The translations under genes and the position numbers were made by a program. Below are positions 1 to 64,000 of a stretch of 64,000 nt of DNA, one piece after another (position 1 is the first letter of the stretch; the number at the start of each line of letters is the position of its first letter). A model generated the notes under the pieces. It ran no database searches. It was not told the origin of the DNA and saw nothing but the letters and a program-made list of their open reading frames with translations. The DNA comes from Psilocybe cubensis (lineage: Eukaryota), in the NCBI GenBank assembly GCA_017499595.2, contig CM039004.1, forward strand, positions 3,038,001 through 3,102,000. The letters are read 5' to 3'.

Positions 1-3000
1 CCCGATTTTGTACCAACCGGCCGCTATACTGAAGAGAGAATGAAGCAGTTCGATGAAGTACACACCCCAGGATTCCTCTGGACCGAAGAACGAAAATTAT
101 TACACCATTTCATGATGCAACATCAAGAAGCTTTCGCATGGAACGATACAGAAAGAGGTCACTTCAGGGAAGACTTCTTTCCCCCAGTGAACATCCCAGT
201 TATTCCTCACAAACCTTGGGTACAGCGCAATCGACCCATTCCTCCTGGTATCTATGACGAACTCTGCAAGTTATTACAGAAGAAAATTGACGCTGGTGTC
301 CTTGAGCGATCCAATTCTCCGTACCGAGGAGCATGGTTTACAGTCACTAAAAAGGATGGCAAGTCTCTACGAATTGTACAATCCCTAGAACCATTAAACG
401 CCGTCACAATAGCACACTCTGGAGTGCCTCCCTTCACAGAACAGCTCGTAGAACAGTTTGCTGCAAGAGCATGCGGTGGAATGCTGGATTTATTTGTTGG
501 ATACGATGAACGGGCGCTTGCTGAATCCTCCCGCGATTATACCACTTTCCAGACGCCTTTTGGCGCCCTCCGACTTACCACACTTCCAATGGGATGGACC
601 AACTCAGTCCCCATCTTCCACGACGACGTTACATACATTTTACAGCCAGAAATTCCGCACACAACCATTCCTTACATCGACGACGTCCCAGTTAGAGGCC
701 CAGCTACTCGATACATATTGCCTTCTGGAGACTTTGAAACAATTCCCGAAAACCCAGGAATTAGGCGGTTTATTTGGGAGCACTTCCAGGGACTCAGTCG
801 CGTTGTCCAACGCATGAAATATTCCGGTGGAACATTCTCTGGATTCAAATCACTACTCTGTGGTCCAGAAATAACAGTGCTAGGCCATCGTTGCACTTAT
901 GAAGGCCGTCTCCCAGATCTGAGCAGAGTTTCAGCCATTGTGAACTGGGGACCATGCTCAGACTTATCCGATGTTCGATCCTTTCTTGGTACCATGGGTG
1001 TTTGTAGAATATTCATTCGGAACTTTTCCCATCGTGCTAATCCTCTCATTAAACTCACCCGCAAGAACCAACCGTTTGAATGGACTCAAGAACAAGAAAA
1101 AGCGCAGCAAGACCTTAAAGAAGCACTCCTGAAATCACCAGCCCTTCGTCCCATCGACCACTCGTCCCCAGCACCAGTAATCCTCGCAGTTGACACATCT
1201 AAAGATGCTGTTGGACACTTACTTTGTCAATGCGATTTACAGAACCCCCGCATTCGATACTATTCAAGATTTGGATCCATTACCTTAAACGAACGTGAAG
1301 CGCGATTCTCTCAACCCAAACTCGAGTTATACGGCCTCTTTCGCGCGTTTCGAGCCCTCAAGCTTTACCTCATCGGTGTACGAAATCTAGTCGTTGAGGT
1401 AGATGCGAAATACATTAAGGGAATGCTTTCCAACCCAGACCTTGCCCCTTCTGCAAGTATTAACCGATGGATTACAGCGATTTTAATGTTTCATTTCGAT
1501 CTAGTTCATGTACCAGGTACTCACCACGGACCAGACGGATTATCACGCCGAAAACCACAGCCAGGAGACGAGCCCGAGCCTGAAGACGACTTCGAAGACT
1601 GGATCGATGAAATGCAAGGTTTTATGCATATTCTGAATCCCATTACCACAGCACTCACTGTGCAAGTTCCAACACTCGTATACTCCACCTCCCTCGCGCC
1701 AGAACCGTCTCCCTCAGAAAATAACGACCATTCTACACCAAATACATCATCCGACGACTCCCAGACTTCCTATTCCATTATTCCTCGATCCGACGTTGCA
1801 CACAAGGCTGATGAACGCACATTAAAGGTCAAAACATGGCACGAAACGCTTAAGCGCCCAGACGGCATGACGGACTCGGAATATTCGACATTCCTTCGTT
1901 ACTGCACAGAATTCTTCGTGGCATCGGATAGACTATGGAGAAAGGATCACCATGGACATCATAAGCTCGTCGTACCCATAGAGCGACGTTTATTCATTAT
2001 TTCTTCAGCTCACAACGACGTTGGACACCATGGATTCTTTGCTACAAACTCACTAATAACAGAACGATACTGGTGGCCTTACATGGGCTTTGATATCGCT
2101 TGGTTCATTCGTACCTGCCACCTCTGTCAACTTCGTCGTACCCAGAACGTTCTAATCCCACCAACCGTTGCAATTCCAGCTCCACTCTTCGCCAAAGTCT
2201 TTCTAGACACAATGCACCTTCCCCCATCTGGAGGCTACAAATACATCATCCAAGCTCGATGTTCGCTTTGCCACTTCCCAGAATTCGATCCGCTTCGTCA
2301 AGAAACCGCAAAAACAGTAGGAGAATGGATTCTACGAAACTTAATCTACAGATATGGAATCCTCATCGAAATTGTCACGGATAATGGACCCCCAATCGTC
2401 AAAGCTTGTGAATACCTTTCCAAACGGTATCATATCAATTACATTCGCATCTCGAGCTACAATTCACAAGCAAATGGTCTCGTTGAACGCAGCCATTTTG
2501 ATGTTCGTCAAGCCCTCTTCAAAGCATGCGATGGGGATCAATCCAAGTGGTCTCTATACGTTCACTACGTTTTCTGGGCCGAAAGAGTTACAGTACGACG
2601 TCGGATGGGATGTTCACCTTATTTTGCACTTACAGGAACGCACCCCTTGCTCCCCTTTGATATTGTCGAAGCCAATTACCTTCTACCGCCCCCAGATTCC
2701 ATTCTATCAACCACAGACCTTATTTCTCGCCGCGCAGTCGCTCTCTCAAAACGTCGATCCGATCTTGCAAAGTTACACTCAAAAGTGTATGAAGAACGCC
2801 TCAAAGCAGCTACCCGATTCGAACGAGAACATGCCAACACAATTCGTGACTACGATTTCAAGCTCGGAGACTTAGTTCTCATTCGAAATACGGCTATCGA
2901 GAAGTCTCTCAACAGAAAAATGCGAGCTCGTTACCTCGGACCACTCATTGTCATTTCCAGAAACAAAGGAGGTGCCTACATACTTGCTGAACTCGATGGC

Positions 3001-3204
3001 TCCCTCTTCGATCGCCCTGTCGCCGCCTTTCGAGTCATTCCCTACTTTCCCAGACAGAAACTCGACTTACCACCCCTCGATGAACTCCTAGATGTGTCCC
3101 AAAAGCAACTACAACAACTTAAAGACTCAGTTTCACCTGACCCGGATGAAGACCTTGATTCTGAAGATTACAACGCAATACCACAGGACGACGACCCCCT
3201 CTAG
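1..3204 (+). CDS. pol: Ty3/Gypsy LTR-retrotransposon pol polyprotein (RT-RNase H-integrase); the 5' end lies outside the window
   Basis: The frame is open from base 1. RT motifs LDLFVGY, LPMGWTNS and YIDD; RNase H AVDTSK..ELYG..VEVDAK..DGLSR; integrase HHCC (AHNDVGH..CHLC) and D-D-E core (FLDTM, VTDNG, NGLVER); GPY/F-like YLGPLIV. The order RT-RH-INT is the Gypsy order. Confidence 0.95.
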   Translation, partial: PDFVPTGRYTEERMKQFDEVHTPGFLWTEERKLLHHFMMQHQEAFAWNDTERGHFREDFFPPVNIPVIPHKPWVQRNRPIPPGIYDELCKLLQKKIDAGVLERSNSPYRGAWFTVTKKDGKSLRIVQSLEPLNAVTIAHSGVPPFTEQLVEQFAARACGGMLDLFVGYDERALAESSRDYTTFQTPFGALRLTTLPMGWTNSVPIFHDDVTYILQPEIPHTTIPYIDDVPVRGPATRYILPSGDFETIPENPGIRRFIWEHFQGLSRVVQRMKYSGGTFSGFKSLLCGPEITVLGHRCTYEGRLPDLSRVSAIVNWGPCSDLSDVRSFLGTMGVCRIFIRNFSHRANPLIKLTRKNQPFEWTQEQEKAQQDLKEALLKSPALRPIDHSSPAPVILAVDTSKDAVGHLLCQCDLQNPRIRYYSRFGSITLNEREARFSQPKLELYGLFRAFRALKLYLIGVRNLVVEVDAKYIKGMLSNPDLAPSASINRWITAILMFHFDLVHVPGTHHGPDGLSRRKPQPGDEPEPEDDFEDWIDEMQGFMHILNPITTALTVQVPTLVYSTSLAPEPSPSENNDHSTPNTSSDDSQTSYSIIPRSDVAHKADERTLKVKTWHETLKRPDGMTDSEYSTFLRYCTEFFVASDRLWRKDHHGHHKLVVPIERRLFIISSAHNDVGHHGFFATNSLITERYWWPYMGFDIAWFIRTCHLCQLRRTQNVLIPPTVAIPAPLFAKVFLDTMHLPPSGGYKYIIQARCSLCHFPEFDPLRQETAKTVGEWILRNLIYRYGILIEIVTDNGPPIVKACEYLSKRYHINYIRISSYNSQANGLVERSHFDVRQALFKACDGDQSKWSLYVHYVFWAERVTVRRRMGCSPYFALTGTHPLLPFDIVEANYLLPPPDSILSTTDLISRRAVALSKRRSDLAKLHSKVYEERLKAATRFEREHANTIRDYDFKLGDLVLIRNTAIEKSLNRKMRARYLGPLIVISRNKGGAYILAELDGSLFDRPVAAFRVIPYFPRQKLDLPPLDELLDVSQKQLQQLKDSVSPDPDEDLDSEDYNAIPQDDDPL

Positions 3205-3433
3205 TTTACATTACAGTTGGGAGGAGTCTTCGACATTCAACAGCCTACTTCAAACTTTTATCCCACATACACGACAGCCACCTTCTTAATCCAGTTTATT
3301 CACTTCCATTTCAATTCCATTTCATTCTTGATTTTTCATCCACCACTCTCCATATATTGATTTTCAAACTTTTATACATCTTTCCTATTCGCACAACTGA
3401 CTGGGGACAGTCAGATTTTCAGTTGGGAGGAGA

Positions 3434-4084
3434 TGATACGCAGTGCAGCTTGCTAACCACGGAAATCGCGCGCACCAAGTCCACTTTCCCACGCTTCACA
3501 TGATCGCGGAACATCAATACACCACCGACATCGCCCACCGACACCGATATTCCTCGCTCCCGATTCAATTACTCATTTATTTCTCATCACCATTCCATTT
3601 TGTATGCGTCTTCGTAATATTTTAACAAATTTTCTTCATTTTAAAACCTGAATTTCATATACAGCACAGCTTTCATTTTACCCACACTTTCCGAGTAGAC
3701 ACAATAGGCGCCCGGCTTCGCACCCTCGCCGTTTCCTCCCCATCCGAGAAAATTTTACATTTTAATTAATCTCCTTCTTCTGTAGACTTACTCATACTGT
3801 CTTGGCTTTCTTATTTCGTGTTCGCTTCGCTTATTTCTTTACAAACTTTGTTTTACACACACACCCCAGCTCAGTAGTATAAAAGCTAGCTAGAAAACTA
3901 TCTACAAAACAACAGATCGTTCACCTCTCGTTTCCATCGTGCTCTCATCGTTTTCAGCTGGTTAAGAAGACCAGGGAAACCCTCTCGCACCCTCAGACGC
4001 CTCTCATAGCGGTTCTCCAGTTGCTTTTACTTGTTTACTCTTTTTTTGTTTGCTCGACGCACCTAGGACGCCGCTGGCACATCA
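3434..4084 (+). repeat. Putative 3' LTR (~650 bp)
   Basis: Starts TGAT immediately after the PPT and ends ATCA (short inverted termini); TATA-like GTATAAAAG near 3877. The 5' LTR is outside the window, so the right boundary is inferred. Confidence 0.6.
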
Positions 4085-4764
4085 ACATACCATCTATGTA
4101 CTCGGAAACAGGCAGTTAAGAGTGGGAAGACACAAATTTCCAAGCGACTTTGCCTAAATGAAATTATCCGCATTAGGGAATTATTTCCTAATTTAGGGAT
4201 ACAGCGTAGAATGACAAAAAATAATCTGATATTTTTTTGCCTATTGCTTCTTTGGCTGCATCCATCACGGTGAAGAAAACATAATTCTCTTTTGAATATC
4301 CATAATTCTCACATTGTACTTAGTGGAATTACCTGGCCAATGAACAGAAGCGAGTCCATGCTCTTTGCCAGCTTCTCACGCTCGATAGTGTGTATGTAAA
4401 CCTGTCATTTGATTTTGATGACTACACATAACGAGAAGATTTCCCGGACATAAGAGCTCCGAACAGCGAAAGTATCATTAAGCAGAAGCTTTCATGAGAA
4501 AAAAAGATTAGTAATTCGAAACATCCCCCCGTTCAAGTTCGCGCAGTAGTAGCAAGTTGGTAGCAGGAAAGCGTATGCTTTTGCAACCGAAATAGCGCAT
4601 GACTTAGTGGTAGCTGGGTATAGCGCCAGCTATACTACCTCGGGGACTCCGGTTGACATGAACTCATATAAATGTTGCAAAGAATGAAAGAAAAAACATT
4701 AAATTCGCTCCAGAGACGAAGACAATAAGCCCTTGAACTTCACAGAACCTACCACACATAGCCA

Positions 4765-5457
4765 ATGTCATCGCATCAAGTCCTCAATATCGGCCTTATT
4801 CTTTTTCCAGGTTATCAATGGCTTGACGCGGCAGGCTGCATTGACTACCTTTTCAATCACTCTCGCGAAGCTTTGGCCCCGTATTTTTCTCACAGCAACC
4901 CTGGAGTAGTCGCTAAAGCACCCAGCATGAAATGGCATTACATATCTTCCGACAGATCCCTTGTGCACGCAACGTCAGGCCCACCACAGCTTCCCACTGC
5001 AACATATGACGACTGCCCTGGCCTCGATTTACTTGTCGTACCAGGTCCAGACCCCACGTTTCCCCCTCCACCGGGCTTTGTCGAATTTATGCAGAAGCGC
5101 TACGCAGACCCAGAGCTCAAAGCACTCCTGATGGTGTGCACTGGATCCATCATGGTCGCACACAGTGGGATTCTGGATGGGCGCCAAGTCTGTAGCAACA
5201 AGTTCATTTTGAAGGAGATGGCCACAGCGGGCACCTTGAACAGAAAGGTCAAGTGGATTGGGGATAGAAGGTGGATTGTAGACGGAAAATTGTGGAGCGC
5301 GGGAGGGGTAACATGCGGTGTCGACCTCGCTGCGGAGTACGGCAGGGTTCATTTCGACAAGGAAGTTGGGCAGACTGCCATGCATATTTCTGAATACAAG
5401 CCGAATCCCGACAAGCCAGATTTTTTCGCCTACATCACAGTTGGCGTAGACTTGTAA
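4765..5457 (+). CDS. DJ-1/PfpI (class I glutamine amidotransferase-like) protein, intronless
   Basis: 230-aa ORF with QWLDAAG, DLLVVPG, nucleophile elbow MVCTGS, GILDGR and RRWIVDGKLWSAGGVTCGVD, resembling isonitrile-hydratase/ThiJ-type DJ-1 proteins. Confidence 0.92.
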   Translation: MSSHQVLNIGLILFPGYQWLDAAGCIDYLFNHSREALAPYFSHSNPGVVAKAPSMKWHYISSDRSLVHATSGPPQLPTATYDDCPGLDLLVVPGPDPTFPPPPGFVEFMQKRYADPELKALLMVCTGSIMVAHSGILDGRQVCSNKFILKEMATAGTLNRKVKWIGDRRWIVDGKLWSAGGVTCGVDLAAEYGRVHFDKEVGQTAMHISEYKPNPDKPDFFAYITVGVDL

Positions 5458-5668
5458 GGCGTACAGGTACAGGACAAAGAGATGAGAAGATGGATGACTG
5501 AAAAATTGTGGAACAATTTGATGTCATTGAATAGAAGTTGTTTCGTCGCCTCGTTTTCATCGTAAACTAGGCTGAATACAGTATGTCGTTCAATGCGGAG
5601 ACGAATTTCAAGTAAAAAAAGTCCTCTCATCAGTGAAAAAGTCCTCTCTTCATAATAAGTATAACGCA

Positions 5669-6460
5669 GGGGGCGCGGTGGCTCAGGAGGCACCATCGCG
5701 TACTTAACCCTAGGCTGATGGTAAGGACGCAAGTTCGAACCTCGCCGGTTGCATGGATAAAACAATTTAGACACCATGTGACTTTTCAACGCCACTCGGG
5801 TGACACCGGGCACTGATTTGGGGATCCGCTAGGAAGGCTTTAAGAATGCTTTTGCGGCAAAGCGGCCGAACAGGACGTACCTACGCCCCCCAGTGCGATG
5901 ACGACATGGTAGCTCTATTCTCCTTTGTTTCTAAAAAGGGAGCAATGCCGAAGAGGGAGGACTGGGAGGTTTGGGACAAGCACGAAAGTGATGGCCTGAT
6001 GGCCGAGACGGCTAAAGCCGGCCCCCGACTGCAAGACCATTCAGTACCAAAGGGTAGGACGGAACCCACGGGCGGAGACGGCTAAAGCCGACCCGAAGGA
6101 GACTTTGGACAAGTCAGTCAGGTTGCTATGGGCTCTCTTCGGTCAACTGCCGAATAAAGGGGATGCACACTGATCACTGCCGCCGGCGACAGCTCCACGA
6201 GGGTGTGCCGGACTGACTGCACGTGTGGGAAAGGACTGGGAGTAGAGGGAGTACGGGGATCATTGGAACTCCGCCTGTCACAAGGCTGCACTATGTCTAG
6301 TAAAAAGATGCACGGGATGTAACGTTAAAAGAGGATGGAGTCTGGGACACTTAATATAGTACTTAGGTCACACCCACTCGTACCGATAGGAGGTAATACT
6401 ACCGTCATGTAAGAGCCACTATTGATCAATACCAACTCATTCAACAACAACAACAACAAC
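5669..6460 (+). mobile_element. tRNA-derived SINE-like retroposon with (CAA)n tail and 15-bp TSD
   Basis: Exact flanking direct repeat AATAAGTATAACGCA (5654-5668 and 6461-6475); Pol III A-box TGGCTCAGGAGG (5679-5690) and B-box GTTCGAACC (5733-5741); ends in (CAA)6-7. Confidence 0.85.
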
Positions 6461-7313
6461 AATAAGTATAACGCATCTAGGCTATGTTTGATTGAGAGCT
6501 GTAAGCGCCGCGGCTTCTGGTCAATAGAACATTGTGATTCTCGACATGATTGGATACATTAGACACTGCGGAGGTACGCGCGTATCAGTAACCGTATGTA
6601 ATCTCGGCCATGACTCGCGGTAGTGTGAACATACATACATAAGTCTTCGCAAATTCTTTAGCAGCAAGCAAATGTCGCAAAACGATAGTATCTCCCCGGA
6701 TCTCGACACATTATCCCTATTGGGGAATGTCTTTTCCAAGTGCAAAAATGGGCAGTTTACTGAGGATTCTCGTATACTCGAAAGATTGGCTAGGTTTGAT
6801 TTGCAGGCATTTTCGGAGATAAAATCTAGAAGGCGGGCTTGTAATTTACAATCATTGACTGGATATTAATAAATGAAAGGGTCGACAGCACCTTTGAAAA
6901 TGAGTTAATGCCTGGCCACCGCCGCACCCGCTCGATTGTTCGTTTTGGTCCTTCTAAACCATCCAAGGCTCCAAGCTCTCATGACCGGTACAATGGGGCG
7001 TTGCGACGCGGTGTGAATGGACGTAGATGAGAACTTTCGGACAAAAATTAGTAATTTAGCAACGTTCAGGGACGATATGAGATTTTTTGTCCAATCTAGG
7101 AGCTCGGTTAGCAACCAAAGATGGGTTCAATATTCAAGTACCTTCGATGCTGGGTTGTTGAGATCAATGATTCTTGTGCCGTTCTGATTTGAAACGGGCA
7201 GAGCCGAAAACAGATTTATCTACTCTATATAAGATCAGATAAAAACGGTGAATATCAGAATAAAAAACGCGCACCCATTTACCATCTAGTTGCTTCAACT
7301 TCCACACTTGTTC

Positions 7314-8000
7314 ATGTCAGCGCCAGAGCTCAGCGTAGGCCTCGTCCTTCTACCAGAACACCAGTGGCTCGACGCCGCTGGGACTACCGACTATCTCTAT
7401 AACCACTCCTACGACATACTTTCCAAGCTCTACACAGACAATCCAGAACTGGTCTCAAAGGCGCCCCGTATGACGTTCCATTACATTTCCTCCGACTATT
7501 CTCCTGTACATGCTTCGTCGGGCCCGCCTCAAACACCCACTTGCACATACGAGAATTGTCCCTTTGTGGATATCATCATAGTCCCCGGAGCCGATCCCGC
7601 AGCTGAGGCGCCAAAGGGCTTTGTCGAATTTATACAGACGCGCTACGCAGACCCAAAGTTCAAGGCCATCCTCATGGTCTGCACCGGCTCAATGTGCATC
7701 GCCCGCACCGGCATCCTCGACGGACACCAGGTCTGCAGCAACAAATTTGTCTTGCGCATGGCGGCCAACAACAAGATGCTCTACGACAAAGTCAAGTGGA
7801 TTGGAGATAGGCGATGGATTATTGATGGAAAGCTTTGGAGCGCGGGCGGGGTGACATGCGGAATAGACCTGGCTGCAGAGTACGCGAGACAACATTTTGC
7901 GCCTGAGATTGTCCAGGCAGCGATGGACATTTCAGAATACAAGCCAAATCCTGCCCAGCCCGACCCATTTGCGTATTTGACAGAGGGGTTGGGATTGTAG
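7314..8000 (+). CDS. DJ-1/PfpI family protein, paralog 2, intronless
   Basis: ATG at 7314 (MSAPELSVG); same motifs as paralog 1 (HQWLDAAG, MVCTGS, GKLWSAGGVTCGID). Confidence 0.92.
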   Translation: MSAPELSVGLVLLPEHQWLDAAGTTDYLYNHSYDILSKLYTDNPELVSKAPRMTFHYISSDYSPVHASSGPPQTPTCTYENCPFVDIIIVPGADPAAEAPKGFVEFIQTRYADPKFKAILMVCTGSMCIARTGILDGHQVCSNKFVLRMAANNKMLYDKVKWIGDRRWIIDGKLWSAGGVTCGIDLAAEYARQHFAPEIVQAAMDISEYKPNPAQPDPFAYLTEGLGL

Positions 8001-9564
8001 TACAGCCTGACAAAGCCTTGAGAAATTCGGGCAACCTGTGGACAAGGAACATCTGGATCTGGTGTATTCTCCATAGTTATCGACAAAAATGATAAACAAG
8101 TTTATGGTTCGAGACTAGATTACTCACGTCAACGATCCTATATCAAATCAAAATGTACGAAAGTTCACCTGTCCGATTTGTTACCAGTGGTTTTAGAATC
8201 CATTCTTGTAGTCTTTTGATCGGGGGCGTAGTTTGGGACATTGTGAGGTTTGATGATGAGATTACGATTGCAATAGGACGTGATGTAAATGTTGTAAATA
8301 CATTACCAGTTCACGTTGATAGCAAACAAACGCGATAGATCCACAGAAATATTCTTAGCCTTCAGGTTACTGTTTGGGTAAATGTTCAGTTAGTCTTAAA
8401 CTGTGCAGCATTAGATTTGGAGGTCAATACTGCAACTTTCATGTCGTTTATGATAGCAGAGAACTTCTGGAGACTGGTACTGTGAAAGAGGGTAGTTAAC
8501 TAGGCAATGCACATGGATATCAAATGAACAATCCATATTCTTACCTTGTCCATCGGATCGGACCCATAGCATTGGCCAGCATTGTCCTAGCTACGAAGAC
8601 AGGCGACAGGAAGGAAATGATAGTATACATACGGGTATTGTTCTCCGTAATCCTGAATGGGTGAGTGTTGTAGAAATGTATGGGTCGGCGACGGGCAGGG
8701 GTACTGGTTACCTTTTGTTATAACGTGTACGAAACAATCGAACGTATGGTTTAGTATGATTTAATGAGCTTGTAGTCCTGAAACCAATCATCGAGAAGTG
8801 TAATTTAGGTCCACAGGCGCAATTACAGTGGTAGAATGACTAACCAATGTGTGCAGTGACGCTGGCTCAGCGTACAAACGAAATCCACAGGCGTAATGAC
8901 GTTATCAGATATGATTCATCAATGTCTGTACCTGTACCCCGTAGATTCAAGCGCCTGAGTTAGTTTCTGGCCAATGCAACACTGTGACTCCCTGAATCTC
9001 CACTTGGTCAATGGGACGTGCTATATTAATACACTTTGCCAAACACTGCCATGTTTTCGCGTGCGCCTTGCGGTAAAGATGTATTTTGGGGACAACATAA
9101 ATGACAATCATCGAGACAATCGTATCTGATCTGCACTGTTATCTGCCAACCTCTTTCGTAGTAATTGTGATCAGGGAGAACGTCCCATTCGGCCCGAGTC
9201 AGGAGGTGTTCGTTATATTTCGGATGTCGAAAATGCATAGAACTCGGGCAAGAAATCTATGAAGGAGTTTCTTGAGTCCACACATAGATATGCGTATAAC
9301 CTGCCATTCGTCGCACAGAATGATCAGCATTTCCGTCGCTGTGAAAGAACCTAAAGAAACTTGAACTTCACAGGACAGACCCAAGTGAACTGTCTCGAGG
9401 CCGCCTAATTGAATTTGTGTAACCGATAACCGTCGGATTTTCGTCAGCGTATTCGCGTTGATTGGGAATGGCTTCGAACGTTCCCTGTGACCAGAGTAGT
9501 GAGTCAAGATGCAAAAGAAGTAGTCGAATCTCGAAAATATTCACGGACAGCCCTGGGTTACTTG

Positions 9565-10075
9565 CAAAGCGGCCTCTATGACGTTCCATTACATCTCCTC
9601 TGATTATTCTCCTGTATATGCCTCTTCGGGCCCACCTCAAATACCCACCTACGCATATGGAAGCTGCCCGTTTGTCGACATCATTATCGTCCCTGGCGCA
9701 AACCCTGCAGAGAAGCCAAAAGTTCGTCAAGTTCATACAGACTCGTTACGCAGACCCGAGGCTCAAAGCTATCCTCATGATCTGCACCGGCTCGATGTGC
9801 CTCGCACGTACTCGCATCCTTGACGGTCACCAGGTCTGTAGCAACAAGTTCGTCTTGCGCATGGCGGCCAATGGAAAGACGCTCTACAACAAAATCAAGT
9901 GGATTGGAGATAGGCGATGGGTTATAGAACTGTGGAGCGTGGGAGGTGTGACATGCGGAATAGACCTGGCTGCTGAGTATGCCAGGCAGCATTTTAACCC
10001 AGAGATTGTTCGAGCTGCGATGTAAATTTTCGGAATAAAAAGCCCAACCCTACTCAACCAGATCCTTTTGCATAA
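9565..10075 (+). pseudogene. DJ-1/PfpI paralog 3: 5'-truncated and frameshifted
   Basis: Closely similar to 7460-8000, but lacks the N-terminus, is split over two frames (9578.. and 9618..), has a deletion in WVIELW and premature TAA stops. Confidence 0.88.
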
Positions 10076-11087
10076 TCGACAGGGGGCCTAGAGTTGTAAC
10101 AGACTACATTTTGCCGGCAAGTGCTTCTAGTCGTGGGCGAATTGAATCGATCGAGTTTGGAATATGTGTTCGTGGTGCGAGCCTGAATGCAAAAAATTGG
10201 TTAGACATTGCATCAACACGCATGCCGACCACTTCAATCTTCGTAGGTTGTAAAAATATGCATTCAAGAGTATCTTGCTATTCAAGTCGGTCATGGCCGA
10301 TTCATAGTATGTGAATGGGCGCACAGGCAGGGAAATGCAACAGGAATGTTTGTATAAATTATTTACTAGCAAGTTCATTAATACAGACATAGGAAGAATA
10401 GACAAATTACGCACTTCATGTCTGTACAAGCCAACCAACGACAACTGTATACCTCTAGGCAACTACTTCTTAGTCTTTTTACTTTCCACAAAAAGGACCC
10501 TCTGTTTAACTTTGTGGTAGTCAGTCTCAAATGTTTCCTATCATCTTAAAGCCAAAACGCACCTTTGGGATCGTACTTGATAGCAGAGAGCCTAGGTCCG
10601 GTACGAAGCCTCTGAGTGGTGTAGAAGAAGCCGGTTTGGGCCGTCGAAATAAGGCGAACAATCAATGTTCTGAGAAATAAGATAACTTCAAAGCGTTCAA
10701 GGACAGCCCATGAACGTGCTTACCTGGCTTTCGCCTTTGCGGCCATGTCAGTCTTGGTGTACAAGTGAACCTTGCAGCTCGCTCGCTAACGTCAAAAACA
10801 ATGTTTGGCAAACAGGGTAACAAACAATATGTACTGTCGCGTCCAGTCACGTTAGTCACCTAGTGTGACAATGTATTTGAATATTTTGGATGATCCCCAC
10901 GGAAGCCTTGCGTGTTTCTGAGTAGGTATTGGTTTTTGAAGTTTAAAGCGACAGAAAATCTGGATTGAATGGCAATATATACATCAAAGCATATTACATA
11001 CATCTTTGAAAACAACATCATCAATTGTAAAGTTAAAGCATAAAAAAGTGGTATACGATAAACATTTCCGCACGCAATCATCATCTA

Positions 11088-12765
11088 TCACATCTTTCTC
11101 AAACTCAGCCTTGACCTCGATCGTGATGGCTTGCTCGGAGTGGCCAGCACTCTCTCATCGTCATCCGACCCATTCATCTCCGCAACGCCATCTGGGTCCC
11201 TCGTTGGATTGAGGAACACGATATCCGGGGGTGAGCTAGCCATCATCCATTCCTCTTCACCGTCATCTTCCTCCGTGCCTTTTATAGGAGACTCAGGTAT
11301 CACAATAGGGAGGTCCTTCGATCTTTTGAAATTTAATGTTGACTGTCGCTGGCCAGCAGTGGACGGTGCTACCCGCGGCTTCACGGGCGAATCTTCAACC
11401 AGCGTAATCGCCGCTTTAGAGTTCGCCTTTGCCGGTTTAGCAGGCGTTTCTTCGACGAGAATGACCCCGAGATTTGCGCTGCTATTAACGGGCTTGATCT
11501 TGGCCTTTGGTGCCTCCGTCTTGACTGTCTTCACTTCCGCGTGTGCAGGCTGCGGCTTGGGCTTGGGCTTGAACACGCGCGACATGCTGATTTCGCGCGT
11601 GAATGCGGGTTTCTTTGCAGGTATGCTGCTTGCCCGCTCGCGCTCTTTTTGTTCTTGTGCAAGGGAGACGGAGAGTGAACGCGAGCGCGAGCGGGCAAGT
11701 ATGGATTTTGAGGTCGAGGGGGATGAAGTTTGGGATGTGGATGGAGCGCGAGATAGAGATCGAGGTGCGGGGGATGAGCTCTTACGCTTCTGAGGCTCGC
11801 TTTCGTCTTCGTCGTCGGAAAATGGAGAGCTAGGGAATACTTTGGAGCGGAGCAGGGTGCATAGGTCGGGCAGCTGGACTTTGAATCTGTGAAATGGATT
11901 AGATTACGATGATGTAGATATGTTGTAGCGTACGCTGGCTCCACTATATTTTCGAAAAAGGTTTGGATCCAGTCACGCTCCTCAGCTGGGCTCCTTGTCT
12001 GCTCGATTGTGCTGAGCAACTGCCACATTGAAAGCCTGTCCATGAAAGCCTCCAGGTGGTCACGCGTCATCATCGGCTGTTGTTCGTTGCGTTTTCTCTT
12101 CTTCGTTTTCTTCTCGGGTGGGGCTGGCCCAGGAAGGGATAATTTGTAGAAGAAGAGAAGGATTTGGATCTGAACTCTGGACAAAGCTGTAACCAAAGAG
12201 AGACTAACGACGGATGAACATAAGTCTCACTCTCTTCTTTCCATACGCTCCATATATCCCTGACGCCATACATCGTCTGTCCATGGTCCTTCGCTATGCT
12301 CGGAGTGGTCTCCCTTCTCGTGTGTAAGGGAGTACCACATCATCGTCTCCTCCATCTCTCCCGCGCCGCCCCCTTCTGAGAGTATCAACGGCAACTCAAC
12401 GTTATACTTATTGTCCACGTCGGGTGTTGTGAGCATAATTGGCTCTAACAACGCGTGCATTGGATGCACAGACGTGTCTGACGATGACGAAGGCACATTT
12501 ACTCGTCGTAATGATGGGATGAGAAGATTCAGAGGCATGATAGACTGTCACTGTGAATATCAGTATAATACATGGATGCAAAACTTGCTGAAATTACCTC
12601 TGGAAGCCATAGAAATTGTAGATATGTTCGTGCTACGAAATCGTCCAAGTTTTCATTCTGGGGCAAAAAAGGATACTCGGTTGATATGGATTTCTCTTGG
12701 TTTTGTGTCCAGTTGGCTATCTTCCTGTCATCCAATTGATATTCTGTTGCGAGAAGAGTAGCCAT
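11088..12765 (-). CDS. SLD3: Sld3/Treslin-like DNA replication regulator (multi-exon)
   Basis: Spliced ORFs give RTYLQFLWLPE, YMERMERRE/VQIQILLFFYKL, LEAFMDRLSMWQLL, RDWIQTFFENIVEP and an S/TP-rich C-terminus, recalled as the basidiomycete Sld3 domain. Confidence 0.72.
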
Positions 12766-13215
12766 AGTAGCTTTGCAGCAAATTTGGAGTTGGCATGCAA
12801 GGACACGGGAGGCAAAGTCCAGTACGGTAGAATTTCAACCGTGACGGGGACGGTTGAGATTTGAGTGAACAAAGGCGAGCCGGATTCCCGTCGGAGATTT
12901 AAATATTTAATTGGCAAAAGGCCTGCTGTTACCAAATACGGACAAAAAATAACCTCCTTTGGAGGCCGAAGAGACTTTTGAGAGCCAAAAACGATTAACA
13001 ATGACTGCTCGGCGCGAATTGGACACCAAAATCTCCCGGATTGGAAAATTCTGGGACCGGGCCGGAAGACAATGGTGGTGAAATGGTGGGAAATTGTCAC
13101 CACCATCACGTGACGTTGATTAACGCGTCGCAGGAGGCACGCCAAGCTTCTTCCAATAGTACATAAGATCGCTTTGCCGTTTTGATACGTCCCACATTTC
13201 AGTGTTAACTCCAGC

Positions 13216-16171
13216 ATGGCAAGCTCTACCCCACCTCCGTAAATCTCTATACATCTATAAGGATTACCTAACTGACTTCGATTTCTCAGAAATAAGAATC
13301 CAACTACGACTGCGAACGACAGCAAGCAAACGAAGAGGTGTGTCAGCTAAATGGGCCAGTCTGTTGGCTCAACAATGTCATGCTGAACATAGATTTAGGC
13401 CTCCTGAAACCCCTCGAAGTCATCGTAGCCATGGAGGAAAGGCTGGTGTTACTGCTCTGCGGCCTATCATCGCCGTCGAGATGGACAGGGAATTCATTAA
13501 GGTTCCAATTGACACGTTCATCAAGGCATACCTCCCTTTTGAACCTTGTAAAGCAACAATCGATCGAATCATAGAGTGCTTCCTCCCCGATTCTGGCTCC
13601 GGATCGCCCGTTGACGCAACAACATCTAGTGGAGAATGCGACAACCTCGACATCGATGAGCAACTTCAAATAGCTGTGGGCGATGGAGACTCTTTGATGC
13701 TTCGTCATGGTGGTCATTTAATGTTCAGAGCCTTTCATCGACCTCCAAGTACATCAGACGGGTCTGAAAAATTGATTTATGGGCCTTTACAAGACATCGC
13801 TCATCATATATCTTTGATCGATAATCTCATTCCTGGACGCGATCGCAACGAATATCACTATCGCTATGTATCTTCGAACATGATCAAGTCGGAAATAGAC
13901 GGATCCAACAACAAGATTGATGCATGCTTTATGCGAGGAGAAGAGTTTGCAAAGCCTTCCACACATAATATCGCCGTTGTTATAGAACAGAAACTTCTTC
14001 CAGAACAGAGAGGAGGGGTGAGTTTAAGTCCAGTGAACTTCAGTTTACATCATAATCATAATATCTTTTCAGAACAACCGACAAGCAGTCTCGGCTAATG
14101 TTCAAATTATGAACGACGACGTTCGTCGTATGTTCACATATGGGGTTTGTTTGTGTCATTTTACTACATATACTGCGGTACTCATATGTTGCAGATTACC
14201 ATTGAATCAGACCTCGTTACAGTGTGGTACCATTCTAGGTCTCACTCCGCGGTTTCTGAACAGTTCAGTTTAGTCAAAGTAAGTCCTATCAAATGTAAAT
14301 CCATAGCTCGTCTGTAAATTCATTTACTTTACAGCAACCGGAACTACTTCTCAAAGTATTTACTTCATTCTTATATGCCAGTAAAGAAGAGCTCGGATAT
14401 GACCCAGGAGTTGAGCACATTTCAAAAGGGCATTACGTTTTCCGTGGTATCCCCAACGTCAAAGATCGCAATGTTCTCGATACCTACAAAACTGTTGGTA
14501 CCATATCGGAGATTCGAGCCAACAACATCACAGGTCGCATGGCTCGAGTATTCAAAGCCGTCAAACTCAACCCGGCTACCGGGAGATATGGAACCAAGAA
14601 ATACGTGTTGAAAGATGTTTGGATCGACGAAACTGCCGAAACAGAAAGGGCACTCCAAGATGCAATCTTTGGCGATATCGAAAAATTCTGGTCTACTAGG
14701 AAGACCCCCCAAGCGTTAGAATTGATTAAGGAGCGCCATAGGAATCTCGTAGCCTCCAAAGGTTACAAGAAATATTTTCTTACCATTGAAAACGACTACG
14801 AGGGGGCTTTGACCAAGCCCCTTGCGGAGGGCTTTCAGTCGATCAGAGGGCTTCTTTCAGGTCCACCTCTGGACGACGAAAAGATTGAAACCTCCGCAAG
14901 TCATGCGCGACTCGCCCTTCATACCCAGTTGATGGGTCATACTATTCCTGAAAGCACGGCCTACGACCAGTTTTCCCGCATCGACTTCGAACGAAAATAT
15001 GCTCGCAAGAAACAATATCGATTAGTGTTCAGCGAGCTGTGTACCACCGTTGGGCATCTCGAAACTTTGGGAGAGGTGATCGATGTTTTGTTTCAGGCCC
15101 TAATTCGTAAGTTCTGTTCGTTTTTTTGATTCGTGGTCTTTACACTCATTATGACCTTAGCACTTGAAATGATGCTTTGTGCCGGTTGGGTTCATCGAGA
15201 TATCAGTTCGGGTAATATAATGGCTTATAGAAAGAATCTCGACGATGCGAAACAACCATGGCGCGTAGTATTGGCCGATCTTGAATATGCGAAGAAGTAC
15301 CCGCCTCCCGAGGAGCTGTCGGGCTCTTCTGATCCCAAAACAGTACGCCATATTTTTTAACACTGAGAACACTTTTCAATTAATGTTTGGCTGTAAATAG
15401 GGCACCCCTTTCTTTATGCCTATTGAGGTCATGATGCAACGCAGTCTCTTTGACCATAATCAAGAAAAAGTAACTCGGAGTGTCGCTATAAAATCGGACG
15501 CCGGGAATTCCCAACCTGAGGGCGCCTCTCTTAGCCTTCAACCGGCCGACAGTGATGACGATGATGATGACTACGTGCGATTCAAGGAGGACACACTGTC
15601 TGCCCCTAAAAACAGGGCTGCTGCCCCTTGGGAGGGAATTGTGCATAACTTCCAACACGATTGGGAATCGATCTGGTGGCTTATTCTCTGGACCATCACC
15701 TCTCGTGTCGTTGATGCATCTGAAGATGCGAAGTCATATGCACGGAAAATATTTCAAAACAGCATCAAGGCTTCTTCGCAAAGACAGAAGGCATTTATGG
15801 AGCCAATCCGACCGGATCTGGAAAAATGTCTGGGTCCTCTGTCAAATTACTTCGCAGAAACAATGGAATATATGCGAGGGGCAATGTATAGGCGATACGT
15901 CCTCCGTGAACTCCGGGGTCAGCTTAAGGATGTATCCTCCTTTGCCCGTGTCTCGCTTTCTTTTAGATCGTTTTTCGGTGATCTACAAGAACATACAGAG
16001 AAATGGTCCTCCACTAAATTGAACATGAAGAACCCTTATATCGAACCCGCGGAGCGCAAACGGCCTCTTCCTGACGACGAGGAAGGTGGGCAGAACGCCA
16101 ACGCCAAAGGGTCTAAACCGAGATATGCCAGCATGAAGGGGTCCAGGAAAGGCCAGAGATCTACCAAGTAA
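13216..16171 (+). CDS. FunK1 fungal-type protein kinase (multi-exon)
   Basis: YVLKDVW, GWVHRDISSGNIM, LADLEYAK, GTPFFMPIEV and HNFQHDWESIWW motifs with short GT-AG introns. The start at 13216 is inferred from two small upstream exons. Confidence 0.9.
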
Positions 16172-19100
16172 TCCATTTTTCGATCTTAATTTACAGCCTC
16201 GGTGTATCATTGCATAGCTTCCCCTTTTTGTATACCATCATCATGTTATCTATAGTTTTATATTCTATGTCTTGTAGCATTCCCTCATCGAGTTTTGAAA
16301 TGCACTTCCTGCTGTTGATGTATAACTAAGCGACAATGTTATAAGGACATTGTGATACTTGACTTGCCTATCATAGTAGTGGCATCTAGTATTGAAGATA
16401 GTCTCATTTCGAATTGATGGGTCAGGAATGTGTGAACACAAGATCCCTTGTACGAAGTATGTAACTGGTGGGGCAGTACCTAGCGCGGCTGCTCAGGGAA
16501 AAGGTGGTTAATTGAATCTAATGTATCTTTAATTTGTTATATTCTACCTTTTCGACCTTCCAAGTGTATTAAATCAAAATGATATCAACATGATTCATAC
16601 GTTCAAGACGGTACAGGAGACTGTCGGGCCCACAGTCATATTCACTCGATAACAGAACTGTGTCATTATTGGGTAAGAGATGTATCGTTGAATTAGTCGA
16701 TAGATATAGGCGTCATAACGTTAATAGATAATGCTCTCCTCTGATGAACCGATTTTTGATGCCAATATTGATCCTGCTGCTGGACCCAAATCTCCGCACT
16801 GAGATATGTTCGCCTCAATGAGGATCTTTAACATGAGGAAGTGACTTCCTGCAAGCGACAACAGATGAATTGGTCGACACATACATACGGCCTCTTACAA
16901 CCTCCATATGCTACGGTGTCGTCGGGGCGCATCGCACCTTATCGTCATATTAACCTCAGTCTGTGGAAAAGGAGCTCAGTACGATTTTTATTCCCCCTAT
17001 ATACGTGACGAACCACTAGCCCGTGCTGATCCATTAATACCACAAAATACCTTGAACGTACATACAAATATCTAACTCTTCAATTTAAGGGCAGGCGACT
17101 TTACCTACACAAGTAACAATGATAGTATCGATAGCAAGAGGCTTACAAGAACGTATTTCCATCTCTAGCCTCTAGGAGTCTTGAAGAGCTAAATTGCGGG
17201 ACTGCGTAGTTAGCAATAGACGATTTAGGACAAATCGACGTACGTCATTTATCAATAGACAGTCCTAACCATAGATGAGGAGCAAATCTGTAGGACATCA
17301 GTTTTAATGGATGAAAGATCAGAATCAGGCCGAGAAGCGTACCAATTTCAATGTGGTAACAGAAACTGGGGGAAGGCATCGCAAAGACACCAAAAAGAAA
17401 GATCCAAAAATTCGTCAAACAGCTGGGCACGCATTCGTGAGTCCTCAGAGATATCCCACGACACTCTCGAAGCGAACTTCCCCCGCCGAAGAGCTTAACG
17501 CCCGTATCTTCACCCGACCCTAGCTCCTACGTTCCACCCCATGTTCATTACAACTGTGGGGCGTCACACCACCTCCGCTTAGCCTCTCATAGAACAGATA
17601 TATCGCACGCAAAGAAGGCATATGGAGCCATGAACGAACACATGTTACACCCATTCTGTATGCCCCTCCTGTACGAGGTAACTCTCGCCACGCAGCATCA
17701 ACCCAGCACTACCAAGCCCAATTGTTCTTGTGCGGGCGAATGTCCGAGGTCATGACGGAATCAACTCAACGTTCCTGAACACCCTCGACACGTCAAATGA
17801 TGTTTTCAGATGTAGAAGACAGTCAAAGCCCATAATGCAGTTGTTCCAAATGATATGGTACCCAGCACACTCAAGAACGAGTCTTTGATATACCTCCCGA
17901 AGGACATATATCTGTGAGAAGGGAAACATAACAAGAACAACCTGCACCAAGGGAGATCGCCAACTACACAAGAATTACACCGGCCTCGACGTGTTTCATC
18001 GGATACAAAGAGGTGAGGATGTCAGTCGGACACGCAACAGGACATCGCGTAGAATATCGGAACAAGGCATGCTAGATAGATTTTGCGTGGGTCTTTGAAC
18101 GGGGCGAATGGATTGTGAATGCGTCGGTGGACATCCATGTGGCACAAGCCAAGTTTGGGATGATTTCTGCCGAAAAGCCGCGTAGAGGTGAGGATAGAGT
18201 TACTGCTGCAAGCGTGCTCCTACGGTCGACCTTTTTGAAGAAAAGGTTCGATGGTTGGGGGCGCATGGGTATCGCCAAGGCAAATGACGTAAATCCCCTG
18301 TTTGGTGTGCCAGGACCACCATTGGCCTCAAGCATCATAGGGACTGGGACTGCCGCTTTTCTGTATATTTCTCATCGATGTCGGAGACGCTTTACCGAGT
18401 TCCCAAAACGAATAACCCACGAAGCCATAAGCCTTTCACTACGCACGCCGGCGCTTACGGACTTCTCCAGTCATGCGTGCTAGCGCTACTGTAGTCCACG
18501 GTGAGTGAAACCTTCACCGGGGTTTGAGCATTGCTGCCCAGCGAAAGAGCCAAAAGGCCCGAACCACTAATCTTTCCGTGCGGAAACCCGTGTATTCGAA
18601 TGTGCGTATGTGCGATGGTCTGGTGGAAGTGTGTAAAACGTAAGAGCGGGTGGCTTGAGTGACGTTGGGCAAGATTGATCTCAGAAAGAGATCTGCACGA
18701 AGCCCAAGTGACACGAACGCTGCGAGACTGTGCGTGCACTCCTCGAGAATCTCCACTCCCAAGGTCCCGCGACGCCTCTCTGGTGCTCCATCCGCAATTC
18801 TAAGTGTCAGATGCGTTGAGTCCCTCGTTTTTCCGGTGTCGCCTTCCCAAGTTCACGCAGAGGAATGTCAACAACATCGTTAAATGCGGTAATGCACCCT
18901 GTGCGGGTAATGCAGAAACATTCATACGCGGCTGGGGTCCCGAGGCAGCACAGACGGGGACTTGTACGGGGCATAAGATTGCTTAAAAGGGTGCATTCGG
19001 ATTGAAACACGTTCCGAAGAAGCGATGAAAGGAGAGAGAACTGTCATAGGAAAGGAAAGGCTCCCGTCATGCGTCCACGTCCACCACCTACTATGCCCTA

Positions 19101-21206
19101 CACACCACCTGCGGTTGTCACTCTTTAACCGTCAGGATACCGCGCTGCACACCGAAAGAGTCGTAGATGAAAGAATGTGGCCCATGGAATTTAGGGTTAG
19201 GTGCCACTTCGGGTTAGAAAGTGGATCATATTGGTCAAGGTGGGTTCGTTCGAGAGGTATATTGCGCTCGATCAAAGAAAAGAAGTTCGGAGCAGTGAAA
19301 AGACAGCCATTCTTCGTTTGTGAAAACTCGAGTTGGGTTCATGGTGGTTGTATGTTGAGTTGCGGAGACTCAAACTACGCGTATATAAACATCCCACGGT
19401 AGAAACGTGACCGCGTCTGAGAAGACCCAAAGCCGGTCAAAGTTCCTTTGAAGATACTTAACACTTCATAAGTTCAACAAATAAGACTGGTGAAATATGT
19501 AAGAAGAGTTACTTTGTTAAATTATGATTTGAGCAGTATACCTTCACTGACTTTAGATAATTTTAGACTGTAATTATACTGCAGAAGTATAAGATCACTT
19601 GAATATCACGGACCTCAAGCTTACAAGTACTGTAAGCTTCTCTGTATATTTTTTGTGTGATATATTGGTAAAAAAGTTTTATAAAAGAAGCCCAAGGAAT
19701 GGTTGCCCTTGTATGCAGACATCGATGGCATCTGCCGAGTATTTTACGCTCCGATTAAATTTAGTGTAAGCAACACTGTCATACAAACGCTCTTTTCAAA
19801 CTTGTTCCTTTCCTTTTCACTTTACTCGACGAGGAGGGGCGCAGTTGAACTCGTTGAGAGAAAAGGATTTCCCCAAAAATCATTATTCACCTTGCATCAA
19901 ATTCCTGGCAGATAATGCTTGTCTTCACTTGACGTGAAAGCACCTTAACTTTCAGGTTCTGCTCTAATTTATGATACCTAATATACTGACTCGAGGTATA
20001 CTCGATTTTCTTTTGTCTCTTGTCTCCTTTTTGTTCGCAGGAGATTTCGTGCTTTCTCCATTTCTCTGCATCCGAAACTCGCTTGAATTTTTTGCTCTCA
20101 CCCTCCTCACCCTCTTCCTTTTTACCAGTGTTTGGTACAGCCACATTGGGGCTCTCGTTTCAGCTTCCCGCGTGTTTTCTACCCAAACGCTCAGGCCTTT
20201 GGCGGCCCAATTCCTATCCAAAGTAGTCCAATCTCGTCGCGTGTGCATTGCGTCTCTTCCCTCAGTCGATCACGTGACTTTCTTGTTTTCTGTCACTTTA
20301 ATTCGACTCACCGCCAAAGCCTTACGCACCCACGGAAATTTTGTCACCACGTATTTTCTGACTCTTACAATTTCAGATCTCTCAATTTTTCTCACTTTCA
20401 TAATTTTCATATACTCATTTCTCATTTCATTTTACAGAAATCCGTTCGAACGCTATTAGCTTATCCAGGGTCGACCACATTCGATAGACATTCAATATTC
20501 AGGCGTCAAGCTTCAACTTTTGTGGCACCTCACAATCACAATCCAGTTATCAACATGTCGACAATGGTTTCTATAGAAAGTCCGTCCAGCCACATTGCCA
20601 CAGTCCTAAATGCCTGTCTTCAATCTAAATCACCCACGCCGGTGCCTGCAGCTAGTTAACTCATCGTCGTTCAAAGGCTTTCAAAGGTCCTATTCGTAAT
20701 AACAGCGCTAATATAATACCATTTAACCTCATTTGACCCTGGTTTTGCATAGGAATTAATTTGCCAAGTAGCCGCTGATCCCGGTTGACTTAAGCGCCAA
20801 GAGAGGCGGTAATTCCTTGGCCCGATCTAAGGAATTTTGTTTACTCGTCCGACATGCACTCGATTTTTTCAAAAACTCTTTTTTAAACATACAGCCGATT
20901 CAAATGATCTCGTGTGAGTGAGATCAGTATGCATTAATCAAGCAGAAAATATTTGCAACTTGTTCAAAGTTGTACACAACCTTGCACATAAGTACACAGC
21001 CAACAATTGTTAGTGATCTATCAAATGGACTTGGCAGCGGCGAGGGTCCAATAGGTTGCGGTCGTCATCTAGGTTTATTATACAATGAACCGAACGTCTC
21101 TTTGACTCTTACCACGACCTTTCCTCATACCCGCGGCCCTTTCTTATTGCTTTAATTCAGGCAAAGCGTCTAGCAATAATCTCTCTGGAAACCTATACCA
21201 CTCAGG

Positions 21207-21759
21207 ATGATGTTCAACGTACTATCAGTATTCTCCTTTTTGCTCTTGTTGCCTTGTAAGTTATTTCATTACATTCATCCTTGTGTTCTCGGATTCACAC
21301 ACACTTTGCTAGCTATTCTCGCGCAAGAGCAGGGCCCCATTTTTGTACCATTCGGATGGAATAAGGTTCCAGCGACTGCCCGCGTCATCGCATCTTCAGC
21401 GGGAACCACGACCTATGGATTGATTGACGGAGGTTTCGCCCCTGGTCCAGGTACGTCTTTCATCGATTATACTCACATTCAATGCTAAGCCTCTTGCATC
21501 TTCAGCGACCCTTGTACAAACAGCTACCACTGCTGCATCAATGTTCTATGTTAATTCTGCACCAGCAACTCCTACCACACTCTCGGGAGTGTGCAATCTC
21601 GCTAGCCCCATTGCCATGTGCACCCTGAACGTGTTTGAGAGTGGGACATCGAGGCCTGGAAATACCTCAGGCGGTTCCGTTGGTACTTCCACTGGTACTG
21701 TCCTTACCATGACAACCCTCGCCCTTGGATTCTGCCTTGGACTCGCCTTCCTTAGATGA
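21207..21759 (+). CDS. Small secreted Ser/Thr-rich protein, possibly GPI-anchored (3 exons)
   Basis: Hydrophobic N-terminus MMFNVLSVFSFLLLL; introns starting GTAAGT (~21256) and GTACGT (~21451); two Cys; S/T/G-rich linker; hydrophobic C-terminal tail LALGFCLGLAFLR. Confidence 0.6.
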
Positions 21760-22204
21760 GAAATCATACCTCCAGTTTATACCTTTAAGGCTGTCAATTT
21801 TTTCAATCTTGTAATTTAGTGCTTTCCATAATCCAGACTTTTGTCGATGGAAAGTTGACGGAATGTGTTCAAGAATCGTATTATGCATTTGAATTATGAT
21901 GTATTTGACCTACAAAGCCCTTCATTTCCAAAGTGAAATAGAGTTTTGGAGCGAAACCGTTTTGCGTCTCTGCCGGCCGTCTCGGCAATGCTTATCTTAG
22001 AACTTCAACTTTAGAAAAGAGTCACAAATTCCTCGCAATGGCCCTGACGGGCAGGCCTGGACTCTGGGCTTTGCTAAGGCAATAATACCAATACCAATAC
22101 TATCATTGACCAGATGTTTGGTTTGACCGTTGATTTATTTTAATGGCTTATTTTCATTTCTAGCTGCTACCGACAAGACAGCTTCAGGCTCCGGGAAACT
22201 TTCC

Positions 22205-23565
22205 TAAGAGCTTGTCTGGAATTTTGCCAATTTTGGCCCTCAAATCTGCAAAACCAAACAGACCTAAACTATCCCTTGCCAATATTACTTCTCCAACACA
22301 ACTTCGCCTTGCACTGCGTTTTTTTTTTAAAAACATGCTTTATCTTAACTTCTTTTTGTAAGACTAGAGTAGTGCTGCCGCCACAGGACAGGACTGCACT
22401 GTGATTTTTCACACTCCGATATACTGCACAGCGTACCACAGTCACTGTGAAGGCTGTGCACAGTGTGCCGTAAATTTATGTTATTTTGTCAAGCCATGGT
22501 TACGAGGACATTTATGCAATTCCTGCCCTTTCTTTCTGTTCAACATTATGATTTAGTATGGCCTTAAAATGAAGGACTATTACAATTGGAAACAAAAATT
22601 CTCTTCTAGGTTACTTTTTAAGTAACCTACACAAGCTTGATAAAAGCTTAAATAGATTTTTGTCCTCAAAAATGTGCAATTTCGATAAAACTTTCTGCAA
22701 TCGGAAAGAAACATCTCAGTCTGGGTGGCAAGAATACAATATTATACTTAAAAGTGAATAAAAACATGTAGCAATGTGTCTATGCTTTCACAATGAGACT
22801 TGAGAGTGTTGCTTAGGTGTTACGAAATGGTTTTATTTATTAAGTACAAACACTGGTTTTTGTATCTAATCTTATCTGCAGAGTATATCTAATCTTATCA
22901 CACTTTCTACTAGAATCTCATAATCTTGTTTGGATCTTGTCGGATCCATTACATGATAACAGTTTTTCTTCTACACTTATGGGTTGGTCACTGTCTAACA
23001 AGGGGATATAATGTTCAGAAATAAATTCTGAATTGTAGGTAATAAAACATCAGACAATAGTACTGGACATAGCCATCTTCTGTAACAAACGCTATGTATG
23101 TGGGCAAGGAACTGCGTGATTATGTGTGACGTCATTGGTCACTTCACAGTACTTCACAGTAAACTGTGATAACTGTGAAGCGTGTCACACTGCTAAAAAT
23201 TATGCTGCACTGTCACTGCACTGCACTGTGGTGACAGCACTTGGCTAGAGCAATCTAGGCCAGTTGAGACATGTCCGAATTTTCTTTTTTGTACAATATG
23301 CTAACATTCTAAACCTGAACTTACGAGTCCAGGCATTTGGGCATATTTAATGGATTTTGTATTTTATTTTTTCTATTTAAACTGAATTTTAGAATGTACA
23401 AATATTCTTTAATACTGGAAAATGTCCTAATAATTTGCAGTTTTAGTATCAAATCCATCAGATCCAGACAATGGTTAGCCTGCAATGCTATCAAATCCAT
23501 AAAAAATGGAAAATAAAATGCCAAATTTTTGGCCTAAAATCTTTCAGAATCCGGACAAGCCTCTA
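22205..23565. mobile_element. Degenerate TIR DNA-transposon relic hosting the nested element below
   Basis: Left end TAAGAGCTTGTCTGGAATTTTG is an imperfect inverted repeat of the right end (reverse complement TAGAGGCTTGTCCGGATTCTG). A related end occurs at ~47165. No clear TSD. Confidence 0.5.
22370..23242. mobile_element. Non-autonomous hAT-like element (MITE-type)
   Basis: TIRs TAGTGCTGCCGCCACAG and CTGTGGTGACAGCACTT with ~100 bp of imperfect subterminal inverted CACAG/CTGTG repeats; 8-bp TSD GACTAGAG / GGCTAGAG (1 mismatch). Confidence 0.72.
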
Positions 23566-25185
23566 AGAGAGCTTCTTAGGGCTTATGGCTTTTTATAGCC
23601 AAGATAATATATTTTTGTAAGACTTCTCCTTAAGCACGCAACATCACTTAATATATTTGTATGTGAAACACAATGCACCAACGTGCTACTTTTTTTCTTT
23701 GTTTTTAATTGTATTGTTTGCATTGCAAAATAATCAATTTTTAATACTTATTTGTTTTTGCTTGTTTCTGTATTATTTCTGGTCAAAAAGAAAAAAAAAG
23801 TAAAATTATGTATATGTATAATTTATATACTAAAGATTATATTTCAGCATCATAACCAAATTTGTGATCCATATATTTAATATATAATATTTTCCAAACA
23901 AATTCTGCGGTTGACTGCAATTTGTGCCACTCTACCAAAAGAGGTCGATTCTATAAAAAATAAATATTTATTAATAGGACATATAAAAGTATAATAAATT
24001 TCGTACCATTGTTTCCCGTTCAAACTGGTTCATACAAATATGGATAGTGGTCATGTGCTTGTAAATATCCTCGGAATCCTTGATATTGAAAAACTCCAAA
24101 AATTTCTTCCAGTCTGTTTTGTCGATGAAACGGGATACAAGTGCAACATATACCACATACTTGCTGCTTAGAATTGGTTCTAGCAAGTAATATGCTGCCA
24201 CAAAACTAATAGAGCTAACAGAAACAACAAATACGTCGTTTGTTGGCCAGTAAATGTCGTTGGTAATTGGTTCAATACAATAACCTTCAATCAGCTCTGA
24301 ATTAGCATCCTAAAATAGCAAAAATAAATATAAAAATATTAGTATATAGTGTAAAATGACTTACTAAAGCATATATAGCATATTCTTTATAACCAAATTC
24401 TACAAATTCCTGGACAATTGTGCCGTATCCAGGAAATCTATCAGATCCATAAGGAAATACAGAAAATATTGCTTCTTTAGCATGACATGTAATACATACG
24501 CTAAAATTGCGTAAAGTATAATGCCATGGGTCAATAAGACATTTATGCTGATATCGCCTCCATTTGATCTGGTTGTTCCAGACACCTAAAGTGTCAAGCT
24601 CAGTCCAACGTTGGTTGATTGGAACATATTTCATAATGAAGGCAGTTTCGATTTCGGCATTGATGTCTTTTAATAGATAGCCAAAAGATTCTAAATGAAT
24701 TAGATTTAAGTATAATATGTTTAGATATAAATAATATAATTGCTTACTTGATATTATATCAAATGGCGGAAGAAGTTCCGAATATTGATTCAAATTGAGA
24801 AAGTCCATAATGACAAGAAGGACTAATAAACGACAAACACGATTTGAATGTGATGCAATAAAACTTTGTTATTGCAATTTACGCTTTAAATAGGACAAGC
24901 TCAAGAGTAGATTACTAATATAATATAACAAAATGGCGCCATTTTCTCACTGTTTAATAAAATGGTGTCATTTTTTCACCATTTAATAAAATGACTAATT
25001 TTCAATGCATTTGTTGCTATACAATTAGTGCAATTAGTAATATGCCGATGTCATTTGAATACTTCTATTAATATATCACTATAGTATTGATACTATTATC
25101 AAATCTATCATCATCAATATCACTGTTGCTATGTTACTAATACTGTTTTAGTTTTCTTTAATTGCTTCCATTACTATAGTCCTGT

Positions 25186-25282
25186 ACTATCAACGCCACT
25201 GCCATTGCATTAATACAATATACTGTGTTATCAACGCCACTATCATTGTATTAATACAATATGTGCTATCAACGCCACTGTC
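25186..25282. repeat. Tandem ~40-bp repeat, 3 copies
   Basis: TATCAACGCCACTNNCATTGYATTAATACAATAT occurs three times. Confidence 0.8.
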
Positions 25283-25672
25283 ATTGTATTAATACAATAT
25301 ATTGCTTTAGGTTACATCACACTATTGCCAAATTAGTATACATTATGCAGGGTTACGGAAATTAAAATGCTAGACACCGGCTAGATAGGTATGTTGGCCG
25401 CTAGACCACAAAAAAACAATTTAAATGCAGTTAGATTCTAAATGATGATGAAACAACTTTTGTATACTTGTTTCAAAAACATGCTAATTCCGTAGAAGTT
25501 GGACCGTATATTTGATAGATTTGATAAAAATCAATCATATAAATAGAACGTACATATAATAGAATTGACTGCTAACATTAGTTATATATATATATATACT
25601 TGTTCTATTCCATTTGAGTTAGTGCATAACCAATATCAAGAGAAACTTACTAATTTAGTATTATACATTTTT

Positions 25673-25830
25673 ATACGTAAAGCCAGTGCTATATTGAATG
25701 AGTAAGAAATACACGTAAGGACACGTAAGTCTGTGCTGTATTGAATGAATAGTAAGTACACGTAAAGCTAGGGCTGTATCAAATGATTAATAAATATACG
25801 TAAAGCTGGAACTGTATTGAATGAGTAATA
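25673..25830. repeat. Degenerate ~41-bp tandem repeat, about 4 copies
   Basis: Recurring TACGTAAAGC...TGTATTGAATGAGTAA units. Confidence 0.65.
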
Positions 25831-27100
25831 TATATGTATTCAATTAGATAAAGCAAAATTTGAGAGCTTGTTTTACGACAAGGACTTTCACTGCAGGGGT
25901 GGGGTGGGCTGACAGGTCTAGTTCGATCTGAAGAATATTGATCTAATAATAGTTAAAACTAAGTTACATATGAGAATAATAGAAATTCGAATAGAAATCG
26001 TTAAGATTTAGGGTAGAGGGTTACGGGCATCAGGGTATAGGGCATAGCAGCTGTATCCTGTATAAATATACCCTTTTAGCAGCCTAATCATTACCGATAT
26101 CTTCTGCTACTCGTTTCTATCATACAATACGTACTACAGTATGAACACTTCTTCATCCATTCCAAATGCAAATGAAACTCATCAGGACGCTGGATCCTTT
26201 CCTGTTAGTTAAACATCTATTTTATGAATTATCTATACTAACAATTTTTGTAGATCGGTGTAAAAATTTTTTATATTGACGGTCAAGGCAGATGTATCTA
26301 TGGGATTGTTAAATGTCACCAAGCCATGCACGTAAGTTTATAACATTACTTGTCATTTACTATACCTGATTGGGGCTCCAGTGTACACTTCTTCTGCACA
26401 TAAAACCTCTCGACTCAGATGGAAAAGAACAGAACATGACATGGATTGTACCGTAAGTAAAATATATTTATATTTAAACATCTTTTGTTAAATTAATATT
26501 CTGTTTAAATAAAGTTCCTATGCAGTCATTTGTGTATAGTCTGTATATACTCGTTATATATCCAGTACCAGAGGTTCATATGTATCCATGATGAAAGAAA
26601 ATGTTAATCAAATATCAACGAGTATACAATATTAGAACACGAATCTGATGAATAGGGTACGCGTTGGCGAGTCAGTATGCTCACGTGACAGGTTTATTAC
26701 ATAGTCAGATAAAGGTCGGCTATTCGATCTCCTTTGTCCGATTAGATTACTAAATACTGATAAGTCACTGATGTAGCCACAAAATATAAATGCATGTATG
26801 TTTCTACTGTAGAGCACCAGTGAACAAACAATACTTTACCTGTATATCGATTACTCATGCACCGATACCCCTATGCTCTGTACCAGAACCATGCTACAGT
26901 CACTTTGCATTATACTGGTATTGACTTATGTCGGAAATATGAACCTTGGTTAAACCTTCATTCGATTACCAACAGCAATGATAACTACCCGCAATGGACC
27001 CAACCGACCTGCGTGAAATATGGTACCACTTTATTATTAATAATTCCATGACCTGACCGATATTCATCGCAATCTAATATCTAATTACATATATCATACC

Positions 27101-28709
27101 CTATATCCGATTATAATAACCATGTTTTTGTGAAATAGTCGTAGCCCAACTCCATTTATTTTTGTTGATATCAGGTTGTATCTCACATTCTCTCCGCTTC
27201 CCGGGGTCGGACCGCCATATACGGACCCTTCCAGCTTCCGCACAGACAGCCAATGAATCGCTGGACCAGTCCACTCCACACGAGCTAGACGAACCCCCCC
27301 TCAACCTCACAGCGTGGATGGGTCCGACATCTAATCGAGTGTCGCGTGCAACACTGAAAATGAAAGCATCCCCGTTGTGAGGCCCTCCTCCGTATGCCAA
27401 CCATCGACCACACGGTGAGAGTGACGATTTCACATAAAATGATGGACTCCCCCAGAGACTGTCGCATGGGTTTTGGCTACTGTAGACGTTTAGATCCAAC
27501 ACACAATACACATATATCCTTGCATCGGTGCCAAGTCCGAATATAGTACCGTCCGATTCCTTGACCCCCGATACCAGCGACACAATACCCCTAGACTGGC
27601 GATGGTTGTAGACGGTCGGGTCCAAACTAGAGCACGAGAGGTAGGTATTAGTCGATCTGAGATCCCATAATCGAAGAAAACTACCAAAAGACAATGAGAC
27701 ACACTTTTCTATCGTCTGATAAAACACTCACCCATTCGCGGAACAACTACTTATTACATTATAAGTGGCAGTGTCTTGCAACACGAGCCCCGTAATGGTG
27801 GGTTCCGGAGAAGATCCTACAACCTGATGGGCATGAACGATAGTAGCGACAGACCTAAGACCAGTCGACCCCGAAGATAAACGAACTGATGGATTCATCC
27901 GTAAATCCCAAAGGGATATAGCACCATCTCTACCTCCGGTGTACACAAGCGACTCGCTCATAGGATGCCACATGACACATTTAACCGGCTCGATATGTCC
28001 GTGTAACCAATGCGTTATAACTCGATCTTCGACGTTTACGACAAATGCACCGGGATGATCGTCTCCCACGTACCTTGAATGAGTAGACGTACCAACCAAT
28101 AACGATGTATCATCCCTCTTCCATTTCAAATCGCTTATGTAGGACCGATGACGTATAACTTGCCGTCCCCTAGGTTCTACGCGAGGGAAGGAATACGAAA
28201 AATAAAAACCGACATAGAAGTGCTGTGACCAGAGAGAATTAAACGCACCACGTTCCCATAAACACCTCCGTCGTGCGTCAACGACCTTGATGGATCCCTG
28301 GCAAGTGCCTATCGCAAGAAAGGACTTGCCACTAGCTTTAGATTCTACAAACAAGTTCGAATTATACGCTTTGATGAGCGTTGTACTATACATACCATTT
28401 GAATACGAACAAACGGATTGTCTATCACGCAAGCCGCACTGGTAATCAACACAGTTGAGTGTATCAAATATATTTGAAGATATGAACGAATTTAAAAAAG
28501 GAATCATAGAGGCTGATACATAAATAAAATAAAAATTAGCAGAATGTTAAATGTTCATTCAATAGAAATACTACACCTCTACAACTGATTCCATTTATAA
28601 CAGGATGCAGAAGACGTTGGAACTGACCAATGCGGTGAAAGGTCGACGCGCTGTATCCTTTATCGGTATCGACAGGGATACCTTTTCTACACATATCAGG
28701 GTCTGACAT
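27101..28709 (-). CDS. CDT2: WD40 repeat protein, Cdt2/DTL (DCAF2)-like, divergent, multi-exon
   Basis: ISDLKW, LHGHIEPVKCVMW, YTGGRDGAISLWDLR, LRLWDLR, FYVKSSLSPCGRWLAYGG and GRVRIWR resemble DTL/Cdt2 repeats. The start is approximate. Confidence 0.7.
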
Positions 28710-29157
28710 GATTAGATGAACGATAAATTGAACCACGAACCTTTATAACTGAAATGGTTCGAGAAAATAGCATCATATAGGGTCGACAAGAACGACACAC
28801 AGAAATTGTTCATCCAATTACCCGGAGAAGAAGGATCATCCAGGATCAGTCATTAGTCATGATGATTATGCTTAACAGGTTCGATGACAGATATATGACA
28901 GTCAGCACGACCGATAATTCACGAGATAAGATGTAACCCTGTGATTATTTCCACTACAAGTAAAACGATCGACAACGAATCCTTCGAGTCATAAACACAC
29001 ATTGCTAAATATGTACATCTTCACTGTTTATGGAAATCGCGAGTTGATAACTCACGACAGTGACTTGCTACCGAACAGGGCAAGCTCTCTTGCGTCTCTT
29101 ACAAATACGTTACACGTTCTGCTACCCATGGAATACATGGCTCCTGATTCTACGCCA

Positions 29158-29378
29158 TCCAATTTTAAAAATTGTATAGAAAAGCGGATGCTTACAGAAG
29201 GTTTGGTGGGAGAAGTAAATGTACCTCCTTTATGGGATGCGGCGGTCTCCATATGTGTTTTCTTCCTTTTCAAACGCGAAAGTCAGTACAATAGACACAG
29301 GACAAGATGAGCATATAGTACCGATGCCATTGTTCTTTCTAAACCCATCCTTTTTTTATGTTCATAGGATTCAAAAAA

Positions 29379-29418
<40 letters not shown>

Positions 29419-29545
29419 GATTTATGTCTTCAACCAGATGGCAAGGCACCAAGTACTCTTGACCACCTGGACCAATAATCAACCTATAACCTCTCGGCAC
29501 TGGCGAAATTAAGATGACACTAGTAGTAGGAGTTTTTTGAGGAGG
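29158..29545 (+). repeat. ~390-bp segment, inverted copy of 43471-43834
   Basis: Reverse-complement match, also visible as near-identical peptides (NFKNCIEKRMLTEGLVGEV vs NFKICIEKRMLTEGLVGEV). This copy has an expanded A38 run (29380-29417). Confidence 0.9.
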
Positions 29546-30619
29546 TATACTCGATCAGCATTGACTTTTTAAAGACGATGATACTCGTTTCCATTCCATG
29601 GAAGCATTTAGGCATTAGAAATTTTTCATGGCTCTTAGAGTAAGCCTTTAATAAGGTAGGCGGTACTATAAAGCCTCTTGTATCTAGAGGGCTAGACGAT
29701 TTCGAAGTTTTCAGTCAATCCGTAATTTGTAAAGCTCGAACTTACTAAGCAATTTCTATTAGCTTTGAAGGGAATGGATACGTTTCAAACGTAATCAAGT
29801 TATTGGTGTTCCTTTGATCTTTTGCGAAAGTTTCTTCGATTGCGGTGAACATTGTTTAGCTGTCACAAGTGGAAACGAGCGGTGTTGCTTTCAAGTTGGT
29901 TGGCGTTAAAGTACTCTGTTTTATATTAGTCCGTCATTTACAATAGATTCTGTTGTCATTCGCATAGAATATTTGCGTCGTGTTTCATATGACTAATTAG
30001 TTCTCAATAATGTAATGTGTATATGTTGTGAGGATTAGACTCCTTCTAATTACAGAGTTCTAAATGTTGCTGTGGTTATCCTGTGGACGAACATAGAAAT
30101 ACCATTAACAATCGGGTAAAGTCGTAGAGTGGATAGATATTGCATAAGTGTTGAATATTAATCTAACATGACACCAATCAAAGAGTTCTCCGAGACTGTT
30201 CAGTGTACTAATCCGTGTATACATAATATATGTTCGTAAATGAAGCTATCTATGTCCGGCTATAAGTTTTGATAAGTGGGTCAAATGGTATGTAAAAGTC
30301 CCCTCGTTCCATAGCAATGGTTTACTGATTTACATTTTATAGTCGTAGGATGGCATGACTACAGAAAAATAGCTAGACATTCCGTGAATTACTCAAGTCA
30401 CGAGGAGCCTCGAAAATCACCCACTTACATCAGCAGACATGTTCGGTTTGATGCGTTCCCAGGACCTATGGCCTTGCTGTAAAGCAAAGGCTACCCACTC
30501 TTAATTAAGGATGTTATGACTAGAACTTTGAAATAATTCAATTTGAGTTAAACGCTTTATCTTTCGGTCAAGTCCCTTTTTACTCTACTCACTTCAATTG
30601 TTAAATTGCATTATAAAGT

Positions 30620-32815
30620 GTCGATCAATGCCTTCACTTGTATGGCCTTTGGAATGAAAGGAACGCTATTGTCGGATCCCTTGGCGTGGAACTAAGGAAA
30701 CGAACCACCATCGGTGCCGAACTCGCGGTGAAGGTGCTATTACGGTGTTCGAGAACCGCAAGCTCTAAATCTCGAATTCGCTTGTCAGAACTCAGGTGCG
30801 TAATCACCATCACAAATTCATACTGCCTCCGAGCTATCGGTTTCCCAGTATGGAGACCTTGTTAAGTCGTTTCTACCTTTGAAATCTGTGGAATAAATTG
30901 CAAAATCCCAGCTTCTAGGAATATAAAGACTCCCTAGAGCACCATTGCATTGCTAAATCGTTGAAACGGACGCATTTCTGACTTGCCAGAGTTTTATGAA
31001 GCTGAATTTCGTCGTTTACAGCTCGACGAGTTGACTTGACACCGCCCCGGTGGATAATTTAAGTTGGAGTCTCATTCACATTATTGTATATAGATGCAAA
31101 AAAATGTATGTTATTCAAGCTAGTATATAGACAATACATTGTCTAACACTGACGGCAGTTGGTTTAACACAGAATTACTCACTCTCGGTGAAGCGTCGAC
31201 TTGACTACATGTTCAGATCTCCAGACGTTTGCGTCAATGATATCAGGACCATACATAATTTGGTCAAAAAATGGTTTAACCTGACTACGTAGGACCCTAT
31301 ACGCGTAGATTTGGTTATTTTGGCCCGTCAAAACTGTTGTAGAGGAGAAAAACACTCAAAATATGCCAATGTCCTGCTAATTCACGGCGCTGAAGAAGGC
31401 AATGGAGGAACGCCAATGGATAGCTCCGAGGCAGTATGGGTCTGTGATGGTGATCACGCACCGGAGTTTTGACAGCAAATGTGAAATTTAGAGCTTGCGG
31501 TTCTCGTACACGCTATGCGTGTTTATGAAGCTCCCGTGTCGACATGCATCTTAATTATTCTATGATAGCCCAGAATTTGCTTTTCCTTGACGAGCCCACA
31601 TCTGGTCTTGACTCTCAGAGTGCCTGGAACATTGTTGCCTTCTTGCGAAGCTTGGCCGAACAAAGCCAGGCTATCCTATGCACGTAGGTAAGCAGCTATT
31701 ATCAATTATTTATATACTGATCTGTCTTATTCATTAGGATTCATCAAGTGAGCTTCTGCGGTGATGTACCTCTTTGCCATCTTAATGATTTTTTTTTTTG
31801 TCAAAAAACCTTTCGCTGAATTGTTCCATGTACGTCGTTTGACACAATTTTATTGTACCTTGACTGACCAAAATTTACCAGGTCTTCGATCGCTTCCTTT
31901 TGTTGAGGAGAAGGGTGGCTAAACAGTCTACTTCGGTGACCTTGGACACAATGCTGAAACTTTGCTGCACTACTTCGACTCCAACGGTGCTCGCCCATGT
32001 CTTCCTGAAGAAAATCCGTGCGTTATTTTTAACCGTTACACTGATGCCTTATCCTGATCTATCTCCGTCTAATTTCTAGTGCCGAATATATGTTGGACGT
32101 TATTGGTGCCGGAGCGACTGCCTTCAGCAGCATCAACTGGCACGAAGTTTGGAAACGCTCCCCGAGGCAGTCAGGACTGAGCAGGAAATCCAGGAGATCC
32201 ATACAATTGGACGAAGTCAACCTGCTGTTGAAACTGATCTCAGGATTGAATACCCCACCCCATGGCGCAACCAGGTCATCGAACTTGTCATTTAAACAAG
32301 GAGCTGCTGACCATTACCGCATCGCCAAGCTCATCCTCAATGTTGCTGGTGGCTTCTTCATTGGTCTGTCTTTCTCAAGAACCAGGACAGTATACAAAAC
32401 GTTCAGAATTGTATATGTGTAAGTCTTGTTCGTTTTAGGATTTGATCTTCGATCTCATAACCTCCTTTTACTAGACTGTTTACATGCTTCTCGTCTTGAA
32501 GTTGGTTTCAATTACTTTGTTGAGTTCACGAAACTGACCAATATTTCTACAGTCAACCGTTGGTGAACATGTTGCAAGTTCCCTTCGTCGCTACCCGTAC
32601 TATCTACGAGGTCAGGAAGCACCCAAGCGGAATGTACAGCTGGACCGCCCACATCATTGCCCAAATTCTGGCTGAACTGCCATGGAACATCCTGGGATCC
32701 TGCCTTTACTTCCTTGTTTGGTGCTGGACCTCCCGCTTCCTATCTGGTCGCGCTGGTTATTTGTACTTGTCTGTTGGAGTTGTGTTCCCTCTTTACTACA
32801 CCACCATCGCCCTAG
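30620..32815 (+). pseudogene. PDR/ABCG transporter fragment (NBD2 and part of TMD2), disrupted
   Basis: GSLGVELRKRTTIGAELAVK, then ~830 bp of unrelated sequence, then [37 protein letters not shown] and YSWTAHIIAQILAELPWNI, with frameshifts; both ends are missing. Confidence 0.85.
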
Positions 32816-33750
32816 TACGCAATGCCTACGGTCTGCATTTTTTCAGGCATGGCAATACATCGGACTCGGAGATATAAATAAACGCAGAATGACGTTAGGA
32901 CACTGCTCATCCAGGCACTCCTTACATGTTGCGTCGTCATAGGTGTTAACATTCGTCAAAGGCATGCTCGCCTGCATCGCATCACCCTCGCCAAGTCCCG
33001 CGACCGACGTTTGCCATAGCAATGCTCGCCTGAATTGCATCACCCTCTCCAACCTGAGGTGACCTGCAATTCATTTCGCTGAGATTCGGCAAAGGCTCAC
33101 ACGCCAGAACATGTCCGTTCTCCATGCCACTACTCGCCGCAAATACGGAGAAGTCTTTCAGGGTTTCTAGGCATGGGCCCAACATTGTGGCGGAGAACGG
33201 CGAAATAAGAATTGGCGATCCTGATAATGGACCTTTTAACCTGGAGGATACAGATCCAGAAACACTGATAGAATGTTCGTAATCCATCCCTTAATATAAG
33301 TGATATTTTTACTTACCTTGTTCCAAGTGTGACGCTAGTGACAACTGTGGCTCGGAGAGTAATAGCAGTTCCGTAGCGGCACACGGAAAAGGTTTCGAAA
33401 GGAAGCTTAGAGGTCGAATAGACAGGTTAAAGTACTCTGTATTCGATGCTTTTCTGTAGCTACTACATAGCTGTATTTATACTGTAAAGGATAAGGTGTC
33501 CAAAAGAAGTAGACGAAGAAAAAGATAAAAGAGGGTTAATTGGGAAACACATGAAGGTGGAGTATAAGTCAGTTTCAAGGGGAATAGAATGAAGGATTAG
33601 GAACATAGAATGAAGAAAATGAGCTAACGGGGTGCGTGTATCGGGTGGACGGAGCGAAGGTGAAGTCCACAGAAACGAAAATTAAAGATAAGATAAAAAA
33701 GAGGATTATCGGGGTGTGGGAAACAGACCGGAACGTCACACCAAGTCAAA

Positions 33751-34037
33751 CGGGTCCATTGGCTACGTGCCAGAGCACAGTTCCACAGATGGCGAGAAGA
33801 GGCTATGCTTCTTGGGTACGAAATGGACTGAACGATGAGATATTTCCTACGAAAGGAGAAATAGTGGATGAACAGTGCAGTAGCGGCAATGGCTGGTGAT
33901 GCCTCTGCTAATGACGTGGTACAAAAGGGGCGAGCAGCCTATGCCAATCGCCAAGCAGCCATGTGGGGTGACTTGGCGAGGCGAACAGATTACCTATTTC
34001 GTATTACCAAGCCTGGCTATAAAAAGGGGTTAATCTA
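33751..34037 (+). pseudogene. C-terminal remnant of a KDZ (Kyakuja-Dileera-Zisupton) transposase
   Basis: My translation: RVHWLRARAQFHRWREEAMLLGYEMD*TMRYFLRKEK*W...GRAAYANRQAAMWGDLA, matching the W..ARA...RW.EE..LL..EM / AYA.RQA tail of basidiomycete KDZ transposases; two in-frame stops. Confidence 0.7.
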
Positions 34038-34114
34038 AAAATAGATATGGTTCAGCGTAAAAAAAATTGAATCATGAATCTTGAAAAAGTCCAACACATC
34101 TGCGGTGACCGTCC

Positions 34115-36616
34115 ATGACGTTTTCTTCAATCGATCCTTTCGATCTACATGGTTTTGCATCTGAATCGGCAAAGCAGTACCGCGAACACATACAAGAGCT
34201 CGTCTACTATGGGGAATCACGATTAAAACGAGCGGTGGACGAGATTTTAAAAAAACCGATGGAAGATCAAGCTCCATTCCAAAAATGCCTACGAAAAGAA
34301 CTGGTTAGTAACTCAATTAATGGGATACCTTTTACTAATGGTTTTACAGCATTACTTTTTGACTTACGTGGGCTTGATCACATCAATGGGACAAGTTGTT
34401 GATGTACCATTTACGCTGCGTTCGTTGGCATTTTCTTTAGGGAGAATTGCTCCAGAGGATCTACCCATGCAATTCAACGTCGAGTTCGTGCAAGCGCTTA
34501 ACATAACACGCGATGAAGACCGTGGGGAAGTAGTAGCGAGCTACAAAAGACCGTGGTGGGAAGAATTCAGGCCAAGTTGGCGATCTGTCATAGACGATGG
34601 TTCAATCGGCGAGTGTTTATCACACCACAGGAAACTAATAGGAATAGAAAATAAACATCGTTTTATTGAGTCTCTTGGTAGCGATATCACTCCATCCTCG
34701 TTTGCCATGACACCAGGAGAGCGAATGCTCTTTGAACCACTTCAGAACGCTCGGCGAACAATTATGGTAATGACTGAAGCTCAAACGAGCCATCAGAGTG
34801 TCATTTTCAGAAAGGCAGAGGAATACTGGAATCTGCATGACGCTTCGAAGGCCGAAGGGATGAATAGGGACCATTGGAAAATGGGCATTACCGAGATGGG
34901 TAACAATATTACGGAGATTGGAGGTGTTGACTATGTTGATAGGTGCGTGTTTCTGCAGAGGAATAGCGTTCCAGCGGCGTTGATACCGAAACACCTAAGA
35001 ATAGGATATCAACACCGGCATTTCAACGTGCGACGTCATGCAATGACCCGCCTTTGGTTCGGGATTCAAAACACCGTTCGAAAGACTGGAAACCGTCAGA
35101 ATTGGATGATGATTACAGTCTCTCCCCGCTTCCGTCCCCTGCACTGCTGTACCGCTCAGAATCAATCCAAACCGATCAAGGCACCGTGCCTGTAGAAACT
35201 GTACCGCCCCATTCTGGTCCTGATATCTCGTGTGGTTCGCCAGAAGAAATGGGCGATCTTTCTATGCAAGCGTCACTATCACCAGGTTTTGCTAGCGCAC
35301 GGTCCCGCGATGAAATGGCAGAGTTGTACGAGGATATAAAGCCCCATATCCAAGAACCTATCCAAAGTTACTCGCCCGAATTCCACCCACCCATCCGTAT
35401 TCCTTTGGCAGATGAATTAGGAGATCTTTTCAGGGACATCCCTTCAACTCCAGGCCGATCATTTGATATGGAGATACTGGGGATACAGTCTCCTAATGTG
35501 CTCGCGACATTATACGAGGAAATAACACCCCAATTCGGCATAGATCGCCAATCCTCGCCGGAAATCAAAACACTTCGCCTGAACCCTTCGGCAGATGATT
35601 TAGGAGAACTTTTCAATGATATTTTACCGCCCTCAGGCCTCTCTATCGATCCTGATATTACTGCAACGCGACCTTCTGATGTACGTTCAACGCGGGACGA
35701 GGATGTAACGCTCCAAATTAACGTAGATCGCCAATCCTCGCCGGAAATCTGCGCACTTCGCCTTAATCCTTCACCAGATGATTTAGTAGATCTTTTCAGG
35801 GACATTCTACCACCTGCAGGCCTGTACCCCAATCTTGATATTAATGGAACGCGGCCTTCTAATGTGCCTGCAACATTGTACAAGGAAATCACACCCCAAG
35901 TCGACGTAATTCGCCAATCCTCACCGGAAATCTATGCGCCTCACCTTAATCCTTCACCAGATGAGTTAGGAAATCTTTTCAGGGGTATTCTTCCACCTTC
36001 AGGTCCATTTTCAAATGTCGAGTATACTGGAACTCAGTCTCCGCAAGAGTGTACAACAATGCGCGAGGATTCGACGCCTAAATGCTACCCATCTCGCCAC
36101 ATTGCTTCGACGGATGAATTAAGCGAACTCTTTATGGACATCCTACCTAATCCAGAGCCTTTGAAGAGGTCAGAGGCCCAGACCCCCAATAAACGTTCAG
36201 GGTTTACAGAAGATACACCACCCACGTATCATCCAAACTGTTATATTTCATCACCGGACGAATTAGGAGAGCTTTTCAGGGACTTAAAACCTGCCTCAGA
36301 GCTGTCGGAGAGCCCTAGTGCCTACGTTGCACAGTCCCCAAATGACATTGCAGCACTTTGGCAAAATACTAACCAACCCAATAACCATTCACCTCGCCAT
36401 AATGCTTCGCCAAATGAGCTGGGGGCGTTGTTTCAAGGTATTACACGGCTCGCTCAAACGACGGATAATAGTGCTAACACAGCACTGCAAGGTACCTCAA
36501 ACGTCATGTCTCGTCCACCAGCCTCGAGCAATATTCATGAAGATCAAAGTCTTTCATTGGGCAGTAGTAACCATCTGAATGGGCTCCCTTCCAAGAGGCA
36601 AAGACGTCAAAAATAA
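34115..36616 (+). CDS. Orphan protein with a C-terminal ~59-aa tandem repeat (DELGELF.DI.P)
   Basis: Exon 34115-34302, intron GTTAGT..CTAAT..ACAG, exon in ORF 34320-35195, and ORF 35054-36616 with the repeats. The link between the last two (intron or frameshift) is unresolved. Confidence 0.5.
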
Positions 36617-37342
36617 GCCCTAACCAAACTATCTCTTGCCCTCTGTAACATTAGACAGAATAGAATAGAAGTATTAGAGTACAGAGTATTTAATTTTTTT
36701 TTTTTTGTGCTCGCTGCATTTCGCCCCATTATGGGCGTACTAGCTTACACCGGGGCGAAAAACCTGGGTCCGCTGAATACGAAAACCAGACGCTCAGTTC
36801 CCCGGGTCCGCTGAGCTGTAGCCTGTGCACACCAGATACACATACTCCGGACCCGCTGAGGTGTGACCATACACACATCTATTCGACGGATCGACATGCA
36901 CCACTGACCACAGTACGGCCTTTCCTTGTGTCTTACCATACAGCACACTGTTACACTGGAAAAGACTAACACACTCGATGGAATTGTAAATTTCTGTGTA
37001 TCAGAGGGATGTTGTAGAGTATACGTACAAGCAACAGAAACTCGAGATGATGGTAGAAAGAGAGAGAGAAGGAATACTATTCTGAACAAGTAAAGGATAA
37101 ACAGAAGACAGGCTGAATTTATAAAGCAAAGAACCAAAATCAGAAGCTAAGTAAGTTACATAGCCTACGTAAATTACCGATAATACAAGAGATATTGTCA
37201 AGCGAAACATGGTTGATTCAAGAAAATGTAGGACCGGTGAGAAATACAAGACGTGTAATCTGGGTAAGAGAAAGAGAGGCACCAAGTTCGCCTGACCCTG
37301 CTCGGTTCGCATATGCTCGGAAAGTCGAAAAGTGGTCTTACC

Positions 37343-38700
37343 CTAGAAATAGTGAAGGAAATGAGCTTGTAATAACTCGATTTCCATTTCTGTCATCTTG
37401 GTCTGGGAAAAATTGGCGAATCTGTGCAAAAAGCCGTGTATATAGTCGGGGGTCCATCGAGAAACAGCGTAAATCATTTCTTGCTTTGTAATCCCAAAGG
37501 CATGAAAGTCCTGCAAAAGGTGTATCATGGAAGGGGAACAGGAGTCGAGAAAGGATGCAATTGCATCATTTTCATTCGAGTCATAACGCGACGGTGGGCG
37601 GGATACGGTATTGGCTGACGATGAGGCTGGAAGTCTCACTGTTAACTCTGGTTGGGATGATGAAATTACCATACATACCATTGACGTTCTCCTCTAATCG
37701 TGAATCTGAGGAACTCGCCGATGTGGAAACCAACGGAACTATTTCAGGAAGGGTAAGTTTACTACGGGCTGGTCCGGGCATCTTCAATGAATTGGGGGTT
37801 GGGTACACCTTTAGTTGGTAAAAAAAGGATGAAGGGCCGTTATTTACTCACCCCTTTACGCTTCCGTACATTATAGCGCGCCATCTCAAGTCTCTCAATT
37901 ATGTATTGCTCCACAAGATCAAGTCTTTCACTTTGATCATTTTGCAGTGAGTGGTTAAAAATATCGGGGTATGCTTTTAATACCTGTAGGAAAAAAAAAA
38001 AAAAAAAAACTGTAGTAAGTAAAGGTCCATGCAAATTAAACACATAGTCCGTGCCCACCGTTTGACGAAACAATTTCCGTTGTTCAACTTGAAGAGAAGG
38101 TGGCAAATCCAATGTTAAGCAATCCTGCCCAATTTTAATGATGTCGTTCTGTGAAGCAATGAGGATAATGTGCATGAATAGTATTGGAAATACTAACGAC
38201 GATGTCCGAGACTGCTTGGTCATTATTCAAGCATACTGAGTTAAGCATGGCTTTTAGCTGACGCTCGCCCTATGTCATGCACTGTTAGTGTGTTGTACAT
38301 AGTGGTGAATAGTACTGTTGTACTTGGCCTGTCTCTGTCTTGCTCTGAATTGTTTGCATTTCTGGAAGATATGGGAGGGCTTATTGTCTGTTGGGGAATG
38401 ATAGAGGGGCAAGGGAAAGTTCAAGTTCAACTTTACGATCCCTCTTGTATCCGCCAATTTGACTGTGACGCTGTTCAATCGCTGTTCGGATCCGATATAT
38501 CTGATCATTCTGATGTGTGTTACTTTTTTTTAAACTCACCTGTCTGTCACCGTGCAGTGCGGCGCATTCAATGAATTTATTTTTAGTTTCCGTGGGCAGA
38601 GGGAATTGCCATCGCCGGAAAGGCTCGGGTACAAAGGAGAGATCGACATTTACAGTTGGTCTGTTGGAGACTGTGTTTGATAGTAGGTTGGGATTGCATT
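37343..38700 (-). CDS. Agaricomycete hypothetical protein (multi-exon)
   Basis: Chain of minus-strand ORFs separated by GT-AG introns, ending in ASFLDSCSPSMIHLLQDFHAFG...EMEIELLQAHFLHYF. The start is uncertain. Confidence 0.45.
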
Positions 38701-40773
38701 GGGTGATGAATGTACCTTTTGGTATTGAGGTATGTGTTGGGTGAGTATTTTTGATATTTTGTTTAAAATTACAACTTTAAAGATCTTTCAGGGAAATTAA
38801 TACACACATTCAATTGGACAAGCGCAACCAGCTGCGATTACACGCAACCATTTCAAACTGGAAGCCATAATCTGACACTGACTGATGTATGTTTATTCAT
38901 GATGAAGGGGAGACACTGGGTAAATTCTGTATGACGTATACTTTTGTTGCCACGTATGTAAATCGGGCATGGGTCAATGACAACATCTACCTTATTGTAG
39001 GAACCGCTAAATTCCTGCGAGCGGAACAACGACTTAGCAGTTGTATGAATCACCCAGAATGCAAGACTCACAAAACGACGAAGTCCAGCACCTTGGCGCC
39101 CAAACCCTGCCAAACATGTGAGAACACGCCGCGCGCTTGTCAGTCAAATCACACCCATCCCCTGTCTGGCGTTTCCATCCCAATGTTTTATCGTCCATTT
39201 TCATTCTCAATACCTTTCCACAATTTCATCTTCCTCCACTATCTACCTATCACACTCGTCCTTGTATCTATCACACAAGAGTTACTCAACTTACAACCAA
39301 CCGGGTAGCAGTGTTTTGTTTGTTCATGAAGCCGGTAGATAAAAATTCGTAAATAGAACTAGTATATAAGTAGTCGGGCAGTCTGTGAAAGCGGTAGTGG
39401 AAATTTACCCTCGAAAATTTGGTTTCTCTCCGCTCCTTGTACGTTCTCAAAGCTTAGCTGGCTATCGAAGAAAATCTAGCAACGCTACCTAACTCTTGTA
39501 ACCCTACTTGTAAGGTGAGCCGTTGCTACGCACGGCAGATACGAGTCCTTGTGATCAATTCCGTTGGAATTTATCAGACATGTCGTTTAGGAGGGGCAGC
39601 ATCCAGTATATTATAAGATTGTAATAGCTCCATCTAACTTGAAGACAAAGACTGGACTGAAAAGAATGAAATCACTAATGTTTAAGTTGTCCTATTGTAG
39701 ATTTCCGAAGCATATTTCTCAAAAAAGTCAAAAACAAAACGAGATGTTAATATACAAAACATGTATTTGATTCGTTTTTATTTCGCGTATATCAATGGCC
39801 TCCAGCAGTGTAATCAACTAACTATTCATGGATTCTAGCCTCTTACAGGGAAGGATAAGCGGCATCCCAATCTAAAGAGAAAGCAATAGTCAATGCAGAA
39901 GCCTCTCAAATTCCAATGACGAACGACTGGAAATAGGATAAGAACTTGGCAAACGTCGATTCTGTCGACGTGCCTTCAGTTAAGAAGAAAAATGGAAATG
40001 GAAAGGAAACCACCACCACTAATGCTAAGAGTAACAAAAAGGCACTTACATCAGACGATCTGGCTGCAAAAGAGACCGAGAAACTGCAGGTACAAGGGAA
40101 GCGGACCGAAAGTAAAATTCTCATAGTTAGTAGTGAATTTTTGTAGATTCAACAGAAAGGTTGTATTATGGTGAATTTACATGTTTTACACTCATCGTTT
40201 GAAGAGTCTAATACTCTATCCTATCGTCGTCATCGTCTTCCTGTGCTCGTCTGGGAAAAGGAAGAAGATTATTTGAGAAATAAGGAAAGTGGATGACAGG
40301 ATTGGGGTTTGGAAACCACCTGGCGAACCAGATCATCATTGGTGTATGTTGAAGGTGTGGTGTGAGGGTGGGGTTCGCGGAAATTTGAATGCATGAATTT
40401 GACAAGACTGAGATTGTTTGTGGATAGTGTTGCTGTGATATTCTCATCTTTCATCTTGCCATCGGTGGGTTCTTCGCCGTGGCGAGCTTCCAGATTTGAC
40501 GAAACGTCCTCTTCGCCAAAAACCTCAGCCACATTTGACTCTGCATGCGAGGTCCCTTCTTGATCTGATGTTCTCAAGTTGGTGGCGACGTCAGTCTGGT
40601 CTTTGGCGAGTTCAGTGTCTTTGGGCGAGATGTGATGGCAAGCGGGATTACATTGTCCAAAGTCAATGTCAATTAGTACTTAGTACATAGTAGACATCCT
40701 AGTGTAGAAAGGTGAGGAACGCTCACCCGTGCGTCTTAGCACATCGATTGCTTGTTGCACGATAATAGATAGA

Positions 40774-43309
40774 TTACAAACAAAAGTCAATGTCAATGGG
40801 TTGATCCGAAGTACCTCCATACCACTGGTGTTGGCTGGCTTCTAACTTTTCCCGCGAATGAACAGGAATGTAGGGCATCTTATCAGCATCAATCTCCGCC
40901 GAGGAATCCGAATCCTTATCACCAAATTTCTCGCCCTGTTCGTCCTGTCCGCCCTTCTCGCCTTCTTCGCCGTTCTCGTTCTCTTCGCCGTTCTCGTTCT
41001 CTTCCCCGTTCTCGTTCTCTTCCCCGTTCTCGTTCTCTTCGCCGTTCTCGCCCTCTTCGCCGTTCTCGTTCTCTTCGCCGTTCTCGCCCTCTTCGCCGTT
41101 CTCTCCCTCTTCGCCGTTCTCGTTCTCTTCGCCGTTCTCGCCCTCTTCGCCGTTCTCGCTCTCTTCACCGTTCTCGCCAATCCCGGTTTCATCACCAACC
41201 TTGCCCGAAGACTTAGAGAAAAGTCCTTTGCTGTCAAGAATTTTGGTTTGAGAGTCAGTTTGAATTCCTTGGTCCTTTGTACTCCCGCGGCGAAATGGGC
41301 AGGGACCTTCTTCCCCTCTGTGGTAGGTATCATCGTGCATGTTCTCCATCGTTATTTCAACACCGACTAATTTATGAAGGACATCACTATGATAGGAATG
41401 CAGGACTTCGAATTTGTTTGAGAGCATGTCTATAGCAGCCATGGAAAACGCCATTTTCGCTGCAATATAGTCGAAGCCATGGTCGTGATTAGCCAATTGC
41501 TTGTCGATTCGCTTCATGACTTTGTTCATCTTAGTGATATTCTTCTCTAATCGGGCCAGGCGATCTTCATTAGGGTAAGCTTCATTATCTGCATCTGCTT
41601 TGTTGTCTTCCCAATTGCGAATATATGTCGGCCGTGTAGGTAGTGGGCCTGCTGGAGCACGAGCTTCACTTCGCGCCATATCTTCTGCCACCCATGCTTC
41701 CCAATTCCTGGCAAATTCTTCTACAAAGATGTAAGCATACAATTTGCATAATACTGGATGAATTCTTACCAATGTCTTTAGCCGCTCTCGCAGATTTCTC
41801 GGGAGGAAGTGAGCTAGACGATGCTTTGGGTGGTGCGGTGTACCTTGGTATGGCTTCCCATGATTTGAGTACGTTCTCTGTTTTGATCTTAGCCTCAGTG
41901 TAGACAAACTGATAATGTACCTTACCCATAGGATGTTTGTCTTGGTTGGTTTGGGAAGAATTGAGGTCTGCGGTCTGCTCGGATATAGGTTGCTTTCCAT
42001 TGCTGTGCTTTGGATCTCTCAGCGCCGGCGAGTGATGTTGAGGGTCGTGATGGCCACAATTTTCATCTGGTTCAGGTGAGCCGGTTTCGCGTTTAGGCCT
42101 TTTTTGGCGATGCAATGGTTTTCCATGTTTTCTAGCTTCTTCAACAGGACCTGTGATATCTTCGTTCGCCTCAGGCAGCCTCCTCACAATAGTATCCCCT
42201 CGATTGTCACAGCGAACCCGATGCGAACCACAATAAAAGCAAGAGTACCCTTTATATGTGACACGGCAATTAATATTGCGATCTGCGCACTGAGCGCAGG
42301 GTTGGAGATGGACATAGTTGGTTGGAACAGGAGGTGTGCGATCCTGCTTTGTTTCAGAGCGGCCTTGCACCTTTATGTTCGTTTTAACGTTGGAATGTGG
42401 GGCGGGTTCTGGAGTAAGTTTGCGACCAAAGTTTTCAGTAGACGTTGGACCCTTTGCTACTGCTGCCATGGCTCGTGTGATTCGTTTTCCAGATGAAGTG
42501 TCCGACGAGGGTGCAGGTGCTATAACACGAGTGTCTGGCGGATTGATATTAGAGGGAATATCTGATGGAACATATCCATCTTCGTTATTGTTGTCGCTTG
42601 AGTTTTCAATAGATACAAGTGTTTTTGGTGGTGGAAGTTCGGGGCTGGCTTGCCTGGCCTGTTGCACTCGACGTTTCTTAAGTGGAGGTGACGGTTCTCT
42701 AATGAGTGCGGAATGGTTTGCACTGTCGTTGACGATTGTCTCTGCGACTGTCTTGGTTTTCTCAGCGCTACTAGACCGCGAGCGCTTATTGGCGACTTGG
42801 TGTCGAGACTTTCTTGTCGTGCGTCTTGGACCCTCAGAGTCTTGGCGAATTCGGCTGCCCTCGCCATCCACATTTTGGCGAACGTGCACTTCTGAATGCT
42901 GGTCATCCTTGCCTTCTAATGTGGGCTTCTGTACTGGTTCATCGTGCGGATCATCGATCTCACGTTGCAGATTTTGGCAGTATTCGAGAAACTCGTGGCT
43001 GCGATGCTCTCTCTTGCGGAAAGCGTGTCCATAAGCACTCAGAAAGGCGAAAAGGAAGTTATACTGGGGCTTTTCTTTTTCCTCCTTGAAGCGACCGCAG
43101 GTTGTGGCAACCGCTTTCTAAATTGTTGTCTCGGTGTATGGTCAACATGTAAAAAGAATATAACTCACTGCTGTTTCCAAGTGCGAATCCATAACTTTAG
43201 CAACATCACCATCGACAAGGCTCTTCCGAATTTTTTGATCAAGTATCTTTATCGCCTCCTGGAACGTTGATAGATTATGGATAGATTGGAGCTCAGTGGA
43301 TTCAGACAT
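40774..43309 (-). CDS. Zn(II)2Cys6-like cluster protein with coiled coil and acidic (GEENEN)n tail, multi-exon
   Basis: CAQCADRNINCRVTYKGYSCFYCGSHRVRC = CX2CX6CX8CX2CX6C (42209-42298); LARLEKNITKMNKVMKRIDKQL coiled coil; probable ATG at 43309 (MSESTELQ). Confidence 0.6.
40958..41178 (-). repeat. 18-bp coding minisatellite (GEENEN/GEEGEN), about 12 copies
   Basis: CCGTTCTCG(T/C)(T/C)CTCTTC(G/C) tandem units. Confidence 0.92.
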
Positions 43310-43470
43310 TATGGAAGGATTTGGATTTGAGGTTGTATCGTAGCGGAAAGATAGAATTGTAATGTCTGACAAGCTAAAATGATTTTCTCGCGGCTGACGC
43401 CGGCATGCTCGATCAGCATTGACTCTGCACTGCTCAATCAATTTGTAAGGTCGATTGTCTGGTTGACATG

Positions 43471-43834
43471 CCTCCTCAAAAAAACTCTTACTACTAGTGT
43501 CATCTTGATTTCGCCAGTTCCGAGAGGTTATAGGTTGATTAGTGGTCCAGGTGGTCAAGAGTACTTGGTGCCTTGCCATCTGGTTGAAGACATAAATCGT
43601 TTTTTTTTCTTTCTTTTGAATCCTATGAACATAAAAAAGGATGGGTTTAGAAAGGACAATGGCATCGGTACTATATACTCATCTTGTCCTGTGTCTATTG
43701 TACTGACTTTCGCATTTGAAAAGGAAGAAAACACACATATGGAGACCGCCGCATCCCATAAAGGAGGCACATTTACTTCTCCCACCAAACCTTCTGTAAG
43801 CATCCGCTTTTCTATACAGATTTTAAAATTGGAC
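43471..43834 (-). repeat. Inverted partner of 29158-29545
   Basis: Reverse-complement match by eye. Confidence 0.9.
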
Positions 43835-44306
43835 ATATCTGAAAGGCTATTGGCACTCAGGATTTGGCGCAATTAGGGCTACATGCCGATGTCATAGCTC
43901 TTCAAGAATTGCTTGACATTTCGTAACAGGACGCAGCACATAGGCTTTATCTGGCCGAAATAGAAAAGTGCAAAATGGGACATCAGACATTGGTTGCACT
44001 CAGACGCATTCAGGAAGATATTGATAAATGTATAAAAGGGTTCGAAGATTATTGTAAGAAAGGAAAATGAATACATAATATAGTTTTTTTATAAAAAATA
44101 TTAAGTGATGAGGTGGGCGAGCCGGCTGGCGAGCACGAAAATAAAGGCGAACGGTATATTATTATCATTTTCACATATCGTTTTTACGACGTAAAAATTG
44201 ATGAGCGCCAGCAGTGAAAGTGAAACATTTGTATCGTCAGGCTTGACGAGGGTAAAAACAAAAGAAGGTAACAATAGATCTAACCAAGTCGTGCCACATT
44301 ACACAC

Positions 44307-46409
44307 TCACGTCGCTCTCCCCGCCAGTGATAAGTAGTGACTGCGCTAAAATTTAATGGAAAAGAGGGCTTGTTCAGAACCATTCAAAAAAAGGGATATG
44401 GACCACAACGTACCACCTGCACAATCTGCGACTTTGCAGGTTCGGGTATGTTGTCGATATGTTCCTGAGTCATACCCAACACTATCGATATAGCCTATAA
44501 TATTCCCATTCACAACCACAACAGTGTAATTGAAAAGAATAGAGAAAATTGCATGTAAAACGGAACAAGTCATGAGGAAACATAAGACAACCTGTCAGTA
44601 AACAAACACTCACACGTTGTTGTTCTGGATCCATCTCCACAAATGCCGTTGCTATTTGCGCAAGCTGTTGTTGCTGCTTTATTAACGGAGGTTCGACAAG
44701 TGTAAGTGGGGAGGTACAAGGCGACAACGACGGGTCGTGGCAGATCCTATGTAACTCAAGGAGATATTGGGCATGCGCATGGGGTTTTACGGCAATCGAC
44801 GATTGCTCCCGTGTCGTTGGCATCAACTGACTTGAGGAATAATGCAGGCCATGCAATGGGGAGTATGGCGTATACAGTGGGTATTGGCTATCTGAACCTG
44901 TTGGTCCTTGGTCGATTGGAGATTGAGTTAGAGAACTACCAGCCGCAGCGGGTCGTCGCGAGGAAGCGAGCATACGTTCAATCATAATTGGATCAACAAA
45001 TCGATTCAGTACGAGGGAATGGCAAAGTGCGTAGGCTAGCTGTGGGTACCTAATGAGCAGCGTTCGAGCTTTTTCAGGATATGTGATCACGAAAGCCTGA
45101 AAATGAAAAAGACAAAGGTTCCAATCAATACAAAACACCGCAAACAATGACGTTAAAACAGAAACTCAAATTCCGTTGCTCACCTTCATCTGAGCCAGGG
45201 CCTCGCGAACTTTACTCTCCGGTAACTCAGCCACGATCCATTTAATGTGGTCAAGTGCTGAAACACCACTCGGGATGGTTATCCCAGGTGGGATATTCGC
45301 TAAAAATGTATCATTGTCATTCCACTGCCCTTTACCCCCGTCATTTGCATCCAAATGCATTCGGCTACGGTATTCGGATGACCCAGTGTAACCCCTATCC
45401 ATTATACGGCCTCTAACAGTCGTTTTTCCTTCCAGAAGAGGGTCCAAATCGGCCAAATCGACACGCAATGAACGACCTCCGCAGTCCGTATTATTGAGAT
45501 TACGAACAGCCAAAAGAGCAGTCTCGTGATCTTTGACATGAAAAGACAAGTGTCGCGTACGTGTGGTAGATATTGAAGCAGAGACAATGCAGTTTGCAGT
45601 TTCGGTGTTGATATACAAGGACAACGGGATGGGGTCGCGAATTAAAGTTTGATACGCACATAACAGTAAAGTATAACTGATTGCGCGGGTAAAAGGATTT
45701 CACATCAAGGAGATTTCAATGGATATAGGGTATACACATAACCATAACGGTCGCAGTATTCGAGGTAATCGAGCCAAGAACAAGCCGTGATTTGATTTTT
45801 GTTATGATTAGTGCGTTGTACACACATTGAAATATATTGGGTTTCACGAAGAATGTATCATTCGAAAAAGGATGCGGCACATTGTTGTAATTCGTGGATA
45901 TGAGGAGTGAGGTTAATTCTGGGTAAGTTAAGTAATTCGAAATTCGACACTCACGCGTTTGGGTGTATTTGAGACATACAAGACAATCGTGACAACAGAG
46001 TTGATATAATCGCATCCCATTAAGTAGTGTAGGAATGAATAAAAGAGAAACTTAAAGATCAGACATAATACGTGTTGATAGGCAGGAAGAAGCGAGATAG
46101 AAGTACCTGCAAATTCACAAAAGCCATAACCTTTTGGTTTTTCTGTGTCTCTGTCGAAGGCGAGCCTGTATAGAAGAGTGTATAGAGTTTAGTTGTAACC
46201 TCTCCCGAACAAGAATACGAAATACGATACCTAAATCCTACAACCTGACCAACAGCCTTGAAAATAATCACAATTTGTTCTTCTGTCATGTTAAAAGGCA
46301 CATTGCCAACTTACAGGTCACCAATACGGACAGAGAAATGAGACGAAAAGGATTTGAGCACTCCAATAAAATACGCACCAAACACCACACGACTTTTGCT
46401 GTTAGACAT
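44307..46409 (-). CDS. RNA15: Cleavage stimulation factor CstF-64/Rna15-like protein (RRM, hinge, CSTF_C), divergent
   Basis: Exons give RVVF/VGNVPFNMTEEQI..VGQVVGFR/LAFDRDTEKPKGYGFCEF/DHETALLAVRNLN..GGRSLRVD; hinge PEKARTLLIRYPQLAYAL; C-terminus VLGMTQEHIDNIPEPAKSQIVQV. One intron is unusually long (~550 nt). Confidence 0.85.
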
Positions 46410-48071
46410 AACAATGTCACTGTACAAACGTTTTACTGGAGCTTAATATATCAAATGCAGAGCAAGTGTCGTCAATCAATTGATTTACCGTAGACGTATC
46501 TTGTGACCCTGGAATATACCGACGTACCCGATGACTGTAGAATTGTATTTGTAGACGGGAATGTCTATGTATATGGGAACGTCCGCACTCCAAACTCGTC
46601 TACCGAAGGATATCCGAACCTTCGCACGGTGCGTTCATCGCCTTTCACAGATGCCATACAACCCGATATGTTTAGTGCGCCACAGAACAGGATAGCCCAT
46701 CAAGAAACAATAGTAATAATCCATTTGGTTATATACTGTCAGCGCATCGGCGTCAACCATCATTTCTCACCGTTTACTATACATACACAAAGTCCATCAG
46801 AATCATCATGTAACTTATACTTCAACATGCCGTTGAATAGTCTACGCAAGATCTGCCAACGAACTAGATACTTTGTTCCATCCAATCTCAGATTATGTAA
46901 AATCAGAGTCATCTCGAAATTCGTTCAATTGACCAGACTGTATACAAATCAAAGTTTAGCTAAAGGACTCGGGACTCAGATGACTACTGGCTCCGTGTTA
47001 GCTGTCTTCTCTCGATTTACGAGAAAACGCAAATGCTCGCCAGACCGATCAAACCGTATTCAATGATTCTCGGAGAAAACCAAAGAAAATGATCTACAAC
47101 GGTCTATCATTTACGTAATTTTTGAGTCTGACTTTGAAGCTCTCCCCTCCCCGGGGAGCTCCTCTATGGGCTTGTCCGGAATTCTGTTGATTTTTGGGTA
47201 TCAAATCCGCGAAACCGGACATACCTTCTCAGCAGGTGTACTTCCAAATATGGAAATTTCTCTCCCTGTGGGTGTCAATCAGTCGATCGACACCGACCAA
47301 ATTATAGCAAAAAAAAAAAAAAAAGTACGGTAATGGTACTATTTGATGACCGTGTATGATGAATTTCTTGTCTTTTTCTCTCTATTTAGACTCAATTTGA
47401 AATGCGAAAATATTCTTTGATGGTCAAGAATACGAATACTATACTTTTTATTGTTATTTCTTATAGGTTCAACTAGGATAACCAATTGAAATCGAATCAT
47501 CTCTCAAGAGTAACCCAAACTAGTACAGAACAACAAAAAGTCTGTTTTGAATGTCCGAAATTACATGGAAAGACTATTAATGCCATTATCAAAATCTAAA
47601 ATGAAAGACTGCGAATGCGAGACTGAAGCCATTCCAGGATCAACGTCAAGACCTGGTTGAAAAATCACCAGGTCTTTGGCGACTCTGGTAACGTCTGTAT
47701 CAACAGGGCCATTGAAATGCATCTCAGATACGAAAGGTAAGTGGCTCATGTCACTAACGAAACTGACAGATCGGCACAAGCCTTCTTCGTTGGGTGCTCT
47801 GGGACGGTTGAGGTAGGTACCCTCAGAATGAATAACTGACCCAGATTTATGGCAAAACCGTAATAGTTCGGCAACTTTCGTGTTTAAATTTATATAAACA
47901 TTGGAAAAAATGTCCATTTTAATCGAAGTACAAGTTGTATTTGTTTGTTTACGGGGTGCTCTAGCTCCGGTGATGTGGCTGTAAAAAATTGGATCTCTGG
48001 GTTCGAAGCTGTCGATAGTGAACCGAGGACGGGCTTTGTGTTTATTTTGGTAGTCTGCGATAACGTGTCGC

Positions 48072-48171
48072 NNNNNNNNNNNNNNNNNNNNNNNNNNNNN
48101 NNNNNNNNNNNNNNNNNNNNNNNNNNNNNNNNNNNNNNNNNNNNNNNNNNNNNNNNNNNNNNNNNNNNNNN
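48072..48171. other. Assembly gap (100 N)
   Basis: Run of exactly 100 N, typical of a scaffold join of unknown size. Confidence 0.99.
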
Positions 48172-48229
48172 GGCTGTTGGGGGATCCCAACAACCAGCCC
48201 TTTCGTCTTTATAGACTCTTCAGTGGCTA
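48172..48229 (-). ncRNA. Hammerhead ribozyme, partial (cleavage site falls in the N gap)
   Basis: Identical core and stem II; the sequence stops at ...CAGCC in stem III, 3 nt before the predicted cleavage site. Confidence 0.75.
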
Positions 48230-48826
48230 TTCTTAGAAGGAATGTTCTAGACATCCGATGACAGCGCGTGAAGTGATGCTGCGCAGCTGTCATGTATCTT
48301 ACCGACTATCACAAATCTGTCAATGTTTATTGTCAAGTTAGACAGGTCTCTGATGAACAGAGTGTCACGGGTCGATGTGGCACATGGTAACCTGTCAAAA
48401 GTGGATCCAACACTTTTGTTCTTTGACATCGTGGGTTATTGACTGTGATGTGAATCACATGGATATAGATTACTCTGGTTACGTGGCTCCGAGTAACCGC
48501 GACATGGGAATATTCACATGTCTAGAGTATAAATAGCTTACCTGGGTCCTTACCTAACAATCAAACAATAGAATGATTGATTGTTGTGAATCTTAATTGG
48601 ACAGTTCATGATCCGGTCCATCAAAAATGTTTCCACGGTACTAAGGAACTTTTCCCGAAGTACTAAGTAACTTTTCCCATGTACTAAATTAGATCCGGCC
48701 CTTCACAATCACATGCCGTTCGGAAGTTCACACGCCTACCTTACTTCCTACTAAGGTTAGACTTAGTTAGCTTAGGGTTGGGGTTAGGTTAGGGTTTAGG
48801 GTTTAGGGTTTAGGGTTTAGGTTTAG
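48172..48826 (-). repeat. Pseudo-LTR copy 1 (3' end of the full-length element, cut by the gap), including its telomeric tract
   Basis: Direct repeat of 52589-53217 and 53293-53950. Confidence 0.9.
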
Positions 48827-48938
48827 CTATTTAATCCAAAGTGTTGCTTGTAAGTAGATGTTTGTTACTTTATAGCAAGGAATACTTACGGTTAGGGTTT
48901 TTTTCTAATGCTTTACGCCTTACGCGCTAGTATTCTTT

Positions 48939-51900
48939 TCATCGGTTGTAAGATTTGGATATTCTGCCGAATTCTGGATGTTCCCTCTCTTGTGAGATTG
49001 AACGTCTATGAAGTATTATCTCGTTATCACTTTCGATACTTATCTGTTCAGCAGCTTCAACTAGAGCAGAATGATAAGTTTCATTAACGTTTTGAGTTTC
49101 GGGAACAACACCACCTTTTTCAGCGATGTTTTCATCCAGTTTACGAAAGACTGTTTTCTTCCACACATTTGCAAGGTCGAAAAGATTAGTATTGCGCTTT
49201 CGCGATACTATCCAACGACTTCCGAGTAGTCCTATCTTCCTCAAATCCGGTACGAACTCAGTTTCTCCGTCCACGAGGATCTGTGTGAACAGCTCCGGGC
49301 GAACATCATCGAGGTCGTGAACGTAATTTGGATCTGGTTTGATAAGGGGTCTGGACGAGTCTGCACTATACAGACCTTTCTCGGCATGTTCATACCATGC
49401 CGACCAGTACTCGGTAACAGTCTTTCCAAGTTCAGCAGCTGAAAACCAATTCCATACCTGATCAAATCTGGTTTTAAGTACAAGAATGGATTCGTCGTGC
49501 TCTGCGACTCGTAAAGCGAATCGCTTTTCCCAACGTTCTTGTATATTCTTCTTACACCAAGACATGACTAGGTTTTCGGGATAACCGCGCATCAAATAGA
49601 GAGCGTTAAGGTCTCTAATTGCTCCGATGTAGATTTCCTTGGTACTACATAGCACGGCTAACCTGGATAACTCTCCAATGTAGACGCCACGTTTGACGTC
49701 CAAAGGATGATGTGATACCCATGGAACTCGTTCTCGGTTGTTTCCTGTCTTGACAAATGGCTTCCAATGAAGTTTTCCAGACTCCTTGAATATGAAAGCA
49801 TCGAGAAATTGACATCCCGACGAGGAAACAGCCCATTCGATAACACAACCATCGAACTTTATTGTTTCTTTAATAAGATTAAGTGCAAGTGCTTCGGACT
49901 CGGCGTAAACAATTGCGAAACAATCGTCGATGTACCTTCCATAGAAGGCCACGTTTGGGTGGTCTAAGATTTTTGACTTTATTTCAAAATGGGCTCCAAA
50001 GAGGTTAGCAAGGTCCGGAGAATCCGCGACGCCCATTGCGAGGCCATTTTTTTGTCTAAAATATCTAGACCCATGTTGTGTTATCAATTGCGTATTGCCA
50101 ATCTCGATAGCACGTTTAAAGATGCCCAATTTAACCAAGTTATTCTCTAACGAATTTGGATTAATATGGGCTAATGCAGTGTTCTCTTCCGAAGCGTTGA
50201 GTAACCATTCCTCGTACATATTACAAACGATTTCGATGCACAAGTCCAACGGAATATTGGGATAGAAAGCAACTACATCCCCGGTGACAAAATACCATTG
50301 TCGTTTGGGGTCTATACGCAATTGGCTTAATCTCGTAAAGAGATCCTTCGTTCCGTGAATGATTGAAGGAGTCGATTTAATAATCGGCTTAAGCTCTTTT
50401 GATACAAACTTGGCTGCAGGATTAAATACTACAGAGTGACACGGAATTATGGGCCTAAATCCAGTAGGTTTCTTGTGGATTTTAGGTATACCATGAAATT
50501 GAGGATACTTGAACGATGATCCGTCTTCCGGTACATTCGATAGAAAGAATCGAGACAACCCAAGTTCAAATAGAAACAGATGTTCATCTTCGACGGTACG
50601 TGCGAGAGTTTGCATCTGAATCATTTTGCTCTTCATAACTTCTTGCGCAACTTCGAATTCTAACTCTTCGTAGTTGCGTTCATCTTCAAGAAGATTGAGC
50701 TCATTCCTTAATATCCAGTCGCGTTCAGACACCGCGAGGCCAAGATTCTTATCTGTCATCGTAATAACATAGTTGTTATCGAAAAGAAACTTTTGGATCT
50801 TGTCCCTTTTAGGAGAGAACGCGTGCTTTCGCATCTCTTTAAGGGCTTCTTCCGGGATACTTGCGATCGTTTTAATAACGTACCGACGTCCCATTGAAAG
50901 GCCAAGTTCCATAAATTGCGGTAACATTGGAGGTTTCTCTTTCTTTTTAGAGCTTACTCCATAGTCTGGATCGAAAGGTTTATTCATGCCTTCTTTAAAC
51001 AAAAAATAGATACGCCATCTTATTCTTCGTTGAAAATCATTCCATGCTTGCATGATCAGATTTTTAGAAGGCAGTGTAAAAAACATATAATTGAGTCCAA
51101 GAGATAAATCATTTGCTACATCAACAGGGACCGAAACACCAGGACTACAGTGTACACTAGATCTATACTGGCCAGCCAATAAGAATGAAATCGGGGTATT
51201 GAGGTGTACAAAAGAAACTGCGTCTGTTTTAGTCATGGTGAGTATATCGTCAGGAATAGAGTTGGGGAAGGCGGGTCTCACCGACGTAAATGATGCTACA
51301 GTAGACCGCGCGTCTAGGCTCTTGCCTTTCCCTTTCCCTTTGGATCGTTGTTCTTGACGGGAGCTCTCCCCTTCCCTTTCTTCTTGTTGTCGACCTTGTT
51401 GGAAGCCTTGGTTTGAGGCTTCCTCTGCGAAGGCGTCGACGACGACTTGGGTTTCGAAGGGCCAGCTTTCCTGGCCTGAGGTTGAGGAGCCTTGGACGAA
51501 TTCTGGCCAGACAAAGTCTGGGTAATTAGAGTAATAATTAGTGTCCAGAATTATGGGTGAAGGGTTACGAAAACTTGCCTTCTTGCCCACAGATCCAAGG
51601 TTGAGCTTTTTGAGACGTGCATTCAAGCCCTTATCAATAAGGGATTGAATCGATGGACCTGGTTTGGTCGCATCGGCCATCTCGACATCGGCTGTTGCCG
51701 CAGTCGTCCGCTTTTTCTCAATCTTAATTGCCAAGGCGCGGTGGCGCATGTTGACAATCTGTTTGATATGAGAAAAGATCGCCGGCAGTATAGTTTGCAG
51801 CGCACTGCATTCGGCTTTCTTTTGCGGAGACACTACCCACTCTGCTATACGTCGAACTCCCTTGTTGTCTGTAGAGAAAACAGGGAGCTTGTAGCTGGAT

Positions 51901-52472
51901 TTGCGATCATCGTAAGTTGCCTTAACGATGAGGGCAGCAGCTTCGTAGCAAGAGTTGAGCGCGCATTTATCATCCCAAAAAGCCAGCTCGTCCTTTTTCG
52001 CCTGAACGGCGCCGTCGTTAATTGCCTTTTGGAAGGCATCACGAGCGGAAGAGAACGTAGTGGAGACTCGAAGAGCCTCCGCTGACCCGGCATCCGCGAA
52101 TTCCTTCGTAAGTTGGAACTCGGGTGCCTTCACCTTAAGGCGATTGGGCGTGTTGCCTGCGCTAACGGCAGATTCAAGGCGCTCGAGGCTAGCCTTGACT
52201 GTTTCCCTCTTGTCGCACCACGATGCGAGGTTGAGGAGAAACTCCCTGAGGGCAGCACGATAGTCAAAAAAGACGCAGTCTATGACTTGGTCAACGGAGC
52301 GGCACTCAGCTATTTTTTTGATGACCACAGTGGCCAGCTCGTCGATAAGAGCGTTATGGCGGCCTGCTTCATCGTTGACGCCGAAGACAGTGTTGTTGAC
52401 GACGGCCTGGGTGAGTGCGTCCAGGGTAGGGGACATGGCACGAGAGAATGCAGCAGAGTATTGGGATGACAT
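48939..52472 (-). CDS. Coprina-type PLE ORF1-reverse transcriptase, 1177 aa (intron-retained form)
   Basis: TDKNLG, FHGIPKIHKKPTGFRPII, GDVVAFYPNI, QKNGLAMG, YGRYIDDCF and CQFLD motifs; helical Ala-rich N-terminal region; no endonuclease motif. Confidence 0.93.
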   Translation of the reverse strand: MSSQYSAAFSRAMSPTLDALTQAVVNNTVFGVNDEAGRHNALIDELATVVIKKIAECRSVDQVIDCVFFDYRAALREFLLNLASWCDKRETVKASLERLESAVSAGNTPNRLKVKAPEFQLTKEFADAGSAEALRVSTTFSSARDAFQKAINDGAVQAKKDELAFWDDKCALNSCYEAAALIVKATYDDRKSSYKLPVFSTDNKGVRRIAEWVVSPQKKAECSALQTILPAIFSHIKQIVNMRHRALAIKIEKKRTTAATADVEMADATKPGPSIQSLIDKGLNARLKKLNLGSVGKKASFRNPSPIILDTNYYSNYPDFVWPEFVQGSSTSGQESWPFETQVVVDAFAEEASNQGFQQGRQQEEREGESSRQEQRSKGKGKGKSLDARSTVASFTSVRPAFPNSIPDDILTMTKTDAVSFVHLNTPISFLLAGQYRSSVHCSPGVSVPVDVANDLSLGLNYMFFTLPSKNLIMQAWNDFQRRIRWRIYFLFKEGMNKPFDPDYGVSSKKKEKPPMLPQFMELGLSMGRRYVIKTIASIPEEALKEMRKHAFSPKRDKIQKFLFDNNYVITMTDKNLGLAVSERDWILRNELNLLEDERNYEELEFEVAQEVMKSKMIQMQTLARTVEDEHLFLFELGLSRFFLSNVPEDGSSFKYPQFHGIPKIHKKPTGFRPIIPCHSVVFNPAAKFVSKELKPIIKSTPSIIHGTKDLFTRLSQLRIDPKRQWYFVTGDVVAFYPNIPLDLCIEIVCNMYEEWLLNASEENTALAHINPNSLENNLVKLGIFKRAIEIGNTQLITQHGSRYFRQKNGLAMGVADSPDLANLFGAHFEIKSKILDHPNVAFYGRYIDDCFAIVYAESEALALNLIKETIKFDGCVIEWAVSSSGCQFLDAFIFKESGKLHWKPFVKTGNNRERVPWVSHHPLDVKRGVYIGELSRLAVLCSTKEIYIGAIRDLNALYLMRGYPENLVMSWCKKNIQERWEKRFALRVAEHDESILVLKTRFDQVWNWFSAAELGKTVTEYWSAWYEHAEKGLYSADSSRPLIKPDPNYVHDLDDVRPELFTQILVDGETEFVPDLRKIGLLGSRWIVSRKRNTNLFDLANVWKKTVFRKLDENIAEKGGVVPETQNVNETYHSALVEAAEQISIESDNEIILHRRSISQEREHPEFGRISKSYNR
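51314..52472 (-). CDS. Predicted spliced ORF1 (Gag-like) protein, 365 aa: exons 52472-51579 and 51517-51314
   Basis: 61-nt intron AAG|GCAAGT...CTAAT...CCAG| (51578-51518); splicing joins ...GKK to TLSGQNSSK...KGKGKARA*, a Lys-rich tail in another frame. Confidence 0.65.
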
Positions 52473-52501
52473 GGTAACTGATGGGTGATAGCAAAGTCGT
52501 T

Positions 52502-53208
52502 GGGTTTAGGGGGGGAGCGAGCACCGAGCGAAGCGAGGTGCGAGCGACTAGTTTAAACTGTGAGTTTGAAATAGAAAGAAGGCCAGAGGGCTGTTGGGGG
52601 ATCCCAACAACCAGCCCTTTCGTCTTTATAGACTCTTCAGTGGCTATTCTTAGAAGGAATGTTCTAGACATCCGATGACAGCGCGTGAAGTGATGCTGCG
52701 CAGCTGTCATGTATCTTACCGACTATCACAAATCTGTCAATGTTTATTGTCAAGTTAGACAGGTCTCTGATGAACAGAGTGTCACGGGTCGATGTGGCAC
52801 ATGGTAACCTGTCAAAAGTGGATCCAACACTTTTGTTCTTTGACATCGTGGGTTATTGACTGTGATGTGAATCACATGGATATAGATTACTCTGGTTACG
52901 TGGCTCCGAGTAACCGCGACATGGGAATATTCACATGTCTAGAGTATAAATAGCTTACCTGGGTCCTTACCTAACAATCAAACAATAGAATGATTGATTG
53001 TTGTGAATCTTAATTGGACAGTTCATGATCCGGTCCATCAAAAATGTTTCCACGGTACTAAGGAACTTTTCCCGAAGTACTAAGTAACTTTTCCCATGTA
53101 CTAAATTAGATCCGGCCCTTCACAATCACATGCCGTTCGGAAGTTCACACGCCTACCTTACTTCCTACTAAGGTTAGACTTAGTTAGCTTAGGGTTGGGG
53201 TTAGGTTA
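52502..53208 (-). repeat. Pseudo-LTR copy 2 (5' of the full-length ORF)
   Basis: ~705-bp unit bounded by GGGTTTAGGG motifs. Confidence 0.9.
52581..52646 (-). ncRNA. Type I hammerhead ribozyme
   Basis: Minus strand UAGCCA-CUGAAGA-GUCU(AUAA)AGAC-GAAA-GGGCUG...CAGCCC-UC^UGGCC: complete core with stems I, II and III and a CUC cleavage triplet (C17 = 52586). Confidence 0.88.
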
Positions 53209-53952
53209 GGGTTTAGGGGGGGAGCGAGCACCGAGCGAAGCGAGGTGCGAGCGACTAGTTTAAACTGGGAGTTAAATGGAAAGTAGCCAGAGGGCTGTTG
53301 GGGGATCCCAACAACCAGCCCTTTCGTCTTTATAGACTCTTCAGTGGCTATTCTTAGAAGGAATGTTCTAGACATCCGATGACAGCGCGTGAAGTGATGC
53401 TGCGCAGCTGTCATGTATCTTACCGACTATCACAAATCTGTCAATGTTTATTGTCAAGTTAGACAGGTCTCTGATGAACAGAGTGTCACGGGTCGATGTG
53501 GCACATGGTAACCTGTCAAAAGTGGATCCAACACTTTTGTTCTTTGACATCGTGGGTTATTGACTGTGATGTGAATCACATGGATATAGATTACTCTGGT
53601 TACGTGGCTCCGAGTAACCGCGACATGGGAATATTCACATGTCTAGAGTATAAATAACTTACCTGGGTCCTTACCTAACAATCAAACAATAGAATGATTG
53701 ATTGTTGTGAATCTTAATTGGACAGTTCATGATCCGGTCCATCAAAAATGTTTCCACGGTACTAAGGAACTTTTCCCGAAGTACTAAGTAACTTTTCCCA
53801 TGTACTAAATTAGATCCGGCCCTTCACAATCACATGCCGTTCGGAAGTTCACACGCCTACCTTACTTCCTACTAAGGTTAGACTTAGTTAGCTTAGGGTT
53901 GGGGTTAGGTTAGGGTTTAGGGTTTAGGGTTTAGGGTTTAGGTTTAGGTTTA
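53209..53952 (-). repeat. Pseudo-LTR copy 3 (3' end of the truncated copy), including its telomeric tract
   Basis: Tandem direct repeat of copy 2; differs mainly over ~30 nt next to the ribozyme. Confidence 0.9.
53284..53350 (-). ncRNA. Type I hammerhead ribozyme
   Basis: Same core with a perfect 6-bp stem I, UAGCCA/UGGCUA (C17 = 53290). Confidence 0.9.
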
Positions 53953-54065
53953 GCTATTCAATCCAATGTGTTGCTTGTAAGTAGATGTTTGTTACTTTAT
54001 AGCAAGGAATACTTACGGTTAGGGTTTTTTTCTAATGCTTTACGCCTTAAGCGCTAGTATTCTTT

Positions 54066-55389
54066 TCATCGGTTGTAAGATTTGGATATTCTGCCAAATT
54101 CTGGATGTTCCCTCTCTTGTGAGATTGAACGTCTATGAAGTATTATCTCGTTATCACTTTCGATACTTATCTGCTCAGCAGCTTCAACTAAAGCAGAATG
54201 ATAAGTTTCATTAACGTTTTGAGTTTCGGGAACAACACCACCTTTTTCAGCGATGTCTTCATCCAGTTTACGAAAGACTGTTTTCTTCCACACATTTGCA
54301 AGGTCGAAAAGATTAGTATTGCGTTTTCGCGATACTATCCAACGACTTCCGAGTAGTCCTATCTTCCTCAAATCCGGTACGAACTCAGTTTCTCCGTCCA
54401 CGAGGATCTGTGTGAACAGCTCCGGGCGAACATCATCGAGGTCGTGAACGTAATTTGGATCTGGTTTGATAAGGGGTCTGGACGAGTCTGCACTATACAA
54501 ACCTTTCTCGGCATGTTCATACCATGCCGACCAGTACTCGGTAACAGTTTTTCCAAGTTCAGCAGCTGAAAACCAATTCCATACCTGATCAAATCTGGTT
54601 TTAAGTACAAGAATGGATTCGTCGTGCTCTGCGACTCGTAAAGCGAATCGCTTTTCCCAACGTTCTTGTATATTCTTCTTACACCAAGATATGACTAGGT
54701 TTTCGGGATAACCGCGCATCAAATAGAGAGCGTTAAGGTCTCTAATTGCTCCGATGTAGATTTCCTTGGTACTACATAGCACGGCTAACCTGGATAACTC
54801 TCCAATGTAGACGCCACGTTTGACGTCCAAAGGATGATGTGATACCCATGGAACTCGTTCTCGGTTGTTTCCTGTCTTGACAAAAGGCTTCCAATGAAGT
54901 TTTCCAGACTCCTTGAATATGAAAGCATCGAGAAATTGACATCCCGACGAGGAAACAGCCCATTCGATAACACAACCATCGAACTTTATTGTTTCTTTAA
55001 TAAGATTAAGTGCAAGTGCTTCGGACTCGGCGTAAACAATTGCGAAACAATCGTCGATGTACCTTCCATAGAAGGCCACGTTTGGGTGGTCTAAGATTTT
55101 TGACTTTATTTCAAAATGGGCTCCAAAGAGGTTAGCAAGGTCCGGAGAATCCGCGACGCCCATTGCGAGGCCATTTTTTTGTCTAAAATATCTAGACCCA
55201 TGTTGTGTTATCAATTGCGTATTGCCAATCTCGATAGCACGTTTAAAGATGCCCAATTTAACCAAGTTATTCTCTAACGAATTTGGATTAATATGGGCTA
55301 ATGCAGTGTTTTCTTCCGAAGCGTTGAGTAACCATTCCTCGTACATACTACAAACGATTTCGATGCACAAGTCCAACGGAATATTGGGA
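54066..55389 (-). pseudogene. 5'-truncated second copy of the PLE RT
   Basis: Nearly identical to 48939-50262 with a few substitutions (CNMYE/CSMYE, VMSW/VISW, DENI/DEDI); breaks inside RT motif A directly at the telomeric tract. Confidence 0.92.
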
Positions 55390-55524
55390 TTAGGGTTTAG
55401 GGTTTAGGGTTTAGGGTTTAGGGTTTAGGGTTTAGGGTTTAGGGTTTAGGGTTTAGGGTTTAGGGTTTAGGGTTTAGGGTTTAGGGTTTAGGGTTTAGGG
55501 TTTAGGGTTTAGGGTTTAGGGTTT
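55390..55524 (+). repeat. Telomeric repeat tract (TTTAGGG) x ~19, interstitial in this assembly
   Basis: TTAGGG, then 18 perfect TTTAGGG units, then TTT. Confidence 0.97.
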
Positions 55525-55676
55525 GTCAGTTGTAGGATGCTATAAACAGTAGCAAAGTCATTTTGTTTTGAGGCCGATGTTGAGGTTTAGGGGTCGTCCT
55601 CAATGACAGACACAATCGGAGGGTACAAAATTGCACTGCAATTTATTCCTAGAGGTCGACAAAAAATTCGCCTGCA

Positions 55677-58213
55677 TTATTTAATAGCACGGGTTTGTAA
55701 GGCTTTTGTCGAAAGCCTTTGTATCTTCTCCACGTATGCCTCCAACCCCTTATCCCACTCCTTTAGCTCTCCCTTCTTCGTCACAGTATACAGAACGCCC
55801 TTTTGTCTCTCCCCATCATCATCGTCGTCATCTTCATCGTCATCCCCGCCCTCGATGACTTGCTTCAGGAACCATACATCGTGACTGACTACCACCAACG
55901 CCCCTTCGAATTCACAGAGAGACTCCACGAGCGACTCGACAGTGCCCATATCAAGGTGGTTTGTGATTTCATCCAGCAGCAGCACATGCGGACGATGAAA
56001 CGTCACCAGTGCTAGAGCAACGCGGTTCCGCTGGCCACCACTCAACGTGCGGATTGGACGCGTAACAGGATCACCGCTGATCCCACATGACCCGAAATGC
56101 GAGCGCGCTTCACCCTCTGTGATGACGATATCCGGGAACGACTTCGACAGGTGTTGAAGGGCTGACACTGAGAGATCGAGTTGGTCGACGGTGTGCTGCG
56201 AAAAGTAGCCAATGCGGAGTCGGTGGTGTTTCTTCACTTCACCAAGGGTGGGTTTAAGTTCCCCAGCAAGGAGGTTCATGAGGGTGGATTTGCCACAACC
56301 GTTGGGACCTAGAAGCCCTATCCTGGCTTGAGGGCCGACGTCAAGTGACACATTGTTAATGACCATAGGAGAGGATGGCTTAGGATCATAGCGAAATGAA
56401 GCCTCGGAAAGTTGAAGAAACGAGCTCCCAGGAAAATTGAATGGCTCCGGCGGAGGCAGCGTGATAGGCGCAGTCTTCACCGCCTGTTCAACGACGATTT
56501 CATCATGGAAGCCGTGATAACTTTTCTTATATCTTTTACCATCTTCCAGACGTTCCATACCCATCCTTTCAAGTTTCTGCACAGAAACGTTTATAAAAAT
56601 TGTTCAAGAACCATCATGGAAGCACTCACCTTTTTACGAGATGCGACCTGTCCGTATCGTTTATCGTCACCTGTCGATTTAGCCTGCTGGACATTTTTTT
56701 GGATGCTGTCCATTATTTGTTTTCGTCTCTTCATTTCCAGCTAGAACGAAATTTGTCAGACAAAAAATCAGTTCGCCAGTGAAAAGCATTGTACCTCTTT
56801 CAGGCGTGTTTTGCGTTTCCTTTGCTCTTCTGTGTTTCTTTCCCAATCGTCGTAGTTTCCAGGATGATAAGTCAGTTTCTTGTCCCTAAAAATTATCGTC
56901 TCGTCCGTAACAGCGTCAAGGAAGCTCCGGTCATGAGAGACGACGACAACTGTCTGACCCTCCGCATCGTTCGTCAAATATGAACGTAGCCACACAATGG
57001 CGGGGAGATCAAGATGGTTGGCTGATAGTCACCAATTAGGATAACGGCATATACAAAAAATTACTTTGAGACGCACTTGGTTCGTCGAGAAGCAATATAT
57101 CAGGCTTGATGAATAACGCCTTTCCAAGCATAACTCGCATCCGCCAACCACCGCTTAGCCCACCAATCTTCCTTCCTTCTTTGGAGAGGTCTTCATCTTT
57201 AAATCCCAGTCCGCGAAGGATTGACTTTGCTCTTGCTTCGTCCGCTTCAAGATCCAGGACTTCATATGCACCGAACACCTCTGTCATTATATCATGGACC
57301 ATTTGTGTGGTGACATATGTCTGTGGATCTTGGGCCTGAAGAGTGGCAAGGTCGTTCTCTGCGACTAACAAAGCCTGGCGTGCAGTGTGCCCGCGTTGTC
57401 CAGATCTCTTCGTGGCAATTTTTTGAGCCTTGTCGAGCGCTATTTCAGCGCGAGAGACGAGGAGCTTGTGGATAATCGTATTCAAAGCTGCATCGGAGTT
57501 CGCCTTTGTGGTAAACCCCTGAAGTGCTGGCAAGGCATCAGGACTCGATAACACCTAGAACCCGTGTTGAAAACTACCTTGTGCCTCTCGAATTATTCGC
57601 GTGCGATCAACGTCTGCCTCGAGGATCTCTTCCAAAATTGTCCGACCAGCAGTGAAATCTTCCAACTGAGCAATGTGTAGAATCCGTACATTCTGGGGCA
57701 ATCCAACAAGCACGTTGTTTCCAAGCACAGACAACAACACTGGCCGAAGGAACAACCCGAGAAGGTCAGAATCGTTCAGAAGACTGCCTATTTGAACTCA
57801 CCTGACTTGCCCACTCCGTTCTGGCCAACCATGCCATATCTCACACCCGGCTTCAACCGCAGATGGGCATCAACGAGGAGTTCTTTGTTGTTAACACTGA
57901 CGTTGACCCCCTTAATGTCGATATCGATATCGCTGGCGTCGAATGTTTCTCGATGGAAGCGGCTTTGTTGGGAATAGGCAACGATCTCTACAGCTTGGGA
58001 TGATCCATGACCGGGATCTACATTGTCAGAAGTTGTTGAACCAGTCGATTCAACTTGCTTTTTCTTCGCCTTGCTGATCTTAGATTTCGCGGGAGAGGCG
58101 GTCTGGTTAAGAAGTTAGAGATTATGTTGTTATTCTTCGTTTGTGGGAGATTCAGATGACAATACCTTGATTGGGTCGTTGATTTGCAAAGACGATAGTC
58201 TGAGTGAATCCAT
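55677..58213 (-). CDS. ABC-F family ATPase (GCN20/ARB1-like; two NBDs, no TM domains), multi-exon
   Basis: Walker A motifs GQNGVGKS and GPNGCGKS; signatures LSGGWRMR and LSGGQRNR; LLLDEP/TNHLD; VVSHDR. Confidence 0.93.
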
Positions 58214-58725
58214 CGAAAAGGGCTGATGTTGTTTAGCTGAGATGTAAAAAAAAACTGAGAGGTTCAGTCACTCTTTAAAACAAGCTGCCAAAAAGTTAGT
58301 TTCGCTGAAGTTTGTTAGAATTGACATGCCTGTGACTCACCGGACCCGACATGATTCACGCTCCAAGGCCTGCTGGAACCGATCTCTTCGCCGCCATTGT
58401 AGAGCGGTGGCGAAAGATGGATTGGGGATTGATTCTCGCTTTGATGCTCCAATGTATATGACTTGAATATTGAAGAAGGCCTAGCTAGTATCAGTTCTCC
58501 ACAAGTTGTTCGCGCCATCAGCAAAAACTGCGCGTGACTAGCAAAACTCAGGAACTTCAACGTTCAACTTCAGCTACTCGACCATCTCACCACCACTGAC
58601 ATCTAACTTTCGCTCCAATATAGGATTGATAAAGTAGTTTCGTACTTTTGTTTGAATTGTTTTGGTATCATCGTACATATGGAAGAATTAATATACAGTA
58701 CATCCTAAATAAAATAGAAAACCAT

Positions 58726-60053
58726 CTACTGCTCGCTCACGAAGATGGCAGCCATGCCCATGCCCGAACCAATGCACATGCTGGTCACGAACAGCTTTTT
58801 GCCAGTCTGCTTGGCGATGTTGAGACCAGTGGCGACCTGGCGGGCACCAGTGCATCCCAAAGGATGGCCAATGGCAATAGCTCCTCCGTTGATGTTGACC
58901 TTCTCGAAGGGAATGTTAAGATGCTGGACGCTGAAAACAGCCTGGCTGGCGAAAGCCTCGTTGATCTCGAAGAAGTCGACATCGGCGAGGGTGATGCCGG
59001 CAATCTCAAGCACGCGGGGGATAGCGTAGGCGGGACCAACACCCATGATGCGTGGGGGAACACCAACGGTGGCGGCAGTGACGAATTTGCCAACGATGGG
59101 AAGACCTAGGCGCTTGGCCACGGAACGGCGGGCAAGCAGAACAGCAGCGGCACCATCCGACACCTGGGATGCGTTTCCGGCGTGAGTCGAACCGTCTTTC
59201 GAGAAAGCGGGTTTGAGCTTGGAAAGGCTTTCAACAGTGACACCGTCTCGGATGCCATCATCCTGGTCCACGACGATTTCCGAAACCTTCTCCGTCTTGG
59301 GGTCGATGAATTTGGCAGTAATGGGAACGATTTCATCCTTGAACTTGCCAGCCTTGTTGGCAGCGGCGGCTTTCTGGAACGACTTCGCGGCGAATTCGTC
59401 CTGAACTCTGCGGGTGATGCCATAGTCCTTGGCAACGTTCTCAGAGGTGATACCCATGGGCAAAAGGCAGTCTTCGGCGTCCTTGTTCTCAAGAACTTCC
59501 TCTGAGACATCAGGGGCAGCACCAGCTCCGTACCCATTTGTCATGGACTCGACACCAGCACCTAGATGTATGTCAGAACATGGCAGGGGACCCGTGTGTA
59601 GATCTCTCACGTACCGATACCGATGTCAATCTGTCCTGCGAGAATTTGGTTGGCAATCTGGTTGATTGCGGTCAAACCAGACGAGCACTGCCTGTTCACG
59701 GTGTTAATTGAGGTCTCGACGGGGATTCCAGCGTGGAGCGCGGCCATGCGAGCAGCAGAAGCTCCACCGCCTGGTGGGAGAACATTGCCGACAGCGATAT
59801 CCTGAATGAGTTTGGGGTCGAGGTTGACCTTTGAGTAGGCAGCGCGGAGAACATGAGAAAGGATCAGTTCTGGTTTGGTGTCCTTGAATCCTCCTTTCTT
59901 GCCCTACAACTCGCAGTCAGCGCCGTTTATACTGCATTTCCCACCGAAAACGCGCACCTTAGTAATGGCTGACCGCACAGCGGAAACAATGACAATGTCG
60001 TTGTCATTCTTTTGGAGGAGAGCGGCCTTGTTGGAGGAGGTTTGGGTAGACAT
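58726..60053 (-). CDS. 3-ketoacyl-CoA thiolase (acetyl-CoA acyltransferase), 3 exons
   Basis: NRQCSSG active-site Cys, GNASQVSDGAAA, EINEAFA, GGAIAIGHPLGCTG and SMCIGSGMG. Confidence 0.96.
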
Positions 60054-61060
60054 ATCGACGTGGTTGTGGATGGAGGTGGATGAGGAGGACTGACGGGTCT
60101 TACGCGCCTTTATAAGTTCGGGAATCTCAATACCCGGCCTTATCACATGTCCACTTGCTGACTGTTCGACCATTTTCTGAAGCTCCGTCAGGCAGATTCG
60201 GTTATGTGGTCTACCGTCATTTTGACCATCCCACATGAAATCGTGCATTACTGCAAGCCTGAGCTCTTAGGTACCCAGCTCCTGAGAAATTTCGGTGGTG
60301 GTTTGACCTGGTGTTGCCTGTACCATGAACGCTCCTGATGAAACTAAAGTGGACCAACAATTTCACATGCTCAATGCGTAACGTTAACCCTAACCAGAGA
60401 TTTTTGCACTGCCGCAAATAATTGCTCAACCACGTTAGACGGATGAATAGGAGTTCCCCACATTTTCCCCAGTCTGGGGAATGAATTGGACAACTGATAA
60501 GCTATTATTTCCACCTCATTTTTAAATTATTTGACGGCCGAACAATACTAGCGTTAGGTTTAATAAGGTGGATGTATAAACAATCTTTGAACCTTAACAA
60601 TTATTGCTCAAAAGTAAAAGAGAAATGAGTATAAGTAAATTTAGAGTCGAATACATCAACGATAGACGTAGAGTTTAACGGTGAATTGTTAAAAAGGACA
60701 TTCACTAGTCTTTGAGGGATTTTTTTGACAACCTTCGACGGGTATGTTTTAATTTCTGAGAGTTCCAAGAATAGGCGCTCGGCCTTGGCATCCATTCCCC
60801 ATTCCGGTAAAGCATTCTTCGTCAAAAAATTCCGGGTCGTCAGTATGTATTGCCTTCCTGAATCCTCGCTAATTAGTGCAACCCATCTCCGATGGCAATG
60901 GCCCGACATTGTCATGTTTCGAGTAAAGCATTGAATTTGTCTTCAGTAAAGATAAGGTGAGGAATGCACATATCTAGACTTCTGCACCTTTAACATATTA
61001 AATTTAACGTTAATAATCCCACTGGTTTTTAAATCCTATATCAGATTCATAGATGTCGTT

Positions 61061-62514
61061 TCATCGTGTTACAGGCTTAAAGCTAGATACAGATGAAGGA
61101 GCTAGGTTGACCATGATAGCGTCGAGAGCATCCTTCTTATCTTGCTTCAAAACTTTGTCCATGCGCGGCTTAGGAAGAGAAGGAACTCGTCGAACAGCAA
61201 AAGATATCTTCCGCAGCCAGTGTGGAACGCCATATACGACAGCAGAAAGGACCCCGTCTTGTGGTCGAGAAAAGCGAGACCTGAGTGTGAGCTCGCTGAG
61301 ACCCTGGACAAGAATTTCGAATGCACGGTTCACTTGGCTCATGGTAGGCCTCTTTGTGTAGTCCTCTTGGGTCATTGCCATGATCAAAGGTCGCATGAAT
61401 TCAAAGCTTCCTTTGCGTTTACGGGTTACATTTGGAATTGAGTGACCCTAACAATTAATAAAATGTCAGTAATCGCCAACGTATCGAGAAAGATGTTTAC
61501 ATCTAAAAAGTAGTATCTGATCAGATTTCCGATATAAAAGACGTCCGTGGCGAATGGGTCTGGGGTATCCTCCGAGTCCAAAAGAAAATGAGATGTTGGA
61601 CTCTCTAGTCTGTACCGAACTGGGTCCAGTTTCTCTGTAAATTTATCCAGATCGCAATGTTGAGCTTGTTCATATCCAACTATGTAGTATTTCGCTGGTT
61701 TCTGCGTTCGTGTGCGATACCGAGCGCGTCCTTTTAGATCAACTGACTCATTCTTTCGGACGAAGTGATAGCCTTTCGGGTAAAGATCACGCGCGTCGAC
61801 CATGATGTTTTCGATGCATATATCCCTAACATCTAGTAAGCAATGGTATTCTTCCAACAGCCTACTTAGTCGATTTCAACATACCGGTGGGCAACTCCTT
61901 GCTTATGCATAAAATCAAGCCCCTGAATGGAATTTCAGCATTCTGAAGCAATGTGACTCCGAGAACGCACCTCAAATATTTGCCTAAAGCACTCGACGGC
62001 CTCTCCCACAGTATCAAACCGTGGAGAATCATACTCACGCAACAATGGCATCACAACAATAATCCAGCTCCTCTCGCTCGGCGGGTACAACGTGGCCAGC
62101 ACCGGTACGCAGTGATTGCGAGAACTAGATGCTAGGGACCCCGTCCCAAAGAACATCAGCATGTTGTGCTCGTTTGACCGCGACGTCCTCTTGATTCTTT
62201 TCAAAACCACTCTTGATCCGTCCGAAAGTTTGACAGCGTCGATAATCTGGTCGTACTGTCCATGGATTCAGTTATTGCCTATTCATATATGCCAAAGTAA
62301 CAAAACTCACAGGAAGCACCTGTCCATCCTCATATCGGTCTGGAGATGAATCATACTTCAGCCAGCTAGGAACCCAATCTGGCCTGTAGCGCTTTCGAAG
62401 CTCGTAGCCTTGGTCAACCAACCAGGGTTGAATGCCGCGCCAGAATATCTCTGCAGACGTTAGCCGCGCCTTGGTGAGTCTACAGTTAACGGCCGCAGGG
62501 TCAAACTTTGTCAT
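61061..62514 (-). CDS. Agaricomycete-expanded protein kinase-like protein, possibly a pseudokinase (multi-exon)
   Basis: GYELRKRYRPDWVPSW, VVLKR, RNHCVPVL, EAVECFRQIFE, VAHR/DICIENIMVD and DPFATDVFYIGN; the DFG position reads VGY. Confidence 0.8.
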
Positions 62515-64000
62515 CCTGGACAAGACGGAAGAAAAGAAGAGAATGACTATCTAACTAAACAATGCAGGTTATATACACGGCGTTAATTAGTCCACCGGAT
62601 AAAAGGGGTCTATAGCAACGCTAGTTCTTGTTGTTTTTGAGTGCATTGATTGATTGACACCAGAATAACGTACTTGCTTATACCGTTAAAATAAAAAGAA
62701 GCAGGTGATGTGACGTAGAAAGAAGTATTTGTCCTGTAGCACGACCGCCGACCGAATAGAAGAGGGTGGCCTAGTATACCAAAACAGCCAATATGACTTC
62801 TAGTTACATAGTCCAATGCTTATACTTCACCTTTAGTCACACTCAGTGATATACCTGTTCTTGGCAACCACACAAATTCTATTTTTATCGCGTTATTGTT
62901 CTCCGTTGGGTGGGCTCCATCACAGTTGGGATTGCAGTTGAATAAACACAGTACCGTAAGAAATGCCAAAATTGAGACAAAGTTTTAGAAACCAAACTTT
63001 CCAATGTGTTGACTCCTGTTAAAAGAGTTCATCACGTAGATTGTTTAACTGTTAGTCATTCCCAGGTAATATCTCAGGCCTAATACTTGTTAGACTAAGC
63101 TTTTTCTCTTTATCAGATAAGAATTTAATCCATCGCTTACTGGTGTCACTCAAATATGAATCCGAACCCGGCGTATACGACTTATGTACCTATCTCTTTC
63201 CACTCACGCGCGGCGTCAAAGTAGACGCGACCTCATCACGTGACGTAAAATGTTTGGTAATGCATTTGCACAGCCACTTGCATTTGCCCACTCCTTCAGT
63301 GAGTCATGGACAAGTCATAGAAGAATCACTAGAACTCTCCAACGTTGCTTCGTCTAACTGACTCGAGATGCTGCAAGGTGTTTTTATCGCCGACTAATTC
63401 GCAGAAGGATTGATTGGCGCCGGAAATCCACTTTCTAAATTCTAGCTCCTGTCCCACAAAATGTTGTGATGATCAACCTGAACTGTCGAAGACAGTCAGT
63501 GGCAGGCGTGGTAAGCTCCCAATGTGCACCATTCGAATTCATATATTGACAAGCTCCAAACCGAAACCATTAATGACAGTTAGGGACATGCCGAACCATT
63601 TATCTTTTTTTGAGATGCTATGAGACGGATTCCTTTCTTGTACTTGCTCGTTTCCTTCATCAGGCCTTGTAGATTCGCTTGTACACTTGAATGGTGCATC
63701 GCCTTCGTGGTAACCCTTCGGGTAGTACTTTCTGACCTTGCTTCAAATCGTATTGATGCAGTACAGGTTAGGTCAAAATTGGCGGTTCAAGATCATGTAG
63801 TCATCACCCGTTTTCTCCGTGCCGAATGGGGCTCGGGGTGAGGATACAGCTCCGACATAGGCCACGTACGGCCTTCTTACAGTTCTCAACGGTCATTCAA
63901 GGTCTTTTTCTCGCAAGGACCCCAATCCGTGCCGCGCGCGAGTCAATCTGACGAGGTTGCTGAGAAAAAATGCGATGAATATGACCCTCGGGTAGCACAC

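Follow-up and report, generated by a model that had tools for sequence, protein, structure and literature searches.

A short intron whose length is 3n+1 nucleotides, conserved at one site within the open reading frame of a mobile element of Psilocybe cubensis and its relatives, probably allows two products to be made from that frame. Removal of the intron would give a 365-aa protein with a basic tail, while its retention would give a fusion protein carrying a reverse transcriptase (RT). In the proposed mechanism, splicing would move translation into the +1 frame, which meets a stop 67 codons later, and the 365-aa protein would consist of an all-helical domain and a histone-H1-like basic disordered tail, presumably acting as a nucleic-acid-binding "ORF1" protein. 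If the intron is kept, 20 extra main-frame codons would be translated, followed by an unconstrained linker over the tail stretch and then by the telomerase-like RT. How often the intron is spliced would thus determine the ratio between structural protein and RT, and the unspliced RNA would be both the RT messenger and the template for transposition, so that genomic copies would keep the intron. A possible drawback is that about 2.4 kb of RT sequence would then form the 3' untranslated region of the spliced mRNA.

We lean slightly towards a broader reading, in which an ancient spliceosome-operated switch is present in the Penelope-like elements of Agaricomycetes, with a segment of 49–61 nt performing a triple duty next to about 65 dual-coding codons. 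On balance, the segment may well serve as an intron and as main-frame coding sequence, with its splice signals visible in the protein as conserved Val-Ser (donor) and Ser-Asn (branch point). The occurrence of splicing, its partial nature, the nucleic-acid binding of the tail and the tuning of the ratio by the donor are what we infer; splicing is deduced from sequence evolution. Three sequencing runs presumed to be RNA neither covered the junction nor gave joints, and contigs from a fourth run carry the unspliced DNA, which has no bearing on expression.

Structure of the P. cubensis Locus

The window analyzed here is a stretch of 64,000 nt of the P. cubensis genome, and all features described below lie on its minus strand. 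Translation revealed a 1177-aa open reading frame (P0001) at 52472..48939. Exon 1 (51579..52472) extends from the start codon to K298, whose codon AAG occupies 51581..51579, and its translation contains the N-terminal all-helical domain common to both products. It is followed by the 61-nt intron candidate (51518..51578), which would be either retained or removed. The candidate has a phase-0 donor AAG/GCAAGT and an acceptor CCCAG/ (slashes mark the exon boundaries), a G+C content of 38%, and two CTAAT branch-like motifs located 20 and 8 nt before its 3' end. The main frame, which reads ASFRNPSPIILDTNYYSNYP in the intron, is open across all 61 nt and beyond.

Downstream of the acceptor lies the dual-coding overlap (51314..51517), in which the +1 frame encodes the tail of the short product and the main frame the linker of the fusion. 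From position 51517, the +1 frame has 67 codons (P0108) up to the stop TAG at 51316..51314, giving 298 + 67 = 365 aa. The tail is rich in Lys, Ser and Pro, with 28% K+R and 3% D+E, and its K+R content is 28–34% across the compared sequences. The main-frame linker opposite the tail is acidic and Gln-rich and is poorly conserved. The main frame continues, by translation and alignment, into the RT part (aa 387–1177 and the stop, 48939..51313), and the 3' untranslated region of this full copy (48172..48938) ends at an assembly gap (N run, 48072..48171). A preliminary description of this locus had noted the 1177-aa frame, the AAG/GCAAGT donor, the CTAAT motifs, the CCAG acceptor and a basic tail running to a stop, all of which were found again. 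Its further statement that removal of 61 nt leads to a 365-aa protein with a basic tail agrees with the 67 Lys-rich codons followed by TAG.

Taken in a single sequence, the dual-frame feature is not beyond chance. The open stretch of the +1 frame is 78 codons long, and other alternative-frame stretches in the same open reading frame reach 108 and 94 codons; the openness of the +1 frame alone was therefore dropped as evidence. In the window sequence alone, 22 GY...AG pairs join without a stop into the +1 frame. The +2 frame is likewise stop-free over the overlap in 14 of 18 sequences, the window's copy included, because the stretch is T-poor. The significance of the feature is consequently drawn from the comparison with relatives only.

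Conservation in Related Loci

The comparison set consisted of 32 metagenome loci, of which 24 cover the intron region; these 24 belong to at least three families and encode proteins 24–64% identical to that of the window. Each of them has a GT...AG candidate of 49, 52, 55, 58 or 61 nt at the same site; the 3n+1 length was a condition of the search and is not an independent finding. The homologous candidates begin immediately downstream of the conserved ...LKK... stretch that closes the N-terminal domain (conserved end motif ADVEMADATKPGPSIQSL) and are followed by a Lys-rich +1 frame. The +1 tails of the relatives end with KGKGK-like motifs, and the stop of the tail is kept across families.

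The donors of the relatives are mostly GTGAGT, GTAAGT or GTAAGA, and Val (GTN) is encoded at the donor position in all 27 full-length homologues from outside P. cubensis. The 18 compared sequences correspond to about nine lineages, are not independent and are reused in pairwise counts; CTRAY is located 5–45 nt upstream of the acceptor in 12 of them and CTAAG or CTCAY is present in the other six. A GT or GC donor, a branch-like motif and a YAG acceptor keep a constant position and spacing in 24/24 loci and in the window. The preliminary description had named conservation in homologs as a way to check its proposal, and the site, the splice signals and the Lys-rich +1 frame are all kept in the 24 loci. 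It had also suggested that a weak GC donor would set the ratio of the two products. GC, a minority class of donor, is seen in the window only, whereas the 24 relatives all use GT at the DNA level, so that tuning of the ratio by donor strength would be at most a lineage-specific refinement.

Evidence for Selection on Both Frames

Main-frame codon position 1 corresponds to the wobble position of the +1 frame. Sliding windows along the complete open reading frame showed codon position 1 to be more variable than position 3 essentially only from the acceptor to the tail stop. This switched periodicity appeared in 4 of 54 windows in family B, all within alignment columns 280–380 (acceptor at 294, tail stop at 367), and in family A it appeared in three overlap windows of 57, together with one data-poor N-terminal window. 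This pattern supports purifying selection acting on the +1 frame in exactly this interval.

Within the intron, substitutions peak at main-frame position 3 in both families, with rates at positions 1/2/3 of 0.122/0.075/0.371 in family B and 0.192/0.105/0.263 in family A. Stops inside the intron are found in the main frame of 0/18 loci, in the +1 frame of 16/18 and in the +2 frame of 15/18, which bears out the earlier remark that the retained intron has no stop and runs on into the RT. All 28 aligned full-length proteins are continuous, and no conserved Met at the start of the RT part was found among them. Given the +1 periodicity in the overlap, together with the main-frame periodicity and the absence of main-frame stops in the intron, the spliced and the unspliced readings both look selected. 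The core proposal of the preliminary description, in which spliced RNA would encode the short basic-tailed protein and unspliced RNA the RT fusion, is thereby supported at the level of sequence evolution.

Alternative Explanations

The same frames could be connected by the ribosome instead of the spliceosome. One such account, which we regard as unlikely, assumes constitutive splicing, with the RT obtained when ribosomes shift by −1 close to where the Lys-rich tail ends and the genomic 1177-codon frame left untranslated. In-frame XXXYYYZ heptamers (AAAGGGA, GGGAAAG) do occur at the KGKGK-coding end of the tail in 11 of 18 sequences, including the window, but heptamers with GGG at the A-site are poor shifters. 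Since the other seven sequences have no in-frame slippery heptamer at all, it is plausible that the intron switch operates in place of ribosomal frameshifting, as the preliminary description had proposed. The literature covered here includes a Penelope-like ORF1 that is set off by a frameshift involving a pseudoknot (Craig et al., 2021, PMC8557442), but −1 frameshifting does not require the main-frame periodicity of the intron or its freedom from main-frame stops (18/18). Still less probable is an account without splicing, in which the short product would arise by +1 ribosomal frameshifting just past the "intron" segment. Selection on the +1 frame and the lack of spliced RNA would fit it, but it leaves aside the canonical donor, the branch-like motif and the YAG at fixed spacing in 24/24 loci. 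In addition, 16 of 18 sequences have +1-frame stops within the segment, the acceptor of one locus (L008) is itself TAG and leaves no room before the conserved NTSG start of the tail, and a recognizable +1 shift motif was not seen.

It could also be argued that the alternative frame is a product of chance in a purine-rich, T-poor linker, that the 1177-aa protein is the sole product and that the short gene models are prediction artefacts. The similar or longer open stretches elsewhere in the frame and the differing junctions of the gene models (see below) are in keeping with this reading, but the change of substitution periodicity to the +1 frame coincides with the overlap, families of 24–64% identity share the tail stop and the KGKGK end, and the tail is better conserved than the domain upstream of it. 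Chance is thus disfavoured and is judged very improbable.

Predicted Products and Element Type

An AlphaFold model of exon 1, built with a 25-sequence alignment, reached a mean pLDDT of 84 and consists of long helices and one hairpin. No PDB structure matched this model at E ≤ 0.001 (best E 0.24), and an ESM Atlas search with exon 1 returned no usable match. The tail contains neither Cys nor His and so has no zinc knuckle. The term "Gag-like" used in the preliminary description is therefore unsupported at the level of the fold. By analogy with other basic disordered tails, the K+R content of 28–34% lets the short protein be presumed to bind nucleic acids.

In the RT part, the DKN motif (named as in a passage of PMC13159263) is located at 50753..50745 and YIDD at 49934..49923; T573-D574-K575-N576 and YIDD are both invariant in 28 aligned proteins. 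The RT model had a pLDDT of 61.5, and the final ~90 residues were modelled as disordered. Its best Foldseek matches in the PDB were the telomerase RTs 6zdq_A (E 5.5e-7) and 7qxb_A (E 7.8e-7); matches to TERT of Candida, human and Tetrahymena ranged from E 5.5e-7 to 3e-6 and were followed by group II intron RTs, all with low TM-scores of about 0.28. Pfam recognized no family in the whole protein or in the RT part, and this applies also to a GIY-YIG endonuclease domain, whose absence here means absence of a match only. A single-sequence search of the PDB gave no match, and a profile search gave a marginal match to the Drt3a RT (E 0.084).

Upstream of the full copy lies a 5'-truncated tandem copy (53293..55390; RT aa 738–1177 and the 3' region), which was detected by tblastn and by blastn of the window against itself and is 99% identical to 48172..50263. 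This layout is the pseudo-LTR arrangement typical of Penelope-like elements. Two hammerhead-ribozyme-like motifs were found by Rfam at equivalent places, both below the gathering score of 56.3 bits. The first (RAGATH-1-hammerhead, 52581..52665; 25.3 bits, E 0.99) immediately precedes the full-length copy's short 5' leader, and the second (53285..53369; 29.1 bits, E 0.14) is placed in the upstream repeat unit, at its 3' end. A hammerhead-like core, CTGAAGAG / GTCT-ATAA-AGAC / GAAAG, can be made out in the sequence together with a long helix. The 3' region also contains CCCTAAA-like repeats, which resemble the reverse complement of a telomere repeat and may not be the telomere unit of the host; a run at 53893..53953 and shorter runs at ~53189..53222 and 52501..52515 were read by eye. 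A motif search for TTAGGG ×3 with at most one mismatch found none, because the repeat unit is 7 nt long. Judged by these features, the element is best assigned to the endonuclease-less Penelope-like elements of the Coprina type.

Relation to Known Systems

According to passages in PMC8557442 and PMC4209133, the endonuclease-deficient Coprina elements of fungi and Athena elements of rotifers have a TERT-like RT with DKN and no endonuclease; partial copies in tandem, motifs of the hammerhead type and, towards the 3' end, telomere-like repeats in reverse complement also belong to the pattern. The P. cubensis element shares the RT, the apparent lack of an endonuclease and the tandem arrangement, and its sub-threshold hammerhead-like motifs and CCCTAAA-like runs may correspond to the other two features. 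It differs from the Coprina/Athena pattern in that no chromosome end is visible beside this copy; an assembly gap adjoins its 3' side, and its 5' neighbours are ABC-ATPase and thiolase genes. In a passage of PMC13159263, Coprina is described with one ORF and Athena with two. In contrast to the Coprina elements so described, the "one ORF" here would hide a second product behind a frame-switching intron, and if this is true, "single-ORF" Coprina elements would become two-product elements. In Coprina-1_Alen of Ascochyta lentis, the same source reports disordered regions alongside a coil domain in ORF1, and an NLS, DKN, RT and thumb in a second ORF (PMC13159263). The P. cubensis element has the same list of parts; the ORFs of Coprina-1_Alen are separate in the DNA, whereas here they are fused and splicing would separate them.

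Among retroelements, Penelope-like elements, telomerase's closest relatives, are unusual in keeping introns. They retain spliceosomal introns through retrotransposition, as described in parts of PMC8557442 and PMC4209133, and the introns of Penelope and Chlamys are located in the 5' untranslated region, with a significance stated to be unknown (PMC8557442). In contrast, the P. cubensis intron lies inside the open reading frame and a specific function can be proposed for it, which, if true, would be the first functional reason for the keeping of introns through retrotransposition in these elements. Within the literature on Penelope-like, Coprina and Athena elements, no such switch was found; supplements and the 2007 paper of Gladyshev and Arkhipova, which reportedly defined Coprina, were outside this scope.

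Splicing of a single frame is established in Ty1/copia elements. Alternative splicing of Drosophila copia yields an RNA for the structural protein, and barley BARE, also of the copia type, reportedly has a splicing-derived RNA devoted to that protein. In the Arabidopsis element EVD, which has a single ORF, an alternatively spliced RNA is translated into the structural protein and the unspliced RNA serves for the polyprotein and as template, as reported by Oberlin et al. (2017, PMC5580714). The likeness is a functional analogy, in which a single genomic ORF is common to both and the P. cubensis case is known from genomic sequence alone. Ty1/copia elements are LTR elements, in which splicing of the intron eliminates the protease region and is linked to early termination, while the 49–61-nt intron proposed here only shifts the frame into an overlapping selected frame. 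As in the −1 gag-pol frameshifting of retroviruses and many LTR elements, the frames overlap and the downstream enzyme would be made as a fusion and in smaller amounts; unlike there, the switch would be operated on the RNA by the spliceosome, and the default unspliced reading is the fusion instead of the short protein. The in-ORF intron would divide one transcript into a messenger for the structural protein and a messenger and template for the RT, as a spliceosomal counterpart of gag-pol frameshifting, and the overlap would be a clear-cut case of dual coding conserved in a mobile element of a eukaryote.

Gene Models

Splice-aware gene models of 330–400 aa with a basic tail at the end exist in other Agaricomycetes, including Hypholoma, Psilocybe cf. 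subviscida, P. cyanescens, Trametes, Mycena, Mucidula, Lenzites and others. The junction of the Hypholoma model, KK/TSSG, is the junction proposed for P. cubensis. The P. cubensis tail is 72% identical to that of the P. cyanescens model (E 3e-16), compared with 61% over the N-terminal part. With the junction and tail of P0058 as the query, every match over the full region was a splice-aware NCBI gene model, and direct joins of the N-terminal domain to the tail were found in 0/19 short ENA, JGI and Logan proteins from splice-unaware callers. The P. cubensis models disagree among themselves: P0058 joins LGY/TSSG, P0059 joins elsewhere, and the NCBI models P0003 and P0004 skip 288 nt in frame. 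This 288-nt "intron" (aa 398–493) was rejected, because the stretch carries many residues that are invariant in 28 homologues. The proposed switch would account for the inconsistent "hypothetical protein" models in mushroom genomes, one of which is labelled histone H1 in a database.

A Candidate Intron in the Main Reading Frame

The main ORF (52472..48939, minus strand) encodes a protein of 1177 aa (P0001) and contains a candidate intron of 61 nt (51578..51518), which directly follows the AAG codon of K298 (51581..51579). This segment has a G+C content of 38% in the window sequence and carries a GCAAGT donor, two CTAAT motifs and a CCCAG end. Removal of the 61 nt opens a +1 frame that runs from 51517 to a TAG at 51316..51314 on the same strand and encodes a basic tail of 67 residues (P0108; K+R 28%, D+E 3%), while the main frame is uninterrupted by stops across the candidate intron and the tail stretch. 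The preliminary description had proposed a hidden GC-AG intron that toggles between a Gag-like protein and an RT fusion, and every figure in it (codon 298, 61 nt, 365 aa and 1177 aa) was reproduced in the minus-strand sequence. In this one sequence the pattern of intron and open tail is not beyond chance, because 22 GY...AG pairs would give stop-free joins into the tail frame, alternative-frame open stretches of 108 and 94 codons, longer than the +1 stretch, occur elsewhere in the ORF, and the overlap of the two frames (51517..51314) is open in the +2 frame as well.

Conservation in Related Elements

A scan of metagenome contigs gave 32 related loci, of which 8 do not include the intron region and 24 were compared with the window. 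The intron position and the open dual frames, whose conservation the preliminary description had named as a check, are present in 24/24 of these; the proteins are 24–64% identical to that of the window and form at least three families. In each locus the conserved C-terminal end of the N-terminal domain is directly followed by a GT...AG candidate and then by a Lys-rich +1 frame with KGKGK-like motifs at its end. The candidate introns measure 49 nt (8 loci), 52 nt (1 locus), 55 nt (3 loci), 58 nt (5 loci) or 61 nt (7 loci and the window); the 3n+1 length was a search condition and hence is no independent evidence.

The donors in the loci are chiefly GTGAGT, GTAAGT and GTAAGA, with weaker GTGCGC, GTACGA and GTGCGT too, and the GC donor occurs in the window only. 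At the protein level, the donor-position residue is Val in 27/27 non-cubensis homologues and Ala in P. cubensis and P. cyanescens, which fits a GC donor in the P. cubensis/P. cyanescens lineage. Several seemingly conserved main-frame residues coincide with splice signals, Val-Ser corresponding to GTGAGT and Ser-Asn to the CTAAT branch motif, and main-frame Val-Trp corresponds to the first tail codons.

A second in-frame acceptor, GGCCAG, lies at 51502/51503 (minus strand), 15 nt 3' of the first, and would give a 76-nt intron; loci L016–L021 of family B have tandem TAG and CAG acceptors, for an intron length of 49 or 52 nt. Such alternative acceptors would yield tail variants a few residues apart. 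Most family B loci (L016–L022) also carry a perfect palindrome, GCGGCC-TA-GGCCGC, centred on the tail stop.

Selection on Two Reading Frames

Substitutions were tallied per main-frame codon position in 40-codon windows over the whole ORF. Position 1, the wobble position of the +1 frame, varies more than position 3 solely in the stretch from the acceptor to the tail stop, apart from one N-terminal window with few data in family A. In family B this holds for 4/54 windows, all in alignment columns 280–380, a range that includes the acceptor (294) and the tail stop (367), and in family A for 3/57 in the overlap besides the N-terminal one. The tail is 72% identical to that of a P. cyanescens gene model, versus 61% for the N-terminal region. 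The periodicity switch and the tail identity together indicate purifying selection on the +1 product, with the main frame in the overlap merely kept open. A chance alternative frame, with which the window sequence by itself would agree, is excluded by the switch to +1 periodicity.

Within the intron, by contrast, it is main-frame position 3 that changes most (family B, 0.122/0.075/0.371; family A, 0.192/0.105/0.263), and a stop occurs in the main frame of 0/18 loci, in +1 of 16/18 and in +2 of 15/18. The aligned homologues have no conserved start codon for the RT part. These three observations argue that on unspliced RNA translation would run across the intron and on into the RT; the 18 sequences represent about nine lineages, with related ones reused, and give strong patterns, not formal probabilities. 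Constitutive splicing, with the RT then reached by -1 frameshifting, is an alternative, but an in-frame slippery heptamer is missing from 7/18 sequences and the coding-like evolution of the intron would be left unexplained. Likewise, +1 frameshifting with no splicing could lead into the tail frame, but the splice signals are conserved and +1 stops lie within the segment, one of them being the acceptor itself. Both explanations are weakened, and retention of the intron for the RT fusion is preferred. That the intron is spliced out, how efficiently this happens and what the GC donor contributes are inferred.

The Proposed Short Protein and Gene Models

The model of exon 1 (298 aa; pLDDT 84) consists of long helices and one hairpin and has no match among solved folds (best E 0.24). 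Because of this, and because Cys and His are absent from the tail, the "Gag-like" name holds as a functional analogy only. In Ascochyta, the ORF1 of a Coprina element with two ORFs likewise combines a coil domain with disordered regions (PMC13159263), the same list of parts; unlike here, its ORFs are separate in the DNA.

Splice-aware gene models of 330–400 aa with such a basic tail at the C-terminus exist in Agaricomycetes, namely Hypholoma, Psilocybe cf. subviscida, P. cyanescens, Trametes, Lenzites, Mycena, Mucidula, Plicaturopsis and Gymnopilus. The Hypholoma model has the junction proposed for the window (KK|TSSG), and one fragment is labelled histone H1 in a database. No intron-less form from splice-unaware gene callers was found among the database proteins compared. 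The P. cubensis models differ among themselves on the junction, some using another donor, possibly from the GC donor being disallowed. Two NCBI P. cubensis models (P0003 and P0004) skip, as an intron, an in-frame stretch of 288 nt (50994..51281, minus strand; aa 398–493) that starts with GTGAGA and is clearly coding; many residues in it are invariant in 28 homologues, and the skip is probably a mis-annotation.

Anatomy and Relation to Known Elements

The closest database proteins are from P. cubensis (98–99% identity), and the DKN and YIDD motifs of the element protein are invariant among the aligned homologues. A Pfam search of the protein and of its RT part returned no family, and sequence searches of solved structures gave nothing beyond one marginal RT match. 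For the model of residues 387–1177 (pLDDT 61.5), the top matches were telomerase RTs, at E 5.5e-7 to 3e-6, and group II intron RTs came next.

Self-comparison of the window revealed a 5'-truncated tandem copy, 99% identical, 5' of the full copy (55390..53293, minus strand). Each tandem unit ends with a hammerhead-like motif (52581..52665 and 53285..53369, both minus strand); the two positions are equivalent, and both Rfam matches score under the gathering threshold. In both, the core CTGAAGAG and the GAAAG box can be read, together with a short helix II and a long helix III; if the motifs cleave themselves, ~115 nt of 5' leader would remain ahead of the ATG. Runs of a CCCTAAA-like 7-nt unit (reverse complement TTTAGGG-like) adjoin these motifs in the element 3' and junction regions (~53893..53953, ~53189..53222 and ~52501..52515, minus strand); TTAGGG x3 does not occur in the window. 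No chromosome end is visible beside the element, which has ordinary genes on its 5' side, an ABC-transporter ATPase fragment (55680..56603) and a thiolase gene (58729..59625), both on the minus strand, and an assembly gap of 100 N past its 3' region (48072..48171), where the join may be a scaffolding artefact. The DKN motif, the telomerase-like RT and the tandem copy, with the hammerhead-like motifs and CCCTAAA-like runs as possible further features, match the anatomy recorded in descriptions of endonuclease-deficient Penelope-like elements (PMC8557442; PMC4209133), and by it the element would belong to that type, with "Coprina" as the best-fitting label.

Splicing is known to yield Gag-only RNA in single-ORF Ty1/copia elements (PMC5580714), and intron retention is described in Penelope-like elements as an oddity of unknown significance (PMC8557442); Coprina is on record as single-ORF (PMC13159263). 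A frame-switching, main-frame-coding intron with a selected overlapping frame after it, as is proposed here, was not found described in the Penelope-like literature covered, the 2007 Coprina-defining paper lying outside its scope.

Elsewhere in the window, the pol region of an LTR (Ty3/gypsy-like) retrotransposon forms an open-ended frame of 1067 aa (1..3204, plus strand), which carries RNase H and integrase zinc-binding domains, and the G+C content falls to 0.31–0.34 at 22001..26000, against ~0.45 in the rest.

Follow-up and report, generated by a model that had tools for sequence, protein, structure and literature searches.

Type-I hammerhead motifs in the 3ʹ terminal module of a telomere-associated Penelope-like element from Psilocybe cubensis

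Organization of the element array

We analysed a stretch of 64,000 nucleotides from the mushroom Psilocybe cubensis (hereafter ‘the window’; assembly GCA_017499595.2, contig CM039004.1, positions 3,038,001 to 3,102,000 of the forward strand), in which all positions below are counted from its first letter. Its minus strand carries a reverse-transcriptase open reading frame (ORF) of 1177 amino acids, P0001 (48939–52472), that resides between the second and third copies of a hammerhead ribozyme motif present on the same strand. The encoded protein displays the motifs TDKNLG (residues 573–578) and YIDD (residues 847–850), both of which vary little or not at all across 20 aligned relatives; the name DKG/DKN for the former motif in Penelope-like elements (PLEs) is given in PMC13159263. 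Among named relatives, proteins of Psilocybe cubensis rank first with 98–99% identity, and hundreds of metagenomic proteins come next with 45–74% identity. A search of P0001 against Pfam with E values up to 10 yielded no match, including none to a GIY-YIG domain. Because the whole protein lacks a Pfam match, the missing GIY-YIG match is weak evidence. The RVT_1 family is matched by relatives only, for example by a 48%-identical protein at 34.7 bits. Sequence searches against solved structures, conducted both with the protein and with the family profile, returned no significant reverse-transcriptase match. The nearest reverse-transcriptase clusters in the Atlas are from basidiomycetes and rotifers, which serves as a lead only. 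Based on its architecture and named relatives, the host element matches Coprina-type PLEs that lack an endonuclease. Coprina is described as a fungal clade of endonuclease-less, telomere-associated PLEs (PMC8557442, PMC6431247, PMC13159263).

A second copy of the ORF unit (53954–55385, minus strand) is truncated at its 5ʹ end, has diverged from the first copy by approximately 1% and contains an ORF of 426 amino acids (54066–55346). This truncated copy is capped by (TTTAGGG)20, a tract of approximately 20 near-perfect repeats on the plus strand (55386–55524), beyond which ordinary genes are found, including those for an ABC transporter and a thiolase. At its opposite side, the array adjoins a scaffold gap of 100 N (48072–48171). 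In this scaffold, the array is flanked by genes on one side and by the gap on the other, and does not appear to be located at a chromosome end. Elsewhere in the window, ORFs are of fungal type and include matches to Pkinase_fungal, to RNase H and to an integrase of the gypsy type.

All units of the array are separated by telomere-like repeats, which read as the G type (TTTAGGG/TTAGGG) on the plus strand and equivalently as C-strand repeats in the direction of the element. Along the minus strand, the conserved unit opens with a hammerhead and its cut site, from which a tail that spans roughly 70 nucleotides and includes a GC hairpin leads to a single C-strand telomere unit, a 5ʹ untranslated region of about 30 nucleotides and the ORF. 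Past the ORF come about 110 nucleotides, an internal C-strand tract and a body of some 600 non-coding nucleotides. Another hammerhead, its tail and C-strand repeats complete the unit, such that a C-strand tract comes after each tail. We use the term ‘3ʹ module’ for the segment composed of the telomere tract, the 600 or so nucleotides, the hammerhead, the tail hairpin and the telomere unit. The proposal, made in an initial sequence-only reading, that the hammerheads sit in pLTRs was borne out, in that these are the repeated flanks of a PLE.

Three copies of the 3ʹ module occur in the window, all on the minus strand, one after the ORF and two before it. Downstream of the ORF, the module begins with the internal C-strand tract located about 110 nucleotides past the stop codon (48764–48853), which is followed by the module body (48236–48763). 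Upstream of the ORF, a telomere tract (53893–53953) lies between the truncated ORF copy and the body of module copy 2 (53357–53898). This body leads into the first complete hammerhead and then into tail A (53222–53289), in which the 3ʹ strand of helix I is succeeded by a patch of variable sequence and by a GC hairpin whose loop is UCGCUUCGCUC. A degenerate C-strand telomere tract (53190–53221) links this module to the non-coding body of copy 1 (52653–53189). The second complete hammerhead and tail B (52515–52585) come next, and a single reverse-complement telomere unit, CCCCCCCUAAACCC (52502–52514), separates tail B from the 5ʹ untranslated region of the ORF.

Hammerhead motifs and their conservation among relatives

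A pairing-aware descriptor scan identified two complete type-I hammerheads on the minus strand, whose H17 nucleotides at 53290 and 52586 are spaced 704 nucleotides apart. Hammerhead A (53278–53356) is predicted to cut at 53290/53289, and hammerhead B (52573–52652) at 52586/52585, which is 113 nucleotides 5ʹ of the ATG that opens P0001. Both are also matched by R1, a covariance model constructed from nine metagenomic relatives with our own structure line and with the window sequence excluded, at 77.4 bits (E value of 3e-21) and 68.7 bits (E value of 1e-18), respectively. The two motifs, and predicted cut positions after 53290 and 52586, had been called in the sequence-only reading and are confirmed by these results. 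When applied to the full 64-kb window, R1 detects A, B and a third copy cut by the gap, with no further match. This third copy, hammerhead C (48172–48235, minus strand), comprises only the 5ʹ two-thirds of the motif and yields a partial R1 match of 41.7 bits at 48185–48235; the N gap has taken the 3ʹ strand of helix III together with the cut site. The descriptor produced no match when the 418,259 bases scanned in total were shuffled five times.

In copies A and B, the elements of the motif appear in the order helix I 5ʹ strand, CUGAAGA, helix II, GAAA, helix III, UC and helix I 3ʹ strand. Their core agrees with the hammerhead consensus at every position, including CUGAAGA, GAAA and the UC cut site. 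Helix I has 4–6 base pairs. Helix II is formed by four base pairs (GUCU/AGAC) with a G-C closing pair and the four-nucleotide loop AUAA, and helix III is built from GGGCUG, a bulge, GUUGGG, a loop, CCCAAC and CAGCCC to give 5–6 base pairs, a bulge and 6 base pairs. Helices II and III are closed and helix I is open, and therefore both copies are of type I. We conclude that A and B are real, functional-looking hammerheads for which self-cleavage is predicted from their sequences.

A search with Rfam models had been proposed as a check on the motifs, and this check fails as worded because every match falls under its gathering score. With E-value thresholds in place of gathering scores, the best matches on the window hammerheads are to RAGATH-1-hammerhead (29.1 and 25.3 bits, with 56.3 as gathering score), along with a partial match to Hammerhead_3 at 19.5 bits (gathering score 48.5).

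Representatives of the element family were collected as 80 loci on metagenome contigs, obtained in a scan with the 20-protein alignment. The descriptor finds hammerheads in 33 of these loci (40 matches), and R1 yields 59 matches with E values of 0.01 or lower in 47 loci; every match by either approach is on the reverse-transcriptase strand. An alignment of 35 hammerheads generated with MAFFT was poor in helix III, and was replaced by core-anchored counts and a model-based alignment. In the latter, which is fitted to the model and thus leans towards the structure, standard pairs occupy 92.9% of 898 pair cells, compared with 62.5% in shuffles. Changes on both sides of a pair are seen in 271 cells of this same model-fitted alignment versus 84.5 in shuffles, and all 500 shuffles fall short of the observed number. 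When the 3ʹ partners are slid out of register, the paired fraction falls to 34–47%. Covariation is present in all helices across the family. A test that leaves no freedom of choice is provided by matches to the core only, of which 70 are sense and 11 are antisense: helix II is paired in 56 of the former and in one of the latter. Because the pair counts and the core-only test of helix II agree, the fold is judged to be a conserved feature of the element family. A structure computed with RNAalifold from nine relatives was discarded, since its register pairs core A residues with a U run, and our own structure was used.

As had been noted from the sequence, the 3ʹ strands of stem I differ between A and B and both can pair; their computed duplex energies are –8.1 and –7.5 kcal/mol. 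The accompanying argument that this pairing is a sign of selection on the fold fails, because shuffled distal strands pair at least as well in 42% and 64% of 2000 shuffles. Unlike this two-copy comparison, the first five pairs of helix I do covary across the family.

The surroundings of the motif are also conserved. The sequence CCCTAA is found 9–80 nucleotides (median 60) past the cut in 43 of 53 distinct tails, and 40 of these 43 have a hairpin of at least 5 base pairs ahead of it, with stems that covary and a loop that is often CUCGCUUCGCUCG or CUUCGG. The distance from the cut to the ATG ranges from 82 to 155 nucleotides in 19 loci and the window; it is about 1170 nucleotides in two other loci, and one is ambiguous. 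In loci where an ORF comes next, its ATG is preceded by one telomere unit and a short untranslated region. Telomere tracts on the sense strand are of the C type only, and one lies about 110 nucleotides after the stop codon in most loci, ahead of a non-coding body and the next hammerhead. In five loci with two copies, the monomers measured from hammerhead to hammerhead span 4.2–5.3 kb. The ORF-containing monomer of about 4.4 kb that had been proposed for the window agrees with the 4417-nucleotide repeat spacing observed there. However, the downstream cut site that would close this monomer (expected at 48169) is absent from the assembled sequence, because the third hammerhead is truncated by the 100-N gap.

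Origin of the 704-nucleotide tandem and its predicted RNA product

The spacing of 704 nucleotides arises because the 3ʹ module is present twice in a head-to-tail arrangement. This interval had been described as non-coding, and the longest ORF overlapping it is indeed only 113 amino acids. Module copies 0 (48172–48790) and 1 (52589–53207) are identical at 619 of 619 positions. The two complete units differ in 7 of 707 columns, and six of these differences, which are the only ones that distinguish tail B from tail A, cluster within 52561–52581, 4–24 nucleotides after the cut. The RNA-like contigs that cross site A and that end next to site B (see below) both carry further variants in this same patch. 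Outside the patch, there is one difference in about 680 nucleotides, and thus the module copies are closer to each other than are the two ORF copies (about 1%). A simple model of end addition does not explain this greater likeness.

If one transcript spans both ribozymes and both cut, then a 704-nucleotide RNA must result, a statement that is a matter of logic rather than evidence. The fold of this RNA is somewhat more stable than those of shuffled sequences (z of –2.84, 20 shuffles). For the hammerheads themselves, RNAfold favours a competing structure by 2–4 kcal/mol, in which GAAAG of the core is paired with CUUUC of the tail; the competing folds are computed at –29.5 and –30.5 kcal/mol, versus –27.3 and –26.7 kcal/mol for folds constrained to the hammerhead. 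RNA-like data that match the region are assembled contigs. A metatranscriptome run (X17) provides two short contigs, one of which (53235–53400) crosses cut site A uncut, a run guessed to be RNA (X23) provides a contig that ends at 52588, 3 nucleotides upstream of cut site B, and another run (X15) provides three short pieces of low depth. Contigs are unable to show RNA ends, and therefore no conclusion on cleavage is drawn from them. A circular form of the 704-nucleotide RNA is possible but unsupported. The junction of such a circle would be identical to the genomic tandem junction, so divergent RT-PCR alone cannot prove that a circle exists.

These observations bear on whether the 704-nucleotide unit might be a non-autonomous, retrozyme-like element that cleaves itself twice, is ligated into a circle and is copied by the reverse transcriptase of the larger element. 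The window does hold a non-coding unit of retrozyme size bounded by two intact tandem ribozymes, its predicted RNA is folded somewhat more stably than the 20 shuffles, and the module copies are more homogeneous than the ORF copies. Fungal tRNA ligase, which joins 5ʹ-hydroxyl and 2ʹ,3ʹ-cyclic phosphate ends, is a candidate for the circle-forming enzyme. Moreover, tandems consisting of modules only recur in two of the metagenomic loci, one (L071) with two hammerheads 614 nucleotides apart and another (L021) with three modules spaced by 773 and 705 nucleotides, and the pLTRs of PLEs have been put forward as the source of animal retrozymes (preprint 10.64898/2026.07.22.740005). The three-module locus nevertheless speaks against such a cycle. 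The point at which the body begins differs from module to module there, as does the length of the telomere repeats ahead of it, such that the unit boundaries lie at telomere repeats with variable 5ʹ truncation rather than at the cut site. This pattern indicates successive additions of 5ʹ-truncated copies to a chromosome end rather than uniform monomers derived from a circle. In addition, the two outer copies of the three have broken cores, with CAAA in place of GAAA. Only two adjacent copies are present in the window, the hammerheads occur on one strand only, and the RNA-like contigs give no support. Among the literature matches listed, no paper describes a fungal genomic retrozyme, which supplies neither a precedent nor an exclusion. 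We consider a retrozyme-like cycle to be decidedly improbable. Repeated end addition of the 3ʹ module explains the tandem better. In the window, the junction between modules has the tail end CCCUAAACCC laid onto an internal telomere tract, and from this junction and the variable truncation we infer that copying stops within the internal tract and that the next element is primed there.

Two other explanations question the function of the hammerheads or the reality of their adjacency. The motif might serve mainly as a 3ʹ scaffold on which the adjacent telomere unit and the tail hairpin are offered to the G overhang and to the reverse transcriptase, with cleavage being incidental or suppressed. 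The conserved order of hammerhead, tail hairpin and CCCTAA unit is consistent with this role, as are the masking of the core by the competing fold and the fact that cutting would detach the telomere unit. A purely structural role is nonetheless unlikely, given that the full catalytic core is kept in the family and lost in decayed tandem copies, that the distance from the cut site to the ATG is fixed, and that a related fungal motif is reported to cleave in vitro (PMC4209133). The tandem might instead be an artefact of assembling a multi-copy repeat, in which case the hammerheads would not truly be adjacent. An N gap adjoins the array, the module copies are approximately identical apart from one patch, as would be expected for collapsed or polished repeats, and a run of raw DNA reads (X18) has no match to the window region. 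We view this explanation as very improbable, because the tandem resides within gap-free sequence, its two copies have distinct tail variants and distinct junctions, and analogous tandems are present in independent metagenome contigs.

A model for end addition and its relation to known systems

The explanation that we favour, and consider fairly probable, is that functional-looking type-I hammerheads form part of the module at the 3ʹ terminus of a Coprina-type PLE, an element that lacks an endonuclease, attaches to telomeres and propagates by end addition. In this model, the C-strand repeats at the 3ʹ end of the element RNA would pair with the G-rich overhang of a chromosome and prime reverse transcription. 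It is proposed that such priming stacks elements in head-to-tail order. Each element would then receive its hammerhead, and probably also its promoter, from the module of the neighbour that lies upstream. Cleavage by the neighbour’s hammerhead might trim read-through transcripts and thereby create a defined 5ʹ end about 100 nucleotides before the ATG. The extra copy of the module would represent an element whose truncation lies in the internal telomere tract, where the end of the cDNA is telomere-like, and the cutting of any transcript that spans both ribozymes would automatically yield the 704-nucleotide RNA as a by-product. Cutting by the 3ʹ hammerhead would also detach the tail along with the telomere unit on which priming depends, which implies that cutting is incomplete or that the pieces stay paired.

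A more speculative extension, which we regard as a long shot, is that the 3ʹ module propagates separately as a non-coding fungal ‘telomeric retrozyme’. Such an RNA would be excised by its hammerheads and possibly circularized, and the reverse transcriptase of Coprina would add copies of it to chromosome ends, with the conserved tail hairpin and CCCUAAACCC acting like a telomerase RNA template with its boundary helix. Endonuclease-less PLEs are the closest relatives of telomerase.

Several features of the favoured end-addition model have counterparts in published systems. Hammerheads in fungal telomeric PLEs have been known since 2014, and this makes the present finding modest as a discovery. 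The fungal and protist examples described in PMC4209133 belong to type I and have a large helix III; the motif from a Serpula lacrymans PLE is reported there to cleave as a monomer in vitro. The hammerheads described here share with the fungal examples in that report the type-I arrangement, the large and stable helix III, and the short helices I and II, as well as a fungal host and a position beside telomere repeats, in the repeated flanks of an element that encodes only a reverse transcriptase. The difference from those examples is a new, Psilocybe-like host lineage, whose element is placed in its clade by architecture and named relatives.

Endonuclease-less PLEs are described as joining G overhangs through reverse-complement telomere repeats that lie beside hammerheads (PMC8557442; PMC6431247). 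As portrayed in these two sources, the Athena elements and Terminons of bdelloid rotifers resemble the element in the window by having a 3ʹ-terminal hammerhead followed by short reverse-complement telomere repeats, 5ʹ-truncated copies capped by telomere repeats, and head-to-tail arrays with host genes nearby. However, the rotifer elements are described there as giant units with multiple ORFs in which the repeats come immediately next to the hammerhead, whereas the Psilocybe unit is about 4.4 kb with a single ORF and has a hairpin tail of about 70 nucleotides between the cut and the telomere unit. The repeat in the window, TTTAGGG/TTAGGG, also differs from that of the rotifer elements.

Animal non-LTR retrozymes, as described by Cervera and De la Pena (2020, PMC7229834) and in a preprint by Li et al. 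(2026), similarly have a short non-coding unit that is related to PLE flanks and lies between tandem type-I hammerheads. Relative to those descriptions, the units reported here are bounded by telomere repeats, are found as two adjacent copies and are known from DNA and contigs, and their ribozyme has a long helix III and would be expected to act as a monomer. A further parallel exists with the HDV-like ribozymes at the 5ʹ end of R2 and other non-LTR retrotransposons (Ruminski et al. 2011, in PMC13725137), in which a self-cleaving motif is likewise located at a fixed short distance 5ʹ of the ORF. By analogy with that system, trimming in the Psilocybe element could leave a putative messenger that is uncapped and has a 5ʹ-hydroxyl, but the ribozyme class and the element class are both different from those described for R2.

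The RNA processing and chromosome-end priming of endonuclease-less PLEs have so far been only a model. The locus in the window and the 47 hammerhead-bearing metagenomic loci present a clean, conserved order of cut, hairpin and telomere unit, with an ATG about 100 nucleotides on. Because the host is a culturable mushroom, this architecture is directly testable.

Tail structure and the region after the cut site

The minus-strand tail that separates each hammerhead cut site from the telomere unit carries a GC hairpin (52515-52560 and 53222-53267), which also occurs in tails of L001-L072, the metagenome loci related by reverse transcriptase. The loop of this hairpin is often UCGCUUCGCUC or CUUCGG, and its stems covary. 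In 40 of the 43 family tails that bear a single CCCUAA(A)CCC unit, the hairpin lies directly 5ʹ of that unit, an arrangement that we take, by analogy, to be reminiscent of a telomerase RNA template and its boundary helix. Between hairpin and cut site lies a hypervariable patch (52561-52581 and 53268-53286) that adjoins the cut sites on their 3ʹ side: the two 704/707-nt units differ in seven places, six of which are concentrated 4-24 nt past the cut site, and contigs from two other sequencing runs contain additional variants of the patch.

Interstitial telomere tract and other features of the window

Approximately 20 near-perfect TTTAGGG repeats at 55386-55524 form a telomere tract that is interstitial in this scaffold, with genes for an ABC transporter and a thiolase located beyond it. 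Its repeat is of the 7-nt type, whereas TTAGGG would be expected for a mushroom. Both CCCTAA and CCCTAAA occur among the relatives. Elsewhere, the window includes a gypsy-type retrotransposon fragment with integrase and RNase H (1-3204), two DJ-1/PfpI paralogues (4762-5457 and 7290-8000), a 183-nt tandem repeat of 2.6 copies (35517-35997) and an 18-nt tandem repeat of 12.7 copies (40950-41177) residing within an ORF whose match to collagen repeats is weak and sub-threshold.

Variation and possible additional functions of the hammerheads

In L021, a metagenome locus with three tandem modules, the hammerheads of the two outer modules (L021:6991-7070 and 7696-7775) have CAAA where GAAA is expected, and in one of them GAG has also become GAC. 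These changes indicate that the older copies have decayed.

The helix II region (loop at 53322-53327 in one example) contains TATAA in 30 of the 48 distinct family members in the hammerhead alignment, and a different A/T-rich word in a further 17. As DNA, this region could have a second role as a TATA box, since the cut site follows 40-50 nt downstream of it.

A conserved tail motif, CUUUC(C/G), is able to pair with (C)GAAAG of the hammerhead core (53279-53300 with 53320-53328, minus strand), and RNAfold favours the resulting structure over the hammerhead fold by 2-4 kcal/mol. This predicted competing fold could serve as an on/off switch.
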